The notes below the pieces were generated by a model. That model was not told where the DNA came from. It was given only the letters and a program-made list of their open reading frames with translations, and made no database searches. This document shows positions 1-64,000 of a stretch of 64,000 nt of DNA, one piece after another. The translations under genes and the position numbers were made by a program. Source of the stretch: an uncultured delta proteobacterium. Lineage in GTDB: Bacteria > Desulfobacterota > Desulfobacteria > Desulfobacterales > UBA5852. The stretch spans positions 39,735 through 103,734 of the forward strand of contig CAWKLN010000004.1 in the NCBI GenBank assembly GCA_963850465.1. The letters run 5' to 3'. Position 1 is the stretch's first letter; each line of letters starts with the position of its first letter.

Positions 1-509
1 TTCTTCGTCGGTTGGGTGACCGCGAAGCATGGCCGGATGTTTCGGATGCCGGGCTGGTGGAAACGCTTGAGAACTGGCTCAGGCCTTACCTCGGCGGCTT
101 TGCCCGTCTCAAGGATATAAGGCGCATGGATTTGAGCGCGGCCTTGCATGGCCATCTGCCCTGGCGGCAACAGCAGCGCCTGGAACGTCTGGCGCCGACC
201 CACCTGGTCGTTCCCAGCGGGTCGCGCCGTCCCATCGATTACAGCGGGGAAATCCCCGTTCTGGCGGTGCGCATTCAGGAGATGTTCGGTGCCCGCGAGA
301 CCCCGACCATTGCCGAGGGACGCCAGGCCTTGTTGATTCACCTGCTTTCCCCGGCCGGGCGTCCGGCGCAGATCACCCAGGATCTGGCCGGCTTCTGGAA
401 AAACAGCTACCCGGAGGTGAAAAAGGAATTAAAGGGGCGTTATCCTAAACACCATTGGCCCGAAGACCCTTTGCAGGCACGACCGACCGCGCGTGTCCGG
501 CCACGCTGA
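1..509 (+). CDS. hrpB: ATP-dependent helicase HrpB, C-terminal fragment (5' end lies outside the window)
   Basis: The frame is open to the left edge. The tail ...PVLAVRIQEMFG...LLSPAGRPAQITQDLAGFWKNSYPEVKKELKGRYPKHHWPEDP is collinear with the E. coli HrpB C-terminal domain as I recall it. Confidence 0.8.
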   Translation, partial: LRRLGDREAWPDVSDAGLVETLENWLRPYLGGFARLKDIRRMDLSAALHGHLPWRQQQRLERLAPTHLVVPSGSRRPIDYSGEIPVLAVRIQEMFGARETPTIAEGRQALLIHLLSPAGRPAQITQDLAGFWKNSYPEVKKELKGRYPKHHWPEDPLQARPTARVRPR

Positions 510-540
510 TGCGAAGGGTAGAGCCCAGCCGAACAACAAA

Positions 541-572
541 GGCGGGAACGACCATCCGTCGTCCCGCCTTGG
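541..572 (+). terminator. Hairpin downstream of hrpB; possible weak intrinsic terminator
   Basis: GGCGGGAACGAC-catcc-GTCGTCCCGCC forms 11 bp with one bulged A. It is followed by TTGG only, so the T-tract is poor. Confidence 0.35.
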
Positions 573-868
573 CGTAAAACCGAACCCTGTTGTCAACCCC
601 ACCGCCGGTCGTCTGCCCACCGGCAAGCGGCGCGTCTGAACCTGTCATCGGCCGGACCACGATGCGACTTTAGCCGGGATGACCAGAAACGATGCCACCT
701 GTCGCGGCGTTAGCCGGAAATGGGGAATTTTGTCCTTATTTGAGGGAGATATGGTTTACAAGGCAGACCTATTCTGGTAGCCATGATGGGCTGTGACGGG
801 GGCGTGGCAACGATTGGAGATTGTCAGGCCCGAAGGATTCACGGAAGACAAGTGGTAAGGGTCGTTCG

Positions 869-1714
869 ATGGACATCTGGATAATCGTTTTGCTGATTCT
901 GCTGCCGACCGCAGCGGCTTGCTGGCTGGCCCGGGAAACCTCCCGTTTGCGCGGGCGGTTGGAGCGATTGAGCCGCACCGCCCAATCCAAACATAAATAT
1001 TATCAGGATCTTGAGTCTCACCATGAAGGCGAGGCGGATCTTAAACAACGCACCGAGGAAAAACTGCGCAGTTATCTTCAACTGATGGACACCCTCATCA
1101 ACACCATCCCCAACCCTATTTTTTTCAAAGACGTGGACGGTGTCTTCCGGGGCTGCAACCAGGCCTTTGCCAGAGACATTGTCGGGCTCACGCGGGATCG
1201 CATCATCGGTCGCAAAGCCGAGGACCTGGGTGGACAGATCCCGCGCGAACTGGTTGACTGCCTGCAACGCAACGCTGCTCACAGCAAAGCGTTTGAGGCG
1301 GAAATTCCCTGCGCGGACGGCCGCCGCCGGGATTTTCTGTTTAACACGGCGCGCGTATCCGGCGAAGGCTTTGAAACGGCGGGCAGCGTCGGCGCGATGC
1401 AGGACCTGACGGAAAAAAACCGCGCCGCCCGGGAGCGCGCCCAGAAGGAAAAATTTCAAGGGGTTCTGGAGACCGCGGGAGCGGTTTGCCACGAACTCAA
1501 CCAACCCCTCCAGGTGATCTCGGGTTACGCCGAACTCATGATGGTCGACCTGTCCGAAAGCGATAAGCACTACGGCCTGGCGGAGCAGATTCTCGAGCAG
1601 GTCGAACGCATCGCCGACATCACCGGCAAACTGCAGAAAATCACCCGCTACAAAACCCTCGACTATGACCGGCACACCAAGATCATCGACATCCACCAGT
1701 CCTCGGATGCGTGA
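869..1714 (+). CDS. Membrane-anchored PAS sensor with a histidine-kinase DHp (H-box) region but no ATPase domain
   Basis: ATG 869 follows TAAGGG. There is one N-terminal TM helix and a PAS-like core (IPNPIFFKDVDGVFRGCNQAFARD...). The H-box is AVCHELNQPLQVISGYAELM, and the ORF stops about 60 aa later without N/G1/G2 boxes. Confidence 0.65.
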   Translation: MDIWIIVLLILLPTAAACWLARETSRLRGRLERLSRTAQSKHKYYQDLESHHEGEADLKQRTEEKLRSYLQLMDTLINTIPNPIFFKDVDGVFRGCNQAFARDIVGLTRDRIIGRKAEDLGGQIPRELVDCLQRNAAHSKAFEAEIPCADGRRRDFLFNTARVSGEGFETAGSVGAMQDLTEKNRAARERAQKEKFQGVLETAGAVCHELNQPLQVISGYAELMMVDLSESDKHYGLAEQILEQVERIADITGKLQKITRYKTLDYDRHTKIIDIHQSSDA

Positions 1715-1728
1715 CCGACCAAGATTGT

Positions 1729-2559
1729 TTAGGACTGAACAGCCCCATTTCCCGCAAAGGGTTCCAGGCGATGCGTGACCGCTGATGCCATCATCTTCAA
1801 AATCTGATTGAAGGCGGAATGGCGGCGGTTCATTTTCCGTGCCCAGTGGCCGAAAAGATCGCGCAGCGGATCGATGAAGTGCTCAGGATCGATGCCGGTT
1901 TCCTCCACGATAGCGGCGGCTTCATCGGCGGTGGCCTGCCATGCCGGAACAGTGGTTTCCAATGGTTGCGCTGGATTTGCAGTCGTCCGGCGGTCAGCGC
2001 CGTAGGTCAATGCGGAGATGCTGGTGGATTGGGCGGCCAGGATCGTCCGGGACTGACGGACATCCACTTCGATGCCGGCCAGTGTGCCCAGTCGTGCCAG
2101 GCCTGCCGGTCCATGTCCGCTCCGTCCGCCCGCTTGCAGCCCAAAGGATTTGCCGATCAACCGGTCGATGCGGCGCAGGGCTTTGCGGATATCCTGCATC
2201 TCTTCCCGACTGAGGTCGCCTTCGACGGTCACGGTGATTTCCTGGCTGGATTCAAAACCGAACCACTCCCGGGTCTCGGCGGAGATGCGTTCCTGGGCGA
2301 ATTGATCCCCATCGGCGTTTGCGGCATATTGCTGACCGACGGCCATGCGGGCATCCCGCCCATAGACCGCCACAGTTTCCCGGTCCATGGAAAGCGTCAC
2401 GGTGTCGCCTTCTTTGGTATGAAGCGTGATGTCCTTGCTGACTTCCGATACAGCGGCCAGGCGCAGGCTCTGGGAGGCCTGGAATTCCTGCCCGGAAAGA
2501 CTGGACGGGGTAAAAGGATACAGTTCAAGGGTGTTGGGTGAAGCGATGGCAGCAGTCAT
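1729..2559 (-). CDS. Hypothetical protein
   Basis: The long ORF has a GGAGGT Shine-Dalgarno 4 nt before ATG 2559 (MTAAIASP...). I recognise no family. Confidence 0.5.
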   Translation of the reverse strand: MTAAIASPNTLELYPFTPSSLSGQEFQASQSLRLAAVSEVSKDITLHTKEGDTVTLSMDRETVAVYGRDARMAVGQQYAANADGDQFAQERISAETREWFGFESSQEITVTVEGDLSREEMQDIRKALRRIDRLIGKSFGLQAGGRSGHGPAGLARLGTLAGIEVDVRQSRTILAAQSTSISALTYGADRRTTANPAQPLETTVPAWQATADEAAAIVEETGIDPEHFIDPLRDLFGHWARKMNRRHSAFNQILKMMASAVTHRLEPFAGNGAVQS

Positions 2560-2831
2560 TCTGACCTCCATATTTAATAGGAATTCTTCCTGGGAGGTAT
2601 TATCGGTGATTTTCCAGGGAGCATTAGGACGGTTTGGTAAACGTCCCAAATGATATTTTAGAGATCCTTACTATTGCGGCGGCCATACGAAAGCCCGTCG
2701 GCGTCAGGCCCAATGCCGTGATCATTTGATTTGTCGCTCGCGGATGAAGATCGACTGGTTTGACAAGGATTGTTATCGTCTTAAAATCGCGTCAGTCCAT
2801 CGGTTGTCATTTCAAGCAAGGAGATAAGCGC

Positions 2832-3314
2832 ATGAATGTTTTAGTTCTGTATTATTCCAAGGGCGGCAACACGCGTCGTTTGGCGGAGGCCATTGCCGCG
2901 GGTGTGGCGCAGGTCGATGGGGCGACAGCCATATTGAAAACGACGGATGACGTCAAGAAGGATGATTTTGTCACGGCGGCCGGCATTATTGCCGGATCGC
3001 CGGTTTATTTCGGTACCATGGCGGCGGCGCTCAAGGGCGTGTTCGACGATTTCGTCGGTGTGCGCAAAAAGATGGAAAACAAAGTCGGGGCGGCCTTTGC
3101 CACGGCCGGGGATGCCACCGGCGGCAAGGAAACCACCCTGTTTTCGATTATCCAGGCCCTGATGATATACGGCATGATCATTGTCGGCGATCCCATGGCG
3201 GCAACGGGGCACTACGGCACGGCCTGTGTCGGTGCCCCGGATGACAAGACCATGGAAAATGGCCGCAAGTTGGGGGAACGCGTGGCGCGTCTGGCCGCAA
3301 GACTCGCGGATTGA
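2832..3314 (+). CDS. Flavodoxin-fold NAD(P)H:quinone oxidoreductase (WrbA family)
   Basis: AAGGAG precedes ATG 2832. MNVLVLYYSKGGNTRRLAEAIAAGV...GSPVYFGTMAA... matches the WrbA/flavodoxin-like N-terminus and FMN loop. Confidence 0.75.
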   Translation: MNVLVLYYSKGGNTRRLAEAIAAGVAQVDGATAILKTTDDVKKDDFVTAAGIIAGSPVYFGTMAAALKGVFDDFVGVRKKMENKVGAAFATAGDATGGKETTLFSIIQALMIYGMIIVGDPMAATGHYGTACVGAPDDKTMENGRKLGERVARLAARLAD

Positions 3315-3401
3315 GTTTGTGGTGTCTCTGCGTCGTGTTTGGAGGAGGTTCCGGCCTTCCAGGCGGTGTCGCAATTAAAAAAGCAACATTTTACAGGTTT
3401 A

Positions 3402-3483
3402 CGTCATTCCGGGCTTGACCCGGAATCCAGTTGTTTTCCCAGGTGTTACAGCACTGGATGCCGGATCGGTGTCCGGCATGACG
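3402..3483. repeat. Inverted pair of REP-like palindromic units between convergent genes
   Basis: Unit 1 is CGTCATTCCGGGCTTGACCCGGAATCCAG (3402-3430). Unit 2 (3454-3483) is the reverse complement of CGTCATGCCGGACACCGATCCGGCATCCAG. Each unit is itself a hairpin. Confidence 0.6.
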
Positions 3484-3544
3484 GGACGCAAAAGAGCCCA
3501 TTTTGTAATTACGACACCGCCGCCTTCGCCGCAATGGCAAACGA

Positions 3545-4075
3545 TCACGTGTCGTCCGGGCGGGAGAAGGCGCGGATGGTGCGGATATCCTTCTGTGGAA
3601 TGCCCAGGGATTCCAGGAACGTCTGGTGGTCATCCGGGAAAAGCCGTTCGAATTCGATGTGCCAGTGGAGCATATCCTGATCGGTCATGCCGGCGGCGCG
3701 CAGGAGCGTTGTCCACTTTTCGCGGCTCAGGCTGGACGGCATGTCGCTAAAGGACGGGTTGCCGATCAGGTTGCGGATAACTTGCTGCTGGTTGTGCAGG
3801 GCCTGAATTTGCCGGTCGACCTCCCGCAGGCGTTTTTCCAGAATGGTTTTCAGGCTGTCACCCGGTGAATCAAGGATCTGCTGAATGGCTTTTAGCGACA
3901 GTCCGATGCGTCGATAGTGGCAGATTTCTTCCAGCCGCTGGCGGTCGGCGTCGGTGTAGAGGCGATAGTTGGACGGGCTGCGGCCCGAGGGCCGCAGCAG
4001 TCCGATCCGGTCGTAATACAGCAGGGTGCTGCGGGACAACTTGAACTGTTTAGCCAGCCGACTGATGGTGGTCAC
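3545..4075 (-). CDS. MerR family transcriptional regulator
   Basis: The N-terminal HTH is TISRLAKQFKLSRSTLLYYDRIGLLRPSGRSPSNYRLYTDADRQRLEEI, with a GTG start. Confidence 0.8.
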   Translation of the reverse strand: MTTISRLAKQFKLSRSTLLYYDRIGLLRPSGRSPSNYRLYTDADRQRLEEICHYRRIGLSLKAIQQILDSPGDSLKTILEKRLREVDRQIQALHNQQQVIRNLIGNPSFSDMPSSLSREKWTTLLRAAGMTDQDMLHWHIEFERLFPDDHQTFLESLGIPQKDIRTIRAFSRPDDT

Positions 4076-4132
4076 GGTCGAGCCCTTCTTTGATCCGCCG
4101 ATGGGGCATGCCGATCACATGCGATCGATGGC

Positions 4133-4648
4133 TCATTCTGGCGGCATGTCATGTTGAGCGCCGTGTCCGGCAGCATTCAGCATGGTGCCGGTTTGCAGGT
4201 AGTGATTGAGCATTTCCTCGATGATCCTGATTTCCTGGCTATAGGACGAATCCCCATAGTGATCAATATAGGAATTGCCTTCCGGGCTCAGGGCCGTCAT
4301 GGTCTGGGTCCAGGTGGCAATCGTGCGGTCGGGCCCGTCACCCGCCAGATGGATATCCAGCCGGGTGATGCGCAGGCCGGGTGCCAGACGAATAAATTCG
4401 ATGGCGCGACAGGGTTCATAGCGTGTGACGACCCACCATTCCGGCCCCCGGTCTTCACGGAAATCGGTAAAAAAGATGCCGTTATCTTCGGCATAGCCCG
4501 TATCCGAATAGATCATGCGGCATTGCCAGATCGGTATCCAATCGTATTCCCTTTTCGGACAAAGCAGGGGGAATACCTGCCGGGGGGATGCCGCCAACGT
4601 CATGACACCCGTTTGCACACTGCGTTTCGAATGAAAGTGTTCCATCAA
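4133..4648 (-). CDS. SRPBCC (START/polyketide-cyclase-like) family protein
   Basis: Size and pattern (ASPRQVFPLL...WIPIW...) resemble the SRPBCC fold. It lies co-directionally beside the MerR gene. Confidence 0.45.
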   Translation of the reverse strand: MMEHFHSKRSVQTGVMTLAASPRQVFPLLCPKREYDWIPIWQCRMIYSDTGYAEDNGIFFTDFREDRGPEWWVVTRYEPCRAIEFIRLAPGLRITRLDIHLAGDGPDRTIATWTQTMTALSPEGNSYIDHYGDSSYSQEIRIIEEMLNHYLQTGTMLNAAGHGAQHDMPPE

Positions 4649-4914
4649 TTTCTCCTTTGCTTCGGGGTTAAAACAGATCGATAGGGACTACACTGTGAAC
4701 CCATAGACGGGTCAAGCCCGATTGGCACTGTATGGCATGGCTGGAGCCGCCCTCCGAATTGTGTTAGGATATAGGCGCCTGTGAAACGGGTGGCATGGTT
4801 GGCCGCGCATTGGCGGTGATGCCCGCGGACCAGGACACCGCCGTCCTGCACGGTATTCGCCATTGACGTCGGGGCTTCAGGTTACAAGACAAGTATCACC
4901 AGGAGAAGTGATCC

Positions 4915-7224
4915 ATGACCGATGCCGGTCGTGAAAAATTCGATCCGCCGGAACAGACGGATGGTTGTGATGATGACGCAACCGCGATCAGCCTGTCGGC
5001 GGGAGACGAATCTGACAGAATCTGCCCCATCTCGGGGTGGAGCGTCCAACGGCGGCCGGCGTGGACCCGTGTCAAATTCGAGCGGGGCTTTTCGATCACC
5101 GCGGAAATCATCGGTGGACGCATCCTGCTTACCCATAACCGCGGGCGGGCCACCCTCGAAGGCGTTCGCAAAGCATTTGATTTTACGGATGCCATCATCG
5201 AGGAGCACTTCGGCAGCCGCCCATACATTCACATATTGGATTATACCCATCTCGGCGGGACCACCCTGGATGGCCGCCGGCGATTTATCAGGCGCATGCT
5301 CAAGCGCCGGCACCAGACCGGTGTCATATTTTATGGCCTTTCGCCCATGCTGCGCATGAGCACCAAACTGGGCAAACGGCTCAATATGATTCCGTTTGAT
5401 GTTCATATCGCCAAAGACTATCCGGATGCCATCGGCCAGGCGATGGCGCTCTTAAATGAGACGAACGCGACCGCCTCGGACAGCCGTCTGCCCAAGGACA
5501 ACACGCTCGTTCATTATCGATCGCGCGATGGAATTCAGCATACCATCCTCCGGCGTGCTGACTGGCAACTGGATTTGGACGGGTTTCGCATCGCTTTTGA
5601 AATTATTGACGGCCGTATTCTGCATACCGTTTCGGAGGGTTTTTTCCGGGACACCCATTTGCCCAAGTTGATTGCCATGCGGGATCGCGTATACCGATCG
5701 CTGCTGGAGCCGCAGGACCCTCACTATATTATCGCCGGTTTTCACGGACTGAGCCGTGTGGGCCGGCGGGCGCGCAAATACTACCTGGATTCGATTTCCG
5801 CCTGGCACCGCAAGATGCGGCTGCAAGGGTATATCGCTTACGGACTCAATCCGTTTATGGCGGCCGTAGCTAATTTTTCACGGTTCATTTTGCCTTTTCC
5901 GGTCCACGTGGCAAAAGACCTGGACAGTGCCTTGCAGATTACCGCGATGGAAACCAAGGCCGCCCGAGGAAACGATGCCCCCCGACGTAAGACGTCTTTG
6001 ATATCGGGACACGGCGCCAGGGAAACGACCGATCCTGTCGAACATTTGTTGGAATATATCGGCAGCATCGACTGGGAGCGGGACGGGTTGTCCCTTTCGA
6101 AAGCCGTCAAAGCCAACAGTGCTTTCGCGCCTGTTTACGATGCCATCAGCGTGATCAAATCCGAGTTGGACGATCTGTTGCACGAAAAGCTGCATGCCGA
6201 AAAGGCGCTGGAAACCGCGCGCGATGAGTTGGATGCCCGTGTTCGGGAGCGTACCGCGGAACTCATCGAGACCAACCGGCGCCTTCAAACCGAAATTACC
6301 GAACGCCGCGAAATGGAAGGGGCGCTGCGCGCAAGCGAGAAGAATTATCGAACCCTTGTGGACAGTGTAAACAGCATCATTCTGCGATGGGACGCAGAAG
6401 GCAAAATTGTTTTCATGAATCCTTATGGGTTGAAATTTTTCGGTTATGAAGCCGAAGAACTCATCGGGGAGAATGTCGTGGGAAGCATTGTCCCGGAAAA
6501 CGAGAGTATTTCGCAGCGCGACCTTGCTGATTTGATGCACCAGATTCAGGAGGACCCCGACCGGTTTCGGAACAACGAGAACGAAAATGTTGTCCGGGAC
6601 GGTCGTCGGGTGTGGATATACTGGACCAACCGGGCCATTACCGATGCCGAAGGCCGCATCGTGGAGATTTTAAGCGTTGGAAACGATATCACCGGGCGGC
6701 GTCATATGGAAGCGGAACTTCGCCGGCTGGCAACCACCGATTTCCTGACCGGGGCTTTCAACCGCCGCCGGTTTTTTCAGAAAGCGCGGCAGGAATTCCT
6801 GCGGCACCAGCGCTATGGCCATCATTTTGCGGTCTTGCTGATGGACATGGACCATTTTAAGAAAATAAACGATACCCATGGCCATCCTGCCGGTGATACC
6901 GTGCTGAAAACATTTGTGGACACGTGCCATAACATATTCCGGGTCACGGATATCTTCGGACGCACCGGCGGCGAAGAATTCTCTGCTGTTCTTCCGGAAA
7001 CCGATGCCGCCAATGCCGTCCGTGTTGCCGAACGCCTGCGGGATCGCGTGGCGAACACGCGTGTCGATGTCGGGACCGATAACAGTCCCATCCGGTTTAC
7101 CGTGAGTATCGGGCTAACCGATCTCAAGGAAGAAGATGTGACGCTTGAATCGATGATCCGGCGTGCCGATAAAGCCCTGTATGACGCCAAACGGGCGGGG
7201 CGCAACCGCGTGATGCAGGCCTAA
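4915..7224 (+). CDS. Diguanylate cyclase with two tandem N-terminal domains of unknown function, a coiled coil, PAS and GGDEF
   Basis: The C-terminus reads ...LLMDMDHFKKINDTHGHPAGD...GRTGGEEFSAVL (GGEEF). A PAS core is present (YRTLVDSVNSIILRWDAEGKIVFMNPYG). Duplicated N-terminal modules are visible by eye. Confidence 0.85.
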   Translation: MTDAGREKFDPPEQTDGCDDDATAISLSAGDESDRICPISGWSVQRRPAWTRVKFERGFSITAEIIGGRILLTHNRGRATLEGVRKAFDFTDAIIEEHFGSRPYIHILDYTHLGGTTLDGRRRFIRRMLKRRHQTGVIFYGLSPMLRMSTKLGKRLNMIPFDVHIAKDYPDAIGQAMALLNETNATASDSRLPKDNTLVHYRSRDGIQHTILRRADWQLDLDGFRIAFEIIDGRILHTVSEGFFRDTHLPKLIAMRDRVYRSLLEPQDPHYIIAGFHGLSRVGRRARKYYLDSISAWHRKMRLQGYIAYGLNPFMAAVANFSRFILPFPVHVAKDLDSALQITAMETKAARGNDAPRRKTSLISGHGARETTDPVEHLLEYIGSIDWERDGLSLSKAVKANSAFAPVYDAISVIKSELDDLLHEKLHAEKALETARDELDARVRERTAELIETNRRLQTEITERREMEGALRASEKNYRTLVDSVNSIILRWDAEGKIVFMNPYGLKFFGYEAEELIGENVVGSIVPENESISQRDLADLMHQIQEDPDRFRNNENENVVRDGRRVWIYWTNRAITDAEGRIVEILSVGNDITGRRHMEAELRRLATTDFLTGAFNRRRFFQKARQEFLRHQRYGHHFAVLLMDMDHFKKINDTHGHPAGDTVLKTFVDTCHNIFRVTDIFGRTGGEEFSAVLPETDAANAVRVAERLRDRVANTRVDVGTDNSPIRFTVSIGLTDLKEEDVTLESMIRRADKALYDAKRAGRNRVMQA

Positions 7225-7275
7225 ATCGTTTCACTCGGGTAGTTGAACGCAGTCATCCTCTCAAGGAGATGCAAA

Positions 7276-7917
7276 ATGGCGACGATTTTGACCGACACCG
7301 AGATCCGGATCATAGGCAGCCTGATGGAAAAGGCATTGTCCACGCCGGATTACTACCCGCTCTCCCTCAATGCCCTCACCAACGCCTGCAATCAGAAGTC
7401 AAGCCGTGATCCGGTGGTGGCCTATGACGAATATGACGTACAGGCGGTTTTGGATGAACTGGCAGAAAAAAACCTGGTCAACCAGAGCAGGGTGGGGCGT
7501 GTCCCCAAATACGAAGAACTGTTTTCACAGAAGCACAACCTCGTTCCCCGGGAAGCGGCCGTCCTGTGTGTGTTGATGCTGAGGGGGCCCCAGACCGTCG
7601 GCGAGATTCGTGGCCGGACCGGCCGGTTATGCGTTTTCGACAGCCTGGAGGCGGTCGACGAAACGCTGTCAACGCTAACTGAATGGGGACTTGTCCAGCG
7701 TCAGGCGCGTCTTCCCGGCCACAAGGAATCACGCTACGCCCATTTACTGGGCGACGTGTCGGAGCCGCCCGTTGCGGAACAGGACGCCCCTGCCGATGGC
7801 GGTGCGCTTGAAAAAGTGAATCGGCTTGACCAGTTAGAAAATGAAGTCGGCCGGCTGCGGGATGATTTCTCGGAATTGCAGCAGGCGTTTGAGGCTTTTA
7901 AGAAACAGTTCGAATAG
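7276..7917 (+). CDS. yceH: YceH (DUF480/UPF0502) family protein
   Basis: AAGGAG precedes ATG 7276. LTDTEIRIIGSLMEKALSTPDYYPLSLNALTNACNQKSSRDPV...LRGPQTVGEIR...GHKESRYAHLL is collinear with E. coli YceH. Confidence 0.8.
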   Translation: MATILTDTEIRIIGSLMEKALSTPDYYPLSLNALTNACNQKSSRDPVVAYDEYDVQAVLDELAEKNLVNQSRVGRVPKYEELFSQKHNLVPREAAVLCVLMLRGPQTVGEIRGRTGRLCVFDSLEAVDETLSTLTEWGLVQRQARLPGHKESRYAHLLGDVSEPPVAEQDAPADGGALEKVNRLDQLENEVGRLRDDFSELQQAFEAFKKQFE

Positions 7918-8193
7918 ACCTCCGCATCTTTTCCTTCAGCCTGTCTCATGCTCCCGCCTGAGCCCATCAGCCGGTTGAGGATTCACTCAGCGAATCCGGC
8001 GCCCATTGAAACCGGCATTATTTGTCCTCAAGTATATTTCCGGACTGTCGATAATTCTATTTAACGATCCGTTTTGCAGGAGCGGTGTGAAAGGGGTGGA
8101 TACGGTTCGATTTCTGCTCGGGTTTCGCCACCCCCCATTCCGCTCACATGCCGGTGATCGATGAATGATAATTTCAGCAAACAGGTGCATACC

Positions 8194-8679
8194 ATGAAAA
8201 AAGTATTTGTAAACGACGATAACAAGGCCACGCTGGCCTGCCCGGCGTGTGAGCGCAGCCGGACCATCGATGCCGAGCCATTTATCTATATGGCACGCGT
8301 CGTACGAATAAAGATCAAATGCCCCTGCGGCGTTCACTACCCGGCGGAACTGGAACGGCGGCGTCATTTTCGGAAGGTCGTCAATTTCCAGGGCACCTAT
8401 TCCCAGACACCCGGCAGCCGGCATGTGGGAAGGGGCGAAATGGCCGTGTTGGACCTGTCCCGCACGGGTGTCAAGATGCGCCTCAGCGGAAATAAGGCGC
8501 TCCGCATCGGGGACAAACTCATGGTCCAATTCCAGCTTGACGATACCAAGCGATCAAAGATTCGCAAGGAAAGTGTGGTCCGCAGAATTGACGGGTCGGA
8601 GCTGGGTGCCGAATTCACGCCGACAGGTCCGGCGGACCCGAATGCCAAAGCCATCGGGTTTTATCTGTTTGCGGCCTGA
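8194..8679 (+). CDS. PilZ domain protein with N-terminal zinc ribbon
   Basis: It has CPAC...CPCG followed by the PilZ motifs RRRHFR and DLSRTG. Confidence 0.7.
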   Translation: MKKVFVNDDNKATLACPACERSRTIDAEPFIYMARVVRIKIKCPCGVHYPAELERRRHFRKVVNFQGTYSQTPGSRHVGRGEMAVLDLSRTGVKMRLSGNKALRIGDKLMVQFQLDDTKRSKIRKESVVRRIDGSELGAEFTPTGPADPNAKAIGFYLFAA

Positions 8680-9064
8680 TCCGCATCCCTGGTTTCTTCG
8701 ATCTTCCACCAGTGATCAAACAGGCATCTCACCGGACAATGGATCTCCTATCAACGTGGTCCACACGAATAAATAGTAGCCGACCTCCCGCCAATATGCG
8801 ATATTCTTATCGACGCCCCCTTGGTCATATTTGACATCTCCAGCCCAGACACATCACGTGGTTGCCGTGGGAGCAACCAACGCAAGTCTTTCCAAATAAT
8901 CCTTAAAATCCAAAGCAACCACTTGCTGTGAGAGATCCATGAACTATACCGCAGTCGGTCGCGTGAACAAACTTCTCAGCATGGCATCAGTCAGGAGGTC
9001 GGCTGAAAAGGAGTTGTGATTGCCGCGATAGAAGGCGTTAGGCTGGTATAAGTTAAGGGCGTCC

Positions 9065-10553
9065 CTATAGTCGGATTTCCCGGTTGAATCGTTCCGGTCC
9101 GATAATGAACTTAACCGTCGCCAGTGACCCGAGAATGGCACCCAGGATGCCGGGCGCCATAACGCTCTGGCCGGCCAGGTAGAGCCCTTTGACCGCGGTG
9201 CGGTTCAGGACCGCGGCGGACAGCAACTGGCGGCTTGAACGCATGACACCGTAAGCCGATCCATTGGGGCTGTTGACCCAATCCCGGATGGATAGCGGCG
9301 TGTAGACATCCAGCAGTTCCATATCATTGAAGGCGCCCGTGATGGGTTCGATCGCACGGATCAGCTTGCGCGCCACGGATTGTTTAAGGCGGTTGTAGTC
9401 CTCGCCGCGCTTTCCGGTTCGGGTGTGCTGCCAGGGCTGCCACAAGGCATCGTGGCCGGAAGTCAGCAGGGAGAGAAGAAGATATCCGGGGCGTTCGCAT
9501 GGCCTTAATTGAAGATAGATGAGATCGTCGACAGCGCCATTTTGTTTGGTCCGGATCGAAAAAATATTGTGGTCGATGGGCTGATGCCCGTTGCGGGGTA
9601 CCAGGGCATTGACCGCGAACATTCCGGCGGTGTCCTTCAGCCCCGTGATGCGGCGCCGGTAGGAGGGTTTGACATCTTCCGGGGCCAGGAGATCCAGCAC
9701 GATTTTGGGATGGATGGCGGCAATGACCCGGGTGGCGGCGATCGGCTCACCATTGTCAAGTATAACGCCCGCTACCTGACCCTGGCGGATATCGATGCGC
9801 CGGGCGGCATGCCCCGTCACAAGTTTTCCGCCCAATGCCGTCAGGCGCTGATGCAGGACGTCCACCATATGGGTGCCGCTGCTTTGCAACCGCCAGGACG
9901 AGAAGAGATAGCTGGCCAGGATCATGGTGTGAAAAAACAAGGGGCACTGGTCCGCCGGCACGCCAATCCATACGGACGGCACGCTGATAACGCTTTTGAG
10001 CCCGGGCGAGCACCCGGCGCGATCTAAAAAGGCCCACAGGGGTTCGGTTTGTTCGATCAGGTTGGCCATGGGCTGCGGTTCATAAAGAAAACCGAGGCGA
10101 TGAAAATCTGCGGCGCTGGCGCGCAACTGTTCCATGAAGGCCTTGATCGGCGCGTTTTCGGCCGGAAAGGCGTCTTTAAGATGGGTTTCATAGGCATCCA
10201 GCCCCACCGGCATGTCAAACTGAGCAGGACCATTGGCCGGGTTTGCAAAATAATAGCGGTCGACCGGTGCGTTGCAACCCATGCGTTCCAGCGGCAGATG
10301 ATCGGTGATGCCAAGGAAATCAAAACAGCGCCGCAGGATTTGCCCCTGATCCAGCGCCCCCAGATAGTGCAGTCCCACGTTGCAGTGCACGCCCTTGCGC
10401 ACAAAGCTTCGCAGCATGCCGCCGGGCTGCGCGTTTCTTTCAATAACGGTGACGTCAAAACCCAGGGTGGCCAGAATGACGGCCGCGCTGAGACCGCCGA
10501 TACCCGATCCGATGACCAGGGCGGTTTCTCTGGGTTTATCAACGCTGCGGCAT
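9065..10553 (-). CDS. CrtI/phytoene-desaturase-like NAD(P)/FAD-dependent oxidoreductase with a frame problem at the 5' end
   Basis: The body is a 450-aa ORF from ATG 10417. The dinucleotide-binding motif (ALVIGSGIGGLSAAVILATLGFDVTVIERN) lies upstream in the same open frame, which has no ATG, GTG or TTG. A Shine-Dalgarno plus ATG at 10553 is off by one frame. Confidence 0.7.
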
Positions 10554-10610
10554 GGAGATTCCTTATTTTTAGCGCGTGGCTGTTTATGACAGGGAAGTAA
10601 ATCGCCGTGT

Positions 10611-11267
10611 CTATTTATCCAGGAAGCCTTTAATCCTGACGGCCACCATTTTTTTCATGGCGCCTGAAAGCGTTTCAGGGTGCTCCAGCAGTAACCGGTA
10701 GTGTCGGCGCGCATCTTCAGGAGATCCGATCCATTCGTAATTTCCCGCCAGGTGCATCCGGGCCACAAAGTGCTGCGGCCTGATCGCAAGGGCGGTTTTT
10801 ATCAGGGGAATGCTGGACTGGGGGTCGCCGTTCTTTTCATGAAAGCGGGCCAGGGACATTAGAAGGGCAAAATGCAGATCCGGGTTTTGGCGGACATCCT
10901 CCTGTTCCAGCAATTGTTCGACATATTCACCGGCCGACGCGCGATAGTGATCCGGTTGCGAAAAAAGCCGGTTGAGTGCATCCGGGCCGAGGGTGTCACT
11001 GACCTGCTGAATAATTTCTTTTTCCAGGCGTTGTTCGTGAAAGGCATATTCCGTCGCACAATCCCGATCGCTGGGGAAGAAATTGGAGCGGATCATGGGG
11101 ATGGCGATGGATATGACGGCCGCCAGCAAAAGCATTCCCAGAGGATGCATCCGGCCGCTGGCCAGAAGGCTGTAGACAAGATAACTGGCTCCCACAAGCG
11201 CTGCCAGAATGGCAAAGGCCATGACGATCAGCTTTTTCAAGCGGCGTTTCTTTTCCTCTTCTACCAT
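10611..11267 (-). CDS. Membrane protein with C-terminal TPR-like repeats
   Basis: It has two N-terminal TM helices and a TPR-like C-terminus (ALAIRPQHFVARMHLAGNYEWIGSPEDARRHYRLLL). Confidence 0.55.
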   Translation of the reverse strand: MVEEEKKRRLKKLIVMAFAILAALVGASYLVYSLLASGRMHPLGMLLLAAVISIAIPMIRSNFFPSDRDCATEYAFHEQRLEKEIIQQVSDTLGPDALNRLFSQPDHYRASAGEYVEQLLEQEDVRQNPDLHFALLMSLARFHEKNGDPQSSIPLIKTALAIRPQHFVARMHLAGNYEWIGSPEDARRHYRLLLEHPETLSGAMKKMVAVRIKGFLDK

Positions 11268-11282
11268 GGCGGATTACGTCCT

Positions 11283-12548
11283 TCAGGATAATGGCGTTAG
11301 GTTCCGCTCGGCCCGGGCGCGCAGGGCAAAGGCGCGGAAACGTTCTCCCTCGGCGGCATTGCCCTGGGAGAAATAGATCTGGCTGATGCGGTCGAAATAG
11401 ACGGCGGCATTGGCCGGGATTTCCCGCGCCAACGACAGATAAAGCTCAAGCACGTCCGATCCTCGATGGCCCCCGGCAAAGGAGAGCTCCGCATACTTGT
11501 GTTTGATCTCGGGATCGACGCGGGTGTGACAGCTGCTGCAACGGCCCATGATTTGCCGGTATTGTTCCCGTGCCTCGGAGCGCTCGTTCAAGGCCTCGTG
11601 GGTTTTCGCGAGTTCCCGTGCCATGCCGTCGTCCCAGCCATAGGCTGCCAGAAAATGACGGTAGAAATCGCGGGCCTGCTCAAAATGACCGGCCCGGTAA
11701 AGGGTTTCACCCCGCAAGTGCATGACCGCCCTGGACTGTGCCAGGTGGGGCGGAAGCGATGCCAGCAGGGCTTCGGCCTGTGCTGTTTCACCTTGCTCCC
11801 AGTAGATGTCGCACAGCAACTGGTAGGCCGGCAGGGCTTCGGGGTGATGCATGCGAACCTGTTCCAGCAGTTCCCGGGCCTCATCCAGCCGGCCGTTGTT
11901 CACATAGGCGGTGGCAAGCTCCAGGGGGATAAAGCTGTCCGGCTGAGGGGTGACGGCCATGGCCCGTTCCAGTTGCGTTATGGCGGTATCGAAATCACCA
12001 TTGTTGAGCGCGATATAGCCGTCGATGAAGTCCTCGCCATAGCCTTGATAGGCTTCCCCCACCTCTTCCGGCAGGGTATGGCACAGGGCCTGGAAATACT
12101 CATCTTTCGATACGGCCGGACCGGATGTCATTTCACTGTCATCCAGGGCAGGCGCTTCAACCGGCATCATCTCGAGTGCCTCATAATCGGCCTCGGGTCG
12201 GGCGTTCAGGGTCGCAAGCTGCTCTGTCAATTCATCCCGGAATCTCGCATCGCTGCTGATTTCCAGGGCCAGGGTCAAGGCCGCGCGCGCTTCATCCGCA
12301 TAGCCGCCGTCGAGATAGTTCAGGGCATCTTCCTGATGACCACGCGCCAGGGCGTCGCATGCTTGCCGGATCTTGTCCTGAAGCTGTCGCTGCCGGCCTG
12401 GCTCCGTTTCCGGCGCTTTTTCAAGTTTGTGGAGGGCGCGTTCATAGGCCTGCTTGGCCTGACCCCACAGGCCGGACGCAAACAGGGTGTCGCCCTTGGT
12501 TTCCAGTTTTTCAGGGGTTGGGCCGGAAAACAGCTTCATCAGGGACAT
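11283..12548 (-). CDS. Tetratricopeptide repeat protein
   Basis: It contains multiple TPR-like A/Y/L-periodic helical pairs and lies 15 nt upstream of the previous gene on the same strand. Confidence 0.65.
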   Translation of the reverse strand: MSLMKLFSGPTPEKLETKGDTLFASGLWGQAKQAYERALHKLEKAPETEPGRQRQLQDKIRQACDALARGHQEDALNYLDGGYADEARAALTLALEISSDARFRDELTEQLATLNARPEADYEALEMMPVEAPALDDSEMTSGPAVSKDEYFQALCHTLPEEVGEAYQGYGEDFIDGYIALNNGDFDTAITQLERAMAVTPQPDSFIPLELATAYVNNGRLDEARELLEQVRMHHPEALPAYQLLCDIYWEQGETAQAEALLASLPPHLAQSRAVMHLRGETLYRAGHFEQARDFYRHFLAAYGWDDGMARELAKTHEALNERSEAREQYRQIMGRCSSCHTRVDPEIKHKYAELSFAGGHRGSDVLELYLSLAREIPANAAVYFDRISQIYFSQGNAAEGERFRAFALRARAERNLTPLS

Positions 12549-12821
12549 GGTCGTACGCTCCTGCAGGTGGTCGGGGCCATCCGCCCCGGAAAATCATCGC
12601 AGGGGCACCATACCATTCAGCGTCAGCGAGGGAAAGAGAGGGATTGGATAGGACCGATAAGCCGCTTCGACCTGAACCAATTGGCAATGCGTCCGTGTTC
12701 TGGTAGAAGCAGGGGGACCGACAAGATAGGCCATCGCGCAAGGGGTTGCCGTGAGGCAGGTTTTTAACGTCGGTCGCTGGCGCGAACGCTTAGCTCCCGG
12801 TACAGGAAAGGACTCCCGGAC

Positions 12822-14348
12822 GTGTCGCTACCACCTGCCCAGCGCGTGACCGTTATCGGGTCGGCACTCCTGGCACTGTTTCTGGGGGCGCTGGATGCCC
12901 TGGTCATGTCGGCCGCCATGCCCACGATCGTTGCCGACCTGGGCGGGCTGCAGCTCTACAGCTGGGTCTATTCGGCCTATTTCCTGGCCCGTGCCGTCTC
13001 CCTGCCCATTTTCGGAAAACTCGCCGATCTGTTTAAAACCCGCCGCCTGTTTATCGGGTCGATCGTATTGTTCAGCCTTTCTTCAGCGGCCGCCGGGTGC
13101 GCCGTGAACATGGTCACCTTGATTATGGCACGGGTCATACAGGGTATTGCGGCCGGGGGGATATTCGCACTGGTCTATATCGTTCTGGCGGACGTATCGT
13201 CACCGGAAACCAGAGGCCGCACCCTTTCCCTGGCAAGTTCCATCTGGGGTATTGCCAGTGTACTGGGGCCGACCCTGGGCGGGTTTATCGTGACGTATTT
13301 TTCATGGCGCTGGATTTTCTTTATCAACATCCCCCTGGGCGCCGTGTCCATGTGGGGCATCGGAACCTACCTGGTCGAGCTGCGACCCAAAAAAGCGAAC
13401 GTGTCCTTGGATCTGCTGGGGGTTGCCACGTTGTCAACGGCGATCCTGGCGTTTTTGTTTGCATTTCTTCTGGGGGGGCGGACCTATCCCTGGGCGTCGG
13501 CGCGCATCATCGGTTTGTTCGCCGTGTTTATCATCGGCACGGCCGCCTTCATCCTGGTCGAGAAACGCGCCCGGGACCCGATTCTGCCCATGGGGTTGTT
13601 TCGCAACCGGGGTTTCAGTGCCGGCAATGCGGCCGTTTTCCTGAGCAGTTTTGCCATCTTTTCCATGTTTGCCTATGCCCCGCTGTTCATTCAAGGGGTC
13701 CAGGGTAAATCCCCCATGCAGGTGGGGGTTGCCATGCTGTCCCTCAGCCTGGGCTGGTCCATCGGGTCTATCGCCCTGGGCCAGGTGATCGACCGCATGG
13801 GCCGGAAGTTTGTCGCTGTGGCCGGGGCCTTGTGCCTCGTTGGCGGGTGCGCCATGACGTTGGCCTTTAATCCGGAAACGACGACCTATTTTAGTTTTGT
13901 GACCTTTTTTATCATCGGCATTGGCATGGGTTTCGTGGCGCTGGCGACGCTCCTGGTGGTGCAATCCGCGGTCTCCTTGCAGGACCTGGGTGTTGCCACG
14001 GCATCCAACCAGTTTGCCAGAACCCTGGGCGGCACGGTGGGCGTCGGCATCGGGGGCAGTTTCATCGCCGCGCGGTTTGCCGAGTTGAGCCAAGCGGTCC
14101 AAGACCGGGGGCTTTTGGAGGGTCTGCCCCCCGGCCTGGCCGACAAAGGGCTTGACCAGCTTGAGGGGCTCTTGCGTCCTGATGTTTTAGCCGCGTTGCC
14201 GGACGATATCAGGCTCTGGGTGCAGGCCAGTGTCGGCCAGGGGGTGACCGAAGTGTTCTGGACGGTGTTGCTGGCGGCGGTCCTGTGTCTCCTGTTTTGC
14301 GGGTTGATCCCGCAGGGGCCCGCTTCCGCCGGGCGCCGCAAGCCGTAA
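12822..14348 (+). CDS. MFS transporter, DHA2 (EmrB/QacA-like, 14-TMS) family
   Basis: GALDALVMSAAMPTIVADLGG...YFLARAVSLPIFGKLADLF... together with about 14 hydrophobic segments. Confidence 0.8.
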   Translation: MSLPPAQRVTVIGSALLALFLGALDALVMSAAMPTIVADLGGLQLYSWVYSAYFLARAVSLPIFGKLADLFKTRRLFIGSIVLFSLSSAAAGCAVNMVTLIMARVIQGIAAGGIFALVYIVLADVSSPETRGRTLSLASSIWGIASVLGPTLGGFIVTYFSWRWIFFINIPLGAVSMWGIGTYLVELRPKKANVSLDLLGVATLSTAILAFLFAFLLGGRTYPWASARIIGLFAVFIIGTAAFILVEKRARDPILPMGLFRNRGFSAGNAAVFLSSFAIFSMFAYAPLFIQGVQGKSPMQVGVAMLSLSLGWSIGSIALGQVIDRMGRKFVAVAGALCLVGGCAMTLAFNPETTTYFSFVTFFIIGIGMGFVALATLLVVQSAVSLQDLGVATASNQFARTLGGTVGVGIGGSFIAARFAELSQAVQDRGLLEGLPPGLADKGLDQLEGLLRPDVLAALPDDIRLWVQASVGQGVTEVFWTVLLAAVLCLLFCGLIPQGPASAGRRKP

Positions 14349-14519
14349 AATGAGGATCGTGACCCGCATGTTGTTACGGATACCACGGGGCATGATGGGT
14401 TTTACCGGGGGCTCTTTGTGACAGGCAAAACGCTTTGATTTCCTGCCGGGCATATAGTACGACGCACTGCCTGATAGGTTATCGTGTTGCGATTGATTTG
14501 AATGACGCATGATAAATGA

Positions 14520-15617
<1,098 letters not shown>

Positions 15618-15714
15618 TGCCGTAGCCCGCCTATCTTATCCCGGCACCCTATTGACAAGTGCGCCCGCCGAACCGACCTTTTGTCAGAATGACAACTGCC
15701 AAGAGGTCAAAAAA

Positions 15715-16050
15715 ATGATAAATGCATTGATCTTATTCGGGTTGGCACTGGCGTACGCCCTGCTCAAAATCTTCCTGGAAAAGCGCCTGGCCCCCCTGGA
15801 CGATGTGGGTGACGAGCGGCATCTTGCCGACCTGGCGTTTGCTTGCGGATGCAGTGTTTTAGACTTGTTTCGATCGGCGGGTGACCGTTGGAATTTTTCG
15901 GATCAGAAAGTCAACACCGATTTCCGAAACTATCTCAGAACGGATCTGGTCCCGCCCTACGTGCGTGAATTCCTGCATCACCACCCACTCAATCGCAATC
16001 GCACCTACCAGCGCCTGGTATACAATGGCGGTCGCCCCCCCTATCTGTAA
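15715..16050 (+). CDS. Small hypothetical membrane protein
   Basis: AAGAGG lies 8 nt before ATG 15715, and there is one N-terminal TM helix. Confidence 0.45.
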   Translation: MINALILFGLALAYALLKIFLEKRLAPLDDVGDERHLADLAFACGCSVLDLFRSAGDRWNFSDQKVNTDFRNYLRTDLVPPYVREFLHHHPLNRNRTYQRLVYNGGRPPYL

Positions 16051-16097
16051 GCGGGTCCCTCGACCGGCCGGGCGCCGCCATACCCGCCAATCCCATC

Positions 16098-16964
16098 TCA
16101 GGGTGCGTCCTTTCGAGGGATCTCGCAGGCCAGGACATCGAAATCTTCGGCCAGAGATTCTAGATAGGCCAGTAGATGGGACCGTTGCGCGTCGGTCAGC
16201 GTCTTTTCGATGTCGGTCAGCAGGTCCAGCATAAACCCGGTATTGCGGTCCAAGCGCGCTTGGTAGGCTTTCGTTCGCACCACCTCGGACGATACCAGCA
16301 AAGCGGTAAACTTTTCTTTAAAGGCGGGATCGACCGTACGCGCGGCAATCAGTTGCCGGAAGGCCTGCTGCTGGCGTCGACGATTGGCAAGCCACTGATC
16401 CGTGGTCGCCCCAATATTCCGGCTCCATTGCTGAACCGCCGCCTGTTGCGTGTCGGTCAGATCGCCTATCCACCGCTCCACCCGCTCCACCATGCGATCC
16501 GTGCGGTTCTGAAAGATTTGGTTCTCCGGAAGATCCACATAGGTGCGTTGGTCTTCCAGGTTGTCCTTTTCAATATTGCGGAAGAGTTCATCAACCTGCT
16601 CGTCACTGGCCGTGATCAATATATCCGCCACGTCCGGGCCGATCCGGGCCATCAGGTCTTTCCAAAAACGCTTGAAGGTTTCCAGATGGTGAGCGAACTG
16701 TTCCCTTGTGACGGTCTGATCGGGATTTTCGAATTCTTGTCTCGCGGATCGCAGGAAGGTGGCGTATTCGGGAAGTTGGGTGCGGCAGTGCCAGTTCAAC
16801 TGGCGGGCCAGGCGTATCTCCAACGCGCTGCGCTGGGTTGAATCCAGAGAGAGATAGTCATCGACGTACCAGGGGATCATCCAGTCCAGATGATGATAGT
16901 ACCAGCGTGGTCCACAGGCCGTGACCAACACAAGGGTCAGCATTGAAATCAGGAATGTTCGCAT
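16098..16964 (-). CDS. DUF6279-like lipoprotein
   Basis: The lipobox is LVLVTAC. HLDWMIPWYVDDYLSLDSTQRSALEIRLARQLNWHCRTQLPEYATFL matches my memory of the DUF6279 pattern. Confidence 0.55.
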   Translation of the reverse strand: MRTFLISMLTLVLVTACGPRWYYHHLDWMIPWYVDDYLSLDSTQRSALEIRLARQLNWHCRTQLPEYATFLRSARQEFENPDQTVTREQFAHHLETFKRFWKDLMARIGPDVADILITASDEQVDELFRNIEKDNLEDQRTYVDLPENQIFQNRTDRMVERVERWIGDLTDTQQAAVQQWSRNIGATTDQWLANRRRQQQAFRQLIAARTVDPAFKEKFTALLVSSEVVRTKAYQARLDRNTGFMLDLLTDIEKTLTDAQRSHLLAYLESLAEDFDVLACEIPRKDAP

Positions 16965-17138
16965 TTTACCAAAATAGAAATGTTTGCGAGCATTTCAATG
17001 GCGGAACACGGATTGGCAAGGAAAATGGCGTTATGGCGTCCGGTCGATACGGTCCGGTTCAGAACAGACGCTGTGTGCCTGCCGTTGGGGGTGAGCGGCC
17101 CATCGGGCGATGGGCGGGATTGAATAATATTGGCGGGC

Positions 17139-17777
17139 TCAGTGGGCAACGCGGGTTTGCGGGTGCTTGTCGATCCATTGGCCCATATTCGTATCCTCGG
17201 ATTTGATTTCAGGCAGTATGCGGTTGAAAAAGTGCCCTTGAATGCTCATCAAACCCTTTTCGCTGGGATACCAGAGGCTGCTGGTTTCCTTGTCATAGAG
17301 GACGAAGGTATAATCGTAGGTCCACCCGGAAGGCGCCAGGGTAAGGTCTCTTCCATCGATTTGCCGGCTGTACACAGCGGCCAGATCCACCAGCGGTCAG
17401 TAGGCCGCGGCGATGGGAACCTCTCCAATGTGCGTATTGGCGATCTCGTGGCGCGTCAATGTGCGAACAACATAGGCATGGGCATCGGGCCCGTTACTCA
17501 CGCCGATGACCCGGGTCTGCGAATCAACCGCCCGAACATTGTCATCGAGGTCTGACGCATCCAGCGGTCGGATGCTGTCCCGGCCGATACCGAACTGAAA
17601 CCCGCGCGGATCGAAACCGATGGATACGGCCTGGGTGATGTCCCAGCGCTCTCCGGTACGATCAACGATATAGACCTTGTCATCGGCACGCACGACCACG
17701 GCGGCGTCAAACACCACGCTCAGGCTAAACGACAGGATAAACAGGGAAGACAGGGCGGTTTTAACAGTTGGTCTCAT
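17139..17777 (-). CDS. Secreted DUF3179 family protein with in-frame TGA (17397-17399); candidate selenoprotein
   Basis: Two same-frame ORFs are separated only by TGA. It has a signal peptide and is collinear with DUF3179 (...YDKETSSLW...). The TGA replaces the first Cys of the family YCPLC motif (AAAY-U-PLVD). Confidence 0.6.
17363..17382 (-). promoter_or_regulatory. SECIS-like hairpin downstream of the DUF3179 UGA
   Basis: On the minus strand, UGA is followed by 15 nt and then GCCGCUG-UGUA-CAGC(C)GGC. This is 7 bp with one bulge and an apical loop containing GU. Confidence 0.4.
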
Positions 17778-17910
17778 AAAGAACGCCTTTTCATCGTGAG
17801 TTCGTGCGTGTGCTCCTCGTCACCTGTTGGTCAGTCGTCGAATAGCGCCGAACCTTACAAAGGGTGTGTCATTATGGCGGTTTTGTTGAAAATGGAGATA
17901 TCGATGATCG

Positions 17911-18291
17911 TCAAAAGACGGGGAAGGCCATAAAATTACACGTCTTTTCGGTTAGCCAGCGGCTTCGCGAAAGGAACAGGAGCATGGCCAGGGGGAAAAG
18001 AAGGGCGATTGTCGGCACGGGAACATCGTTGCTTTGGACATCATGCCGATTGATCTCAAAAAGAACATCCCCACGGCCACCCACGTTGACGTAATCGTCC
18101 TGATCAAGCCAATCATCAAAAGCGTAAGGATCGATCGGAAACGCATCATGAGAGCGCTCGACAGCGGTTGTCGATTCGGTTGTCGGAACAGTCGCCGCAG
18201 CAATATTCATGCTGTAAACGGATAGGGGCAAAAAGACGCCGACATAGAAAGCCACGCTTAAACTACGATACCTTAACATTCGTTTTTTCAT
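17911..18291 (-). CDS. Hypothetical secreted protein with a PEP-CTERM-like hydrophobic/Arg tail
   Basis: GAGGAGG precedes ATG 18291. It has a signal peptide, an acidic middle and a near-C-terminal VPVPTIALLFPLAMLLFLSRSR. Confidence 0.4.
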   Translation of the reverse strand: MKKRMLRYRSLSVAFYVGVFLPLSVYSMNIAAATVPTTESTTAVERSHDAFPIDPYAFDDWLDQDDYVNVGGRGDVLFEINRHDVQSNDVPVPTIALLFPLAMLLFLSRSRWLTEKTCNFMAFPVF

Positions 18292-18712
18292 AACACCTCC
18301 TCTGTGGGCCTGCGACACAATTCATGGCATTCGAAGATGGTCCAACCGAATGAATGCGTCGCGCCATCGATCTGTGTGGCATCGTCGGTTGGAAAAATAG
18401 CGGGATGATTGGTTATGAGAAGTGATACAAAGGCCGTGCCAGTATGTTAAAATACCGTAAGGATAAGAATTAATGGAGAAAAACGATGGAATTGATATTT
18501 ATGGATAGGAGAAATATGTAGGGATACTTCTACACCGGAAACCGGCAAACGCGCTTAACGAATTATAACATACTGAAAATATATAGTATTATAGATAATA
18601 AAACGCTGTATGGCTTGCCCTTCGATTACTTCTGATATGTTGCACGCATCGGCTTCCGCAGGCTGTTGCGATATGACGACGATCGCCTTTCCTCGGTTTA
18701 AATATGGTTTTT

Positions 18713-20125
18713 TCAGAAATAGCTGCTGCCGTCCCAACAGTGGGTGCAAAGCTTCTCCTTGGGCAGACCGATGGCCTGAACGAGATCGTCCATGGTCTGG
18801 TATTTCAGGGTGGTCAGGTGCAGACGACTGCGGATTCTTTCGACCATGGCCTGGTGGCGCGCTGTGCCGGCGGTGGCATATTCATGCATGACATCGGCAT
18901 CGGGTTCTTCGGTGTTTTCTAGTTCGGTGATGGCCCGCCGCCCGGCAAGGTCCAGCGTGGAGCGGGAGGTCGAAAAATTGAGGAAATCGCAGGGGTAAAT
19001 CAGGGTGGGGCAGGCGATGCGCATGTGAACTTCGGCCGCCCCGCTGGCGAACAGATCTTCCACATTGTCTTTCAATTGGGTGCCGCGCACGATGCTGTCA
19101 TCACAAAACAGGATACGCTGTCCGTCGATAAGGCTTTTCAGGGGGATCAGCTTCATGTTGGCCACCAGATCACGCATTTTCTGATTTTGGGGCATAAAGC
19201 TGCGCGGCCAGGTGGGCGTATATTTAACGTACGGGCGTTTGTAGGGGATCTGCTTGCAATGGGAATAACCCAGGGCGTGGCCGATGCCTGAATCCGGAAT
19301 ACCCGCCGCATAATCCGGCACGATGTCATCCTTTTTGGCCAGGGCGCAGCCGCAACGGTAGCGGACCGATTCCACGTTGATGCCTTCATAGCTGGACGCG
19401 GGATAACCGTAATAGACCCACAGAAAGCTGCAAATCTGCATCGTGTCCAACGGTGGTCGCCGCTGTTCGATGCCGTCGCGCGAAAGCAAGACGATTTCGC
19501 CCGGCCCGATTTCCTGCCGGGTCTCGAAACCGAGATTGGGGAAGGCGCAGGACTCCGAAGCCACCGCGAACCCATCCGCCTTGGCCCCGATGATCAGGGG
19601 GGTGCGACCCCGCCGGTCACGGGCGGCATAAATCCCGTCTTGGGTCAGGAGCAGCATGGTGCAGGAACCCTGGATCTGTTCCTGCGCCTGTCGGATGCCG
19701 TCTTCGAATGTATCGGCCTGGCATATCAGCGCGGCCAACAGTTCCGTGGGGTTGATGGCGCCGCTGGTGGATTCGGAAAACTGCTGGTGCCGGCCGTAAG
19801 CCTGAGCGGTCAAGGCGGGCATATTGGTGATGCGGGCCACCGTTACAAGGGCAAAGGTTCCCAGGTGGCTGCCAATCACCAGGGGCTGGGAGTCGCTGTC
19901 GCTGATGACACCAATCCCCAGGTTGCCGCTGAATTTTACGAGATCGGGTTCGAACTTGGATCGGAAATAATCGCTTTCGATGCTGTGAATGGTGCGGACG
20001 AACTGGCGGCCGTTCCAAACGGCCATCCCGCCGCGCTTGGTTCCCAGGTGGAAGTGATAGTCGATACCGTAAAACAGATCCTTGATGCAGTCGTTTTGGG
20101 AAACCGTTCCGAATACCCCCCCCAT
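18713..20125 (-). CDS. Amidophosphoribosyltransferase (PurF)-like protein lacking the N-terminal Cys nucleophile
   Basis: The PRTase half and Fe-S Cys pattern are present (..QICSFLWVYYGYP.., ..IACPTLIYPCDF.., ..CTHCWDG..). The N-terminus is MGGVFG instead of MCG(I/V)xG. Confidence 0.7.
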   Translation of the reverse strand: MGGVFGTVSQNDCIKDLFYGIDYHFHLGTKRGGMAVWNGRQFVRTIHSIESDYFRSKFEPDLVKFSGNLGIGVISDSDSQPLVIGSHLGTFALVTVARITNMPALTAQAYGRHQQFSESTSGAINPTELLAALICQADTFEDGIRQAQEQIQGSCTMLLLTQDGIYAARDRRGRTPLIIGAKADGFAVASESCAFPNLGFETRQEIGPGEIVLLSRDGIEQRRPPLDTMQICSFLWVYYGYPASSYEGINVESVRYRCGCALAKKDDIVPDYAAGIPDSGIGHALGYSHCKQIPYKRPYVKYTPTWPRSFMPQNQKMRDLVANMKLIPLKSLIDGQRILFCDDSIVRGTQLKDNVEDLFASGAAEVHMRIACPTLIYPCDFLNFSTSRSTLDLAGRRAITELENTEEPDADVMHEYATAGTARHQAMVERIRSRLHLTTLKYQTMDDLVQAIGLPKEKLCTHCWDGSSYF

Positions 20126-20457
20126 GAGTCATTCCCCCCCGTTAGCGCTGATGCTGGCGATGATGGCAGGCCGATATTCAGATGAACAGTTAAGTTCAAC
20201 TAACACGTAATTCGCAGGCTTTATCTTTGTGATTCGATACCGGCGACCCATTCAAGCAGCCTTAAATCACGCTGTCAAGCATACAAAATGATTATCGACC
20301 GGCGTGTTGCAACACTGGCGAGAAACGTCGGCGATAAAACGCTTTACATTTTACGCCACATAAATTTTAAGTAGTTCTAATTTTAGTCTTTCGATAGACC
20401 GATTCGACCACTGACGTGGTTTCTCACACCCACCCAACCTCATATGGAGGAGCATCC

Positions 20458-23658
<3,201 letters not shown>

Positions 23659-23717
23659 TTGTTTGAGTGATTGCATAGACGCGTAGGCCGAATTGTCATC
23701 GATGTCGGAGGAATGGG

Positions 23718-23747
23718 CGGGATGCGGTTGGCACCGCATCCCGTTTT
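23718..23747 (+). terminator. Rho-independent terminator of carB
   Basis: A perfect 11-bp stem CGGGATGCGGT-tggc-ACCGCATCCCG is followed by TTTT. Confidence 0.8.
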
Positions 23748-23751
23748 AATA

Positions 23752-23919
23752 TTACAAGGGTTCGGGGTTGCAGAGATTCTTCTGAGCGACGGAAGATCGA
23801 CCGCAGTTTTTACAGAAGTGGTAGGCCGGTCGGATTAATTTCACGAAGTCTTCTCTATGGGATTCGATATAATTATCCTCTGCCAGCGCACAGAGCGTAT
23901 TATCTTTTGGATCGGTCAT
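23752..23919 (-). CDS. Small Cys-rich protein (55 aa), below the ORF-track cutoff
   Basis: AAGGAG lies 7 nt before ATG 23919. The product is MTDPKDNTLCALAEDNYIESHREDFVKLIRPAYHFCKNCGRSSVAQKNLCNPEPL. Confidence 0.5.
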   Translation of the reverse strand: MTDPKDNTLCALAEDNYIESHREDFVKLIRPAYHFCKNCGRSSVAQKNLCNPEPL

Positions 23920-24020
23920 TATTGTTCTCCTTTCAAGTCATTTTTACTCCCCAATGATGTAAACGCGTTCGCATCACAGGACATTATTAAAAAAAATCAT
24001 TTTTAAACCGGCGTTCAGCA

Positions 24021-24140
24021 CTACAGGTGGGCAACGAGCCACTTGTAAAAATAGGAAAATGTCAGAACGGCAACCAGGCCGCCGCACCACAACACAGCGA
24101 ACCACAACCATTGGCGTTTTTTTTCAGTAAGCGGATTCAT
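24021..24140 (-). CDS. DUF2474-like small membrane protein (39 aa) overlapping the cydB stop
   Basis: MNPLTEKKRQWLWFAVLWCGGLVAVLTFSYFYKWLVAHL is a single TM peptide in the position typical of the small subunit-like ORF after cydB. Confidence 0.5.
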   Translation of the reverse strand: MNPLTEKKRQWLWFAVLWCGGLVAVLTFSYFYKWLVAHL

Positions 24141-25153
24141 GGGAGGCCTTTCCCCGGAAAAGGTAATAGCAATAGGCCGTATAGGTGAGCACGACCGGCA
24201 ACATGATCACCGTACCCACCAACAGCAGAGACTGGGACTCAGGGGCCGCCGCGGCCTGTCTGAACGTCACCTGATGAGGCACCAGCCATGGCCACAGGCT
24301 GATTCCGAGGCCAAGGTAGCCCAATAGAAAAACTCCGATACTCATGAAAAAGGGCCGATACTCGCGTCCGCTGAGTGCAGGTCACGCCAGATCACGATAG
24401 AACAGGACCGCCGTCCGAGGGGAATGGGCAGCAGGTAAAATAAATTGGGCAGGCTGAACCACAGGCATACGCATCGATCCGGATTCATCAGGGGCATACT
24501 GATGCTTACGACGCCGATGAAAGACCCCGACGTAACCCAATACGTAGGACGCACATTTTGCGTGCCCATTGCTGGGTCTCCCCTCGGTTTTCATCACCAG
24601 CCAGGTGCCGCCCAGTAGCGCGTACCCGAATACCAGCGCCATGCCGGTCATGACACTGTAGGCATTGATGCCAGTCGAAAGCGCCGCCGGCAAAGCTGCG
24701 CCCTGTCGACTGGCAACACCCTGGACGACTGCTGCCGATGATGATTCCCTGCATAAACGCTGCCGTCAGCGAGCCGTAATGAAAGGCATAATCCCAGATG
24801 CGTCGAGACTTCCGCTGGCCTTGAAGCGGAATTCAAAGGCCACCCCCCTGAAGACCAGCCCCAGCAGCATGCCGATGACCGGCAGGTAGAGGGCCGGCAT
24901 CAGAATGGCATAGGCCAGAGGAAAGGCGGCAAACAGACCTCCGCCACCCAAAACCAGCCAGGTTTCGTTGCCGTCCCAGAAGGGGGCGATGGAATTCATC
25001 ATGCGATCCCGACAGCGTGTCCGAGGGCGCAAACGGGAAGAGAACGCCCACACCGAGGTCGAACCCGTCCAGAATCACATAGAGCATCACCGCCGTGATG
25101 ATCAGGCCGTACCAGATCAATGGCAGATCCACAAATGCTTCAAAACTAAACAT
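24124..25153 (-). pseudogene. cydB: Cytochrome bd oxidase subunit II, multiply frameshifted
   Basis: Recognisable CydB segments (MFSFEAFVDLPLIWYGLIITAVMLYVILDGFDLGVG; SIAPFWDGNETWLVLGGGGLFAAFP; VMTGMALVFGYALLGGTWLVMKTEG; ...YCYYLFRGKA) are spread over three frames. There are about 8 frame changes and an in-frame TGA at 24382. Confidence 0.8.
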
Positions 25154-26554
25154 ATTGCTCTCCTTTTTCCACCCCCCGGGGAGCGACCAGGGGCGGTTTC
25201 TGCACGCCGTGGGCACCATAGGCTTCTTCCTGGTTTCCAGGGCCTTTGGCGATCAGGCGACTTATATAGTAAACACCCGCGCCAAAGATGACGCCGTAAG
25301 TGATGACAAATGCCGCCAGGGACAGGGCAATGGGCTGTCCACCCACCGGCGAGACGGCCTCGGCCGTGCGCATGACGCCATAAATGATATAGGGCTGCCG
25401 GCCGATCTCCGTCACGAACCAGCCCGCCAGCACGGCGATGAAACCGGAAGGTGTCAGGGCCATGCACCAGTATTGAAACCAGGGGGTGTCGAAGAGCCGT
25501 TTGCGCAGGTGCAGGACCAGGGCCATCACCCCTGTGAGGATCATGAGCATGCCGATACCCACCATAATTCGGAAGGACCAGAAAACCCAGGCCACCGGTG
25601 GTTGATCTTCCCGGGGCCACTCTTTCAACCCTTTGACCTCGCCATCCAACTCGTGGGTAAGAATCAGGCTGGACAGCTTCGGGATTTCGATGGCGTAGCT
25701 GGTTTTTCTGGGCTTTCTGGTCGGGCCAGCCGAAAAGCACCAGCGGGGCGCCCTGCTGCGTTTCCCACAGGCCTTCCATGGCGGCCACTTTGGCCGGCTG
25801 GTGTTTCAAGGTATTGAGGCCGTGCAGATCGCCGAGGAGAAGCTGCAGTCGGGGCGACAAAAATGGCCATGATCATGGCCATGCCCAGCATGATGCGGGC
25901 GTGCTTTACATACTGTCGACGCCACAGGTAGAAAGCGCCGATGCCGCCCACCACAAAGGCGGTGGTGAGGTAAGCCGCCATGATCATGTGGGCGAAGCGG
26001 AACGGGAAGGACGGATTGAAATATCATGTCCAGCCAGTCGGTGGGGTAGAGCAGACCGTCGTCTCCCCATCCGAAAGCCCTGCGGGGTTTGCATCCAACT
26101 GTTGGCGGAAAGGATCCAGAATGCAGACAACAGCGTTCCAAAAGCCACAATCACTGTCGACGCAAAATGCATGCGTGGGCTTACCCGATTCCAGCCGAAA
26201 AGCATCACGCCCAGAAAAGATGCCTCCAAGAAGAAGGCGGTCGAGCACCTCGTAGCCCAGCAGTGGGCCTAGTACGTTCCCGGCTTTGTCTGAGAAGACC
26301 GACCAGTTGGTGCCAAACTGGAAAGACATTACGATGCCGGACACAACGCCCATACCAAAGGCCACCGCAAATATCTTGACCCACATGCGGTAGATTTCGG
26401 CGTAGAGCGTGTTGCCGGTTTTGAGCCAGCGCCATTCTATGACGGCCAGCCAGCTTGCCAGACCGATGGTGAAGGCCGGGAAAATAATGTGAAAAGAGAT
26501 GGTGAAGGCGAACTGAATCCGTGCCAGTAATATTGGATCAAGATTGTCGAACAT
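25146..26554 (-). pseudogene. cydA: Cytochrome bd oxidase subunit I, multiply frameshifted
   Basis: A GAGGTG Shine-Dalgarno precedes ATG 26554. Six collinear CydA segments are joined by frame changes near 26240, 26064, 26018, 25849 and 25700. Confidence 0.85.
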
Positions 26555-26640
26555 GGCGACACCTCGTTTTATTTTGTATGGCTAAAAAAAACGTGCTCGA
26601 GCGACGGTCAACCGGGTTCGGTACGGATCGGTTAACCTCA

Positions 26641-26979
26641 TTAGCGGTAAGCCGACTGTATCCGCATGATGGCTTCTTGCTCCCAGGCGGCGTTTGTCCT
26701 CAGAACATCGCGCATGCCTTCCTGCCAAGGATAGGCCACCCAAAAGCCGGCTCCGGTAAAGTCGAAATACGCCTGCTGAACAACGATTGTCTGACGGCCG
26801 TCCCTTATCAAGCGAATGAATCCCCAATGTTAGCGCTGGCCGGAAGATCTCGGATCGATCAGGCGAAATTGCAGCTGATGGTTGTCCGCGTCAGTCGTCG
26901 TTTTCCGGATGAATCGCTTGCCCGGGGCAGCCGAATAGTCTGTTTCCGTTGATTTGTCCTGGTGCGAGTCTTTGGTTTT
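26641..26979 (-). pseudogene. Gene remnant upstream of cydA (no start codon, in-frame TAA)
   Basis: The frame is open from 26979 with no ATG, GTG or TTG. An in-frame TAA sits at 26830-26832, followed by 62 protein-like codons (HWGFIRLIRDGRQTIVVQQAYFDFTGAGFWVAYPWQEG...). Confidence 0.35.
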
Positions 26980-27025
26980 TTATACCGCCACGTTTGCCAC
27001 CTGCTGTAATGGATTAGGTCGAATA

Positions 27026-27080
27026 AAGCTTGACATAAACTAGACAAATATTTGACACTGTCAAGACGCAGTGCTATTTT
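27026..27080 (+). promoter_or_regulatory. Sigma70-like promoter with CarH-type operator (three 11-bp direct repeats) in front of carH
   Basis: The repeats are aAgcTtgACAt / aAacTagACAa / atatTtgACAc at 27026, 27037 and 27048. The -35 TTGACA (27052-57) is part of the palindrome TTGACAcTGTCAA. After a 17-nt spacer comes the -10 TATTTT (27075-80), with the ATG 6 nt later. Confidence 0.6.
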
Positions 27081-27086
27081 GCAAGC

Positions 27087-28037
27087 ATGAAAACAAAAAA
27101 CTACGAAATAAAATACGTTGCGCAACGCACCGGACTCAGTGTTCACCGGATCAGAGCCTGGGAGCGCCGCTATCAGGCGGTGACCCCGGAAAGAACCGCG
27201 ACAGACCGGCGGCTCTATTCGGAATCGGACATACGCCGCCTGCAGCTTCTTCGTCAGGCAATTGACGTAGGTCACCGCATTTCGAAGATTGGTCGCCTGG
27301 CACTGGACGACCTGATGAAGCTCGTCAATCACAATCCCGCAATCGGTCCGTCTTCGCCGGCAGCGGTCACCATTCCGGGGAAACCCGGGCAGGCGGAACT
27401 GGTCCAGATGGCCTATTGCGCCGTGAAGGCACTGGATGCGGATGCCCTGGAGGCGTTTCTGCTGCGCGCTCAGGTAAGTTTCCCGCGGCGACGCTTCATC
27501 GAGGGGTTGCTTGTGATGTTATTTGATAAGATCGGTAAGGGCTGGGTTCAGGGTACAATTGGAATCGCGCACGAACATATGGCCAGTAACGTTGTAAGGT
27601 CCTTTTTGGGTGCGAATCTGCGGGAAATAGTTCCGACACCGGGCGCCGCCGGCATTGTGGTGGCGACTCTCAGCGGGCAGCGTCATGAATTGGGTGCCAT
27701 GTCCGCGGCGTTAGCGGCGGCTGATGCCGGCTGGCAGCCACTGTATCTCGGGCCGGATCTCCCGGCCGAAGCGATTGCGGCGGCCGTCGAGCAAACCGGT
27801 GCGAAGGTGGCCGCGATCAGTATAGCCTTTACGGTCAGCAGCCAGCAGTTGATCCGGGAAACGCGAAAACTTGGTCAGCTATTGAAGGAAAGGGCCGCCA
27901 TTATTGCCGGTGGCCGGGCGAACGCAGACGTTCGGGCCGCTTTGGCTGACATGGGCATACGCTGGTGTGGCACGCTGGAGGCCCTGCATTTTGCTTTACT
28001 TGACGAGAACCTGGTTCGGCGGGAATTGATAACATGA
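27087..28037 (+). CDS. carH: CarH/LitR-type MerR-family regulator with an AdoB12-binding photoreceptor module
   Basis: It has a MerR HTH (YEIKYVAQRTGLSVHRIRAWERRYQAV), the helical-bundle signature W-x9-E-H (GWVQGTIGIAHEH) and a Rossmann B12 domain with the ExHxxG-type loop (SGQRHELGAM...GWQPLYLGPDLP). Confidence 0.8.
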   Translation: MKTKNYEIKYVAQRTGLSVHRIRAWERRYQAVTPERTATDRRLYSESDIRRLQLLRQAIDVGHRISKIGRLALDDLMKLVNHNPAIGPSSPAAVTIPGKPGQAELVQMAYCAVKALDADALEAFLLRAQVSFPRRRFIEGLLVMLFDKIGKGWVQGTIGIAHEHMASNVVRSFLGANLREIVPTPGAAGIVVATLSGQRHELGAMSAALAAADAGWQPLYLGPDLPAEAIAAAVEQTGAKVAAISIAFTVSSQQLIRETRKLGQLLKERAAIIAGGRANADVRAALADMGIRWCGTLEALHFALLDENLVRRELIT

Positions 28038-29035
28038 TGCCGGGCCTGGACAGGCGTGCGTCCGGCGCTTTGTGGGGCCTGTTTATCGGTGACGCACTGA
28101 GCATGCCGGTGCATTGGTACTACGATCGTGAAGCCCTGGTGCGCGACTACGGGGCGATTACCGATTATCTGGCTCCCCATAACCCCCATCCGGACAGTAT
28201 CCTCTGGCGATCCCGCTTTACTTCACCGGGACCGAGGTACGACATCTTGCACGATCAACGCCCATACTGGGGTCGTAGAAACGTTCACTACCACCAGTTC
28301 CTGGCGGCAGGCGAAAATACCCTCAATCTCCAATGCGTGCGTCTGCTGATCGATTCCCTAATGGCGAATGGCGGTTATGATGCGGATGACTACCTGCGTC
28401 GCTACATCGCTTTCATGCGCACCCCGGGAAGTCATCGTGATACTTACGTGGAAGAGTATCACAGACACTATTTTACGCGTTTGGCAGGCGGCCTGTCCCC
28501 CAGACGCTGCGGCATTCCGGAAAAGCATATCGGCGGGCTGGTGGGTGTCGTACCCATTGTGGCTTTCTACCGCGAGAAATCTTCCGAGGCATTGGCATGC
28601 GCCCAGGAACACCTGGCCTTGACCCATCGGGGAGAGCGCATGTCATCGGCCGCGGCCTTGATCATCGATGTTCTGTTGAAGGTTATCTCCGGAGCCCCGC
28701 TGCGCCGTGTCCTGGAAGATGGCATGGCCACCCAGCGCAGCCCATATTTCGGCCACCCTTTCCGGCAGTGGCGAAACACCCCCGATAATGTTGTGGTGGG
28801 TCGCTACCTGAGTCCTGCCTGTTATGTGGAAGACGCCCTGCCGGCCGTCATCTACCTGGCATGGAAATATGCGCATGACCCAGAGCAGGGATTGATCGTC
28901 AACGCTCATTTAGGGGGAGACAACGCGCACCGGGGTGCCATCCTGGGCGCCCTCTTTGGCGCGGCAGGCGGCCGGGATGCGTTTCCGGACCGATGGGTGA
29001 GCGGACTGTACGAAACGGTGCCAAATCTGTTATAA
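28034..29035 (+). CDS. ADP-ribosylglycohydrolase family protein
   Basis: Its ATG overlaps the carH stop (ATGA). ALWGLFIGDALSMPVHWYY... and the C-terminal GGDNAHRGAILGALFGAAGG match the ARH/DraG metal-binding motifs. Confidence 0.78.
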   Translation: MMPGLDRRASGALWGLFIGDALSMPVHWYYDREALVRDYGAITDYLAPHNPHPDSILWRSRFTSPGPRYDILHDQRPYWGRRNVHYHQFLAAGENTLNLQCVRLLIDSLMANGGYDADDYLRRYIAFMRTPGSHRDTYVEEYHRHYFTRLAGGLSPRRCGIPEKHIGGLVGVVPIVAFYREKSSEALACAQEHLALTHRGERMSSAAALIIDVLLKVISGAPLRRVLEDGMATQRSPYFGHPFRQWRNTPDNVVVGRYLSPACYVEDALPAVIYLAWKYAHDPEQGLIVNAHLGGDNAHRGAILGALFGAAGGRDAFPDRWVSGLYETVPNLL

Positions 29036-29086
29036 TCGATAACATCAGGGTTCTTTTTAAATGCAACTTGAGACTCAGGAGGTGCA

Positions 29087-29308
29087 ATGGGAAACGAACC
29101 GGTTATCACTTTTCGTTCCTACCCGTTCAAAGTTGGGCAGAAGATCTATATCGAAGACGGTCCCCGGCATGGTGACTGGGAAGTTATTGCCGTCAGCGAA
29201 CGCAAGGTCAAACTGCGCTGTCCCTTTTCCAAACGCGAATTCGAGTGGAATCGTTTCTGCTATTTTGCCGAAGCGCGCGAGGACGGCCCCTGGCCCCATC
29301 CCGAATAG
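29087..29308 (+). CDS. Small conserved-looking hypothetical protein (73 aa)
   Basis: AGGAGG lies 5 nt before ATG 29087. The composition is protein-like. Confidence 0.55.
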   Translation: MGNEPVITFRSYPFKVGQKIYIEDGPRHGDWEVIAVSERKVKLRCPFSKREFEWNRFCYFAEAREDGPWPHPE

Positions 29309-29326
29309 AACCTAACGTTGGAGCGA

Positions 29327-29560
29327 ATGATGAAACAATGGCGCAAAAAGATGGGCGCGTTGGTTGTGATGGCGATGTTGTCGACCACCCTGCTGATGTC
29401 GGGCTGCGAAAACACCGAAACCCGCAACCAGGTGGATGATACCGTGGAAGAACTGGCCGGGAAGAAAAAAGTGGATCAAATGAAAGCGATGAAAGAAGAC
29501 CTTGAAAACATCCAGACCCAGCAGGCCGACCGCATAAAACAACTCGACAATGCCAACTGA
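29327..29560 (+). CDS. Small lipoprotein
   Basis: It has a signal peptide with lipobox LLMSGC, followed by a coiled-coil-like charged segment. Confidence 0.55.
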   Translation: MMKQWRKKMGALVVMAMLSTTLLMSGCENTETRNQVDDTVEELAGKKKVDQMKAMKEDLENIQTQQADRIKQLDNAN

Positions 29561-29743
29561 GGGGCATGCAATTTTTTCTGCGCCGTCCGGTACTTTGGGC
29601 ATCGCAGGAAAACAGCGTGCTGGCGGCCACCGGCCAAAAAATGGAACGGTCCTTTGGTCCAATATCGGGATGGCATTTCGCGTCGGTACGGTTGCAAGCG
29701 GGGTGGTTGCCTTTAGGGCAGGGGGGGGCGTTAGACTGAATAT

Positions 29744-30541
29744 ATGGTGTTTCACGACGCAAAATGGATGAGGGCTGAACGCCTCCTGAGGCTTGGTTGT
29801 CTCGGCCTTCTCCTATTCCTCCTGGCGGGTTGCCGCTCGCAGCTCGTTTTGCCGACCGACGCTTCGGCACCCCCTATTGATCGGGCCACCGTGGAATCCC
29901 CGCTGCCCGTCATCGCGTTCACGATCCAGGTCGGTGCCTTTTCCACCACCGAGCGGGCGGCCAATTATGCCGATAAACTGGCGTCCTACGGGCTCGACAC
30001 GTATTACTTTATCGACACGGACGGCCTCTGCAAGGTGCGTTTTGAGCGATTCGAGACCAAAGCGGCGGCACGCCGGCGGGCCGTTGAACTGCAGGTGCGC
30101 GGTGTCATCGACGACTTCTATATCGCACGCCCCGGTCCCTCCGGCCGGCAACCCAATGCCCGGGAAGATCTCCAGGAGGGTCTCGTGCAGACCGCACGGC
30201 GTTTTATCGGCACACCCTATCGCTGGGGCGGCGAATCGGCCCGCACCGGTTTCGACTGCAGCGGCCTGACCATGACCGTCTATCGTCTCAACGCTCTGGA
30301 ACTGCCGCGCAATTCCCGCGCGCAATTCCAGACCGGCCGCCCGGTGCCGCAGGATGCCCTCCAGAAGGGGGATCTTGTCTTTTTTGCCACCGGCAGGCGT
30401 GGGCGCGTGTCCCATGTGGGCATATACAGCGGCCAGGGACAGTTCATTCACGCCCCCGGCCGGGGCAAAACCATCCATACGGCGTCTTTGTCAAACGGGT
30501 ATTTCAAAGGGCGTTATGTCGGCGCCCGACGCTATCTGTGA
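29744..30541 (+). CDS. NlpC/P60 (C40) peptidoglycan endopeptidase lipoprotein with SPOR domain
   Basis: The lipobox is LLAGC. The SPOR-like segment is FTIQVGAFSTTERAANYADKL.... The C40 core is GTPYRWGGESARTGFDCSGL...SHVGIYSGQGQFIHAP. Confidence 0.85.
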   Translation: MVFHDAKWMRAERLLRLGCLGLLLFLLAGCRSQLVLPTDASAPPIDRATVESPLPVIAFTIQVGAFSTTERAANYADKLASYGLDTYYFIDTDGLCKVRFERFETKAAARRRAVELQVRGVIDDFYIARPGPSGRQPNAREDLQEGLVQTARRFIGTPYRWGGESARTGFDCSGLTMTVYRLNALELPRNSRAQFQTGRPVPQDALQKGDLVFFATGRRGRVSHVGIYSGQGQFIHAPGRGKTIHTASLSNGYFKGRYVGARRYL

Positions 30542-30763
30542 CGGCGGCCGGCCCGCGGAATACCGCCCCAGGCCATTGACGTGGCCGGTGACCCTGCACC
30601 CGCTGGGGGAAGTTCGGCACCCGACACCATGAATTTCAGCTGGCGACCTTAAGCCAATCGGTGTATAATGCAGGCCAATTACGCGGTTTTTTTAACGAAT
30701 CGCGATTCATTGTTACCGCGTCTTTCTTTGTTGCGACGCCTTCTGATCCGAAAGGAACCACCG

Positions 30764-31189
30764 ATGCTGATTCCCCTTCCGGAATTGAATCTCATGCCCA
30801 AATCCTTACGCGTGGCCGTACTATTGACCTTTGCCGGCTGGTGCTGTTTTCTTTTTGCGACCTACGCCTACTATGACCCCGATTCTTTCTTCAAGTTTAC
30901 CATCGCCGGGGGAATTGTCTGTTATTACCTGTACAAGGGCAAACGCTGGGCACGCGTTATGGCCATGCTTTCCAGCGTTTTTATTGTGCTTTACGGCGGT
31001 TTTTTTGCATTTCTTTTGGCCGCTCACAATTCCACCGCCATGGTGGTTTCCGCTGCCAATGTGGTTCTTTTTGCGGCTTCTTTCTACTATCTTGCCATTC
31101 CGGAAACGGGGCGTTTTTTCAAAAAAGATGCGCCCGCGGATGAATCGGATGGTGCGGATACCCAAAGCCCTTCGAAAAAAGACGACTGA
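30764..31189 (+). CDS. Hypothetical membrane protein
   Basis: AAGGA precedes ATG 30764, and there are four predicted TM helices. Confidence 0.5.
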   Translation: MLIPLPELNLMPKSLRVAVLLTFAGWCCFLFATYAYYDPDSFFKFTIAGGIVCYYLYKGKRWARVMAMLSSVFIVLYGGFFAFLLAAHNSTAMVVSAANVVLFAASFYYLAIPETGRFFKKDAPADESDGADTQSPSKKDD

Positions 31190-31244
31190 TTCCCCATTAA
31201 TTCAATAATATTATTATCTTAACACCGATGCCCAACCGCATAGA

Positions 31245-33647
31245 ATGGAGAATGGCATGACACTGCTCCGGGGCCTGCTTGTTTTTGTCCTGATGGCGCT
31301 GGTTGTGAATGGATGCGCCAGTTTCAACAGTTACCGGGATGAGGGCACCATTGCGATGGCCGGATTGCAACAACCGGTCAAGATTGTTCGTGACGAGAAG
31401 GGCATGCCTTACCTCTACGCCGATGATTTGTCGGATGCATTTCAGGCCATGGGGTTTGTCACCGCGCAGGACCGCCTGTTTCAGATGGAACTGACCCGAA
31501 TGGTGGCCGCCGGACGCATATCCGAACTGGTCGGGGAAAAAGCGCTGCCGCTGGACCGGCGTATGCGCACCATCGGCATCTACCGTCTTGCCGATCGACA
31601 TGCCCGCCTGATGCATGCGGATGCCACCGTACTTCTGAGGAAATATATTGATGGTGTGAATGCCTTTGTCGAGGGGCATCCGGAGGATCATCATCTGGAA
31701 TTCAAACTGTCCGGGATCGAACCGACGCCCTGGACGCTGACCGATGTCTTGTCCATCATGTACTACATGAGCTGGAGCACGTCGGCCAATGTCAAAACCG
31801 AAATCATTACCCAGATGCTGATCGATCGGCTGGGGCCTGATAAAGCCGAAGCGTTGTTTCCCTTGAATGTCAATCCGGACGAAGACGCGGGACCACCGCC
31901 CGTAAAAACCCTTGCGGCAATCCGTCCGCCGGCAATCGGCCTCCGGGAGGATGGGGATCTGCTGGGATTTCTGGATGACAACCCGTTGGGCGTCGGGAGT
32001 AACAACTGGGCGGTAAGCCCTGCCATGTCGCCGGGCGCTAAACCGATACTGGCCAACGATCCCCATCTGGACGCCCGAATCCTGCCCGGCCCCTGGTATC
32101 CCTGCGGCTTGATGACGCCTGAGCTCAGAATCGTGGGGGTGCATATCCCGGGGTTGCCGGCCATGCCCATTTTCCGCAACGATGCGGTGGCCGTGGGTAT
32201 CACCAATGCCTATGCGGATGTCCAGGATCTCTATGTCGAGACCCTCGATCCCGCCGATGCCGGCCGGTACCTGGAGGGGAACGATGCGATCCCTTTCGAG
32301 GTGATCGAAGAAACCCTGCGCTATAAAGACGATGCCGCCCCGGAGGGTTTCAGCGAAGAAAAACTGGAGATTCGACTCACGAAACGGGGGCCGGTCGTTT
32401 CGGATGTTTTCTCCCAGCTGGAAACGGACCGGGTATTATCCCTGCGTTGGGCCTCGGCGGAATCCATGGCGGCGACCAGTGAATTTACCCGCACCATGCA
32501 GGCCAAGTCGGCGGCGGCCTTCCGGGAGGCCCTGCGCCAGTGGACAACCATCCAGCTCAACTTTGTCTTCGCCGACCGCCAGGGAAACATCGGCTGGCAC
32601 GTGTCGGGGATGCTGCCGAATCGTATCGGGGGGGGCGGTACCGTTCCCTATGTGGTCCGGGACAGCCGGGACAACTGGTCCGGCTGGATCCCTTTCGAGG
32701 ACATGCCCCAGGCCAGCAACCCTGAAAAAGGGTGGGTCGGCACCTGCAACCACAAAACCGTGGGCGCGGACTATCCTTACTACTACTCTTCCTATTTTGC
32801 CTCTTCCTATCGCTATCGGCGGCTTAAAGCGTTGCTGACCGACCGGTCGGAAATCACCGTTGAGGACCACTGGCAATTCCAGCGCGACACCCGCAATGTC
32901 ATGGCGGAAGCACTGGTGCCGATCATGGCGCCGGTCCTGGCGGCGCATGACGACACCCGCGCGATGGGGGCCGTTCTGTCCGAATGGAACCTGCAGGATG
33001 ATGCGAATCTGGTGGCGCCGACCATTTTCCATGCGGTCTATGGCCGCTGGGCGGTCGAGGTATTTCAAGACGAGCTGGGTGAAACGCTGACCGCCAGCAT
33101 GCTGAGCACCTGGTACTTCTGGCAGGAACGGTTTCAGCGCATGGTGGAACAAGGCCAATCGCCCTGGTTTGACGATATCGGCACCACCGATTCGCGGGAA
33201 ACCATGCAGGACATGCTCTACCGGGCCGCACGGGAGGTCCACGGCGAGTTGGCCTCCCGGTTTGGCGGGGACATGCGCCAATGGCAATGGGGCAAGGCGC
33301 ACACCATTGAATTCGTCAGCCCGATCCGTCGCAACGGGTTCGGCAAAGGGCTTCTGGGCGGTGGCAAGCATGCGCTTGCCGGATCCGGCGAAACACTTCT
33401 GCGCGGGCAGTATGATTTTAAGCAGCCCTTCGACATTTCTTTTTCTTCCGCCTTGCGCATGGTGGCCGATCTGAACGATCCGGACAAAGTGCTGGCGGTC
33501 CTTCCCGGCGGTGTCAGTGGACGGGTGTTTCACCCCCATGCCAAGGATCAGATCGACGCATTTATCAGCGGTGAGAAACAATACTGGTGGTTCAGTGAAG
33601 AAGAAATCAAGGCCCATACGCAATCCGAACTTATTCTGCACCCCTGA
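31245..33647 (+). CDS. Penicillin/AHL acylase family (S45 Ntn hydrolase) lipoprotein
   Basis: The lipobox is VVNGC. The autoprocessing site is ...GVGSNNWAVSPAMSPGAKPILANDPHL, and the length is 800 aa. Confidence 0.85.
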   Translation: MENGMTLLRGLLVFVLMALVVNGCASFNSYRDEGTIAMAGLQQPVKIVRDEKGMPYLYADDLSDAFQAMGFVTAQDRLFQMELTRMVAAGRISELVGEKALPLDRRMRTIGIYRLADRHARLMHADATVLLRKYIDGVNAFVEGHPEDHHLEFKLSGIEPTPWTLTDVLSIMYYMSWSTSANVKTEIITQMLIDRLGPDKAEALFPLNVNPDEDAGPPPVKTLAAIRPPAIGLREDGDLLGFLDDNPLGVGSNNWAVSPAMSPGAKPILANDPHLDARILPGPWYPCGLMTPELRIVGVHIPGLPAMPIFRNDAVAVGITNAYADVQDLYVETLDPADAGRYLEGNDAIPFEVIEETLRYKDDAAPEGFSEEKLEIRLTKRGPVVSDVFSQLETDRVLSLRWASAESMAATSEFTRTMQAKSAAAFREALRQWTTIQLNFVFADRQGNIGWHVSGMLPNRIGGGGTVPYVVRDSRDNWSGWIPFEDMPQASNPEKGWVGTCNHKTVGADYPYYYSSYFASSYRYRRLKALLTDRSEITVEDHWQFQRDTRNVMAEALVPIMAPVLAAHDDTRAMGAVLSEWNLQDDANLVAPTIFHAVYGRWAVEVFQDELGETLTASMLSTWYFWQERFQRMVEQGQSPWFDDIGTTDSRETMQDMLYRAAREVHGELASRFGGDMRQWQWGKAHTIEFVSPIRRNGFGKGLLGGGKHALAGSGETLLRGQYDFKQPFDISFSSALRMVADLNDPDKVLAVLPGGVSGRVFHPHAKDQIDAFISGEKQYWWFSEEEIKAHTQSELILHP

Positions 33648-33793
33648 GGGCCGGCCGGCAAACCGGGGCGCTCATCGGGGTAGAGGTCAAGCAAGCGCTT
33701 CGTATGGATTGCCGGTCTTTTTTTCTGCATGACCCCTATTTACACACGGTTGACCAGACCACGAAACACGATCATCAAAGGAGACCCATCATT

Positions 33794-34141
33794 ATGGCGG
33801 TTATCACGCGGTATGTTGTGGTGCGTAACGGTGTTGAACTCGATCAGGTATTCTCAGTCAAGAAAGAGGCGGAAGCCTATGATAAAATGCTGGATGCCGC
33901 GGAGAATCTGGCCGCTTTCATCAAATCCAGCGAACTTGACGCGCCGATCGAGGAAGCCACTATCGATGCCATCGCGGTTCTGCTGGCCAAAAACGGCCCG
34001 GAAGTCGTGAAAATCCTCAAGGGAATCAAGCCTGTTATGCCGCCATCGGAATCCGATGCGGAAACCGTCCCTGCCAAGCCGTCGCAGGACAAGACCAAAA
34101 AGGCGGCTAAGGACGGTTCGGCCAAGCGGCGCACAAAATAA
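33794..34141 (+). CDS. yebG: YebG family (DNA damage-inducible-like) protein
   Basis: MAVITRYVVVRNGVELDQVFSVKKEAEAYDKMLDAAENLA resembles E. coli YebG (MAVEVKYVVIREGEEKMSFTSKKEADAYDKMLD). Confidence 0.65.
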   Translation: MAVITRYVVVRNGVELDQVFSVKKEAEAYDKMLDAAENLAAFIKSSELDAPIEEATIDAIAVLLAKNGPEVVKILKGIKPVMPPSESDAETVPAKPSQDKTKKAAKDGSAKRRTK

Positions 34142-34301
34142 AGCCTGTTGCGCCCCTTCGCATTTTTATAGTGACACGTATTCCGGGCCGTCCGGTATTT
34201 ACACCGACAGGTCCCCCGGTCGATCCTGACTGCGGGACGGATCGTCGGACCGGACCGGAAGCGGTTGCTTTTAGCTCGTTTTGGGATTCGATCGACTGAC
34301 C

Positions 34302-34496
34302 ATGACCACCATGCTTAAAAAAGATGCCGATGCCTACGATCGCCTGCTGGATGCCGCCGCGCATCTTGCAGCGCTGATCGAGTCGGGAGGCATTGACATC
34401 GACGAAGACGCGCTGGAGGAATTGACCATTTTCCTGGCGGAACACGGCATGCTGGTCGGTCGCATCCTGCGGGGTTTGAAATATCGTTGGGCGTGA
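34302..34496 (+). CDS. Truncated YebG-like paralog
   Basis: MLKKDADAYDRLLDAAAHLAALIESGGIDIDEDALEELTIFLAEHG aligns with residues 22-90 of the upstream YebG and lacks the N-terminal strand. Confidence 0.45.
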   Translation: MTTMLKKDADAYDRLLDAAAHLAALIESGGIDIDEDALEELTIFLAEHGMLVGRILRGLKYRWA

Positions 34497-34575
34497 TGAT
34501 CTCGCTCACCTTCCGTCGGGGGTAACGCCCGATATATAAGTTGACATAGGCGTATAAGTACTATACACTTGTGCC

Positions 34576-35034
34576 ATGAATGATGCCAATATTCATACGA
34601 TTCACGAACGGTTCAAAACCGTGGTGGAACTGGCCGTACGGCTGGAGCAGGCCCCACGTCATTTTGGTACAGACGAACATCTAACCAGCACGGAGATCCA
34701 CTTGATCGAAATCATCGGTGACAACGATGAGACCGATAGTGTGACCGATCTGTCAAAAACCCTGGGCGTTACCAAAGGCGCTGTTTCGCAGAACCTGAAA
34801 AAGACAGAAAAAAAGGGGCTTACCCTAAAAATAGCCGACCCCGAAAACAATTCGCGGTCCATCGTAAAACTGACCTCCAAAGGTAAAACCGCCTATTATG
34901 CCCACAAACATTGGCACGAGACCATGGATGGTGGCTTCCGCGACTATTTTATGAACTTGAAACCGGAGAGAATCGAATTTCTGAATGAGTTTCTGGGGAA
35001 ATTAGAAACATTTATCAAGCGCGCTATGGCTTAA
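34576..35034 (+). CDS. MarR family transcriptional regulator
   Basis: The winged-HTH pattern LTSTEIHLIEIIGDNDETDSVTDLSKTLGVTKGAVSQNLKKTEKKGL is present. Confidence 0.75.
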   Translation: MNDANIHTIHERFKTVVELAVRLEQAPRHFGTDEHLTSTEIHLIEIIGDNDETDSVTDLSKTLGVTKGAVSQNLKKTEKKGLTLKIADPENNSRSIVKLTSKGKTAYYAHKHWHETMDGGFRDYFMNLKPERIEFLNEFLGKLETFIKRAMA

Positions 35035-35085
35035 AAAATTTTACACTTAGCGTATAGCAGCTAAACATTAATAGGGGAGATCACA

Positions 35086-35661
35086 ATGCCGGCAATGCCA
35101 GACAAATGTGAAGGGGGAGGGCGGGTATGCCCACACCAAATGGCATTCATGCTCGACAATTGGTTTCGGCGGTTCTTCCAGAACCCTGCCAAACTGCTGG
35201 GGGAATACATCCGAGCCGGGGACACGGTGGTCGACGTGGGGTGCGGACCGGGTTTTTTTTCGATCGATATGGCCAGGATGGTGGGGGAGGGCGGCCGTGT
35301 CATCGCGGTTGACCTGCAGGCCGGCATGCTCGAACGTGTGAAGAAAAAAGCCGCCCGGCATGGTGTAGCGGATCGAATGACGTATCACCAGTGCCGGACG
35401 GATAGCATCGGCCTGTCCTGTGAGGCCGACTTCATTCTGGCTTTTTACATGGTCCACGAGACACCGGACCCCGGATGCTTTTTCAAGGAAACCAAATCCA
35501 TGCTGAAGGCGGGCGGGAAACTGCTGGTGGTCGAACCCAAGATGCATGTCAGGCAGGCATCATTTGAAAAAATGGTGGAAGATGCCGCGCGTGCCGGATT
35601 GCGGGCCGTGGATTTTCCCGCGGGCAAGGGGGGGCGAGCGGTACTCCTGGTGGCAGGATAA
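35086..35661 (+). CDS. Class I SAM-dependent methyltransferase
   Basis: Motif I is VVDVGCGPGFFSIDMA, followed by post-I and motif II spacing. Confidence 0.8.
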   Translation: MPAMPDKCEGGGRVCPHQMAFMLDNWFRRFFQNPAKLLGEYIRAGDTVVDVGCGPGFFSIDMARMVGEGGRVIAVDLQAGMLERVKKKAARHGVADRMTYHQCRTDSIGLSCEADFILAFYMVHETPDPGCFFKETKSMLKAGGKLLVVEPKMHVRQASFEKMVEDAARAGLRAVDFPAGKGGRAVLLVAG

Positions 35662-35733
35662 CTTTGATTGGTTTTATCCTAAACCCGCCACCTCTGGTGG
35701 AGGACCCGGTTTCTATTACTTTAAACATAAACG

Positions 35734-36663
35734 TCACGAATGAGGCGCATCGGAAGCCGCCCCGCGCGGCTCCCGCTGTGGTTTTCCATTCGGTTTTTTG
35801 CCGGTTTCATCCAGGAGGTCGAACTCTTCGAACAGAATATTGTTCTTGCCACCCTTCTTTACGCGGTACATCAGTGCATCGGCAAGTTTGACAGCCTCTT
35901 CGACACTGGACGGTGCTGTTTGGAAAACAGCGACGCCAATGCTGAATCCAATGGGCCAGACGCGTTCTTTCGCTTCTTTCAAGAGTCTTTCGCGGAGGTT
36001 TTCAAACATTGTGACTGCCCCAGAAGATGTGGTTTCAGGTAGGAAAATAGCAAATTCATCCCCACCCATGCGGCCGATAAGGTCTGTCTTGCGAACGGAC
36101 TGCGACAATATTGAAGCGAAGGTTCTGATCACATGATCTCCTTCGGCATGCCCGAGGGTGTCATTTACGCTTTTGAAATTGTCTAAATCGATATACCCCA
36201 TAGCGGTCGGCCGTCCGTAGCGGGCTGCTATACTCAGAATTGTCTGAGTTTCTTCCTTGAACGCGCGTCCGTTCATGGCTCCTGTAAGGCTGTCAAGTCT
36301 GGCCATGCGTTGTTCATTTTCTAGTTGGGATTTCACCTTTATAAACAAGATCGCAGTAACGATAAAAAATCCAAAACGGACAATTGCGTTCCAGTATTGG
36401 ATAATGGCTTGGCTGTAATTGTGCCCAGCTGTCTTGTCCATGATGAGCCACGCCATTGCCCCGACAGTGCTGAAGAAAATGCCCAGATGCAGACCTCCAT
36501 ACCATGTGGCGAGGGCAATCGGCACAAGGTAAAAAATTGAAAAAGACATTTCATATCCAGTGGCATGATCAAGCGCAGCTATCGCGGCAACAAAAATCAA
36601 AGAAACTGCGGCAACTTGGAATGGTGATCTCTTTTTCAGAAATGCATCGAGCCGGGTTAGCAT
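35734..36663 (-). CDS. Membrane-bound diguanylate cyclase (GGDEF)
   Basis: A 4-TM N-terminal module is followed by ...GYIDLDNFKSVNDTLGHAEGD...GRMGGDEFAIFL. Confidence 0.85.
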   Translation of the reverse strand: MLTRLDAFLKKRSPFQVAAVSLIFVAAIAALDHATGYEMSFSIFYLVPIALATWYGGLHLGIFFSTVGAMAWLIMDKTAGHNYSQAIIQYWNAIVRFGFFIVTAILFIKVKSQLENEQRMARLDSLTGAMNGRAFKEETQTILSIAARYGRPTAMGYIDLDNFKSVNDTLGHAEGDHVIRTFASILSQSVRKTDLIGRMGGDEFAIFLPETTSSGAVTMFENLRERLLKEAKERVWPIGFSIGVAVFQTAPSSVEEAVKLADALMYRVKKGGKNNILFEEFDLLDETGKKPNGKPQREPRGAASDAPHS

Positions 36664-36756
36664 GATAAGTCACTCTCTTACTCGAACGTATTCGTCAGTG
36701 GCGAGCTATGCGAGTCTATTGGACGAAATGGTTGGGCCCCCCCTGAATTCTCCTGC

Positions 36757-37830
36757 CTATTGAGGAAATTCCGCCGCAGGGAGCGCAACAAGGACACGGG
36801 CACCCTTGGTTGGCACGTTCTCGATCCAGATCCGCCCTCTCTGTGCACAGACCGCCAAGTTACAGAAGGCTAATCCGAGGCCGCTCCCAGTTGATTTTCC
36901 GGTTTTACTGAGCTGAACTTGAACAAACTTGTCAAACACTCGCGTGATGTACTCCTTGGGGACTCCAGGGCCTTGGTCTGTAACGGCAAACACGATCTCA
37001 CGCGTACCAACTTTTTCCACGTTAAATATGATGCTCGCATTTTTGGGACTTACATTGATCGCATTTGTAAGCAAATTGACAAGAACGCGGTGCATAATCG
37101 TCGAGTCGGCCTGTACAAGATCGGAGGGCGCCACGACTGTGGGCAGCACTTGGATGTTTTTGCTGTCTGCATACACAGAAGTCTCGAGGGTCGCCTGGTC
37201 AACCATATCTCCGACGCAGAGATTGGCAATGTCGAGGGGCATTTTGCCATCTTCCATGCGCGCCAAGTCGAGGATGGAATTGATCATCGTCTTCATACGC
37301 TTGGAAGCAATGAGGCAATGCTCAACAACCTCCCACACAATCGGCGATATATCTTTGCTTATATCTTCTTTAATCAATTCCAGATTGGTTGTGACTGCCA
37401 TTAGCGGGTTTCGCAGGTCGTGAACGATGTAATTGAGCAAGTCCTTTTGGCGCAATTGTAGATGTCGGACTCGGTAGAGTGCGAACCCCATACCCCCGAA
37501 AATCAACAGCCGTGTAAGGCCGTTCCAGTAAGGTGACATTGGCTGTTCATAATGCCAGATGCTTGCAAGATCGACATAAAGCCAGATGGCGGCGCAGAAC
37601 AGCGCGATTATTGAAACTGAGCGCGAACTGTGCCACCATGCCATGAGAGCGATCGGAATCAGGTAGAAGACTCCAAATGATAAATCCGGTCCGGTGAGAT
37701 AATCGGCAACTCCGATCAGTGGGGCAACGAGAAAGCAGACCCACTGTTTTTTGGCCAGAGATGAGAGTGCTTTCGCTGTCATTGCCCGCGTTTTCTTCAA
37801 ACGATCAGCAGACTTCATTATTCTCGTCAC
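36757..37830 (-). CDS. Membrane sensor histidine kinase
   Basis: The N-terminal TM module is paralogous to that of the adjacent DGC. The H-box is IVHDLRNPL, the N box is NLLTNAINV, and G1/G2 are DQGPGV and GSGLGLAF. Confidence 0.85.
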   Translation of the reverse strand: MTRIMKSADRLKKTRAMTAKALSSLAKKQWVCFLVAPLIGVADYLTGPDLSFGVFYLIPIALMAWWHSSRSVSIIALFCAAIWLYVDLASIWHYEQPMSPYWNGLTRLLIFGGMGFALYRVRHLQLRQKDLLNYIVHDLRNPLMAVTTNLELIKEDISKDISPIVWEVVEHCLIASKRMKTMINSILDLARMEDGKMPLDIANLCVGDMVDQATLETSVYADSKNIQVLPTVVAPSDLVQADSTIMHRVLVNLLTNAINVSPKNASIIFNVEKVGTREIVFAVTDQGPGVPKEYITRVFDKFVQVQLSKTGKSTGSGLGLAFCNLAVCAQRGRIWIENVPTKGARVLVALPAAEFPQ

Positions 37831-38319
37831 CTTCGTTTGAATGGTTCCATTTTTTATGCATATCGCCCATAGATTAGGTGTCTCAAATTTTTCGGAAATG
37901 CGTCAGTTCTCGACGCCTAACCGCTCCGGGCCAAACAAATTAAAAGCAGTAAAATCCATGCTGGAAACAGACGCTTGCATGCTGCAATTGTTTCTCTGGA
38001 ATAGTTGATTAGGCGGCATCAAATGACACCTGACCGGAGTTTTCAATTTCTATAAAAATACTGAAGTCCGAAAACACTTTCCCGTATTTCAACCAATGGT
38101 GCGGTACTGCGCGGCATGCCGGCTGGAGAGGATTGATATCTAAATAAATTATCAGGAAAACATCATGACATACAAGGGTATGCGAACGGATCTCAGACCC
38201 TGGCAAGGTCGCCGCGGGTCAAGGCTGTCGGTCGGACGTAAAGGACCTTGTCCGCCCCGCCTGCGCCGCAGCCCTATTTTTCTCAGCGGAGGTGCGCCTC
38301 TTTGCGGAAAAAACATCGA

Positions 38320-39174
38320 TCAGGGCGAATCGGCTGAACGGTCCTTTGTTTTCAGGCGGATGCCTTGGTCGCTGATCTCGATCAGCCTTTTTTTGTACAA
38401 ACCGCCGATAGCCTTCTTGAACTCTTTTTTGCTCATTGAAAATAAATTCGTGATTTTTTCAGGACTGCTTTTGTCATGGCAGGGGATAAAGCCATCGGCC
38501 TTCTGTAGGGCGTTCATGATCAGTCGGCCCGACCCGACGAGGGAGACCGGGCCTGGTTTTTTAAGGGTAAGGTCGATTTTACCGTCTTTGCGGATATTCC
38601 GGATATACCCCGGCCTCCGGTTACCGATTTTGAGCGTCTCGAAGGTTTCGCTGTGATAGATCATGCCCAGAAATTGATCGTCGACCACGGCCAGCGTGCC
38701 GAGTTTGGAGAACTGATAGACCATCAGGCGGACCTGTTGGCCCACGCTGAGATCTTCGGTGGCTTTCTGGCAATGGCGGGTGATTCGGGTGGAGCCATAG
38801 ACCCGGTTCGTTTTTTGATCCAGCAGGACTTTGACGACGTAGCTTTTCCCGACCTGCATCCGGGTTTGCTGCTCGTTTTTGGGCACCAGGAGATCCTTTT
38901 CCAGCCCCCAGTCCAGGAAACATCCGATCGGGGCCGTGTCGTTCACCCTGAGGTAGGCCACTTCACCGACCACGGCCATTGGTTTAAGGGTGGTCGCCAC
39001 GGGCCGGTCTTCGGAATCGGTATACACGAAAACACGCAGAGAATCGCCGGGACGTGTGTTTTTCGGGACGTATTTGGATGGCAGTAAAACTTCTTCTTCC
39101 TTGGGGTTCAGATAAAGACCGAAATCCACTTCTCTTTGAACCACGAGGGTGTTGTAGCAGCCGATATGCAGCAT
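38320..39174 (-). CDS. cvfB: CvfB/YitL family S1-like RNA-binding protein
   Basis: MLHIGCYNTLVVQREVDFGLYLNP...LLPSKYVP...GDSLRVFVYTDSEDRPVAT shows the repeated S1-like modules typical of the CvfB family. Confidence 0.7.
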   Translation of the reverse strand: MLHIGCYNTLVVQREVDFGLYLNPKEEEVLLPSKYVPKNTRPGDSLRVFVYTDSEDRPVATTLKPMAVVGEVAYLRVNDTAPIGCFLDWGLEKDLLVPKNEQQTRMQVGKSYVVKVLLDQKTNRVYGSTRITRHCQKATEDLSVGQQVRLMVYQFSKLGTLAVVDDQFLGMIYHSETFETLKIGNRRPGYIRNIRKDGKIDLTLKKPGPVSLVGSGRLIMNALQKADGFIPCHDKSSPEKITNLFSMSKKEFKKAIGGLYKKRLIEISDQGIRLKTKDRSADSP

Positions 39175-39397
39175 GAACCATTCTCCTTCATCGCAGACGG
39201 GCAACCCGTCGATGGGTCGATAATTGCGGAAGGTGCGATCGGGACCGCGCAAACTGTTCGCCCGAAAGGTATATCCTGTGCTATAGGCAAGTCAAAGTAA
39301 TCTTTGGACGGCCATCCCGCTCGACGCCGATTTCCCATTGTTTCTAAAGGGTTGTGAGAAGGAGGGCCTTTTTTTAGCGTGATGCCAGCTGATTGCC

Positions 39398-40075
39398 ATG
39401 ACCGTTGTTATCATCATTGCGATACTTGTCGTTCTTTACGGACCCTTCGGGTGGGCCAAGAGCGTATTAAACCGCTATAACCGGGACGAATATTTTTCCG
39501 GCAATGGCTTCGATCTGGCCCGTTTGATTCTTGAGCGTCTCGAACTGAACGATGTAAGCGTCGTGGAAACGCCCGCGGGGGATCATTACGACCCGGAAAA
39601 GAAAGTGGTCGGGCTCTCCCGGGCGCGATGCGGGCGGAAGACCCTGACCGCCGTGGTGGTGGCGGCGCACGAAGTCGGTCATGCCGTCCAGGACCATCAG
39701 GGTTACAAACCCTTCCGGACCCGCACACGGTTGGTGCGGGTGGCCGCCCGCATGGAAAGGATCGGGGCCGGCATCATGATGGCGGTACCGGTCATTGCCC
39801 TGATCACGCGGGTTCCGGCAACGGGGTTCTTGTTCTTCCTGGGCGGTCTGGGAACCCTGTGCATCCCCTTGGGGGTTCACCTGCTGACACTGCCGTCCGA
39901 GTTCGATGCCAGCTTCGGACGGGCGCTGCCAATGCTGGTGGACGGCCACTACATCCCGCCCGAGGATGTCCCGGCGGCCCGGAAGATCCTGCGGGCCTGC
40001 GCCCTGACCTATGTCGCCAGCGCATTGGTGGGGCTGCTGAACGTGTGGCGCTGGATTCGCGTGTTGCGACGCTGA
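39398..40075 (+). CDS. YugP-like membrane zinc metallopeptidase
   Basis: It has an N-terminal TM helix, ...DHYDPEKKVVGLS..., the HExxH motif AAHEVGHAVQ, and C-terminal TM helices. Confidence 0.75.
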   Translation: MTVVIIIAILVVLYGPFGWAKSVLNRYNRDEYFSGNGFDLARLILERLELNDVSVVETPAGDHYDPEKKVVGLSRARCGRKTLTAVVVAAHEVGHAVQDHQGYKPFRTRTRLVRVAARMERIGAGIMMAVPVIALITRVPATGFLFFLGGLGTLCIPLGVHLLTLPSEFDASFGRALPMLVDGHYIPPEDVPAARKILRACALTYVASALVGLLNVWRWIRVLRR

Positions 40076-40130
40076 CACAGCGGCCGACCTGTCGATTTGA
40101 ATCGAGGTTACCCGGGAAAGGAGACAGCAG

Positions 40131-41561
40131 GTGTCCAACAATTATCAGGTGGTGGTGGCCGGTGCCGGACCGGGTGGCGCACTTCTGGCGCGTGACCTGG
40201 CCCGGGCGGGTATCAAGGTCGCCGTGTATGAAGCCGGGGCCGAGACGGAGACGGGGCATAACTGGTCGGATGCCATTGAAAAAAGCGCGCTGGCGGCGGC
40301 GGGTTTCGCCATGCCGACTTTGGGCCCGAACGGTTACGAGGGGCCTCTGGTAAAAAAAGACGAAAACGATGCGAATCTTTTTGAACCGCATGCCATGCAG
40401 CGCCTGCAGATCTGGGCCCCGGACCTTTCCGGCAAGACCCGCACGGATGTCGATTTCCGGTATATCACCACCGATCGCATGGTCTTGAATCGCCTGCTGC
40501 GGCAACAGGCCGTCGACGCCGGTGCTTCCTTTTTTTACGGGCATCGTGCTGAAGGGCTCCTGGGAAAGATCGACGTGCCGCTGGAAGACATCCGCGTCGA
40601 GGGGATGCGGGTGACGGACCAGGGACAAAAACAGACGACTGAGGTTCGCGCGGATGTCACGGTCGATGCGACCGGCTACCGTTCGATGCTCAGGACCGGA
40701 TTGACACAGGCCGCATCCATCAATCGCCCCTATACCAAGGGTGATCTGGCCATGGTCTTTCGCACCGTTCGGCAATTGGATACCGACCGGGCCGCAAAGG
40801 ACAACCTGACGGATCACTACCGCTACGGTGCCTATCGGGGCTATTTCTGGACCCATAAACACCATCCGGACGTCATCGACGTGGGCGGCGGGGTCAAAGA
40901 AGCGCCGGACCGCGTCAATCCGCGCGATATTGTCGATGAAATGATCCGGGAACGGCCTTCCATCACCGCTGAAGAATTGCGTGGGGGCGGGGGCACGGTT
41001 CTGGTGGGACGCTCGCCTTACTCCCTGGCGGCTTCCGGTTTCCTGGTGGTCGGTGACGCCGCCGGACAGGTGATCCCCACCACCGGCTGCGGGGTGGGGG
41101 GCGCCATGGTGGGCGCCATGCTGGCGGCACAGACGATCAACAAGGCCCTGGCGCAGGGGCGCACCCGCATCGATGACCTCTGGGGCTACAATCGCATGTG
41201 GTTTGGCGGGCCGGGGAGGGGCAAGCATTTTGCGGCCCTGGCGGCCTTGAAGGAGATTCTCCAGGACCTCAGCCACGCTGAGCTGGCCTTCCTGATGCGC
41301 CAGGACATTCTCAGCGGCGAAATGCTGACGCCGTCCATCAATGGTATTTTTGAGGTGCCGGATATCAAAGCGACCCTCAATACATTGATTCGGGGCATTT
41401 CACGGCCGGGATTGCTCCTGCAGTTGAACCGGGCCACCGCCATGGGGAAAAAGATCTTTCGTCACTACAGTCATTATCCCACGGCCTGGGATGCGAAAAC
41501 CTTCTCCGCGTGGGTCCAAAAAGCCGACGAACTGTTCGGCAGGATCATTCCCGGGGGATGA
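40131..41561 (+). CDS. FAD-dependent oxidoreductase (geranylgeranyl-reductase-like)
   Basis: AAGGAG precedes GTG 40131. YQVVVAGAGPGGALLARDLARAGIKVAVYE is a GxGxxG Rossmann motif, and a later GD motif (VVGDAAGQV) is present. Confidence 0.75.
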   Translation: MSNNYQVVVAGAGPGGALLARDLARAGIKVAVYEAGAETETGHNWSDAIEKSALAAAGFAMPTLGPNGYEGPLVKKDENDANLFEPHAMQRLQIWAPDLSGKTRTDVDFRYITTDRMVLNRLLRQQAVDAGASFFYGHRAEGLLGKIDVPLEDIRVEGMRVTDQGQKQTTEVRADVTVDATGYRSMLRTGLTQAASINRPYTKGDLAMVFRTVRQLDTDRAAKDNLTDHYRYGAYRGYFWTHKHHPDVIDVGGGVKEAPDRVNPRDIVDEMIRERPSITAEELRGGGGTVLVGRSPYSLAASGFLVVGDAAGQVIPTTGCGVGGAMVGAMLAAQTINKALAQGRTRIDDLWGYNRMWFGGPGRGKHFAALAALKEILQDLSHAELAFLMRQDILSGEMLTPSINGIFEVPDIKATLNTLIRGISRPGLLLQLNRATAMGKKIFRHYSHYPTAWDAKTFSAWVQKADELFGRIIPGG

Positions 41562-41615
41562 CAGGCAGGTGTGTATCAGGCGGTGTTGTCGAGCGACGGC
41601 AATTCCCCAATGCCG

Positions 41616-42239
41616 TCAAGCCTTGCGATGAAGCGATTGCGTGAGCGTTCCGGCCAGCAGGGTTCCCCCGATGGCCATGCACTCCATATCGAGAAACGCT
41701 TCGGCGGATCGGGGGAACATGATCGCACACTGGGCCGGAAACTCGCTGTCCCTGTCATTGAAACGCAAAAGCACGGGAATGCGCGGCAGAAAATCAAAGG
41801 TCAGGGAAATATCGTAAGACGATCCGTCATCGAAGGGCCGCCCTCCCAGGCCCTGGCAGGCCTTCGCCAGTCCGGCCGGGTTGCCGGTAAAAGCGGTCTC
41901 GATGATTTTCTGGGTATTGGCCGTAAAGTAGCCCACGAGGGGGCCGGCGTTGCGGAATTCACGATAGGTCATCCAGTCGCCGGCCAGCGGCACGGTGGCC
42001 GGACACTGGAGGATATAGCAGCACAGAACGACACTGATGGCAAAGTTGGCCTGGGCGCCGCCGGCATCCCTGACGCCGTCACGGGATATGGCATACGGCG
42101 TGCCGTAAACCGGAATGGTGAGCACCTCCCCCGCGATGTCAGCACCGAGGCGCTCGGCCCGCGACAAGAAGTCAATGGCGGCCAACTGGCGCAGGTAATT
42201 CTGATAGGTCGTTTCAAAAACAGCCGCTTTTTCTGACAT
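41616..42239 (-). CDS. DUF3786 domain protein
   Basis: The family assignment rests on overall pattern recall (YQNYLRQL...VPVYGTPY...FDFLPRIPVLLRFND.D.EFPA). I am moderately certain. Confidence 0.5.
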   Translation of the reverse strand: MSEKAAVFETTYQNYLRQLAAIDFLSRAERLGADIAGEVLTIPVYGTPYAISRDGVRDAGGAQANFAISVVLCCYILQCPATVPLAGDWMTYREFRNAGPLVGYFTANTQKIIETAFTGNPAGLAKACQGLGGRPFDDGSSYDISLTFDFLPRIPVLLRFNDRDSEFPAQCAIMFPRSAEAFLDMECMAIGGTLLAGTLTQSLHRKA

Positions 42240-42273
42240 CCTGTCCCCTCCCGATTCCTCTGATGTGGCGCCA

Positions 42274-42459
42274 CTAATCTGGCCCTGTTTTTTTCAGCTG
42301 TGCGATCTGTTGCATAATCGTATCGTACTCGTCTTCCAGGTCCAGGAGCAGATGCATGACGGGCGGCTTGACCGAGTGGGCCGGCAGGCGCCGTTGCGCC
42401 TCAGCGATCTCGACTTCGAGTTCTTTGAGCCTTTTCTGAAGTTCCGGGAGTGTTTTCAT
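42274..42459 (-). CDS. Small coiled-coil protein (61 aa)
   Basis: MKTLPELQKRLKELEVEIAEAQRR... lies directly upstream of the DUF3786 gene on the same strand. Confidence 0.45.
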   Translation of the reverse strand: MKTLPELQKRLKELEVEIAEAQRRLPAHSVKPPVMHLLLDLEDEYDTIMQQIAQLKKTGPD

Positions 42460-42523
42460 GCTGTTCTCCTGTCACTGCCAAAACGGCTGTGGCCTTCCGC
42501 GGACCAGGCCGTTCCGATTCATC

Positions 42524-42781
42524 TTAGGCCGCCGCCGATCCGTAGTCGATGCCCGCCGGCAGGACATGCTGCACCGAGTGGGCATGACACGGCGTTACGG
42601 CATACACCATCCGGCATTCCGGACATTGCGTTACCATGGTTTCCATGGCAAACTTATTTTGGCATTGGACACACTGTAGATTGAGGGGAACCGTCAATGG
42701 AATGGTATCATATCCCATCATGCGGACCTTGTCGGCAACCTGCTGTCCGTTTCCAAATTGACCTGAGCATCCTTCATGCAT
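42524..42781 (-). CDS. Small zinc-ribbon protein (85 aa)
   Basis: GGGAGGG precedes ATG 42781. It has a CVQC...CPEC pair plus a C-terminal Cys/His. Confidence 0.45.
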   Translation of the reverse strand: MHEGCSGQFGNGQQVADKVRMMGYDTIPLTVPLNLQCVQCQNKFAMETMVTQCPECRMVYAVTPCHAHSVQHVLPAGIDYGSAAA

Positions 42782-43246
42782 CTGTTGACCCTCCCATGAA
42801 TCTTTTAAATATTTTTTATTCGTATAGCGCAAGGCGTTGGATCGTGCCGTGATTCGATCGATGCTTCGTCTCTTAACACGCAACGTGGCCCTAAATCATT
42901 GTTCTAAGTCAATTGTCGCCCGGTATGGTTCTGTTTTTTTGGTAATGGACATGTTAACTAAGATTGACTAGAATCTGTCTCAAAAAAGTCTAAGTGCCCC
43001 TGGCGGTGTTGGCCGTAAACGGCACCCCTCATCGATTTTTCGTATATCGGTGAATTGCGAACCGGCTCAAAATGCTCACATACTGCGTGTATGCTCCGCT
43101 TTTTCGCCGTTTCGCGCCTTGCCAGGAACTCTAATCCTTATTTTGAGATTGGTTCTAAAGCCATTGAATTCCGGGGCGATAATACTTTTGAATGAAGTAT
43201 TTTTGCGCTCGGCTAACCATTTACGCCGCGAAGGTGAGGCCTGTTT

Positions 43247-44248
43247 TTGGACCATTTGAAACAAACCATCATATCGATCGTTTTGTTCATTGCGCTTCTG
43301 GCCACGGGCTCAGGGGGCTACATGGCCATCGAAGGATGGGATTTCTTCGACGCCCTCTACATGACGGTTATCACCATTGCCACGGTGGGCTTCGGCGAAG
43401 TTCACATTATCAGCTCCGCCGGGCGCGTGTTTACACTGGTTCTGATTTTTCTGGGGGTTGGCTATTTTCTGTATGTGGTGGGCAATTTTATCCAGTTTCT
43501 GGTGGAAGGACGCATTCGCTACGTCCTGGGGAGACGCAAATTGGATCGACAAATCAATAAACTGAAGGATCACTACATCATATGCGGATATGGGCGTATG
43601 GGACGGGCGCTGGCCCGTTTTCTCATCCAGCGTTATCTGGACGTGGTGGTCATCGAACAGAATCAGGCCCGCACACCGGTCATGGACGAAGACGGCATTC
43701 TCTACCTGGTGGGGGCGGCCACGGATGAAAACCTCCTTATCCGCGCCGGTATCGAGCGGGCCCGCGGCCTGATCACGGTGGTCGGCAGCGATGCCGACAA
43801 TGTGTTCCTGGTGCTGCTGGCCCGCCAGATGAATCCCAATATCTTTATCGTGGCTCGGGCCGTCATGAACTCGGCCAAACGCACCCTGACCGCCGCCGGG
43901 GCCAACAAGGTCGTTTCACCATACGATCTTGGTGCCAGACGCATGGCCCATGCCATCTTGCGCCCCACGGTCATCGAGTTTCTGGAGATGGCCTTTGCCG
44001 ACGAGACGACGGACATCGAGGTCGAAGAAATCACCATCAAACCGAATTCGCAAGTCGTGCGCCGAACGCTTTACGAATCCGAGATCCGCCCGAAATACGG
44101 GGTGATGATTATCTCCATCAAAAAAAGCGATGGACAGATGGTGTTCAATCCCGACGCCGATACCCTGCTGGAAAGCAATGACATTCTGGTCGTTGTGGGA
44201 GGGGCCGCCAATATCAAGGCATTGGGAAAATTGCTGGCGCCGCTGTAG
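43247..44248 (+). CDS. Two-TM potassium channel with RCK (TrkA-N/TrkA-C) domains
   Basis: The selectivity filter is TIATVGFGEV. The Rossmann motif is IICGYGRMGRAL, followed by a C-terminal TrkA-C-like segment. The start is TTG. Confidence 0.85.
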   Translation: MDHLKQTIISIVLFIALLATGSGGYMAIEGWDFFDALYMTVITIATVGFGEVHIISSAGRVFTLVLIFLGVGYFLYVVGNFIQFLVEGRIRYVLGRRKLDRQINKLKDHYIICGYGRMGRALARFLIQRYLDVVVIEQNQARTPVMDEDGILYLVGAATDENLLIRAGIERARGLITVVGSDADNVFLVLLARQMNPNIFIVARAVMNSAKRTLTAAGANKVVSPYDLGARRMAHAILRPTVIEFLEMAFADETTDIEVEEITIKPNSQVVRRTLYESEIRPKYGVMIISIKKSDGQMVFNPDADTLLESNDILVVVGGAANIKALGKLLAPL

Positions 44249-44941
44249 ACGGACCGACGAAGCTGTCAATCATCGCCTGATCGGTTGCGATGGTCATGAC
44301 ATCGCCGCGTTGAAACGCCAAGCATTTTTTTGTTTAAGCCCGACGCGCGCTTCCTGACATTTCTAACCCCCCGCCGCTCTGTAGATGACGGCCTTCGGCC
44401 CATCTTTCACTTGTATCCACCATGAAAGACACCCTCGACTCCGGTGACGATGCCTTGCATCAGCGGCTTCGGGTATTTCTGTCTCTGTGAAAAATTCGAG
44501 CGGCGTGACCGGAACCCGGCGACGGATGACAAGAGATTGTTGCCGCCAACAGTAGCCTCATCTTCCATTGTGTTGTTTCCTTTCCTTAGCATAGGCTCTT
44601 CGATAGTGAGTAGTGGGGATCTTTATTGGTCAATAAATATGACTTGATGATGCAATGGTAATGGGTTATGGCACATAATGTTCCTGCCTTTCTGCCTACG
44701 CTAAAGCTATCATTTCAATGAGGTCACAGCTATGATACCGGATGAACTTGAAGCGTATAAGACCATGCCATTACGCACTGTTGTTGCACACACATCAAAT
44801 GCTGAAGATGACGAACGTGGCCAAGCAGGGAGGCGACCGAAGGCGATTGCGACCAATGCTTGATACTGCAAGCGATTCCCTGTATAAATAGCAGGGGGGA
44901 TCTATATTCATTTATTAAGCAACAATGAACGGAGACTGAGT

Positions 44942-45364
44942 GTGGGTTTTTTTAAATCGTCCAGGAATTCGTCGATCGATCTTCTCAAGGGTAAGGAAGC
45001 ATTCCAGCAGGCCATCGCGAAGGAGCGCTATCGGTCGGACCGCAGCGACCACAAATATTCGCTCCTGATCATATCGCTGGCGATCAAAAGCGAAGAAGAC
45101 GAGCGCATTGGGAGGGCCATCGCCACGATCCGCAAGCGCATCCGGGCCATCGACGAAATCGGCTGGTACGAAGAGAACCAGTTGGGCATTATTCTTCCCT
45201 ACACTTCCATGACGGGGGCCGAGCTTCTGGCAGGCGAAATCTACGACATCATCACCACCTACTTGGAGCCAGCCGAGTGTCGGGCCTACGAGCTTTTTTG
45301 TTATGATCCGGAAACGGTCCCGGAAGCCGGAATGCCAACATGGAAGAAAAACCTGAAGGAATGA
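44942..45364 (+). CDS. Degenerate GGDEF-like domain protein
   Basis: YSLLIISLAIKSEEDE...IGWYEENQLGIILPYTSMTGAELLAGEI keeps the GGDEF fold pattern, but the signature is replaced by YEENQ. The start is GTG after GGAG. Confidence 0.4.
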   Translation: MGFFKSSRNSSIDLLKGKEAFQQAIAKERYRSDRSDHKYSLLIISLAIKSEEDERIGRAIATIRKRIRAIDEIGWYEENQLGIILPYTSMTGAELLAGEIYDIITTYLEPAECRAYELFCYDPETVPEAGMPTWKKNLKE

Positions 45365-45529
45365 GCTCTCCGCGACTTCCCCGTCGGTTTCTGATGGTAT
45401 AAGTACAGATATGCAAAACTTATTTCAATAAGAAGGGTGCGGCATGCAATTTCCAACAACCAGCCCCACTTCTCGCGTCAGGGAGGTGGGGTTTTGTGTT
45501 TTTGAGCACATTGATTCGGAGAGGTGACT

Positions 45530-45943
45530 ATGTTCTACAGATTCAACTTCTTTGAAGATAGAGCGCTATTGAAAGTTATGATTTATGGACAAGCGGACCA
45601 GCAGAGCATGCGGTCCAGAATCTCCTTGTTAGCCAACGATCACCGATGGAAACGCGAATACAAGCTACTAATCGATTATTCCGGTGTCACGGTGATCGAT
45701 TCGCCGAAGGAGTTTTGCGATACCCTCAGAGGTCTATTGAATGAAATCCCGGAGGAAAGACTCCCGGTTGCAATTGCGTACGTATTCCCGGACCGCCTTT
45801 TCTGCCAGTGCTTTGACGCTACCCATTCTGTGCACAGCATCAAGGCAAGGTGCAAAGTCAGCTTTTTCAGGCAAGAAGAGGCAGCCATCGACTGGCTTGA
45901 AAAACTGGCTGATGAAAGCATTGCCGCAGAAGAGCTACCCTGA
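45530..45943 (+). CDS. Hypothetical protein
   Basis: GGAGAGG precedes ATG 45530. The ORF lies in the low-GC islet and I recognise no family. Confidence 0.4.
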   Translation: MFYRFNFFEDRALLKVMIYGQADQQSMRSRISLLANDHRWKREYKLLIDYSGVTVIDSPKEFCDTLRGLLNEIPEERLPVAIAYVFPDRLFCQCFDATHSVHSIKARCKVSFFRQEEAAIDWLEKLADESIAAEELP

Positions 45944-46742
45944 AATCGTGAACCCTGACAGATCAAATTGAACTTCGGTCCTGCGCATCAACTGTTCCAC
46001 TAAATAAACCCATGAATTGATAATCTCATGATATCGGCATTTTATATGTAATCGAGATTCGATAATTAGTTTCTGGCAAGGTAAACACAGCGTTTGGCAG
46101 CCCTGTTTGCCGTGGGATAGTTTCAATCCATCTGTAATTGAGTGATACCTTCGGATTATCATGTTTACAGGCGTTCGCCAGGCGACCTACACCAACTTAA
46201 AGGCCAAAATATTTACCGGGTCATGCAACCGGTAATAGAAAACGACGGCCTGGACGATGTTGCCCGCCAACAAGCCTACTCCAAGCTTGCAGTGGGGGTG
46301 ACCAAATGAGAGACCGATATTGCCAATCACCTTTCGCATGATTAGCTTGCTGTCGAAAGCTTTTACGACGACACCACGGTAAGGTTGTAAGATCTTTTTG
46401 TAGCGACCTCCACCCACCACACCGAATTTAATGCCCACCTCCTCCGCTACGATTACGACATGCTCTGCGGCGAGTTACGTAAGCCGGGTTAAGAGCCGCC
46501 ACCCGATTGGCAAAATTGGGTGCGCGAGCACGGTACGCATGCCTTCCCATTCTGCAAATTGGCAGGGGAGTAGTTAAGGGCAAAGCCACCGGCCGCATTT
46601 CAAAGCGCAACGGCATGGTTGAGCGTGCTATCACTTATAATTTCCGATGTACGCGGTGTTAGGACATGCGGGCATCGTATGACACCAATAGGCTGCCCAA
46701 CGGATTGCGCCCGTTTAAGGGCCGGAAGGTAAAGGTGACCGG

Positions 46743-47183
46743 ATGAAGAACAATTTCCAACATGCGGCCGTTAGGGCAGGTATCGGCATGGTGGGCCTGG
46801 GCCTATTGATAGGGCTTTTGACTTTGACCCCGGTTAAGGCGGAGCAAAGCCGGCAACAAAGAAATTCCGTTGGTGGGTGGGATACCAATGAGGGCGCGAT
46901 TATGCCCCTTGCCAATGGCCGTATACGCTTACCAGACGGTGGAATTTGCCGTCCAGATGGTGAGGGTGGGTGGTATTGCCCAAGCGGCCATTACACGCCC
47001 CAGGCCGGTGGTGGTAGCACGACGACCAAAAAGTCGGGCCTTACAGCCACACCAAACGACCAAGGGGGGTATGACACGCCTAAAGGGCCGGTTGCGAGGG
47101 ATGGCTATGGTGGGTATGTTAAGCCCTCGGGCGTGTATATTTTGCCACGTAGCGCAACTGGGGAGAGCATTGTGGAGGATTAA
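46743..47183 (+). CDS. Secreted Gly-rich protein with repeated GG[WY] motifs
   Basis: AAGGTG precedes ATG 46743. It has a signal peptide and the repeats GGWDT, GGWYCP, GGYDTPKG and GGYVKPSG. Confidence 0.5.
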   Translation: MKNNFQHAAVRAGIGMVGLGLLIGLLTLTPVKAEQSRQQRNSVGGWDTNEGAIMPLANGRIRLPDGGICRPDGEGGWYCPSGHYTPQAGGGSTTTKKSGLTATPNDQGGYDTPKGPVARDGYGGYVKPSGVYILPRSATGESIVED

Positions 47184-47207
47184 GCAAACCCAATAGCATC
47201 AAGGGGC

Positions 47208-47234
47208 GGTGCCACCATGGGCCACCCTTTTTTT
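47208..47234 (+). terminator. Probable intrinsic terminator
   Basis: An imperfect hairpin GGTGCCACCATGGGCCACC is followed by C and T7. Confidence 0.45.
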
Positions 47235-47468
47235 ATCCAAAAAATCCAACAATGAAAATGATTTATTACATATCCCTTCTGCTATCTGCTACTCCACACA
47301 GGCTTTTATTTAACCGTAAAACGTGTCGTACCTCCAACCTGCAAAATAACCCGATTAATTGTATCCTTTATGCTCCCGCACTTATCAAAACGCCCCATTA
47401 TTTGTGATGGACAATCCATATCCAATCGAAAGCAGGGTGAACCCGGCACTGAAATCTGCCCCTCGGGT

Positions 47469-47639
47469 CTACCCAAAAATGTTTTCAATCCACCTGATCG
47501 CCGCCACATCGCTGATGGTTTCCAGATACCGTTGTGTTGTTGACATGTTCGCTTGTCGCCGGATGACCTTGCGTGCGATTTCGATCGGAACACCGGATTA
47601 TGCGGCGCCAGTCGCTGTATGTTGTCGCAGGTCATGATG
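47469..47639 (-). pseudogene. Tyrosine recombinase/integrase C-terminal remnant
   Basis: The minus-strand frame gives HHDLRQHTATGAA*SGVPIEIARKVIRRQANMSTTQRYLETI.... This carries box II (HDLR..T, catalytic Y) with an internal TAA, and a stop immediately upstream. Confidence 0.7.
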
Positions 47640-47766
47640 GTCGGATTTGACGCGTCATTCAATCGACCCCATCTTTACGGTTCATTGCCGGCAGATCATT
47701 ATAATGACGACGAGGGGTAAATACCCCTGACGCCCATTATCTTATGAATTATCAAGGGGTTTACAT

Positions 47767-49864
47767 ATGGATTCGTCAATGTCCAAATTGCCCGCAGCGC
47801 TTCGCAGCACGCTGGAGCGAATCCGCTTGGCAACCGAACAAAAAAAAAGTTATGGAAAAAGCGATCATGAAGTCGATTCAACAGGCGCGCCTCATCGAGG
47901 CGACCGAATACTGTCGATGCTGAACGAATGGCTTCTGGACGACGAGCAGAAACACGCCTTGCGGCGGGAAACCCAGGATCTTTTTTACCTGTATGCCGCT
48001 GCATATCTATGCGGCATCTGGCTTGGTCGAGGAAGTATATGACGAATTGTCATCTGCCCCTTTCGATGATGGGCGATCGTACTTGCGATCGACGGGTAAC
48101 ACTATTCACGCGTCTATCCGCAAACAGTGGGCGGTCCTCGGTATCGCGAGCCAGCACCAGGCTGAAATTCTGGCCGGTGTTTGTCGGGCAGCCGTCGGGG
48201 AACGCTTTGAAAAATCGGATCTTTGGGTGGATGACCGCGCCGATGATATCGAATCGAAGCTCAACCTGCCCCTGATCGTCGCCGGCATACAATTGGCACT
48301 TGCCCTCGATCTGAAATCGAAGACAACGCTGCATCTTATCCGGCGCTTCATACCCGACGGCCGATCCTACGGTCCCTCGAAATTGTCCACCGGTTTCAAT
48401 GTGCTCGCTATGGGGGCGCATCCTTTCTTCCCGGGAACGATCCAGATTAAAATCCACTGTTGCGATCCTGAAGTCCACCGTGCGCTGAAACACCACGAGC
48501 GAAGCATGCAACGCCTGTTGCAGCGGCTCAGCGCCCGGGTTAACCCGCGCTTTCTTTTCTCCGATGTGATGTACGAGATCGAGGCGGACGGATACACACC
48601 CGTCGATATGAAGTTTGTGGTCGACTCTTCGGCGGCCCTGCAGCTTTTTACCGGCAATCGGTTATACGCCGACAAACGCACGTTTTTGCGGGAACTCATC
48701 CAGAACGCGATTGACGCATGCCAGTTGAAGAAAATGACGGACCCGGATTACGTGCCCGAAATCGGCTTTGACTTCAATGAGGACATCAGCAGTGTAACGA
48801 TCCGCGACAATGGGGTCGGAATGGACCGGCAGTGGCTTGAGAAGTATTTTCTCAAAATCGGCATTTCGTTTTACCAGTCGGATGAAATCCGGCGCATCAA
48901 CCGCGATGCACGGATCGATGTCAACTTTATCAGCCAATTCGGCATCGGGTTTCTGTCAAGTTTTCTGGTGGCGGACAAAATCGTGATACGGACACGCAAA
49001 CCGCCCGCCCGCGGCCTGCTGATCACGATTACCAATCTGCGCGATTATTTCGATGTTCGCTTTCTGGACGATCAAACTCCCGCCGGAACCGAGGTGACGC
49101 TGCATCTGAAACCTTCACGCATAAACTATTGCCGGAGCCTGGAGTTCGTGGGATATTTGAAAACGAATATCCGATTTCTCAAAGTGCCCGTGAATCTCAC
49201 CGATGAGAAGGGGCGCACATCCTTGATCGGGATGGAGCGGCTGGCTTACGAACGTGATGAAAAGCGGGGTGTCGATTTTGTCGCTTCCCTGGATTTCGTC
49301 AGTTCGGAAGGCTATCTTCTGTTGAAGGCCATAAAGCAAACGGATTATATCCAGGCGGTTGAAAGCGCCCACGGTGGCATCGCCGTATTTCAGGACGGTA
49401 TCTTTGTTACGCAGTTGGATAGCCTGCTGCCGGAAGGCGCCCGCCAGAACGTGATCGGCCGCATCAACCTCCTGGGGCAGGAACGATGCGAGCTCAGCAT
49501 GGATCGCAATCGCATTTTCTGGACGGAAAATCAGCTTAACGCCATCAAACGGCGGATTCGCCACGGGCTGGTGGCCGTCGTGGACCAGTTCATGACAGCA
49601 GTCGACGGGCAGGATATGCCGGAAAGCACCCGCACAAGCATCATCAACCACCTGGCCATCTTTTTCGATTTCAATACGGTCGACGACGACATGTATGACC
49701 GGATCCCCCGACCCATTCGAACCATTATCGATAAGCGTTTTCGCGATTTTATCCGGGTTCACTATGCCCATACCCATCCGTCGGACGGGTTACCCGGTGG
49801 GGATGAATACGGTCAAGGCTGGCAGCAGCATGTTTTAGAATCGTTTGTGCGCAAAGCCGGCTGA
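47767..49864 (+). CDS. Hsp90-like GHKL ATPase with a long N-terminal region, apparently split by a +1 frame change near 48000
   Basis: The Bergerat motifs are FLRELIQNAIDAC, IRDNGVGMD and ISQFGIGFLSSF. ORFs 47767-48042 and 47993-49864 overlap by 50 nt in adjacent frames. Only the upstream ORF has an SD-like AAGGGG. Confidence 0.65.
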
Positions 49865-49904
49865 TCTATTATCCTGGTATGATATTGTGCCGACAGGAGC
49901 CGAC

Positions 49905-50198
49905 ATGACCTTTGAAGAATTCACCCGCAGCATCGCGCAGAACGACACGCCCGGTCCCGAACTTTCCGAAACGCTGACGTCGCTCTGGTGGGACCGCAAG
50001 GGGAATTGGGATCGCGCCCATTCGATCGCCCAGGACATCCCCACGGTCCAGGGCAGCGCCGTGCATGCCTACCTGCACCGCGAAGAAGGCGTCCTGTGGA
50101 ACGCGGACTACTGGTATCGCCGTGCCGGTCGGCAACGACCGGCATTCTCTTTAGCGGCGGAATGGGAGGCGCTGACGCGGGAGATGCTGGCGGATTAG
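49905..50198 (+). CDS. Small hypothetical protein (97 aa)
   Basis: The composition is protein-like (MTFEEFTRSIAQ...AVHAYLHREEG..ADYWYRRAG). Confidence 0.5.
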   Translation: MTFEEFTRSIAQNDTPGPELSETLTSLWWDRKGNWDRAHSIAQDIPTVQGSAVHAYLHREEGVLWNADYWYRRAGRQRPAFSLAAEWEALTREMLAD

Positions 50199-50814
50199 TT
50201 TGTCCTATACCCTCCACCACGGTTGGAGGACCAGGAGAGATCTTACCGATCCGGGGTGTTGTTTTTGGGATTGTTTCTTCATTTTCTTTCACGTGAAGAA
50301 AACGAAGCAAAAGAAAACGCCCGTGTCCCGCGTATCCTGCGCGTCGCCAAACCGGGCGATGAAGCGGCGCCTCGTGCCGCCATGCGGCGTTGGCCGCCTA
50401 CGCGGCATTCCTCATCTGTTTTTTTATAATCGGTGAGTCACCGGCTTGCTCGGGTGCTCACAATCTGGCGATTGCTGCGCGTCTCGCTTCGCTTGGCGCC
50501 TTGCCTGACAACACGATGCTTGCTGCATCGCCCGGTTTATGCGGCCGGAGCACGCGGAAACTCACCCGCCTTTCGGCGGGCTCAGACAGTCCGCGCGCTT
50601 TTTCCCGCCCGCCGCGTCGATGCTCGGCGCGGGACAAAAGGGGAAAAACCAAAAATACAAAAACCGTTTTCAACCCCCTTTGCGGGGACTACCTGAGGCC
50701 TCCCGCTCGGCGGGAGGAGCCTCACACTCATAGGGGGATTGTTTTGCCGGACACCGGTAAGCGACATGGACGGCCCGTGGGGGCGCGGAATTAAGACGAT
50801 ACCGATCGAACTTT

Positions 50815-51669
50815 ATGATTGTTGATGACATACATGCGGTCGCAGAAAGTGCTGGTGAAGATCCCCCGGCGGTTTATCTTTGCCAGGTGAGCGAAGGGGT
50901 GTCCTGTGGGGCCTGCTGCGGGTTGTATAATGTGGCGAATTTTTCCCGGGCCGCTCTTGAAGATCGGTTGGCCCGGCGCACGCAACGCTTTGCCGCGGTC
51001 TTCCGGACGGAAGACGGGATCGAACAGTTCCGCCGTGAAATAGAAGGGTGGACTCCCGAAGAAAAGCCTTTTCCGCACTTTCACCACTGTCCCTTCCTGG
51101 GGTTGATCGGAGCCGCCCGCACCCGTGCGGGGTGTCTCCTGCACCCGGCGGTACCCGGTAATGACGGCCGCGATTTTCGTTATTTGAGCTATTACGGGGC
51201 CAAAGCCTGCCGGTCCTATTTCTGCCCCACCACACGATCGCTGCCCGCGCGTCATCTGCATATCCTCCGGACGTTGTGGGACGATTGGTATCCATACGGT
51301 TTGATCATTACCGAGCATCCCCTGCTGAACGCCATCTTCACGGCGTTGGAGAAGCAAATTGCCCGTCCGTTGGATCCGGACGATTTCCCGGCACATTCGA
51401 AAGCCTCCCGGCGCCTGCGCGAATTGGTGGAATTGAAATTGTCCTGGCCTTATCGATGTGCCGATGCACCCGGACCGTGCCATTTCTTTTTTGAAAACGG
51501 CCTTTACCCCCGTCCTGAAATCCATTGGCCTTCCAGCGCCAGACCGGGTTGGCCCGATCAAACCATTTTTCGGGAGCTGGAATCTTGTTTTGTCTCGCAG
51601 AAAGATGTGTTTCAGGCGGAAAAGCGGCTGCGTGATCTTTTCTCCCGGATTTCGGAAGTGCTGGATTGA
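50815..51669 (+). CDS. YkgJ-like cysteine-cluster (CxxCxxCC) protein
   Basis: The YkgJ/UPF0153-type motif is C-GACCGLYN (SCGACCGLYNV), with later HHCPF and CRSYFCP clusters. The antisense 295-aa ORF is an Arg/Gly/Pro-rich shadow. Confidence 0.55.
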   Translation: MIVDDIHAVAESAGEDPPAVYLCQVSEGVSCGACCGLYNVANFSRAALEDRLARRTQRFAAVFRTEDGIEQFRREIEGWTPEEKPFPHFHHCPFLGLIGAARTRAGCLLHPAVPGNDGRDFRYLSYYGAKACRSYFCPTTRSLPARHLHILRTLWDDWYPYGLIITEHPLLNAIFTALEKQIARPLDPDDFPAHSKASRRLRELVELKLSWPYRCADAPGPCHFFFENGLYPRPEIHWPSSARPGWPDQTIFRELESCFVSQKDVFQAEKRLRDLFSRISEVLD

Positions 51670-51793
51670 CCGCCACACGTCAGAAAGACAGTTGATTCAT
51701 GTCGCGGTGCGGTGCTAAGTGCCAGCCTCCGGTATGAGCGCTTTGGCCTGCCGTGACCATCGCCGCTGATTGAGAAAGGATGCCCGCGAACCA

Positions 51794-53083
51794 ATGATTC
51801 CTCTGGTTGACACCCTCCCGGCAATGCTACGCATCCTGCTGGTATTTATACTGATTCTGCTGGTGATCAAACGCAAGTGGGATCTGGGGCATGCCTTTGT
51901 GCTGGGGGCCTTGAGTCTGGGCGTTGTGTTCGCCATGGCGCCCTTGTCGATCGCCACATCGACCCTGGCGTCCATGTTGCATCCAAAAACGTTCAGTCTG
52001 ACCGTCGTCGTCAGTCTGATTCTGGTTCTCAGCCACAGTCTGGAAAAGACCGGTCAGATGGTCCGGATGCTTGAGGCCTATAAGGGATTGGTTCGCTGGC
52101 CGAAACTGAACCTGGTGGTGTTTCCCGCCCTGATCGGCCTGCTGCCCATGCCGGGGGGGGCTATTTTTTCGGCACCGATGGTCAAGACGATAGGGCAGAC
52201 CCACCAATTGAGCCCTGCGACCCTGAGCTACATCAATTACTGGTATCGTCATATCTGGGAATACTGGTGGCCCCTGTATCCCGGCATCCTGCTCACCACG
52301 GCCCTGGCGGACATCGACTTGTGGCGTCTGGTCTTTTTCACGTTGCCGCTCACGGTTTTAGCCATCGCCGCCGGCTACTGGCCTCTGAGGGGAACGGTTT
52401 TCACTGTCGATGACGGCCGGCGCCGGGCCATGGGACCGTTTGTCAAAGAGCTGGCGCCGATTCTGATTGTCATCGTGGGCGGGTTGGGCTTGGGAGAGAT
52501 TTTATCTGCCATCCTGCCACCGGGCATCCGGCCGCTGGCCAAAGAGGGGGGGCTCATCGCGGCGCTGTGTGTCGGCATCGGCTGGGTCTGGCATATGAAT
52601 CACATGCCGGTCAAGGACCGATGGGCCATCGTGGTCCAGCCGGCGCTGCTCAAAATGATCTACATGGTGACGGCCATTCTCATTTTCAAAGGGATCCTGG
52701 AAGACAGCGGGGCGGTGCGGCAGGTGAGCCAGGAAATCCTGCAATGGCGGATCCCCATGATGGCCGTTGCCGTTATCCTGCCCTTTATCGTGGGGGTCGT
52801 GGGCGGCATCACCATCGCTTTTGTGGGCACGACCTTTCCCATCTTGATCACGCTGATCCACACCCTGGGTCAGAGTCAACTGATGCTGCCTTACCTGGCG
52901 TTGGCCCTGGTCAGTGGCTTCACCGGCGTGCTGCTATCCCCGCTGCATCTATGCCTGTTGTTGTCCAACGCCTATTTTGAGACTTCCCTCATGCCGGTCT
53001 ACCGCCAAATGATGGTGCCCCTGGTGGCGCTGTTGGCCGGCGGTTGTCTCTATTTTTCCATATTACGTTTCTACATTTCCTGA
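51794..53083 (+). CDS. DUF401 family membrane protein
   Basis: It is polytopic with about 12 TM segments. ...VFPALIGLLPMPGGAIFSAPMV... is the DUF401 hallmark as I recall it. The start is ambiguous (TTG 51770 or ATG 51794). Confidence 0.6.
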   Translation: MIPLVDTLPAMLRILLVFILILLVIKRKWDLGHAFVLGALSLGVVFAMAPLSIATSTLASMLHPKTFSLTVVVSLILVLSHSLEKTGQMVRMLEAYKGLVRWPKLNLVVFPALIGLLPMPGGAIFSAPMVKTIGQTHQLSPATLSYINYWYRHIWEYWWPLYPGILLTTALADIDLWRLVFFTLPLTVLAIAAGYWPLRGTVFTVDDGRRRAMGPFVKELAPILIVIVGGLGLGEILSAILPPGIRPLAKEGGLIAALCVGIGWVWHMNHMPVKDRWAIVVQPALLKMIYMVTAILIFKGILEDSGAVRQVSQEILQWRIPMMAVAVILPFIVGVVGGITIAFVGTTFPILITLIHTLGQSQLMLPYLALALVSGFTGVLLSPLHLCLLLSNAYFETSLMPVYRQMMVPLVALLAGGCLYFSILRFYIS

Positions 53084-53145
53084 CGTGTCCCCATAGACGG
53101 GTTTTAGCCCCTCGGATGTCATCGCCGGCAAAACCTGACCGCGCC

Positions 53146-53793
53146 TCAAATGCGTTGCAAGGCTTCCAGCGTTTCTTCCGGATCGGGTCGAACGGTATGA
53201 TCGGTGTTGATGGCTGCGTAACGCACCATGCCGTCCGGGGCGATAATCAGACGGGCCGGCATGGGCAGGGTCCAGGAGGTATCGCCATTGTACTTCTCGA
53301 GATCGATGCCGAACTTTTGATACAATGCTTTCATATCGTCCGGCAGGTTGAATCGGAGGCCATAGCGCGCGGCCACCACGTTACCGTGATCGCTCAAAAT
53401 GGCGGCGGAAAGGTTTTTGTCTTCGCGAAGCGCTTTATTGTGCGCGATTCCCTGCGGCGCAATCATCACCAGGGACGCCCCCAAGGCGCTGAAACGGTCG
53501 GCCATCTCTTCCAGAGCTTCCAGCTCCAGGTTGCAGTAAGGTCACCAGGCGCCTCGGTAGAAGGAGAGGACCAACGGGCCCTTGTCCAGCAGGTCACCGA
53601 GGGCCACGGGGTCCCCTTCCGTATTGTTCAATTGGAAATCCGGTGCCAGATCCCCAACTTTGATGGCATTCGCGAGTAGACTTGATTTGGCGAGATCGTC
53701 TTTAGCCCGCTGCATGATTGCCAGAATGTCCGCGGGCACCTTGGAAACAAAATCCTTTTTGTAGGCATCGAGCTTTTCCTGAAGTTTCATCAT
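53146..53793 (-). CDS. Peroxiredoxin-like (AhpC/TSA) protein with in-frame TGA (53542-53544) at the catalytic Cys; selenoprotein
   Basis: Two same-frame ORFs are separated by TGA. The junction reads LVLSFYRGAW-U-PYCNLELEAL, which is the FYRGxWCPYC redox motif with U replacing the first Cys. Confidence 0.75.
53511..53530 (-). promoter_or_regulatory. SECIS-like hairpin downstream of the peroxiredoxin UGA
   Basis: On the minus strand, UGA is followed by 11 nt and then CCUGGAGCU-GGA-AGCUCUGG. This is an 8-bp stem including two G-U pairs, with a G-rich apical loop. Confidence 0.45.
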
Positions 53794-53917
53794 AAGCCTC
53801 CTTGTGTATCGTCAAGTGCAGATATGCCTTCCTGATGACCGACGGTCGTGAGGCGGTCGGTTGCGGGAACCTGCTTGTCAGTTATGCTTAACAAATATGG
53901 GGAATAAATTCGAATAA

Positions 53918-54400
53918 TCAAACGGATGGGGCGAGCGCTTGTCGGACGTCGTCCTCGTGCAGCCGGGCATGCTCATAGGCCCAGCGGATGAAGCGTTCGA
54001 GGCGGTCATGGCCGAGAAAGACATGCCGGCCTTCCCGATCAAAATCAGCGTCGGTCATTCCCGCCACGATCGCGATGGTTTCCTCACGGACGGTCCTAAA
54101 GCGTTGAAGCATCTCTTGCATAGACAGATGGTCGAGTTTCTGGGGCTGGGTGCGGTTGAAGCGAGCCACATCAAAACCTTCAGGAGATCCCGGGCCACCT
54201 TCCAGCATATTTTTAAACAGCCAGTGCATGGTTTTTTCGATGGTGATCAGATGGGCCAAGACCTGGCGCACGGTCCAGTGGACCTCTTCGGAGTAGACCG
54301 GCATCTGAAGCTGTTCCGGAGAGAGTACCGCGTATAGTTGCACCGTTTCATCTGCCGATGATTGGAGTAATGCGATGATGTCTGTTTGGCGCGACGTCAT
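53918..54400 (-). CDS. DinB family (four-helix bundle) protein
   Basis: The DinB-like His triad context is VLAHLITIEK...H...WAYEHARLHEDD. Confidence 0.6.
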   Translation of the reverse strand: MTSRQTDIIALLQSSADETVQLYAVLSPEQLQMPVYSEEVHWTVRQVLAHLITIEKTMHWLFKNMLEGGPGSPEGFDVARFNRTQPQKLDHLSMQEMLQRFRTVREETIAIVAGMTDADFDREGRHVFLGHDRLERFIRWAYEHARLHEDDVRQALAPSV

Positions 54401-54756
54401 GGCGTGTTCCCTTTTAGCAGCGATGTACGATGGTGGGTCAACATGGTGCGGTAAAGCTTGTTCGGTATGCTAAATTCAATCGGTTCATGCTATAATAAGG
54501 ATGATTTTGACAGATGCAAAAACCGTCTTAATTTTAATAGATTGAATTACATCTTGTATATCGACACTTCGCTATTCCGCAGGCTTCCGTTCGCACTTTT
54601 CATTCGGATCATACCTTCCTCTGCCACGCTGCATATCGGGTAAACGAAAATTGGCAGTCCGTTCGCCAGACCATACCCATCTCCGGCTTTGCTTGACAGG
54701 CCAAACGATGTTTGCGACCCGTCATTCGGGTATTTACGCAGGGAAAGGAGGAAAAC

Positions 54757-55074
54757 ATGGCTACCAAGGCCCTCGCTATCAAGGTCCTCATCAAACGCCG
54801 TTTTAAACCGGAGCATCTCGATATGGCATCCAAAATCCTTATCCGGGCCCGCTATGCGGCCATGAAGATGGATGGCTATATCGCCTCGGAAACCTGGCGC
54901 GCGCTCCATGATCCTTCTTGGATCACCGTTGTTTCCATGTGGCAGTCCCCCGAGGACTGGAATCGCTGGTATACCAGCAGCCAGCGCAGCGAATTTACGG
55001 TGGAATTCGAAAAGATCATGAGCGAAGGGGAACGGATCGAACCCTATGCGCTGGGGTTGCAGCAGACCGTTTAA
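54757..55074 (+). CDS. Antibiotic-biosynthesis-monooxygenase (ABM) fold protein
   Basis: AAGGAGG precedes ATG 54757. At about 105 aa it has the pattern ...GYIASETWRALHDPSWITVVSMWQSPEDWNRW. Confidence 0.6.
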   Translation: MATKALAIKVLIKRRFKPEHLDMASKILIRARYAAMKMDGYIASETWRALHDPSWITVVSMWQSPEDWNRWYTSSQRSEFTVEFEKIMSEGERIEPYALGLQQTV

Positions 55075-55118
55075 CACACCGTAGAGTCTCTCAGCGCTCA
55101 GGAGAAGGGAGAGCGACC

Positions 55119-55532
55119 ATGGCCCATGGTATTCACATCCATGTTCAATGCCCGCATTGCGGCAAGTCCCTGATGACGCCCGAACCCGAAATCGATCAGT
55201 TGGATTCGATTCAATTGCTGGCCAAGATCGGCAACCGGATCGGGCATCTCTATCTCAGTCAAGTCTATGGCAGTTATGAGAAGGTTTTTGAAAATGTCGA
55301 GAATCTTCCCGACGCTGTTGTCGAATGTTCCTGCCCGCATTGTTTTCGTCCATTTCCGGTTCATCAAACATGTGCAAACTGCTCTGCGGCCATTATCGGG
55401 CTGGATTTAAAAGTCGGTGGGACCATCAAGGTCTGCAGCCGCAACGGGTGCAAACATCACTCTCTGGAGTTCGAGGACAGTCAGGATGCTTTGAACCTGT
55501 TTCGAAGCCAGAATGGGTCAGGGTTGTTCTAG
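55119..55532 (+). CDS. Multi-zinc-ribbon protein
   Basis: The Cys pairs are CPHC, CSCPHC, CANC and C..GC. Confidence 0.45.
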   Translation: MAHGIHIHVQCPHCGKSLMTPEPEIDQLDSIQLLAKIGNRIGHLYLSQVYGSYEKVFENVENLPDAVVECSCPHCFRPFPVHQTCANCSAAIIGLDLKVGGTIKVCSRNGCKHHSLEFEDSQDALNLFRSQNGSGLF

Positions 55533-55906
55533 TTCTGGCAGGCCCGACCGGGGAGCGCCATGTTCATCCTCTCGGCAGGACAAACGGGGTTGGGGAGGGC
55601 CGATTCCAACGGTCCCCCTGATCCCGATGGCATGTAGCGTGTTTTCTCCAGCAAATAATCCCAAAAAATCGCATCCGGGCACCGCAGGGTCGGGGGTGCC
55701 CGTACGTCAGTGCCGATGAAATGGCGGTCATTCTTGAAAATAAAACCGGCATTCCGGGTTGTGAAAGGCATCTACGATTATCATTGATCCTGAACGGACG
55801 GGACCTGTATGCTTTTACGAGCAATGCTTGACGCTATCGGGAATCATCCTACCTTACTCACGTCTGTTGTCGATAACCATGGAAACAACTGAGAGGAGCG
55901 AGACAT

Positions 55907-56974
55907 ATGTCTACGGATGTATTTTCAGAATACAGGCTGAATGGATTCACGCTGAAAAACCGCCTCGGGGTGGCCCCCATGACACGCATGTCATCGGTGG
56001 CCGACAGCATCCCCCGTCAGGATGTCCTGGATTTCCTGGTGCGCCGGGCCGAAAAAGGGGCCGCCCTGGTGTTTAGCGAGGCCATCGTCACGGATTATGA
56101 AAGCGCCCAGGGGTACCCCGGCCAGGCCCGCCTGCTGACCCAGCGCCAGATCGATGCCTGGAAAACGGTGACGGATGCCATCCGGGCCCATGGATCGATA
56201 TCCATCATGCAGATGTTCCATTGCGGGCGCGTGGCCTGGCCGGAGGTCAACCCGGCCGGCCGTATCATCGCACCGAGCCCGGTAACTCCTAGACAGGACA
56301 ACCCCCTCACGGGCAAGCCCTATCCCGTTCCCGATACGATGAGTGCCTTCGACATCCAACATGTCATCCAGGGGTTTGTGGCGACCGCGCGCGGGGCTGT
56401 AGCGGCCGGGTTCGACGGGGTGGAGATTCACGGGGCGCATGGATACCTCATCAACCAGTTTTTGTCAAAATATTCGAATCATCGTACCGATGCCTATGGC
56501 GGCACGCTGGAAAATCGCTACCGGTTCGCCCACGAGGTCACCACGGCGGTTCGTGGTGTGGTGCCCGAAGCCCACCTTTTGACTTTCCGCATTTCCAACT
56601 GGGGTGTCGTCGATCCGAAAGTGCCCCTGTTCGAGACCCGTGAAGAGTGGCAGACCCTGATACGGCTGCTGTCCGCCGAACCTATCGATGCGCTGTCCCT
56701 GTCGACCTATGACTTTGCCGCCAAGGGGTTCGGCACGGATCGAACCATCTGCCAGTTGACCCGCGAGGTAACGGAACTGCCGCTGATGATCTGCGGCAAG
56801 ATTCATGACCGGCAAACCGCCGAGGCAGCCCTGCAGGATGCGGACATTGTGCTGTCCGGCAAGTCCTTCTTGTTCAATCCGGATTTGGTGGAGGAGATCC
56901 GGGATGGAAAATCGCTGCCGCTCTATCGATCCGAAGAGGCCAATATTGCTTACACGGAAGCGCCTCTTCTGTAA
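55907..56974 (+). CDS. NADH:flavin oxidoreductase (Old Yellow Enzyme family)
   Basis: GAGGAG precedes ATG 55907. ...LKNRLGVAPMTRMSS... and ...FDGVEIHGAHGYLINQFLS...NHRTDAYGG... are OYE signatures. Confidence 0.85.
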   Translation: MSTDVFSEYRLNGFTLKNRLGVAPMTRMSSVADSIPRQDVLDFLVRRAEKGAALVFSEAIVTDYESAQGYPGQARLLTQRQIDAWKTVTDAIRAHGSISIMQMFHCGRVAWPEVNPAGRIIAPSPVTPRQDNPLTGKPYPVPDTMSAFDIQHVIQGFVATARGAVAAGFDGVEIHGAHGYLINQFLSKYSNHRTDAYGGTLENRYRFAHEVTTAVRGVVPEAHLLTFRISNWGVVDPKVPLFETREEWQTLIRLLSAEPIDALSLSTYDFAAKGFGTDRTICQLTREVTELPLMICGKIHDRQTAEAALQDADIVLSGKSFLFNPDLVEEIRDGKSLPLYRSEEANIAYTEAPLL

Positions 56975-57103
56975 ACATGGCCGGATGATGGGGGGTCTGC
57001 CGGATAGACAGGGTGGGCCGAGCGGTGGGAACCATTGCCCATAAAACCAGAAGGGCTGCTTTAACAAGCAGCCCTTATAGTTTAACGCATTGAAGCCGAT
57101 TGC

Positions 57104-58147
57104 CTAAAACCGGAAAAAGAGTCCGGCGCCTGCCGTGAAAATTTCCGTATCGTAGAAATCGATATTGGCATCGCTATTTAAATAATCCGTCTTGATGTAA
57201 AGGCTGGTTTTTTTAAAAAATGGTACGCTCCAGCCGAAAGGATTGTGGTACAAAGCGATCACACCGGCGCCGTAGCGGTCGTCGTCCTGGGTCTTGCTGT
57301 AGATGGGATTGCGCTTGTCGTAGTCGGCGTACCCGATAAACCCGTTGACCACTATCGAATACTGTTCTGAATTGTAGCCGTAGGACAGCTGGAAATCCAC
57401 CCCGTCGTTGCTCATGGCATCCCCGTCCAGATCATAGTTGAAGTAGGTGATGGTGGGGATGATGACATGCTTCTTACCGTCGAAGAAAAAGCGATACAGG
57501 ATATCGACCTTGGTATAATCGCCCTCACGATCCAGCAATTGCTGCTGTGCCGATGTGAGTCCCAGAGGGCCATACGATCCGCTGCGTTCATCATCGATAT
57601 CGATTTCGCGATAGGAATACTGCAGCTGCAGTTCCGATCCGAAGATGCGGTCCCAGGCCACTCGGAACCCGTTGGATGTGCGATCGGTGCGCGATCGTTT
57701 GAAAGTCGTGACATAGGGATCCTCCCAGACCTCGGTAGGAATGGAGGAAAAAAGAAAACTGGCCGCCACCAGGTTTTTGCCGGGCAGTTCCTGGGAGACA
57801 CCCATCTGGGTGGCGAAATCGTAGCGCAGGGCATCTTCCATGGCATTACCGATGAAGAGCTGGGTGCGGGTGCTGGCAAAGGTGTAGCGCAGGTCGAAGT
57901 TGACGTTGACTGAACCGGAACTGTTCGAATCCGGGCTGTCCGTCAGGGAGTCGACGGTGCGGTTGCCCACACTGCCGAAATCGTTGCCGGCGATCATGTT
58001 GCTTTTCACATGACTGTAGCCGCCGCCCAGTGTCAGGTAACCGCTGAACCCCGATTCCTCGGGAATGGGCTCGATGGCGAGAGCCGGGCCGACGGAAAGA
58101 AGCATTATCGTGATGAAAAGAACGATTACTTTTTTCGATGGATTCAT
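57104..58147 (-). CDS. Outer-membrane beta-barrel protein (DUF2860-like)
   Basis: GGAGG precedes ATG 58147. It has a signal peptide, alternating beta-strand pattern and a terminal ...GAGLFFRF. Confidence 0.55.
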   Translation of the reverse strand: MNPSKKVIVLFITIMLLSVGPALAIEPIPEESGFSGYLTLGGGYSHVKSNMIAGNDFGSVGNRTVDSLTDSPDSNSSGSVNVNFDLRYTFASTRTQLFIGNAMEDALRYDFATQMGVSQELPGKNLVAASFLFSSIPTEVWEDPYVTTFKRSRTDRTSNGFRVAWDRIFGSELQLQYSYREIDIDDERSGSYGPLGLTSAQQQLLDREGDYTKVDILYRFFFDGKKHVIIPTITYFNYDLDGDAMSNDGVDFQLSYGYNSEQYSIVVNGFIGYADYDKRNPIYSKTQDDDRYGAGVIALYHNPFGWSVPFFKKTSLYIKTDYLNSDANIDFYDTEIFTAGAGLFFRF

Positions 58148-58290
58148 CGCAAACCTCCTCAAATGTTGTCGAAAATCTACTATTGACTCACGCCATGTAG
58201 AATCATCCATACCGGATGAACCCCCATTTTTCAAGTTGGAATGTGCCAATGAAGGCCTAAGTGGGGCGGTGGGTCGTAAAAACGCCGGAA

Positions 58291-58608
58291 TCAATCCGAA
58301 TCATCGGAGGCGCTGTTGCGGCGGGCCTGCGCGATCAAGTCAAGGATGCCGCTGAGTTTGGGGCGTGGCCGGTGGTGGAGGAATGCCTCGTATTCTCCTG
58401 TGGTCAGGCGGTTGCGTAGATAGGCCGTCACGTCGAAGTGCTGCCACCAGCAGTCCATCACCTTGTAACAGGGGTGACCATTGCTGCCGGTTTTCTCACA
58501 ATAGGTGAAGGGAACCGGGCCACCCAGTCGGGGGCAGCGAATTTCGAAATCGTCTTTTTTCACGATCGTTATAACACCTTTAGGCCGTCCTGTGCGCTGG
58601 GTGGACAC
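58291..58608 (-). CDS. Hypothetical Cys-containing protein (105 aa)
   Basis: The ORF has protein-like composition. I recognise no family. Confidence 0.45.
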   Translation of the reverse strand: MSTQRTGRPKGVITIVKKDDFEIRCPRLGGPVPFTYCEKTGSNGHPCYKVMDCWWQHFDVTAYLRNRLTTGEYEAFLHHRPRPKLSGILDLIAQARRNSASDDSD

Positions 58609-58673
58609 CCGTTATCAGGAAGATAGAGCCCGGGGAAGAAAATACGGCTTTTCCTCCCCGGGATGTCACCTGT

Positions 58674-60062
58674 TCATGGTTCTACGGGGTGCTCTTCATG
58701 GCCTGCGGCTTCGGGTAATCGGCAAACACGGCCTGCGGATTTCCGCAGTTCATCATCCGACATGGCAACATCGTTTAACTCGCCGGTAAAATAGCGGTCG
58801 TAGGCCCCCAGATCCAGCAGTCCATGTCCGCTCCAGTTGACGACGATGGTCTTCTCACGGCCTTCTTCCTTGGCCTGGCGGGCTTCTTTCACGACCTGGG
58901 CCAGGGCGTTGGTGGTTTCCGGGGCCGGGATAAACCCTTCCGTGCGGGCCCACAGCACACCCGCCGCATAGGCTTCGGTCTGGGTCACGGCCTTGGGTTC
59001 GCACAGCCCTTCCGCCACGAGCTGGCTGACCGTCGGTGCCATGCCGTGGTAGCGCAGACCGCCGGCGTGAATCGGGGGCGGCACGAAGGCGTGCCCCAGG
59101 CTGTGCATGGGCAGCAGCGGGGTGTAGCCGGCGGTGTCGCCGTGATCGTAGACAAAGGGAGCGCGGGTCATGGTGGGGCAGGCCATGGGTTCCACGGGGT
59201 AGATGGCAATGTCGCGGCCATGGATTTTGTCACTGACGAAGGGAAAGGCCAGACCGGCGAAGTTGCTGCCGCCGCCGGCGCAGCCGATGACGATATCCGG
59301 ATAGTCACCGATCATGTCGAACTGTTTTTTGGCTTCCAGGCCGATGATGGTCTGGTGCAGCATGACATGGTTGAGCACGCTGCCCAGTGAATAGCGCGTC
59401 TTGCCGCTCGTGTCGGAAACGGCCGCTTCGATGGCCTCACTGATGGCGATGCCCAGGCTGCCGGGGGTGTTCGGGTCCTTGGCCAGGGCGTCGCGGCCGG
59501 CCTTGGTTTCAGGGCTGGGGCTGGGGACGCATTTTCCGCCCCAGGTTTCCATCATGGCCTTGCGGTAGGGCTTCTGGTCGAAGCTGATGCGCACCATATA
59601 GACTTTGCACTCCAGGCCAAACTGGGAACAGGCAAAAGACAGGGCGCTGCCCCATTGGCCGGCGCCGGTTTCGGTGGTCATGCGTTCGATACCGAATACT
59701 TTGTTGTAATAAGCCTGTGGGATGGCGGTATTCGGCTTGTGACTGCCCGGGGGGCTTACGCCTTCGTTTTTGTAATAGATTTTGGCCGGTGTATCCAACG
59801 CCTTTTCAAAGGAGAGCGCCCGCATCATGGGCGACGGCCGCCAGATGCTGAGAACATCCATGACGGGCTCCGGGATATCGATCCAGCGCTCGGCGCTGAC
59901 TTCCTGTTCGATCAGGTTCATGGGGAAAACCGGGGCCAGGGCATCCGGTGAAATGGGTTTGCCGTCCGGTCCCAGGGGGGGGTTCATCTTGATATCCGCC
60001 AGAATATTGTACCATTGGCGGGGCATCTCGGAGGGTGGCAATATAATTTGTCGATGGGTCAT
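58674..60062 (-). CDS. TrpB-like PLP-dependent enzyme (TrpB2 clade)
   Basis: AAGGAG precedes ATG 60062. [11 protein letters not shown]...[18 protein letters not shown]... and ...[12 protein letters not shown]... match the long TrpB2 form. Confidence 0.8.
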
Positions 60063-60165
60063 GGATTCGTCTCCTTCTTGGGTGTTTCTGCAAGCAACGT
60101 CAGTACACAAAGTCGAATGGCGCGCTATCATATCGGCCACATCGAGGGGTATCCGCAATTGAATC

Positions 60166-60898
60166 TCAGGTCTTAAAGGGACCGGGTTGTTTTGTCAAGG
60201 TGCCTGCCAACGCCTGCGTTAGATAGAATATCTCTGAATAGACACGCGAAGATGAGAAGCGATCGTCGACGATATCGATGACCTCGGCGATCATCTCGCG
60301 TCGCCCGGCCAGATAGAAATCATATTCGCCCGCGGGCCATTGTTGTCGCAAATACATGGTGACACGGCCCGGGAAGGCCTCGGATGGCAGGGACGGCATT
60401 GCGCCCGTTAGGCAGGGAATGTAGCGTGCGGCGGCGGGTTCCATAAGATCCCGATAATAGAGCGCGCCAACATCCTGCACCCCGTGGAGCAGAACAAACC
60501 CTTGCACGCCTTCCCGGCACATGGCGGCGAAGGGCGCAATCCCGGTGCCTGTGGCGATAAATATCGCCGGCCGCGAGGAGGGGCGATAGATAAAATGACC
60601 GCTGGGTCCTGAGAAATTCAGAGAAGTTCGCCAATGGGCAGCGGCTTAGATGGGTGGAAACGACACCGCTGTCCATCCAACGAATCAGCAGGATCAGTTC
60701 AGCAGGGGTATCACCGGGGATCAGTGAATAATCGCGATGTTTTCCACCGATGAGGAGTCGAATGCGCTGGCCGGCCTGGAATTGAAAATCCGGCGGACGT
60801 TCCAACGCCAGCGTGAACGTATCCTTCGTGAGCCACTGACGGTGGATGATGCGGCTGGTGTGAAGGTTGCCGCCGGCGGCCACATCCGGGGACGTCAT
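60166..60898 (-). pseudogene. FNR-like FAD/NAD(P)-binding reductase, frameshifted
   Basis: The FAD half (QRIRLLIGGKHRDYSLIP) is in one frame and the NAD half (FSGPSGHFIY...IFIATGTGIAPF) in another. The junction coincides with an imperfect 10-nt tandem duplication at 60609-60628. Confidence 0.7.
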
Positions 60899-61461
60899 GC
60901 ACTCTCCCAGGGGGTATCGGGCGTCTGGGTGACCTGATTGCAGTAACGTGCCAGCACGAAAAGGTAGTCTGACAGGCGGTTCAGATACGTCAACGTGCCG
61001 GCGTACATGTCTTCTTTGGAGGACGACTGCCGAACGGTCCGGACGGTATGGCGCTCCGCCCGCCGGCAGACGCAGCGGGCCACGTGGCTCCAGCAGGCGG
61101 CCGGATGGCCGCCGGGGAGAATAAACTGGCTCAGGCGTGGTAGATCTTCATCCATTTGATCGATAGCCTTCTCCAGAAAAAGGGCCTTTTCAGCGGGCAG
61201 ATCCCGGGTGTCCGCAAAGGTCGGGTCTTCCCCGGAAGTGGCCAGGCAGGCCCCGACCCGGAACAGATCCCCCTGGATCTGAAGGAGTTCGCGGATTCTG
61301 TCGCGGCAGTCGCCAGGCATGGCGGCAATGATCGCCCCCACAAGGGAGTTCAGTTCATCCACATCTCCGTAGGCCTCCACCCGCACATCATCTTTGGCGA
61401 TGCGCTCGCCGCTGAACAGGCTGGTTCGTCCGCGATCGCCGCCGCCGGTGTAGACTTTCAT
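60895..61461 (-). CDS. PduO-type ATP:cob(I)alamin adenosyltransferase
   Basis: MKVYTGGGDRGRTSLFSGERIAKDDVRVEAYGDVDELNS is the canonical N-terminus. The stop overlaps the start of the FNR-like gene (ATGA). Confidence 0.88.
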   Translation of the reverse strand: MKVYTGGGDRGRTSLFSGERIAKDDVRVEAYGDVDELNSLVGAIIAAMPGDCRDRIRELLQIQGDLFRVGACLATSGEDPTFADTRDLPAEKALFLEKAIDQMDEDLPRLSQFILPGGHPAACWSHVARCVCRRAERHTVRTVRQSSSKEDMYAGTLTYLNRLSDYLFVLARYCNQVTQTPDTPWESA

Positions 61462-61615
61462 GGTCTTTTTTCGCTCCTGTCCTGGTAGATGGATAATTCG
61501 GAAGGAATCGACATCTTGTGCGCGCTGCCCTGAGGTCGCTTCGATGATCCCGGTGATCCGGCCGCATGATCGTTTGTATCGGCATCGATATACCCACCCT
61601 GGTCGGTCCCGGGGT

Positions 61616-61924
61616 TCAGACTTTGTTCATGTCCACCCAGAACCAGACGCTGGAAACGAGAAAATAGAGGGCGATGGCTTCCGCGACCAGGCAGATACCA
61701 TAATACCAGAGTTTGCCCACCAGGCCAAGCGGGACCAGGAGGGCGAATTCGACGGCTAACAATGCCAGCAGTGAAAAATAGGTGTCGTAATAGCCCTGTC
61801 GGGTGACCAGTTCGGTCGCAAAGAAGAGGCTGATGTTGAGGATGATCAGCAACGCGGTGAATCTTGAAAGGTTCATCCAGTAGATATTTTTTTGGTTTTC
61901 AAAATGGGCTTGCAGGTCGTTCAT
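61616..61924 (-). CDS. Small membrane protein (3 TM)
   Basis: The ORF runs from ATG 61924 with three hydrophobic helices. Confidence 0.45.
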   Translation of the reverse strand: MNDLQAHFENQKNIYWMNLSRFTALLIILNISLFFATELVTRQGYYDTYFSLLALLAVEFALLVPLGLVGKLWYYGICLVAEAIALYFLVSSVWFWVDMNKV

Positions 61925-62101
61925 GATGCAGGTGCTCCTGGTGGTTTTTGCGATGAAGCAAGTTTTTTCGGGTCTTTGGGACTTGGTCGTGGCGGAGGTC
62001 CAGACATGGCAATCGCATGCGGACGCATTTCGCTCAATACGACGCACGCGCCGCGTTTCCGAGGGGGGTCGTTCCTTGACAGACGACGATGGCGGGGCGT
62101 G

Positions 62102-62887
62102 TCAGTCCCAGCGGTAGGCTGCCAGCGAAAGCACACCATAGGCAAACTGACGGAACAGGCAAATCCCGGCAGGGGTTTCTGCGGCAGCTCCGGCCGCCAC
62201 CAGAAGCGGCAGGAAATGTTCGGCCGGATAGGGGTGGTTGCGATCTGCTTCGGGGGCTTGGCGGCGATAGTCGACCAATTGCTCGATGGCTCCGGCCGCG
62301 ACCGTGTCTGCCAGCCATTTATCAAAGTCCGCGGCATAGTCGGCCGGAGCAGCATCAATCGGGTTCCCGGTCATCCCTGAAAGATCGTGGGTGGCGCCGC
62401 CGCTGCCGATGATCAATATTTTCTGATCCCTCAGCGGGGCCAGGGCTTGCCCCAGCGCCACGTGGTACTCCGGCGGTTCCGCCGTTTGCAAGGACATCTG
62501 AATAACAGGGACGTCGGCGTGGGGGACCATGCTGCGCAAAGGCACCCAGACACCGTGATCCAGGCCGCGATCTTCAAGGGGTGCGGCATCGTAGCCGGCC
62601 CGCTGCAGCCTATTCAGCACTTGCTGCGCCAGACCCGGGTCGCCGGGGGCCGGGTAACGGATATCGTAGAGTGCCCGCGGAAAACCTGAAAAATCATGTA
62701 TGGTTTCAGGATAACGATCAGTGGTCACCAGGGGGCGGGTTGCTTCGAGGTGGGCCGAGATGCAGAGGATGGCCCGCGGGCATTCCATGTCGCGCCCCAG
62801 CGTCTGCCAGAAGGCCCCGGTCCGACCTGGGTTCAAAGCGATGTTGGGCATACCGTGGGAAATGAATAAAACGGGGCAGCGCGCCAT
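62102..62887 (-). CDS. ygiD: 4,5-DOPA dioxygenase extradiol-like (YgiD, class III extradiol dioxygenase)
   Basis: PVLFISHGMPNIAL...AILCISAHLE...PETIHDFSGFPRALYDIRYPAPGDPGLA is collinear with E. coli YgiD. Confidence 0.8.
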   Translation of the reverse strand: MARCPVLFISHGMPNIALNPGRTGAFWQTLGRDMECPRAILCISAHLEATRPLVTTDRYPETIHDFSGFPRALYDIRYPAPGDPGLAQQVLNRLQRAGYDAAPLEDRGLDHGVWVPLRSMVPHADVPVIQMSLQTAEPPEYHVALGQALAPLRDQKILIIGSGGATHDLSGMTGNPIDAAPADYAADFDKWLADTVAAGAIEQLVDYRRQAPEADRNHPYPAEHFLPLLVAAGAAAETPAGICLFRQFAYGVLSLAAYRWD

Positions 62888-62931
62888 GGTGCTCTCTTTT
62901 GGGCCATTCACATCGGATTCCGGTTTTGTCT

Positions 62932-63315
62932 TCAATCCAGAACGTGACGATCCAGAACGAAACAGGTCAGCTGGCCTTCCAGCAAGGGTTCCTCATCTCT
63001 GGAGACCACCACATCGACCAGGTGTTTGCGGCCCTTTACTTCGCTGACACGGGCTTCGGCCGAAACCTGATCGCCGACGGACACCGGCTTGAGGAATTTG
63101 ATGGCGGCTGCGCCCAGCACGACATTGGGATCGTTGACCGCCAGCATGGCGGCATAATCAGCCAGGCCGAAAACAAACCCCCCGTGCACGAGTCCTTTGC
63201 CATCGGCAGCCATGCGGGTGATGGCTGTGAATGACACGCGGCAGAATCCCGGCCGCAGTTCGACCGGCTGACCGCATAGTTCCTGATCGATCAAATGATG
63301 GGTTCGAATATCCAT
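62932..63315 (-). CDS. PaaI-type hotdog-fold thioesterase
   Basis: ...GLVHGGFVFGLADYAAMLAV... is the hotdog thioesterase core. Its stop overlaps the upstream end of the ygiD ORF region. Confidence 0.7.
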   Translation of the reverse strand: MDIRTHHLIDQELCGQPVELRPGFCRVSFTAITRMAADGKGLVHGGFVFGLADYAAMLAVNDPNVVLGAAAIKFLKPVSVGDQVSAEARVSEVKGRKHLVDVVVSRDEEPLLEGQLTCFVLDRHVLD

Positions 63316-63454
63316 GGGGTCCTCAATTACGGCGAAAGGTTGACGAAAAGCCGGGTGCCGGTGGGATTGATCGTCGGAAGGCACGCGACCGGTCGTGAAA
63401 TCCAATCGGGAGAAACCTGAACGACTTTTTCACACAGGGGCCATGTGTGCCCCG

Positions 63455-63949
63455 TTATACCTTGGCCTGTTTGAATCGTCCGGGTACGGCGCCACACACC
63501 GGGCAGTTCTCGGGAATGGCATCCACTGCGACATAGCCGCAGACCTGGCAGACGTAGAATTCATGACCGGCGGTATCGATGTCGGGGTTTCCCAGGACGG
63601 CGGCATGATTGTGGCTGACTTTTTCGAATTGTTCAAAAGCCGCCTCGGCGGAGCGATCGCCGGCCGTTGCCGCTGTCCGCCGGCTGGCAGGGTATCCATG
63701 GGCGGCATCCGCTTCTTTCTGCTGTCGAAGCAATTCCAGGTGGCGGTCCGCCTGACCGATTTTGCCGCGCAGATAGATCAGGGCCCGTCGGGCGCTGATC
63801 TGCTCGCCGGTCGCCATGGCGGTCATGAGCTTGGCCAGTTGAAGGTGGCCGTCTTTCTTGGCTTTGGCGGCGTAAAGGCGGTTGCGGGCGGCCGAGGCGG
63901 ATTCGGCCGCCATGGCCAGTTTCATGCGGCTATCCAATTCGTTCGGCAT
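63455..63949 (-). CDS. Rubrerythrin-family protein (ferritin-like bundle plus C-terminal rubredoxin-type CxxC...CxxC)
   Basis: The C-terminus is FYVCQVCGYVAVDAIPENCPVCGA. The helical N-terminal part has only partial ExxH-type ligands. Confidence 0.6.
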   Translation of the reverse strand: MPNELDSRMKLAMAAESASAARNRLYAAKAKKDGHLQLAKLMTAMATGEQISARRALIYLRGKIGQADRHLELLRQQKEADAAHGYPASRRTAATAGDRSAEAAFEQFEKVSHNHAAVLGNPDIDTAGHEFYVCQVCGYVAVDAIPENCPVCGAVPGRFKQAKV

Positions 63950-64000
63950 GCAAGGGCTCCTGTTTAGGGTGGTCTTTGAATCGGGCCAAGTGGATTTCGT

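What the first reader, a model, noticed from the sequence alone, without database searches (positions are those of the whole stretch)
24021..26554. cydAB operon shattered by about 13 frame changes in 2.4 kb while neighbouring small ORFs stay intact
Every part of CydA and CydB is recognisable, but it must be read by hopping between frames. In cydA the changes are near 26240, 26064, 26018, 25849 and 25700. In cydB they are near 25020, 24815, 24730, 24710, 24670, 24578, 24553 and 24400, plus an in-frame TGA at 24382. Where I could resolve them, the lesions are single-base indels not located in homopolymers. Both insertions and deletions occur. Elsewhere in the 64-kb window I found only three frame lesions, so the density here is roughly 100-fold higher. 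The overlapping DUF2474-like ORF (24021-24140) and the Shine-Dalgarno-equipped 55-aa Cys-rich ORF (23752-23919) are unbroken. The remnant upstream of cydA (26641-26979) is also dead. Possible explanations are recent loss of oxygen-reducing capacity, a locally error-prone or low-coverage assembly patch, or targeted mutagenesis.
Basis: seen in the sequence. Interest (0 to 1): 0.55.

Follow-up and report, generated by a model that had tools for sequence, protein, structure and literature searches.

The report
Frameshift-riddled cydAB, probably an assembly artefact
The cytochrome bd oxidase genes in this window are broken by 18 tiny insertions and deletions, but with those removed the genes look healthy and selected, so the damage is most likely a local assembly or consensus error and not a real dead gene.

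Summary
Between 26243 and 24374 (- strand), cydA and cydB carry 18 small indels relative to six intact orthologous loci: 12 one-base insertions, 4 two-base insertions and 2 one-base deletions. About 11.8 kb of flanking coding sequence checked against orthologues has none.

The indels are the only sign of damage. With them removed, CydA (467 aa) and CydB (338 aa) are stop-free and match their Pfam models end to end. Their dN/dS is 0.06-0.10, the same as between intact orthologues. Window-specific changes are concentrated at third codon positions. The 16:2 excess of insertions is the reverse of the deletion bias of real bacterial pseudogenes.

Most one-base insertions sit beside a third codon position. 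Nine of 12 can be read as both alleles of a synonymous SNP kept side by side. CydB is also a mosaic of two lineages.

I conclude this is a local consensus or assembly artefact, either collapsed haplotypes or an unpolished patch (confidence about 0.8). Genuine very recent pseudogenisation is the main rival (about 0.12). Read-level data were not available, so this remains an inference. Two other apparent lesions in the window are probably selenocysteine TGA codons.

The parts
25149..26554 (-). cydA (cytochrome bd oxidase subunit I, short Q-loop type). It reads as 467 aa only after 5 inserted bases are removed.
   Evidence: PF01654 hits on three ORF pieces. The corrected protein covers the model 1-418/418 at 578 bits. 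Orthologues in L002-L005 are intact at 465-470 aa.
24124..25153 (-). cydB (subunit II). It reads as 338 aa only after 11 insertion events (15 bases) are removed and 2 deletions are filled.
   Evidence: PF02322 hits on four ORF pieces. The corrected protein covers the model 1-302/302 at 312 bits. Intact 338-aa orthologues exist in L084, L085 and L002-L005.
25707..26243 (-). Lesion cluster A: five +1 insertions at 26243, 26068, 26022, 25847 and 25707.
   Evidence: MAFFT alignment to four intact orthologues and a frameshift-aware alignment I wrote myself.
24374..25016 (-). Lesion cluster B: 13 events (7 one-base insertions, 4 two-base insertions, 2 one-base deletions). Twelve of them lie within 24816-24374.
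   Evidence: A 691-nt lesion-free stretch (25706-25017) separates clusters A and B.
24021..24140 (-). Intact 39-aa hydrophobic ORF that overlaps the cydB stop codon. It may be a small oxidase-associated subunit; its family is not established.
   Evidence: Conserved at the same position in L002-L005, L084 and L085. Pfam gave no hit except a chance-level one.
23752..23919 (-). Intact 55-aa ORF with a CKNCGRS...C motif, followed by a hairpin.
   Evidence: Conserved in L003, L004, L005 and L084. No Pfam hit.
26641..26811 (-). Small ORF upstream of cydA (56 aa from a TTG start). Only its C-terminal 47 aa are shared with an 82-113 aa ORF in L002.
   Evidence: Neither version has a Pfam hit.
27087..28037 (+). 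Divergently oriented MerR-HTH / B12-binding-domain regulator, intact. A homologue sits at the same position upstream of cydA in the relatives.
   Evidence: Pfam PF13411, PF02607 and PF02310. Single-frame full-length match to L002 (78%) and to L003-L005 (48-55%).
20416..23658 (+). carB (1080 aa), convergent neighbour, intact. It serves as the internal control for sequence quality.
   Evidence: One-frame alignment over 1075-1079 residues at 90-94% identity to L002-L005.

Best explanation
The cydAB operon of this Desulfobacteraceae genome is most likely intact in the organism. The 18 frame lesions are most likely errors made when the consensus sequence of this roughly 1.9-kb stretch was built. 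The most likely route is that reads or contigs from two closely related haplotypes were piled together over this highly conserved gene. These could be co-occurring strains or species, or two gene copies. Where the haplotypes differ, mostly at synonymous third codon positions, the aligner or consensus step represented a mismatch as an insertion plus a deletion and kept both bases. That gives a +1 (or +2) insertion, and occasionally both bases are dropped, giving -1. A closely related variant is that this patch is long-read-quality consensus that short-read polishing skipped because the pile-up was ambiguous. Shown: the indels exist, are local and are insertion-biased, and the underlying coding sequence carries the signature of continuing purifying selection. 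Inferred: that the cause is technical, and which technical route produced it.
For: (1) With the indels removed, both genes are stop-free and cover their Pfam models end to end. Conserved motifs survive, such as FHIIFP, RFAHM, EVLTAFFLEASF and GWFVTEIGRQP. (2) dN/dS of the corrected genes against L002 is 0.061 (cydA) and 0.097 (cydB), within the 0.02-0.09 range seen among intact orthologues. Window-only nucleotide changes by codon position are [9,2,19] and [10,4,21], matching L002's [9,4,23] and [8,3,21]. (3) Even in the densest lesion zone (24830-24370), window-only changes at sites invariant in four relatives hit 3.3% of positions 1+2 but 24% of position 3. That is the pattern of a diverged functional allele (L003 and L005 show 4.1% and 26-35%), not of random error or neutral decay. 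(4) Insertions outnumber deletions 16:2 (P = 0.0013). This is opposite to the deletion bias I recall for genuine bacterial pseudogenes (Mira, Ochman and Moran 2001; my own knowledge). (5) Eleven of 12 one-base insertions abut a third codon position (null 0.63, P = 0.03). Nine of 12 can be read as two synonymous alleles side by side, such as CT[C/G], AT[A/T], AC[T/G], AC[G/C], GG[C/A], GT[C/G] and TT[C/T] (null 0.46, P = 0.04). At 24529 and 24399 the two bases are exactly the L084 allele and the L002 allele. (6) The sequence is mosaic. CydB residues 1-70 and 151-338 are P0122/L084-like (19-20 of 20 per window), while residues about 75-150 match P0181 best (18-20 of 20, against 13-17 for P0122). 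Lesion count per 90 nt rises with local divergence from the near relative L002 (rho 0.44, P = 0.025). (7) There are 0 lesions in about 11.8 kb of adjacent orthologue-checked CDS, so the rest of the contig is high quality. (8) There is a published precedent. In a collapsed PacBio assembly, nearby allelic variants caused wrong read alignments and introduced indel errors that truncated ORFs (PMC8445201). Frameshifts from consensus indels are a recognised problem in long-read MAGs (PMC9262707).
Against: No reads, coverage data or assembly metadata were available, so the technical origin is inferred and not observed. The doublet and third-position statistics are only modestly significant (P about 0.03-0.04), and parsing the 2-nt insertions as pairs of doublets is flexible. 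Some lesions lie in segments that are 92-97% identical to L084 (for example 24610-24551), so not every lesion sits in a visibly mosaic patch. Other long-read MAG loci I fetched show 0-3 lesions in cydAB and also have lesions in their flanks. A cluster of 18 in an otherwise clean contig is therefore unusual even for an artefact. dN and omega are somewhat raised in the lesion zone (omega 0.135 against 0.06). Part of this comes from codons I could not re-frame exactly between closely spaced indels.
Confidence: 0.8

Rival explanations
1. Genuine, very recent pseudogenisation. The lineage has just lost its bd oxidase, and the 18 indels are real mutations fixed in the population.
For: The sequence as deposited encodes no full-length CydA or CydB. 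The upstream small ORF has also lost its N-terminal part relative to L002. dN on the window branch is raised in the densest lesion zone (omega 0.135 against 0.06 in clean zones). Loss of an oxygen-detoxifying oxidase in a strict anaerobe is biologically plausible (inference).
Against: Eighteen neutral indels should be accompanied by roughly 100 or more unconstrained substitutions. That figure assumes roughly ten substitutions per indel, my estimate from own knowledge. Instead, positions 1+2 at otherwise invariant sites changed in only 0.7-1.6% of cases in clean zones and 3.3% in the lesion zone, with a 7-fold third-position excess. Overall dN/dS is 0.06-0.10. The corrected frame has no nonsense codon in 805 codons. 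The 16:2 insertion excess contradicts the deletion bias of bacterial gene decay (the bias itself is my own knowledge). All six orthologous loci with the same synteny are intact.
Confidence: 0.12
2. A real, localised mutational shower or targeted mutagenesis. Repeated break-and-repair, for example end-joining that adds 1-2 untemplated bases, or another local error-prone process, peppered 1.9 kb with small insertions within a very short time.
For: The lesions are extremely clustered and insertion-biased, consist of 1-2 nt events outside homopolymers, and come without accompanying substitutions. A burst of indel-only events would look like this.
Against: I know of no bacterial process that produces about 18 independent small insertions in one operon. 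No shared sequence motif is seen at the sites. The preference for third codon positions and synonymous doublets has no reason under break repair, but follows naturally from merging two alleles. No nuclease, CRISPR or repeat feature was seen next to the locus.
Confidence: 0.04
3. The DNA is correct and the genes are still expressed through recoding, by multiple programmed frameshifts or RNA-level deletion editing.
For: The underlying reading frame is under purifying selection, as would be expected if the product were still made.
Against: Eighteen recoding sites with no shared slippery or editing motif would be needed. The inserted bases are of all four kinds. Six close orthologues need no recoding. 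Rfam finds no recoding element in the window.
Confidence: 0.01

Closest known systems
Indel artefacts in collapsed-haplotype consensus assemblies (Cosentino et al. 2021, Trypanosoma brucei Lister 427, PMC8445201)
   Same: In both cases apparent frameshifts truncate ORFs, and allelic variants lying close together caused misalignment and spurious indels in a consensus built from two haplotypes. The underlying genes are functional.
   Different: That case is a diploid eukaryote with read data showing the cause. Here the source is a bacterial, probably metagenome-derived, contig. The two-haplotype origin is inferred only from codon-position, doublet and mosaic patterns.
Frameshift errors in long-read metagenome-assembled genomes (Sereika et al. 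2022, PMC9262707; proovframe preprint 10.1101/2021.08.23.457338)
   Same: Small consensus indels split genes that are intact in relatives. I saw the same in other fetched MAG loci: L001, L086, L087 and L051-L053 have 1-4 frame breaks in cydAB.
   Different: Those errors are described as mainly homopolymer-linked and are scattered over the whole contig. Here they are mostly non-homopolymer, 16:2 insertions, and confined to 1.9 kb of an otherwise lesion-free 64-kb window.
Genuine bacterial pseudogenes (gene decay with deletion bias)
   Same: The ORFs are disrupted while the homology remains recognisable.
   Different: There is no relaxation of selection, no nonsense substitutions and an insertion bias instead of a deletion bias.
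Cytochrome bd-type quinol oxidase CydAB, short Q-loop (cyanide-insensitive-oxidase-like) operons of Desulfobacterales
   Same: The gene order is cydA, cydB, a small hydrophobic ORF and a CxxC ORF. Both Pfam models match full length, and CydA aligns at 88-93% and CydB at 81-90% amino-acid identity to Desulfobacteraceae orthologues, computed.
   Different: Only the frame lesions in the deposited sequence differ.

Membership tests
Cytochrome bd oxidase subunit I (PF01654) / subunit II (PF02322) | Full-length match to the family profile above the curated cut-off | tested here: met
   The corrected CydA matches 1-418/418 at 578 bits (cut-off 26.2). The corrected CydB matches 1-302/302 at 312 bits (cut-off 35.6). 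The uncorrected sequence gives only fragments.
Cytochrome bd oxidase subunit I (PF01654) / subunit II (PF02322) | Conserved haem- and quinol-site motifs of CydA: the N-terminal His in helix 1, the His in ...RFxHM..., the acidic pair in EVLxAFFLE, and GRQPW/Y | tested here: met
   All are visible in the corrected translation and identical to the intact orthologues. Their assignment to haem ligands rests on my knowledge of E. coli CydA and was not tested structurally.
Cytochrome bd oxidase subunit I (PF01654) / subunit II (PF02322) | An uninterrupted reading frame in the DNA as given | tested here: not met
   Eighteen frame lesions.
Genuine pseudogene | Relaxed selection on the disrupted lineage (dN/dS approaching 1, substitutions spread evenly over codon positions) | tested here: not met
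   dN/dS is 0.06-0.10 overall and 0.135 in the densest zone. There is a 7-fold third-position excess at otherwise invariant sites.
Genuine pseudogene | An indel spectrum typical of bacterial decay, with deletions at least as common as insertions | tested here: not met
   16 insertions against 2 deletions.
Genuine pseudogene | Lesions supported by the sequencing reads | not testable with these tools
   No reads were available. No conspecific sequence exists in the protein database (best hits 90-91%) or in the JGI contigs.
Consensus or assembly artefact (collapsed haplotypes or unpolished patch) | Errors confined to a patch while flanking sequence is clean | tested here: met
   18 lesions in 1.87 kb against 0 in about 11.8 kb of orthologue-checked CDS.
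Consensus or assembly artefact (collapsed haplotypes or unpolished patch) | Removing the indels restores a sequence indistinguishable from a functional allele | tested here: met
Consensus or assembly artefact (collapsed haplotypes or unpolished patch) | Indels coincide with sites where two haplotypes differ (two-allele doublets, mosaic ancestry) | tested here: inconclusive
   Nine of 12 insertions read as synonymous doublets (P = 0.04) and 11 of 12 are next to a third position (P = 0.03). CydB is a mosaic of P0122-like and P0181-like segments. Lesion count correlates with local divergence (rho 0.44, P = 0.025). These results are suggestive, not decisive.
Consensus or assembly artefact (collapsed haplotypes or unpolished patch) | Abnormal coverage or mixed alleles in the read pile-up | not testable with these tools
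   Raw reads were not available.

The most novel reading that the evidence does not exclude
The lesions are real in the living population. A burst of insertion-biased 1-2 nt frameshifts, confined to 1.9 kb, destroyed a cydAB operon that had been under purifying selection until immediately before sampling. This would imply a local indel-generating process, such as repeated break repair by end-joining or another targeted mutagenic mechanism, that is not described in bacteria.
Probability: 0.05. Interest if true: 0.6.

Novelty: not a real feature. Interest (0 to 1): 0.1.

Why it matters
If taken at face value, the locus would be annotated as a pseudogene. The organism would then be scored as lacking an oxygen-detoxifying bd oxidase, which is wrong for metabolic inference in this sulfate-reducer lineage. 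The case is a useful quality-control example. Dense, insertion-biased frameshifts in a conserved gene of an otherwise clean contig, with dN/dS unchanged after frame correction, mark a consensus error and not gene decay. Automated pseudogene calls in metagenome-derived genomes should apply this test. Biologically the operon itself is ordinary.

Tried and rejected
(1) I tried to find the source genome or a conspecific copy, to see the locus without lesions. The protein searches gave only the contig's own gene call (P0001) and relatives at 91% or less (CydA C-terminus) and 90% or less (CydB). An exact look-up of P0001 found no contig. The cluster listing gave no accession. Two exact-match scans of JGI metagenome contigs found nothing. 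(2) P0121, a cluster mate of P0001, turned out to be a GroES-CydA-MutS fusion on a contig with 0.69x coverage, which is uninformative. (3) I asked whether cydAB is recurrently shattered in other MAGs, which would point to a locus-specific process. Other long-read contigs have 0-4 frame breaks in cydAB, but also have breaks in flanking genes, so this is ordinary scattered noise. (4) A codon-usage frame plot to find lesions elsewhere in the window was too noisy to use. I replaced it with orthologue-guided tblastn. (5) I looked for a donor lineage of the divergent cydB patch at the DNA level. DNA for P0181 could not be fetched, and L088 (P0190) is only 82-88% identical there. (6) No shared sequence motif, such as a methylation or restriction site, was seen at the lesion sites. 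(7) Rfam found no RNA element in the window. (8) I had first suspected a real split or recoded cydA, because all top CydA hits were under 300 aa. The suspicion did not hold: full-length intact cydA (465-470 aa) is present in L002-L005, and the long-contig fragments I checked lie on contigs with frame breaks in other genes too.

Full report
**The locus.** The - strand between 26554 and 24124 carries cydA and cydB of a cytochrome bd quinol oxidase, cut into many frame pieces. Seven separate ORF fragments hit PF01654 or PF02322. A scan of species-representative genomes found orthologous loci in Desulfobacteraceae/Desulfobacterales MAGs. L003-L005 share the gene order cydA, cydB, a 39-aa ORF, a 55-aa CxxC ORF, then convergent carB, with a MerR-type regulator upstream. 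In L002 carB and purF lie upstream of cydA instead and the 55-aa ORF is degenerate. In L002, L003, L004 and L005, cydA (465-470 aa) and cydB (about 338 aa) are intact. A later protein search found a closer relative, the short-read contig L084. It is 90-100% identical in nucleotides over clean stretches and also carries intact cydB and both small ORFs.

**Checking the observation.** Alignment of the window to these loci shows 18 indel events between 26243 and 24374. Twelve are one-base insertions, four are two-base insertions and two are one-base deletions. A frameshift-aware alignment I wrote myself agrees with this count.
- The reported in-frame TGA at 24382 is out of frame after correction.
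- The lesions form two clusters, 26243-25707 (5 events) and 25016-24374 (13 events), separated by 691 clean bases.
- The neighbouring genes from 18.7 to 35.6 kb each align to orthologues in a single frame over their full length.
- That is zero lesions in about 11.8 kb against 18 in 1.87 kb, with probability about 3e-16 under a uniform rate.

The cluster is far beyond chance.

**Is the gene decaying?** With the inserted bases removed, CydA (467 aa) and CydB (338 aa) are free of stops. They cover their Pfam models end to end, at 578 and 312 bits.
- dN/dS against the near relative L002 is 0.061 for cydA and 0.097 for cydB. The intact orthologues compared with each other give 0.02-0.09.
- Changes unique to the window fall on codon positions 1, 2 and 3 as [9,2,19] and [10,4,21]. 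L002 shows the same pattern.
- In the densest lesion zone (24830-24370) the window differs at sites invariant in four relatives at 3.3% of positions 1+2 and 24% of position 3. This is the profile of a diverged functional allele, not of random error or neutral decay.
- Assuming roughly ten substitutions per indel (my estimate from own knowledge), a real pseudogene that had accumulated 18 neutral indels should carry on the order of a hundred unconstrained substitutions. These are absent.
- Insertions outnumber deletions 16:2 (P = 0.0013). This is opposite to the deletion bias of bacterial gene decay, which I know from the literature and did not test here.

The other half, heterogeneous reads, could not be tested.

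**What kind of artefact?** Three patterns point to a consensus built from two haplotypes.
- Eleven of the 12 one-base insertions abut a third codon position (null 0.63, P = 0.03). Nine can be read as both alleles of a synonymous SNP kept side by side, such as CT[C/G], AT[A/T], AC[T/G], AC[G/C], GG[C/A], GT[C/G] and TT[C/T] (null 0.46, P = 0.04).
- At 24529 and 24399 the two bases are exactly the L084 and L002 alleles. The two-base insertions can be parsed as two adjacent doublets, for example AA[T/C][C/G]GA, but that parsing is flexible.
- The sequence is mosaic. CydB residues 1-70 and 151-338 are nearest to P0122/L084, while residues about 75-150 are nearest to a different lineage, P0181. Against L084, dS is 0.60 in the lesion zone and 0.19 in the clean 3' part.
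- Lesion counts rise with local divergence from the near relative L002 (rho 0.44, P = 0.025).

A published precedent exists. In a collapsed PacBio assembly, nearby allelic variants caused misalignment and spurious indels that truncated ORFs (PMC8445201). An alternative technical route is a patch of long-read-quality consensus that short-read polishing skipped. I cannot separate the two routes without reads. Each statistic here is only modestly significant, so I treat the sub-mechanism as likely but not shown.

**Caveats.** No reads, coverage data or accession were obtainable. No conspecific sequence exists in the collections I searched. Some lesions lie in segments that are 92-97% identical to L084. 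Other long-read MAG loci have at most a few breaks in cydAB and also have breaks in their flanks, so an 18-lesion cluster in an otherwise clean contig is unusual even for an artefact. omega is mildly raised in the lesion zone (0.135), partly because codons between closely spaced indels cannot be re-framed exactly.

**Rivals.** Real, very recent pseudogenisation remains possible (about 0.12). It needs an indel-only, insertion-biased burst that also prefers third codon positions. A targeted or localised mutational shower (about 0.04) and recoding (about 0.01) have no specific support.

**Comparison with known things.** The operon is an ordinary short-Q-loop cytochrome bd oxidase operon of the Desulfobacterales. 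The lesions resemble consensus indel artefacts described for collapsed or long-read assemblies. The label 'DUF2474-like' for the 39-aa ORF has no Pfam support. The upstream ORF (26641-26811) retains only the last 47 residues of a longer ORF seen in L002, and its status is open.

**Verdict.** It is most likely not a biological feature. Interest is low (0.1). The practical lesson is that frame-corrected dN/dS, the insertion-to-deletion ratio and the codon position of indels can distinguish consensus errors from gene decay when reads are not to hand.

Noticed in passing
window 53146-53793 (- strand); TGA at 53544-53542: An AhpC/TSA-type thiol peroxidase-like gene reads through as 215 aa with an in-frame TGA exactly at the first cysteine of the redox motif (...FYRGAW-TGA-PYCN...). 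A stable hairpin (CUGGAGCU-GGA-AGCUCUGG) starts 15 nt downstream. This is probably a selenocysteine codon with a SECIS-like element, not a lesion.
   Followed up: partly
window 17139-17777 (- strand); TGA at 17399-17397: A DUF3179 gene has an in-frame TGA. I read that position, from memory of the family's YCPLC motif, as the conserved cysteine (...PIAAAY-TGA-PLV...). The two ORF pieces match consecutive parts of the Pfam profile (18-64 and 70-146 of 292). This is a possible selenoprotein. The protein also ends early relative to the profile.
   Followed up: partly
window 27087-28037 (+): A MerR-HTH regulator with two B12-binding domains (CarH-like architecture) is transcribed divergently from cydAB. 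A homologue sits at the same position in L002 (78%) and in L003-L005 (48-55%). This hints at B12- or light-linked control of the oxidase operon.
   Followed up: no
window 23752-24140 (- strand): Two small ORFs downstream of cydB are conserved across relatives. One is 39 aa and hydrophobic and overlaps the cydB stop. The other is 55 aa with a CKNCGRS...C motif. Neither has a Pfam family. L084 has about 120 extra bases between them.
   Followed up: partly
window 24700-24930 (cydB residues about 75-150): This cydB segment is closest to a different CydB lineage (P0181; 18-20 of 20 residues per window) than the rest of the gene, which is P0122/L084-like. The cause is either natural recombination or chimeric consensus. 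The donor DNA could not be fetched.
   Followed up: partly
window 44250-47990: A 3.7-kb stretch of lower G+C (0.49-0.51 against about 0.57) has only short ORFs (146 aa or less) and no Rfam match. It sits between a TrkA-like channel gene and a 623-aa ORF that I judged by eye to carry an HATPase-like motif. It looks like an accessory island.
   Followed up: no
L002 (CAVSSY010000008.1) 1500-9100: In L002, the relative closest to the window in cydA, carB and purF lie upstream of cydA instead of downstream of cydB, and purF is split into two ORFs there. Window carB and purF are closer to L003/L004 (91-94% aa) than to L002 (84-90%), while cydA and the regulator are closer to L002. The phylogenetic signal across the locus is therefore incongruent.
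   Followed up: partly
L082 (ENA ERZ650212 NODE_10151, 1372 bp, coverage 0.69): The gene call P0121 is a fusion of GroES-like, CydA and MutS-like segments in one ORF. This is a chimeric low-coverage contig, and it shows that conserved cydA pieces get mis-joined in metagenome assemblies.
   Followed up: no

Follow-up and report, generated by a model that had tools for sequence, protein, structure and literature searches.

Organisation of the carH locus

The window analysed here, a 64-kb stretch of DNA from an uncultured delta proteobacterium related to sulfate-reducing bacteria, encodes a class-I CarH/LitR protein of 316 amino acids (carH/litR; 27087..28037, + strand), assigned on the basis of Pfam, a match to the CarH of Thermus thermophilus (TtCarH), a family alignment and an AF2 model. 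The next gene (28034..29035, +) codes for a 333-aa ADP-ribosylglycohydrolase (ARH)-fold protein (PF03747) of a non-canonical subfamily, identified with Pfam and a structure model. As an earlier, sequence-only reading of this DNA had noticed, the ARH gene starts inside the carH stop codon (ATGA), and this overlap is kept in 7/7 clade loci examined. A conserved 73-aa ORF (29087..29308, +), preceded by a strong Shine-Dalgarno sequence (SD; AGGAGG, 29077-29082), is the probable third gene of the operon; it accompanies the ARH gene in every clade locus (79-90 % identity), with conservation of its SD, and had no match in Pfam, NCBIfam or PADLOC. An 80-aa ORF with a lipoprotein-like N-terminus and a subsequent terminator-like hairpin and T-run (29550-29577) were recognised in the ORF list and terminator scan (29318..29577 in all, +; terminator-like site at 29550-29567), and possibly form the end of the operon, with ORFs of 76-77 aa, matched by position alone, at this place in loci L003, L006 and L088. 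No internal promoter or strong terminator was found by scanning between carH and the 73-aa ORF, and co-transcription of carH, the ARH-fold gene, the 73-aa ORF and possibly the 80-aa ORF is predicted.

Survey of the carH neighbourhoods showed that the tight coupling to the ARH gene, while present in seven loci, is restricted to a single Desulfobacterales clade. The two genes are also separable, with the ARH gene lost in L001, and carH decayed in L097, where the ARH gene is kept. The pairing had been deemed unexpected, but is less so considering that LitR/CarH regulons beyond carotenogenesis are known and that Desulfobacterales MAGs commonly encode carH homologues.

Divergent from carH are the remnants of cydA-cydB, encoding cytochrome bd oxidase (24124..26554, - strand), recovered as tblastn pieces in three frames and frameshifted, with 18 small indels when compared with the intact genes of L003. 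The cydAB genes are the divergent neighbour of carH in all clade loci with upstream sequence, and are intact in L001, L003, L006, L008, L009, L010 and L088. This conserved divergent oxidase was absent from the earlier reading of the locus. In L136, an unrelated locus, an exact three-repeat operator is present, of which the third repeat forms the -35 element of the cydA promoter, while no CarH operator was found for the cydA of L127. Among the clade loci, a divergent cydA promoter was found by the scanner only in L010.

The regulator is a member of the CarH/LitR family

Three domains were distinguished in CarH with Pfam (MerR_1, B12-binding_2 and B12-binding), corresponding to a MerR-type DNA-binding domain (MerR_1 at residues 6-71, E=1.2e-14), a four-helix bundle carrying W153, E163 and H164, and a Rossmann B12 domain with H200. 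The features that define CarH proteins are RxWERRY, W-x9-E-H and D/ExHx2G-x41-SxT/V-x22-27-GG, with the His of the latter serving as lower axial ligand (PMC9304148). The RxWERRY of the recognition helix is represented by RIRAWERRY, with R23, W25, E26, R28 and Y29 invariant in a family alignment of 35 homologues (38-85 % identity), and the second motif is supplied by GWVQGTIGIAHEH, where W153-VQGTIGIAH-E163-H164 matches that of TtCarH residue for residue in the phmmer alignment. The same alignment places H200, which forms part of GQRHELG, in register with the TtCarH axial His. W153, E163, H200, G215 and GG275-276 are invariant among the 35 sequences, and H164 is kept in at least 90 %. An intact W-x9-E-H separates CarH from the B12-independent CarA (PMC9304148).

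The best sequence match of the protein is TtCarH (5c8d/3whp; E=1.5e-23, phmmer), and the top twelve PDB matches of its AF2 model (pLDDT 83.7) in Foldseek are full-length TtCarH chains, with TM values of 0.77-0.79 and an rmsd of 3.1-3.5 Å for the cobalamin-binding domain. The proposal that the ORF encodes a CarH-type AdoB12 photoreceptor is thus supported by its domain architecture, by the positional equivalence of both the W-x9-E-H motif and the His loop to those of TtCarH, and by its best sequence and fold matches. The NCBIfam CarH equivalog NF052513 is the top NCBIfam family for the protein (E=5.9e-34, residues 5-278), with a score of 117.6 bits that does not reach the cut-off of 400, a shortfall that speaks against equivalog status relative to characterised CarH while leaving its place in the family unaffected. 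Sequence and fold place the product of ORF 27087-28037 among the class-I CarH/LitR proteins, as an ordinary new member of an already known family, and by homology it would be expected to bind a cobamide and respond to light.

TtCarH (LitR; PDB 5C8D/5C8E/5C8F) shares all three domains and the in-register motif residues with the window protein, at only ~27-30 % identity. R199/D224 and G215 were called from the alignment as the counterparts of the TtCarH dimer salt bridge and interface Gly, respectively, following the TtCarH residue numbering of Jost et al. 2015. The B12 motif is represented by H200, G203, S245 (41 residues past G203) and G275-G276, all conserved, but the acidic position (Glu in the ExHxxG of TtCarH) is occupied by Gln198, which is at least 90 % conserved in the subfamily, giving QxHxxG rather than D/ExHxxG, and the classic SxT/V reads S-I-A. 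TtCarH uses the His after the Trp for its bis-His adduct in the light state (PMC9304148), whereas no such candidate bis-His partner was found in the CarH sequence using the family alignment. Given Gln198 and the lack of this His, the photochemistry or cofactor preference of the window CarH may differ.

The DNA binding of CarH is AdoCbl-dependent (PMC9304148), and the same B12-binding module would serve for sensing AdoCbl availability rather than light, with repression when the cofactor is plentiful and derepression under B12 limitation in dark, anoxic sediment. The presumably anaerobic, sediment-dwelling lifestyle of the lineage and the lack of a detectable B12 riboswitch in the region are in keeping with such a role. 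However, the protein retains an intact and conserved W-x9-E-H, a motif described as touching the Ado group and as essential for photoreception in particular (PMC9304148), the operon partners and the neighbours of the ARH subfamily are of light/oxygen-stress types rather than B12 uptake or B12-dependent enzymes, and the gene pair on the divergent side encodes an oxidase that reduces oxygen. Cobamide sensing is therefore regarded as quite unlikely, and light sensing is the favoured function. A PduO-type cobalamin adenosyltransferase gene, which had been noted as the maker of the chromophore, is indeed present (60895..61461, - strand; PF01923, E=1.2e-55). It lies 33.8 kb rather than 32 kb away, shows no sign of linkage to carH, and demonstrates only the capacity of the genome to adenosylate cobamides.

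Operator repeats and promoter

Three direct repeats occur upstream of carH, namely DR1 (aagcTtgACAt; 27026..27036, +), DR2 (aaacTagACAa; 27037..27047, +) and DR3 (atatTtgACAc; 27048..27058, +), spaced exactly 11 bp apart, with DR3 holding the -35 element TTGACA (27052-27057). They fit the published CarH operator design, in which 11-bp direct repeats (nnnnTnnACAn) follow one another in tandem and overlap elements of the promoter (PMC9304148). An additional pseudo-repeat, dr4 (tgtcAagACGc; 27059..27069, +), follows in register, with its first 6 nt forming the last part of the palindrome TTGACAcTGTCAA (27052-27064), which overlaps the -35 element. At the dr4 position, L003, L008 and L088 have AAGACA. 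The palindrome TTGACAnTGTCAA is kept in the clade and its relatives.

The pattern TnnACA-N5-TnnACA-N5-TnnACA has a single exact match in the 64-kb window, while 0.17 matches are expected in the shuffled window even when one mismatch is allowed. An A-containing version of the repeat fits the operator with one mismatch, with 0.04 matches expected at two or fewer mismatches. The operator is kept in L001, L003, L006, L008, L010 and L088, and in part in L009, and the repeats, promoter and spacing are retained in orthologues of 49-83 % identity. Among them, the exact 11-bp register is conserved together with the T and the ACA of the repeats, and the remaining positions vary. The earlier identification of three 11-bp repeats as a CarH operator overlapping the -35 element is thus exact in the sequence and upheld at the orthologous loci, and DR1-DR3 is predicted to be a standard CarH-type operator.

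Since the region is A/T-rich, the repeats could in principle be chance TTGACA-like duplications, with the regulator binding elsewhere, or binding only the palindrome as an ordinary MerR dimer; the palindrome is conserved and classical MerR proteins bind palindromes. This is, however, highly improbable in view of the retained phasing and T and ACA positions, which agree with the experimentally defined CarH repeat (PMC9304148), and of the occurrence of the exact three-repeat motif upstream of the gene in 14/86 carH-family loci (10 distinct), where the background of 1.2e-6 per nt predicts ~0.0003 per 220-nt upstream region. Furthermore, the palindrome half-sites are 7 bp apart centre to centre, which would leave too little room for a MerR dimer of the usual kind.

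A CarH-type operator is also suggested by comparison with the characterised systems. That of TtCarH likewise comprises three tandem 11-bp nnnnTnnACAn repeats, one containing the -35 element (PMC9304148), but the window locus differs in its extra downstream pseudo-repeat and conserved palindrome, and in an output that is not carotenogenic. In Bacillus megaterium, CarH/LitR binds as an AdoCbl-dependent tetramer to four tandem repeats, or to three repeats and a pseudo-repeat, overlapping the promoter (PMC9304148), a layout that DR1-DR3 and dr4 resemble. The B. megaterium protein targets carotenoid genes and its oligomeric transitions are experimental, whereas those of the window CarH are predicted by homology.

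The promoter of carH has the form TTGACA-17-TGnTATTTT, with an extended -10 (TGc TATTTT; 27072..27080, +) located 17 bp past the -35 element and scoring 10/12, with the TG present, in the promoter scan. The -10 is followed after only 6 nt (gcaagc) by the ATG (27087..27089, +), which is the first start codon following an in-frame stop; neither an SD nor an upstream in-frame start codon was found for carH. The extended -10/-35 geometry is the same in the orthologues, where 6-7 nt between the -10 and the ATG/GTG are kept while the sequence of this gap diverges. Among the carH-family loci, 35/84 have this leaderless-type geometry (mode 6 nt), as opposed to 0.67 % of background ATGs. The ARH gene and 73-aa ORF carry SDs, and SDs are thus used in this lineage. 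The geometry described in the sequence-only reading is therefore correct and conserved across many loci, and the carH mRNA is predicted to be leaderless, with the start codon as the transcription start inferred from promoter geometry. The carH start in L003 is GTG, a poorer leaderless start codon, and carH may alternatively be transcribed from a promoter further upstream.

An ARH-fold protein with an altered active site

The product of the second gene matches PF03747 over the whole profile (E=3.3e-50; positions 1-287 of 287), and its model (pLDDT 92.5) has TM values of 0.61-0.70 to MJ1187, DraG, Tri1 and ARH3, those to MJ1187, DraG and ARH3 being 0.65-0.70, at 16-22 % identity to the solved or characterised ARH enzymes. 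The all-helical fold and the GDAL and GGD cores are common to the window protein and DraG, ARH1/ARH3, Tri1 and MJ1187, while the catalytic Glu and GGDxDT are not. In the profile alignments (comparison set MJ1187, Lmo0067, 2cwc and DraG), GDALampvH is found opposite GDALGMPTE (MJ1187), GDCLGVPVE (Lmo0067) and GDALGATVE (DraG), so that the catalytic/metal Glu is replaced by His27, which is invariant in 35 subfamily members. The corresponding residue of human ARH3, ending the GDALGxxxE motif, is the catalytic/metal-binding E41. Similarly, the window protein has GGDNAH (GGDNAx in the subfamily; DxDT to DNAx) where the solved enzymes have GGDTDS, GGDTDT or GGDADT. The C-terminal GGDxDT contributes three metal ligands, two of them Asp and the third Thr, of which the second Asp and the Thr are lost, and the D296 and N297 of the window protein are invariant in the subfamily alignment. 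In the loop that canonically reads GNGxLMR, the window protein has HIGGLVG. For the central (S/T)DD metal-binding motif, located at a helix N-terminus, the candidate equivalent is G93-E94-N95-T96, where helix 97-112 begins, with G-E-N probably taking the place of TDD, although the N-terminal profile search aligned this stretch to no solved ARH. Many further His, Tyr and Glu residues are invariant and specific to the subfamily.

The output of the operon had been predicted to be the reversal of ADP-ribosylation, in which case CarH would render this reversal light-dependent, with a true ARH hydrolase acting on a transferase-modified target. The full-profile match, the confirmed ARH fold and the operon coupling in seven loci are compatible with this prediction. 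Against it stand the invariant His27, the GGDNA(H) and HIGGLVG loops, and scores far below the cut-offs for DraG (TIGR02662; 42.7 bits against 337) and Tri1 (NF041672; 24.6 against 490). Furthermore, no ADP-ribosyltransferase occurs among the family-assigned neighbours (cydAB, NlpC/P60 and penicillin amidase), neither of the two small ORFs matched any family, no toxin/immunity or defence context was detected with PADLOC at the locus, where the immediate neighbours are carH, the 73-aa and 80-aa ORFs, NlpC/P60 and cydAB, and the subfamily keeps company with lipid/tetrapyrrole-type stress genes rather than ART toxins. The window protein differs from the DraG-type enzymes in genomic company as well as in having no partner transferase among these neighbours. 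Considering the His27/GGDNAH substitutions and the distinct subfamily with photooxidative-stress neighbours, reversal of ADP-ribosylation is unsupported as the output and light-dependent de-ADP-ribosylation is unlikely; the removal of ADP-ribose from proteins is most likely not the function of the ARH-fold protein. From the alignments, it is a representative of a large, conserved and uncharacterised subfamily with a His-containing active site.

Genomic company of the ARH subfamily

More than 3900 homologues of the ARH-fold protein could be distinguished at ~60 % identity. An unbiased census of their neighbours revealed amine oxidase (16 ORFs), DUF1499 (11), SOUL, DUF4174 and DUF1295 proteins, with DUF2177, DUF1365 and CFA-synthase-like genes as further usual neighbours. 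An AmOx-DUF1365-CMAS cluster is located within 10 kb of the ARH gene in 5/10 loci with full flanks, and a photolyase-related protein is encoded in L091. Independent proximity of carH to the ARH gene was observed in L011, L115 and L151, and a carH-like gene occurs nearby in only 2/77 of the non-clade ARH loci surveyed. No CarH operator was found directly upstream of the ARH gene in the non-clade loci, and the ARH gene is thus not a general CarH target.

The singlet-oxygen regulon of Chlamydomonas includes CFA1/2, SOUL, DUF1365, DUF2177 and an ADP-ribosylglycohydrolase (PMC4067076). CFA synthase, SOUL, DUF1365 and DUF2177 are common to this regulon and the ARH-subfamily neighbours, and across singlet-oxygen regulons the families shared with the ARH neighbourhoods comprise CFA-synthase-like, DUF1365, DUF2177, SOUL, amine oxidase and ADP-ribosylglycohydrolase proteins (PMC4067076). 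The Chlamydomonas regulon is controlled by SAK1 rather than CarH, and the algal ARH is compared by family name alone. The gene neighbourhoods and this one algal transcriptome suggest that the ARH-fold protein probably acts in light/oxygen (photooxidative) stress. In bacterial photooxidative regulons of the sigmaE-ChrR type (Rhodobacter sphaeroides), a similar set of families is under ECF sigma/anti-sigma control.

A role in servicing the photoreceptor itself could also be envisaged, given that ribosyl-glycohydrolases are built on the ARH fold, that the gene is translationally coupled to carH, and that CarH photolysis releases 4',5'-anhydroadenosine (PMC9304148), which the enzyme might hydrolyse, or another adenosyl- or cobamide-derived nucleoside. 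For a subfamily of thousands of members so rarely found near carH-like genes outside the clade, and with the ARH gene kept after carH decay in L097, this is hardly credible, and a function in photooxidative stress is preferred.

A parallel is provided by the class II LitR proteins of Pseudomonas putida and P. mendocina, described as repressing a photolyase, the furan-fatty-acid synthase UfaM, FolE and unknowns in a non-carotenoid light-stress response (PMC9758184), which is the theme also of the ARH-subfamily neighbourhoods. These proteins differ from the window CarH in being without the Rossmann B12 domain and using a LOV partner instead of AdoCbl, and no ARH gene is reported among the regulon members described (PMC9758184).

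Proposed regulation and its implications

Taken together, it is likely that a class-I CarH/LitR protein autoregulates a short operon, of which the ARH-fold output functions in light/oxygen stress rather than in de-ADP-ribosylation. By homology to the T. thermophilus and B. megaterium proteins, CarH would in the dark bind an adenosyl-cobamide in the base-off/His-on form via H200, with W153, E163 and H164 packing on the adenosyl group, and would oligomerise, probably to a tetramer. Bound to DR1-DR3 together with dr4, this oligomer would cover the -35 element of a strong sigma-70-type promoter and so block transcription. In the light, breakage of the Co-C bond would cause the oligomer to fall apart, and RNA polymerase would then initiate on the A of the ATG or immediately beside it, yielding a leaderless carH mRNA. 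The ARH-fold gene would be translated by coupling, through the ATGA overlap and an internal purine-rich SD, and the 73-aa ORF from its own AGGAGG. In relatives with intact genes, the divergent cydAB operon is probably controlled from this operator region as well, while with the disruption of cydAB in the window only the carH-ARH arm remains. As light predicts oxygen in sediments and mats, such a switch would turn on oxygen defence.

A broader proposal can be made only tentatively, and is probably not correct in full, namely that Desulfobacterales at illuminated oxic-anoxic interfaces use a leaderless, autoregulated CarH and one compact bidirectional operator for the derepression of cytochrome bd together with a His-site ARH-fold enzyme. 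If true, light would alert these bacteria in advance to oxygen and singlet oxygen, and the ARH-fold enzyme would represent a widespread, uncharacterised photooxidative-damage family, common to light-stress gene clusters in many bacteria, and possibly in algae, with a substrate other than ADP-ribosylated protein.

The CarH-type regulator

As a regulator, the 316-aa product of carH (27087-28037, plus strand) is a standard CarH. Pfam comparison distinguished MerR_1 (residues 6-71), B12-binding_2 (110-175) and B12-binding (190-291) domains, and among solved structures the top sequence matches are to the Thermus thermophilus CarH/LitR protein (TtCarH; E~1e-23). The sequence-only reading had recognised a CarH photoreceptor by a W-x9-E-H motif and a lower-axial histidine. 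Both are positionally equivalent to those of TtCarH in the alignment check on solved structures, since 'gkgWvqgtigiahEH' pairs with 'geaWhrgeigvaeEH' and 'GqrHelG' with 'GerHeiG'. Residues R23, W25, E26, R28 and Y29 (RxWERRY), W153, E163, H200, G215 and G275-G276 are invariant in 35 homologues (38-85% identity), with H164 kept in at least 90% of these. The RxWERRY, W-x9-E-H and B12 features are those by which CarH is defined in the literature and separated from the B12-independent CarA (PMC9304148). Full-length TtCarH chains make up the 12 best PDB matches of an AlphaFold model of the protein (pLDDT 83.7), and the cobalamin-binding module of the model superimposes on TtCarH at TM 0.77-0.79 (rmsd ~3.3 Å).

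The protein scores 117.6 bits against the NCBIfam CarH equivalog model, below the cut-off of 400, its D/ExHxxG motif reads QRHELG, with the Gln kept family-wide, and the His after the Trp of W-x9-E-H is absent. We therefore place it, using the published class definitions (PMC9758184), as a class-I (AdoB12-type) member of the LitR/CarH family, without equivalog status to the characterised proteins. Gln198 (codon 27678-27680) stands in for the acidic motif residue in at least 90% of a large CarH subfamily in the family alignment, spanning Desulfobacterota, Methylococcales, Ignavibacteria and others, and may tune His-Co ligation. Some homologues have already been named 'light-induced transcriptional regulator' by JGI's pipeline, and the regulator, the operator design and non-carotenoid LitR/CarH regulons are all already known. 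The presence of a PduO-type adenosyltransferase gene (60895-61461), unlinked to carH, shows that the genome can make the Ado ligand.

Operator and leaderless promoter

Three tandem 11-bp repeats precede carH on the plus strand, DR1 (aagcTtgACAt, 27026-27036), DR2 (aaacTagACAa, 27037-27047) and DR3 (atatTtgACAc, 27048-27058); published CarH operators consist of tandem direct repeats of the form 5'-nnnnTnnACAn-3' (PMC9304148). The TtCarH operator has three repeats with the -35 inside one (PMC9304148), and the window is exactly alike. Its layout also resembles that of the Bacillus megaterium CarH operator, with four repeats or three plus a pseudo-repeat (PMC9304148); a position matrix places a fourth in-register pseudo-repeat (dr4, 27059-27069) 11 bp downstream of DR3. 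The core of dr4 is AAGACG (27063-27068) in the window and AAGACA in the carH loci L003, L008 and L088 of other genomes or contigs. The pattern TnnACA-N5-TnnACA-N5-TnnACA has a single exact match in the 64-kb window, where 0.17 would be expected by shuffling even with one mismatch.

Orthologous loci, gathered by protein identity or similarity, keep all three repeats in L001 (78% CarH identity), L003 (83%), L006 (51%), L008 and L010 (55% each) and L088 (48%), and two and a half in L009 (49%). They also keep TTGACAnTGTCAAG and the spacer length of 17 bp, and their -10 reads TAnnnT, or CAnnnT in L006 and L088, with the unspecified operator positions differing between loci. The exact three-repeat motif is found upstream of the carH-family gene in 14/86 loci (10 distinct), against a background of 1.2e-6 per nt, or about 0.0003 for each upstream region. 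Among Desulfobacterales, the last of the three upstream repeats carries the -35 TTGACA. The position matrix revealed a further layout, found in Ignavibacteria, Calditrichota, Latescibacterota and other phyla, with the -35 TTGACA as the first repeat of the series and TAGACA 11 bp downstream (L014, L018, L024, L041, L050, L052, L069, L073, L083 and L087). Overlapping the -35 of the window is a palindrome (TTGACAcTGTCAA, 27052-27064), which in the form TTGACAnTGTCAA(G) is kept well beyond the clade in which carH is paired with an ADP-ribosylglycohydrolase-fold gene (ARH), including L017, L020, L068 and L088. The palindrome may serve as the -35 of a promoter in the divergent direction, offer a site to the fourth DNA-binding domain or belong to dr4.

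The -35 TTGACA (27052-27057) lies within DR3 and is followed, after a 17-bp spacer, by an extended -10 (TGcTATTTT, 27072-27080; promoter scan 10/12 with TG). The carH ATG occurs 6 nt after the -10, without a Shine-Dalgarno (SD) sequence, and is the earliest start codon past an in-frame stop, so that the start does not lie further upstream. A purine-rich SD-like run at ARH and a perfect AGGAGG at a 73-aa ORF of the same operon (7/7 loci) indicate that the lineage uses SDs, and their absence at carH is thus meaningful. The 6-nt gap recurs in the window, L001, L003 (where a GTG occupies the start position), L008, L009, L010, L012, L015, L017, L020, L068, L088 and L151, with 5 or 7 nt in L006, L011 and L115, and the six gap bases are unrelated among loci. 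A leaderless-type geometry, for which the -35 had to match in 5/6 positions or more, the spacer to measure 16-18 bp and nAnnnT to end 4-9 nt ahead of the candidate start, was found in 35/84 distinct carH-family loci (mode 6 nt, 17 loci); among all ATGs of these sequences the background rate was 0.67%. These loci belong to the Desulfobacterales, Ignavibacteria, Calditrichota, Latescibacterota, Gemmatimonadota, Acidobacteriota and others.

The leaderless carH mRNA proposed by the sequence-only reading is an inference from sequence with good comparative support. Several phyla seem to share the design of a carH promoter that is self-repressed and leaderless, of which no description was found in the literature searched. 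No cobalamin riboswitch or other Rfam element was found in 24000-31000, and a 157-aa minus-strand ORF across the promoter (26859-27332) was rejected as spurious, being antisense to carH in a region not conserved as coding in orthologues. The value of the window carH locus lies in its being a clean, well-conserved example, in which operator, promoter and start codon fall within 62 bp, a compactness that lends itself to EMSA and to optogenetic constructs.

Coupling of carH to an ADP-ribosylglycohydrolase-fold gene

The ATG of the 333-aa ARH ORF (28034-29035, plus strand) lies within the carH stop codon (ATGA); both ORFs, their overlap, the repeats and the promoter are present in the sequence as first described. 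The overlap is kept in the window, L003, L006, L008, L010, L088 and L097. In the clade, ARH is always followed by the 73-aa ORF (MGNEPVITFRSYPFKVGQKIYIEDGPRHGDWEVIAVSERKVKLRCPF...; 29087-29308, plus strand), which has 79-90% identity and a retained AGGAGG in all ARH-bearing clade loci. No family was found for it in Pfam, NCBIfam or PADLOC, and it was not seen beside ARH outside the clade. The next plus-strand terminator-like hairpin (29550-29567) occurs past an 80-aa ORF. PADLOC gave no matches for ARH and the small ORFs, leaving a defence or toxin-immunity reading unsupported, and its weak 'mad1' match of CarH was rejected as mere HTH similarity.

In a survey of 87 carH neighbourhoods, ARH was directly downstream only where CarH was at least 51% identical. 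The coupling is thus narrow and comprises one Desulfobacterales clade, whose nearest named relatives are Desulfobacteraceae/Desulfobacterales MAGs. As CarH operators are absent directly upstream of non-clade ARH genes, the proposal that ARH is a general CarH target was rejected. The coupling is also separable. In L001 (6948-7274) and L002, carH and the cytochrome bd genes cydAB are kept, but only the first 38 codons of ARH remain, fused to unrelated sequence, with the operator kept, the 73-aa ORF absent and the L001 carH retained at 78% identity. In L097 (1363-1660), carH has decayed to a 79-aa remnant with the B12 domain deleted and a recognition helix reading RISAWDCRDR, but the operator with its three repeats, the promoter, the ATGA junction, ARH and the 73-aa ORF have all been retained intact. 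This natural 'knock-out' implies constitutive expression there. The literature searched gave nothing relevant on a connection of CarH or LitR with ADP-ribosylglycohydrolases, leaderless transcripts, Desulfo- taxa or cytochrome bd.

A non-canonical active site in the ARH-fold protein

The 333-aa protein matches PF03747 (E=3e-50) and, on the basis of its model (pLDDT 92.5; TM 0.61-0.70 to MJ1187, DraG, Tri1 and ARH3), has the ARH fold. The reversal of ADP-ribosylation previously put forward as the output of the operon is not borne out. When the protein is aligned with solved ARHs, pairwise or by profile, His27 replaces the Glu ending GDALGxxxE, and GGDNAH (GGDNAx in the subfamily) replaces GGDxDT, while the DraG and Tri1 equivalog scores fall far under their cut-offs. 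Judged by these alignments, the protein does not have the canonical ARH active site. The central TDD motif of canonical ARHs probably corresponds to G-E-N (GENT), a stretch lying outside the alignment obtained with an N-terminal-only profile of the subfamily, in which the first 47 residues alone were aligned, to MJ1187. The subfamily has more than 3900 matches at E<=1e-10, is ~60% identical even outside the clade and contains His, Tyr and Glu at dozens of invariant positions (HWYYD, HYHQFL, GENTLN, HRDTYVEEYHR, EKHIGGL). The label 'ADP-ribosylglycohydrolase' is probably misleading for a family with thousands of members.

Genomic company of the ARH subfamily

Outside the clade, ARH in L091/L144 occurs among genes for a photolyase-related protein, DUF4174, DUF2177, DUF1499, amine oxidase, DUF1365, two CFA-synthase-like proteins and DUF1295, with similar content in L093/L145, and SOUL lies directly upstream of ARH in L090/L099. 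Among 150 ORFs flanking ARH in non-clade loci, an unbiased Pfam census was headed by flavin amine oxidase (16), DUF1499 (11), SOUL, DUF4174 and DUF1295, and the AmOx-DUF1365-CMAS cluster is near ARH in 5/10 loci for which both flanks reach 10 kb. Separate from this cluster is another recurrent partnership, comprising a ~416-aa flavin amine-oxidase-family protein (weakly HpnE/CrtI/PPOX-like, under all NCBIfam cut-offs) and a ~135-aa ORF without a family, convergent to ARH (L110, L128, L137, L141, L153, L158, L161, L162 and L164). carH-like genes also occur near ARH in three further lineages, including a complete CarH-type gene 530 bp upstream of ARH in L151. The distance is 3.5 kb in L115 and 4.8 kb in L011, with a sensor PP2C phosphatase in between (PAS-SpoIIE, L115 3661-4908; FIST-PAS-SpoIIE, L011 9033-11552).

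The SAK1-dependent singlet-oxygen genes of Chlamydomonas include CFA1/2, SOUL1/2, DUF1365, DUF2177 and an 'ADP-ribosylglycohydrolase' (PMC4067076), the same families as in the ARH neighbourhoods, with the algal protein a candidate relative of the subfamily. Both photolyase and UfaM, a furan-fatty-acid synthase, belong to LitR-family regulons of Pseudomonas (PMC9758184). Our reading is that the ARH subfamily is probably a light/oxygen-stress enzyme; a description of it as non-canonical and light-stress-associated was not found in the literature searched. Its repeated occurrence beside furan/cyclopropane-fatty-acid, SOUL and photolyase-related genes, together with the altered active site, provides a concrete, testable lead to its function.

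The cytochrome bd neighbour

The cytochrome bd oxidase genes cydAB are divergent from carH in every clade locus with upstream sequence, an association not found for the Desulfobacterales in the literature searched. The start codons of cydA and carH are 110-130 bp apart in L006, L008 and L010, and the spacer is about 530 bp in the window. Here, 26644-26949 (minus strand) corresponds, at 87% identity and with one internal stop, to the C-terminal half of an ORF that spans 206 aa and is intact in L003; 83 bp (26950-27032) take the place of its N-terminal ~360 bp, and the spacer is thus a variable region. The window cydA and cydB (24124-26554, minus strand) are split over three and two frames, respectively, with 18 small indels relative to the intact L003 orthologue. 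Fifteen of these are 1-2-nt insertions, and all 18 fall outside homopolymers. Substitutions are not in excess (88.8% identity to L003), and the flanking carB, carH, ARH and amidase genes are intact. The window cydAB represent either a pseudogene or a local assembly error-rich stretch.

The other strand of the palindrome provides a perfect TTGACA, followed after 16 bp by TAGTTT, TAATTT, TAATAT or TAGCTT, and a cydA-side promoter of this kind would have its spacer, its -10 and its start site overlain by DR1-DR3. Of L006, L008 and L010, a consensus scanner detected this minus-strand promoter in L010 alone, and a bidirectional carH/cydA promoter region is thus kept as a hypothesis, the one independent support for which is L136. 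In this locus TCGACA-N5-TGAACA-N5-TTGACA, 16 nt and TACTCT precede cydA on the cydA strand (7907-7961, minus), with ~1.3 exact three-repeat motifs expected by chance in the 1.1 Mb scanned. No carH occurs within 10 kb of this cydA, and the operator as its -35 region suggests control of cytochrome bd by CarH in trans. The cydA of L127 has no CarH operator.

Proposed mechanism and biological meaning

In the dark, CarH loaded with adenosyl-cobamide would oligomerise on DR1-DR3, possibly with dr4, blocking the -35 and repressing the operon. Light would cleave the Co-C bond and dissociate the oligomer, after which a leaderless carH-ARH-73aa(-80aa) transcript would be made; in intact relatives cydAB would probably also be derepressed by light. 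In mats and shallow sediments, light would be a predictor of oxygen and photosensitised damage for a sulfate reducer, which would explain the operon cargo. The full scenario, a light-anticipated oxygen defence combining a bidirectional CarH operator with a new family of photooxidative-damage repair enzymes, is offered as a speculative and rather unlikely one. AdoCbl photoreceptors appear to be common in Desulfobacterales MAGs and wired to oxygen-handling genes (cytochrome bd) rather than to pigments, which suggests that light is sensed by 'strict anaerobes' of sediments and mats as an advance sign of oxygen.
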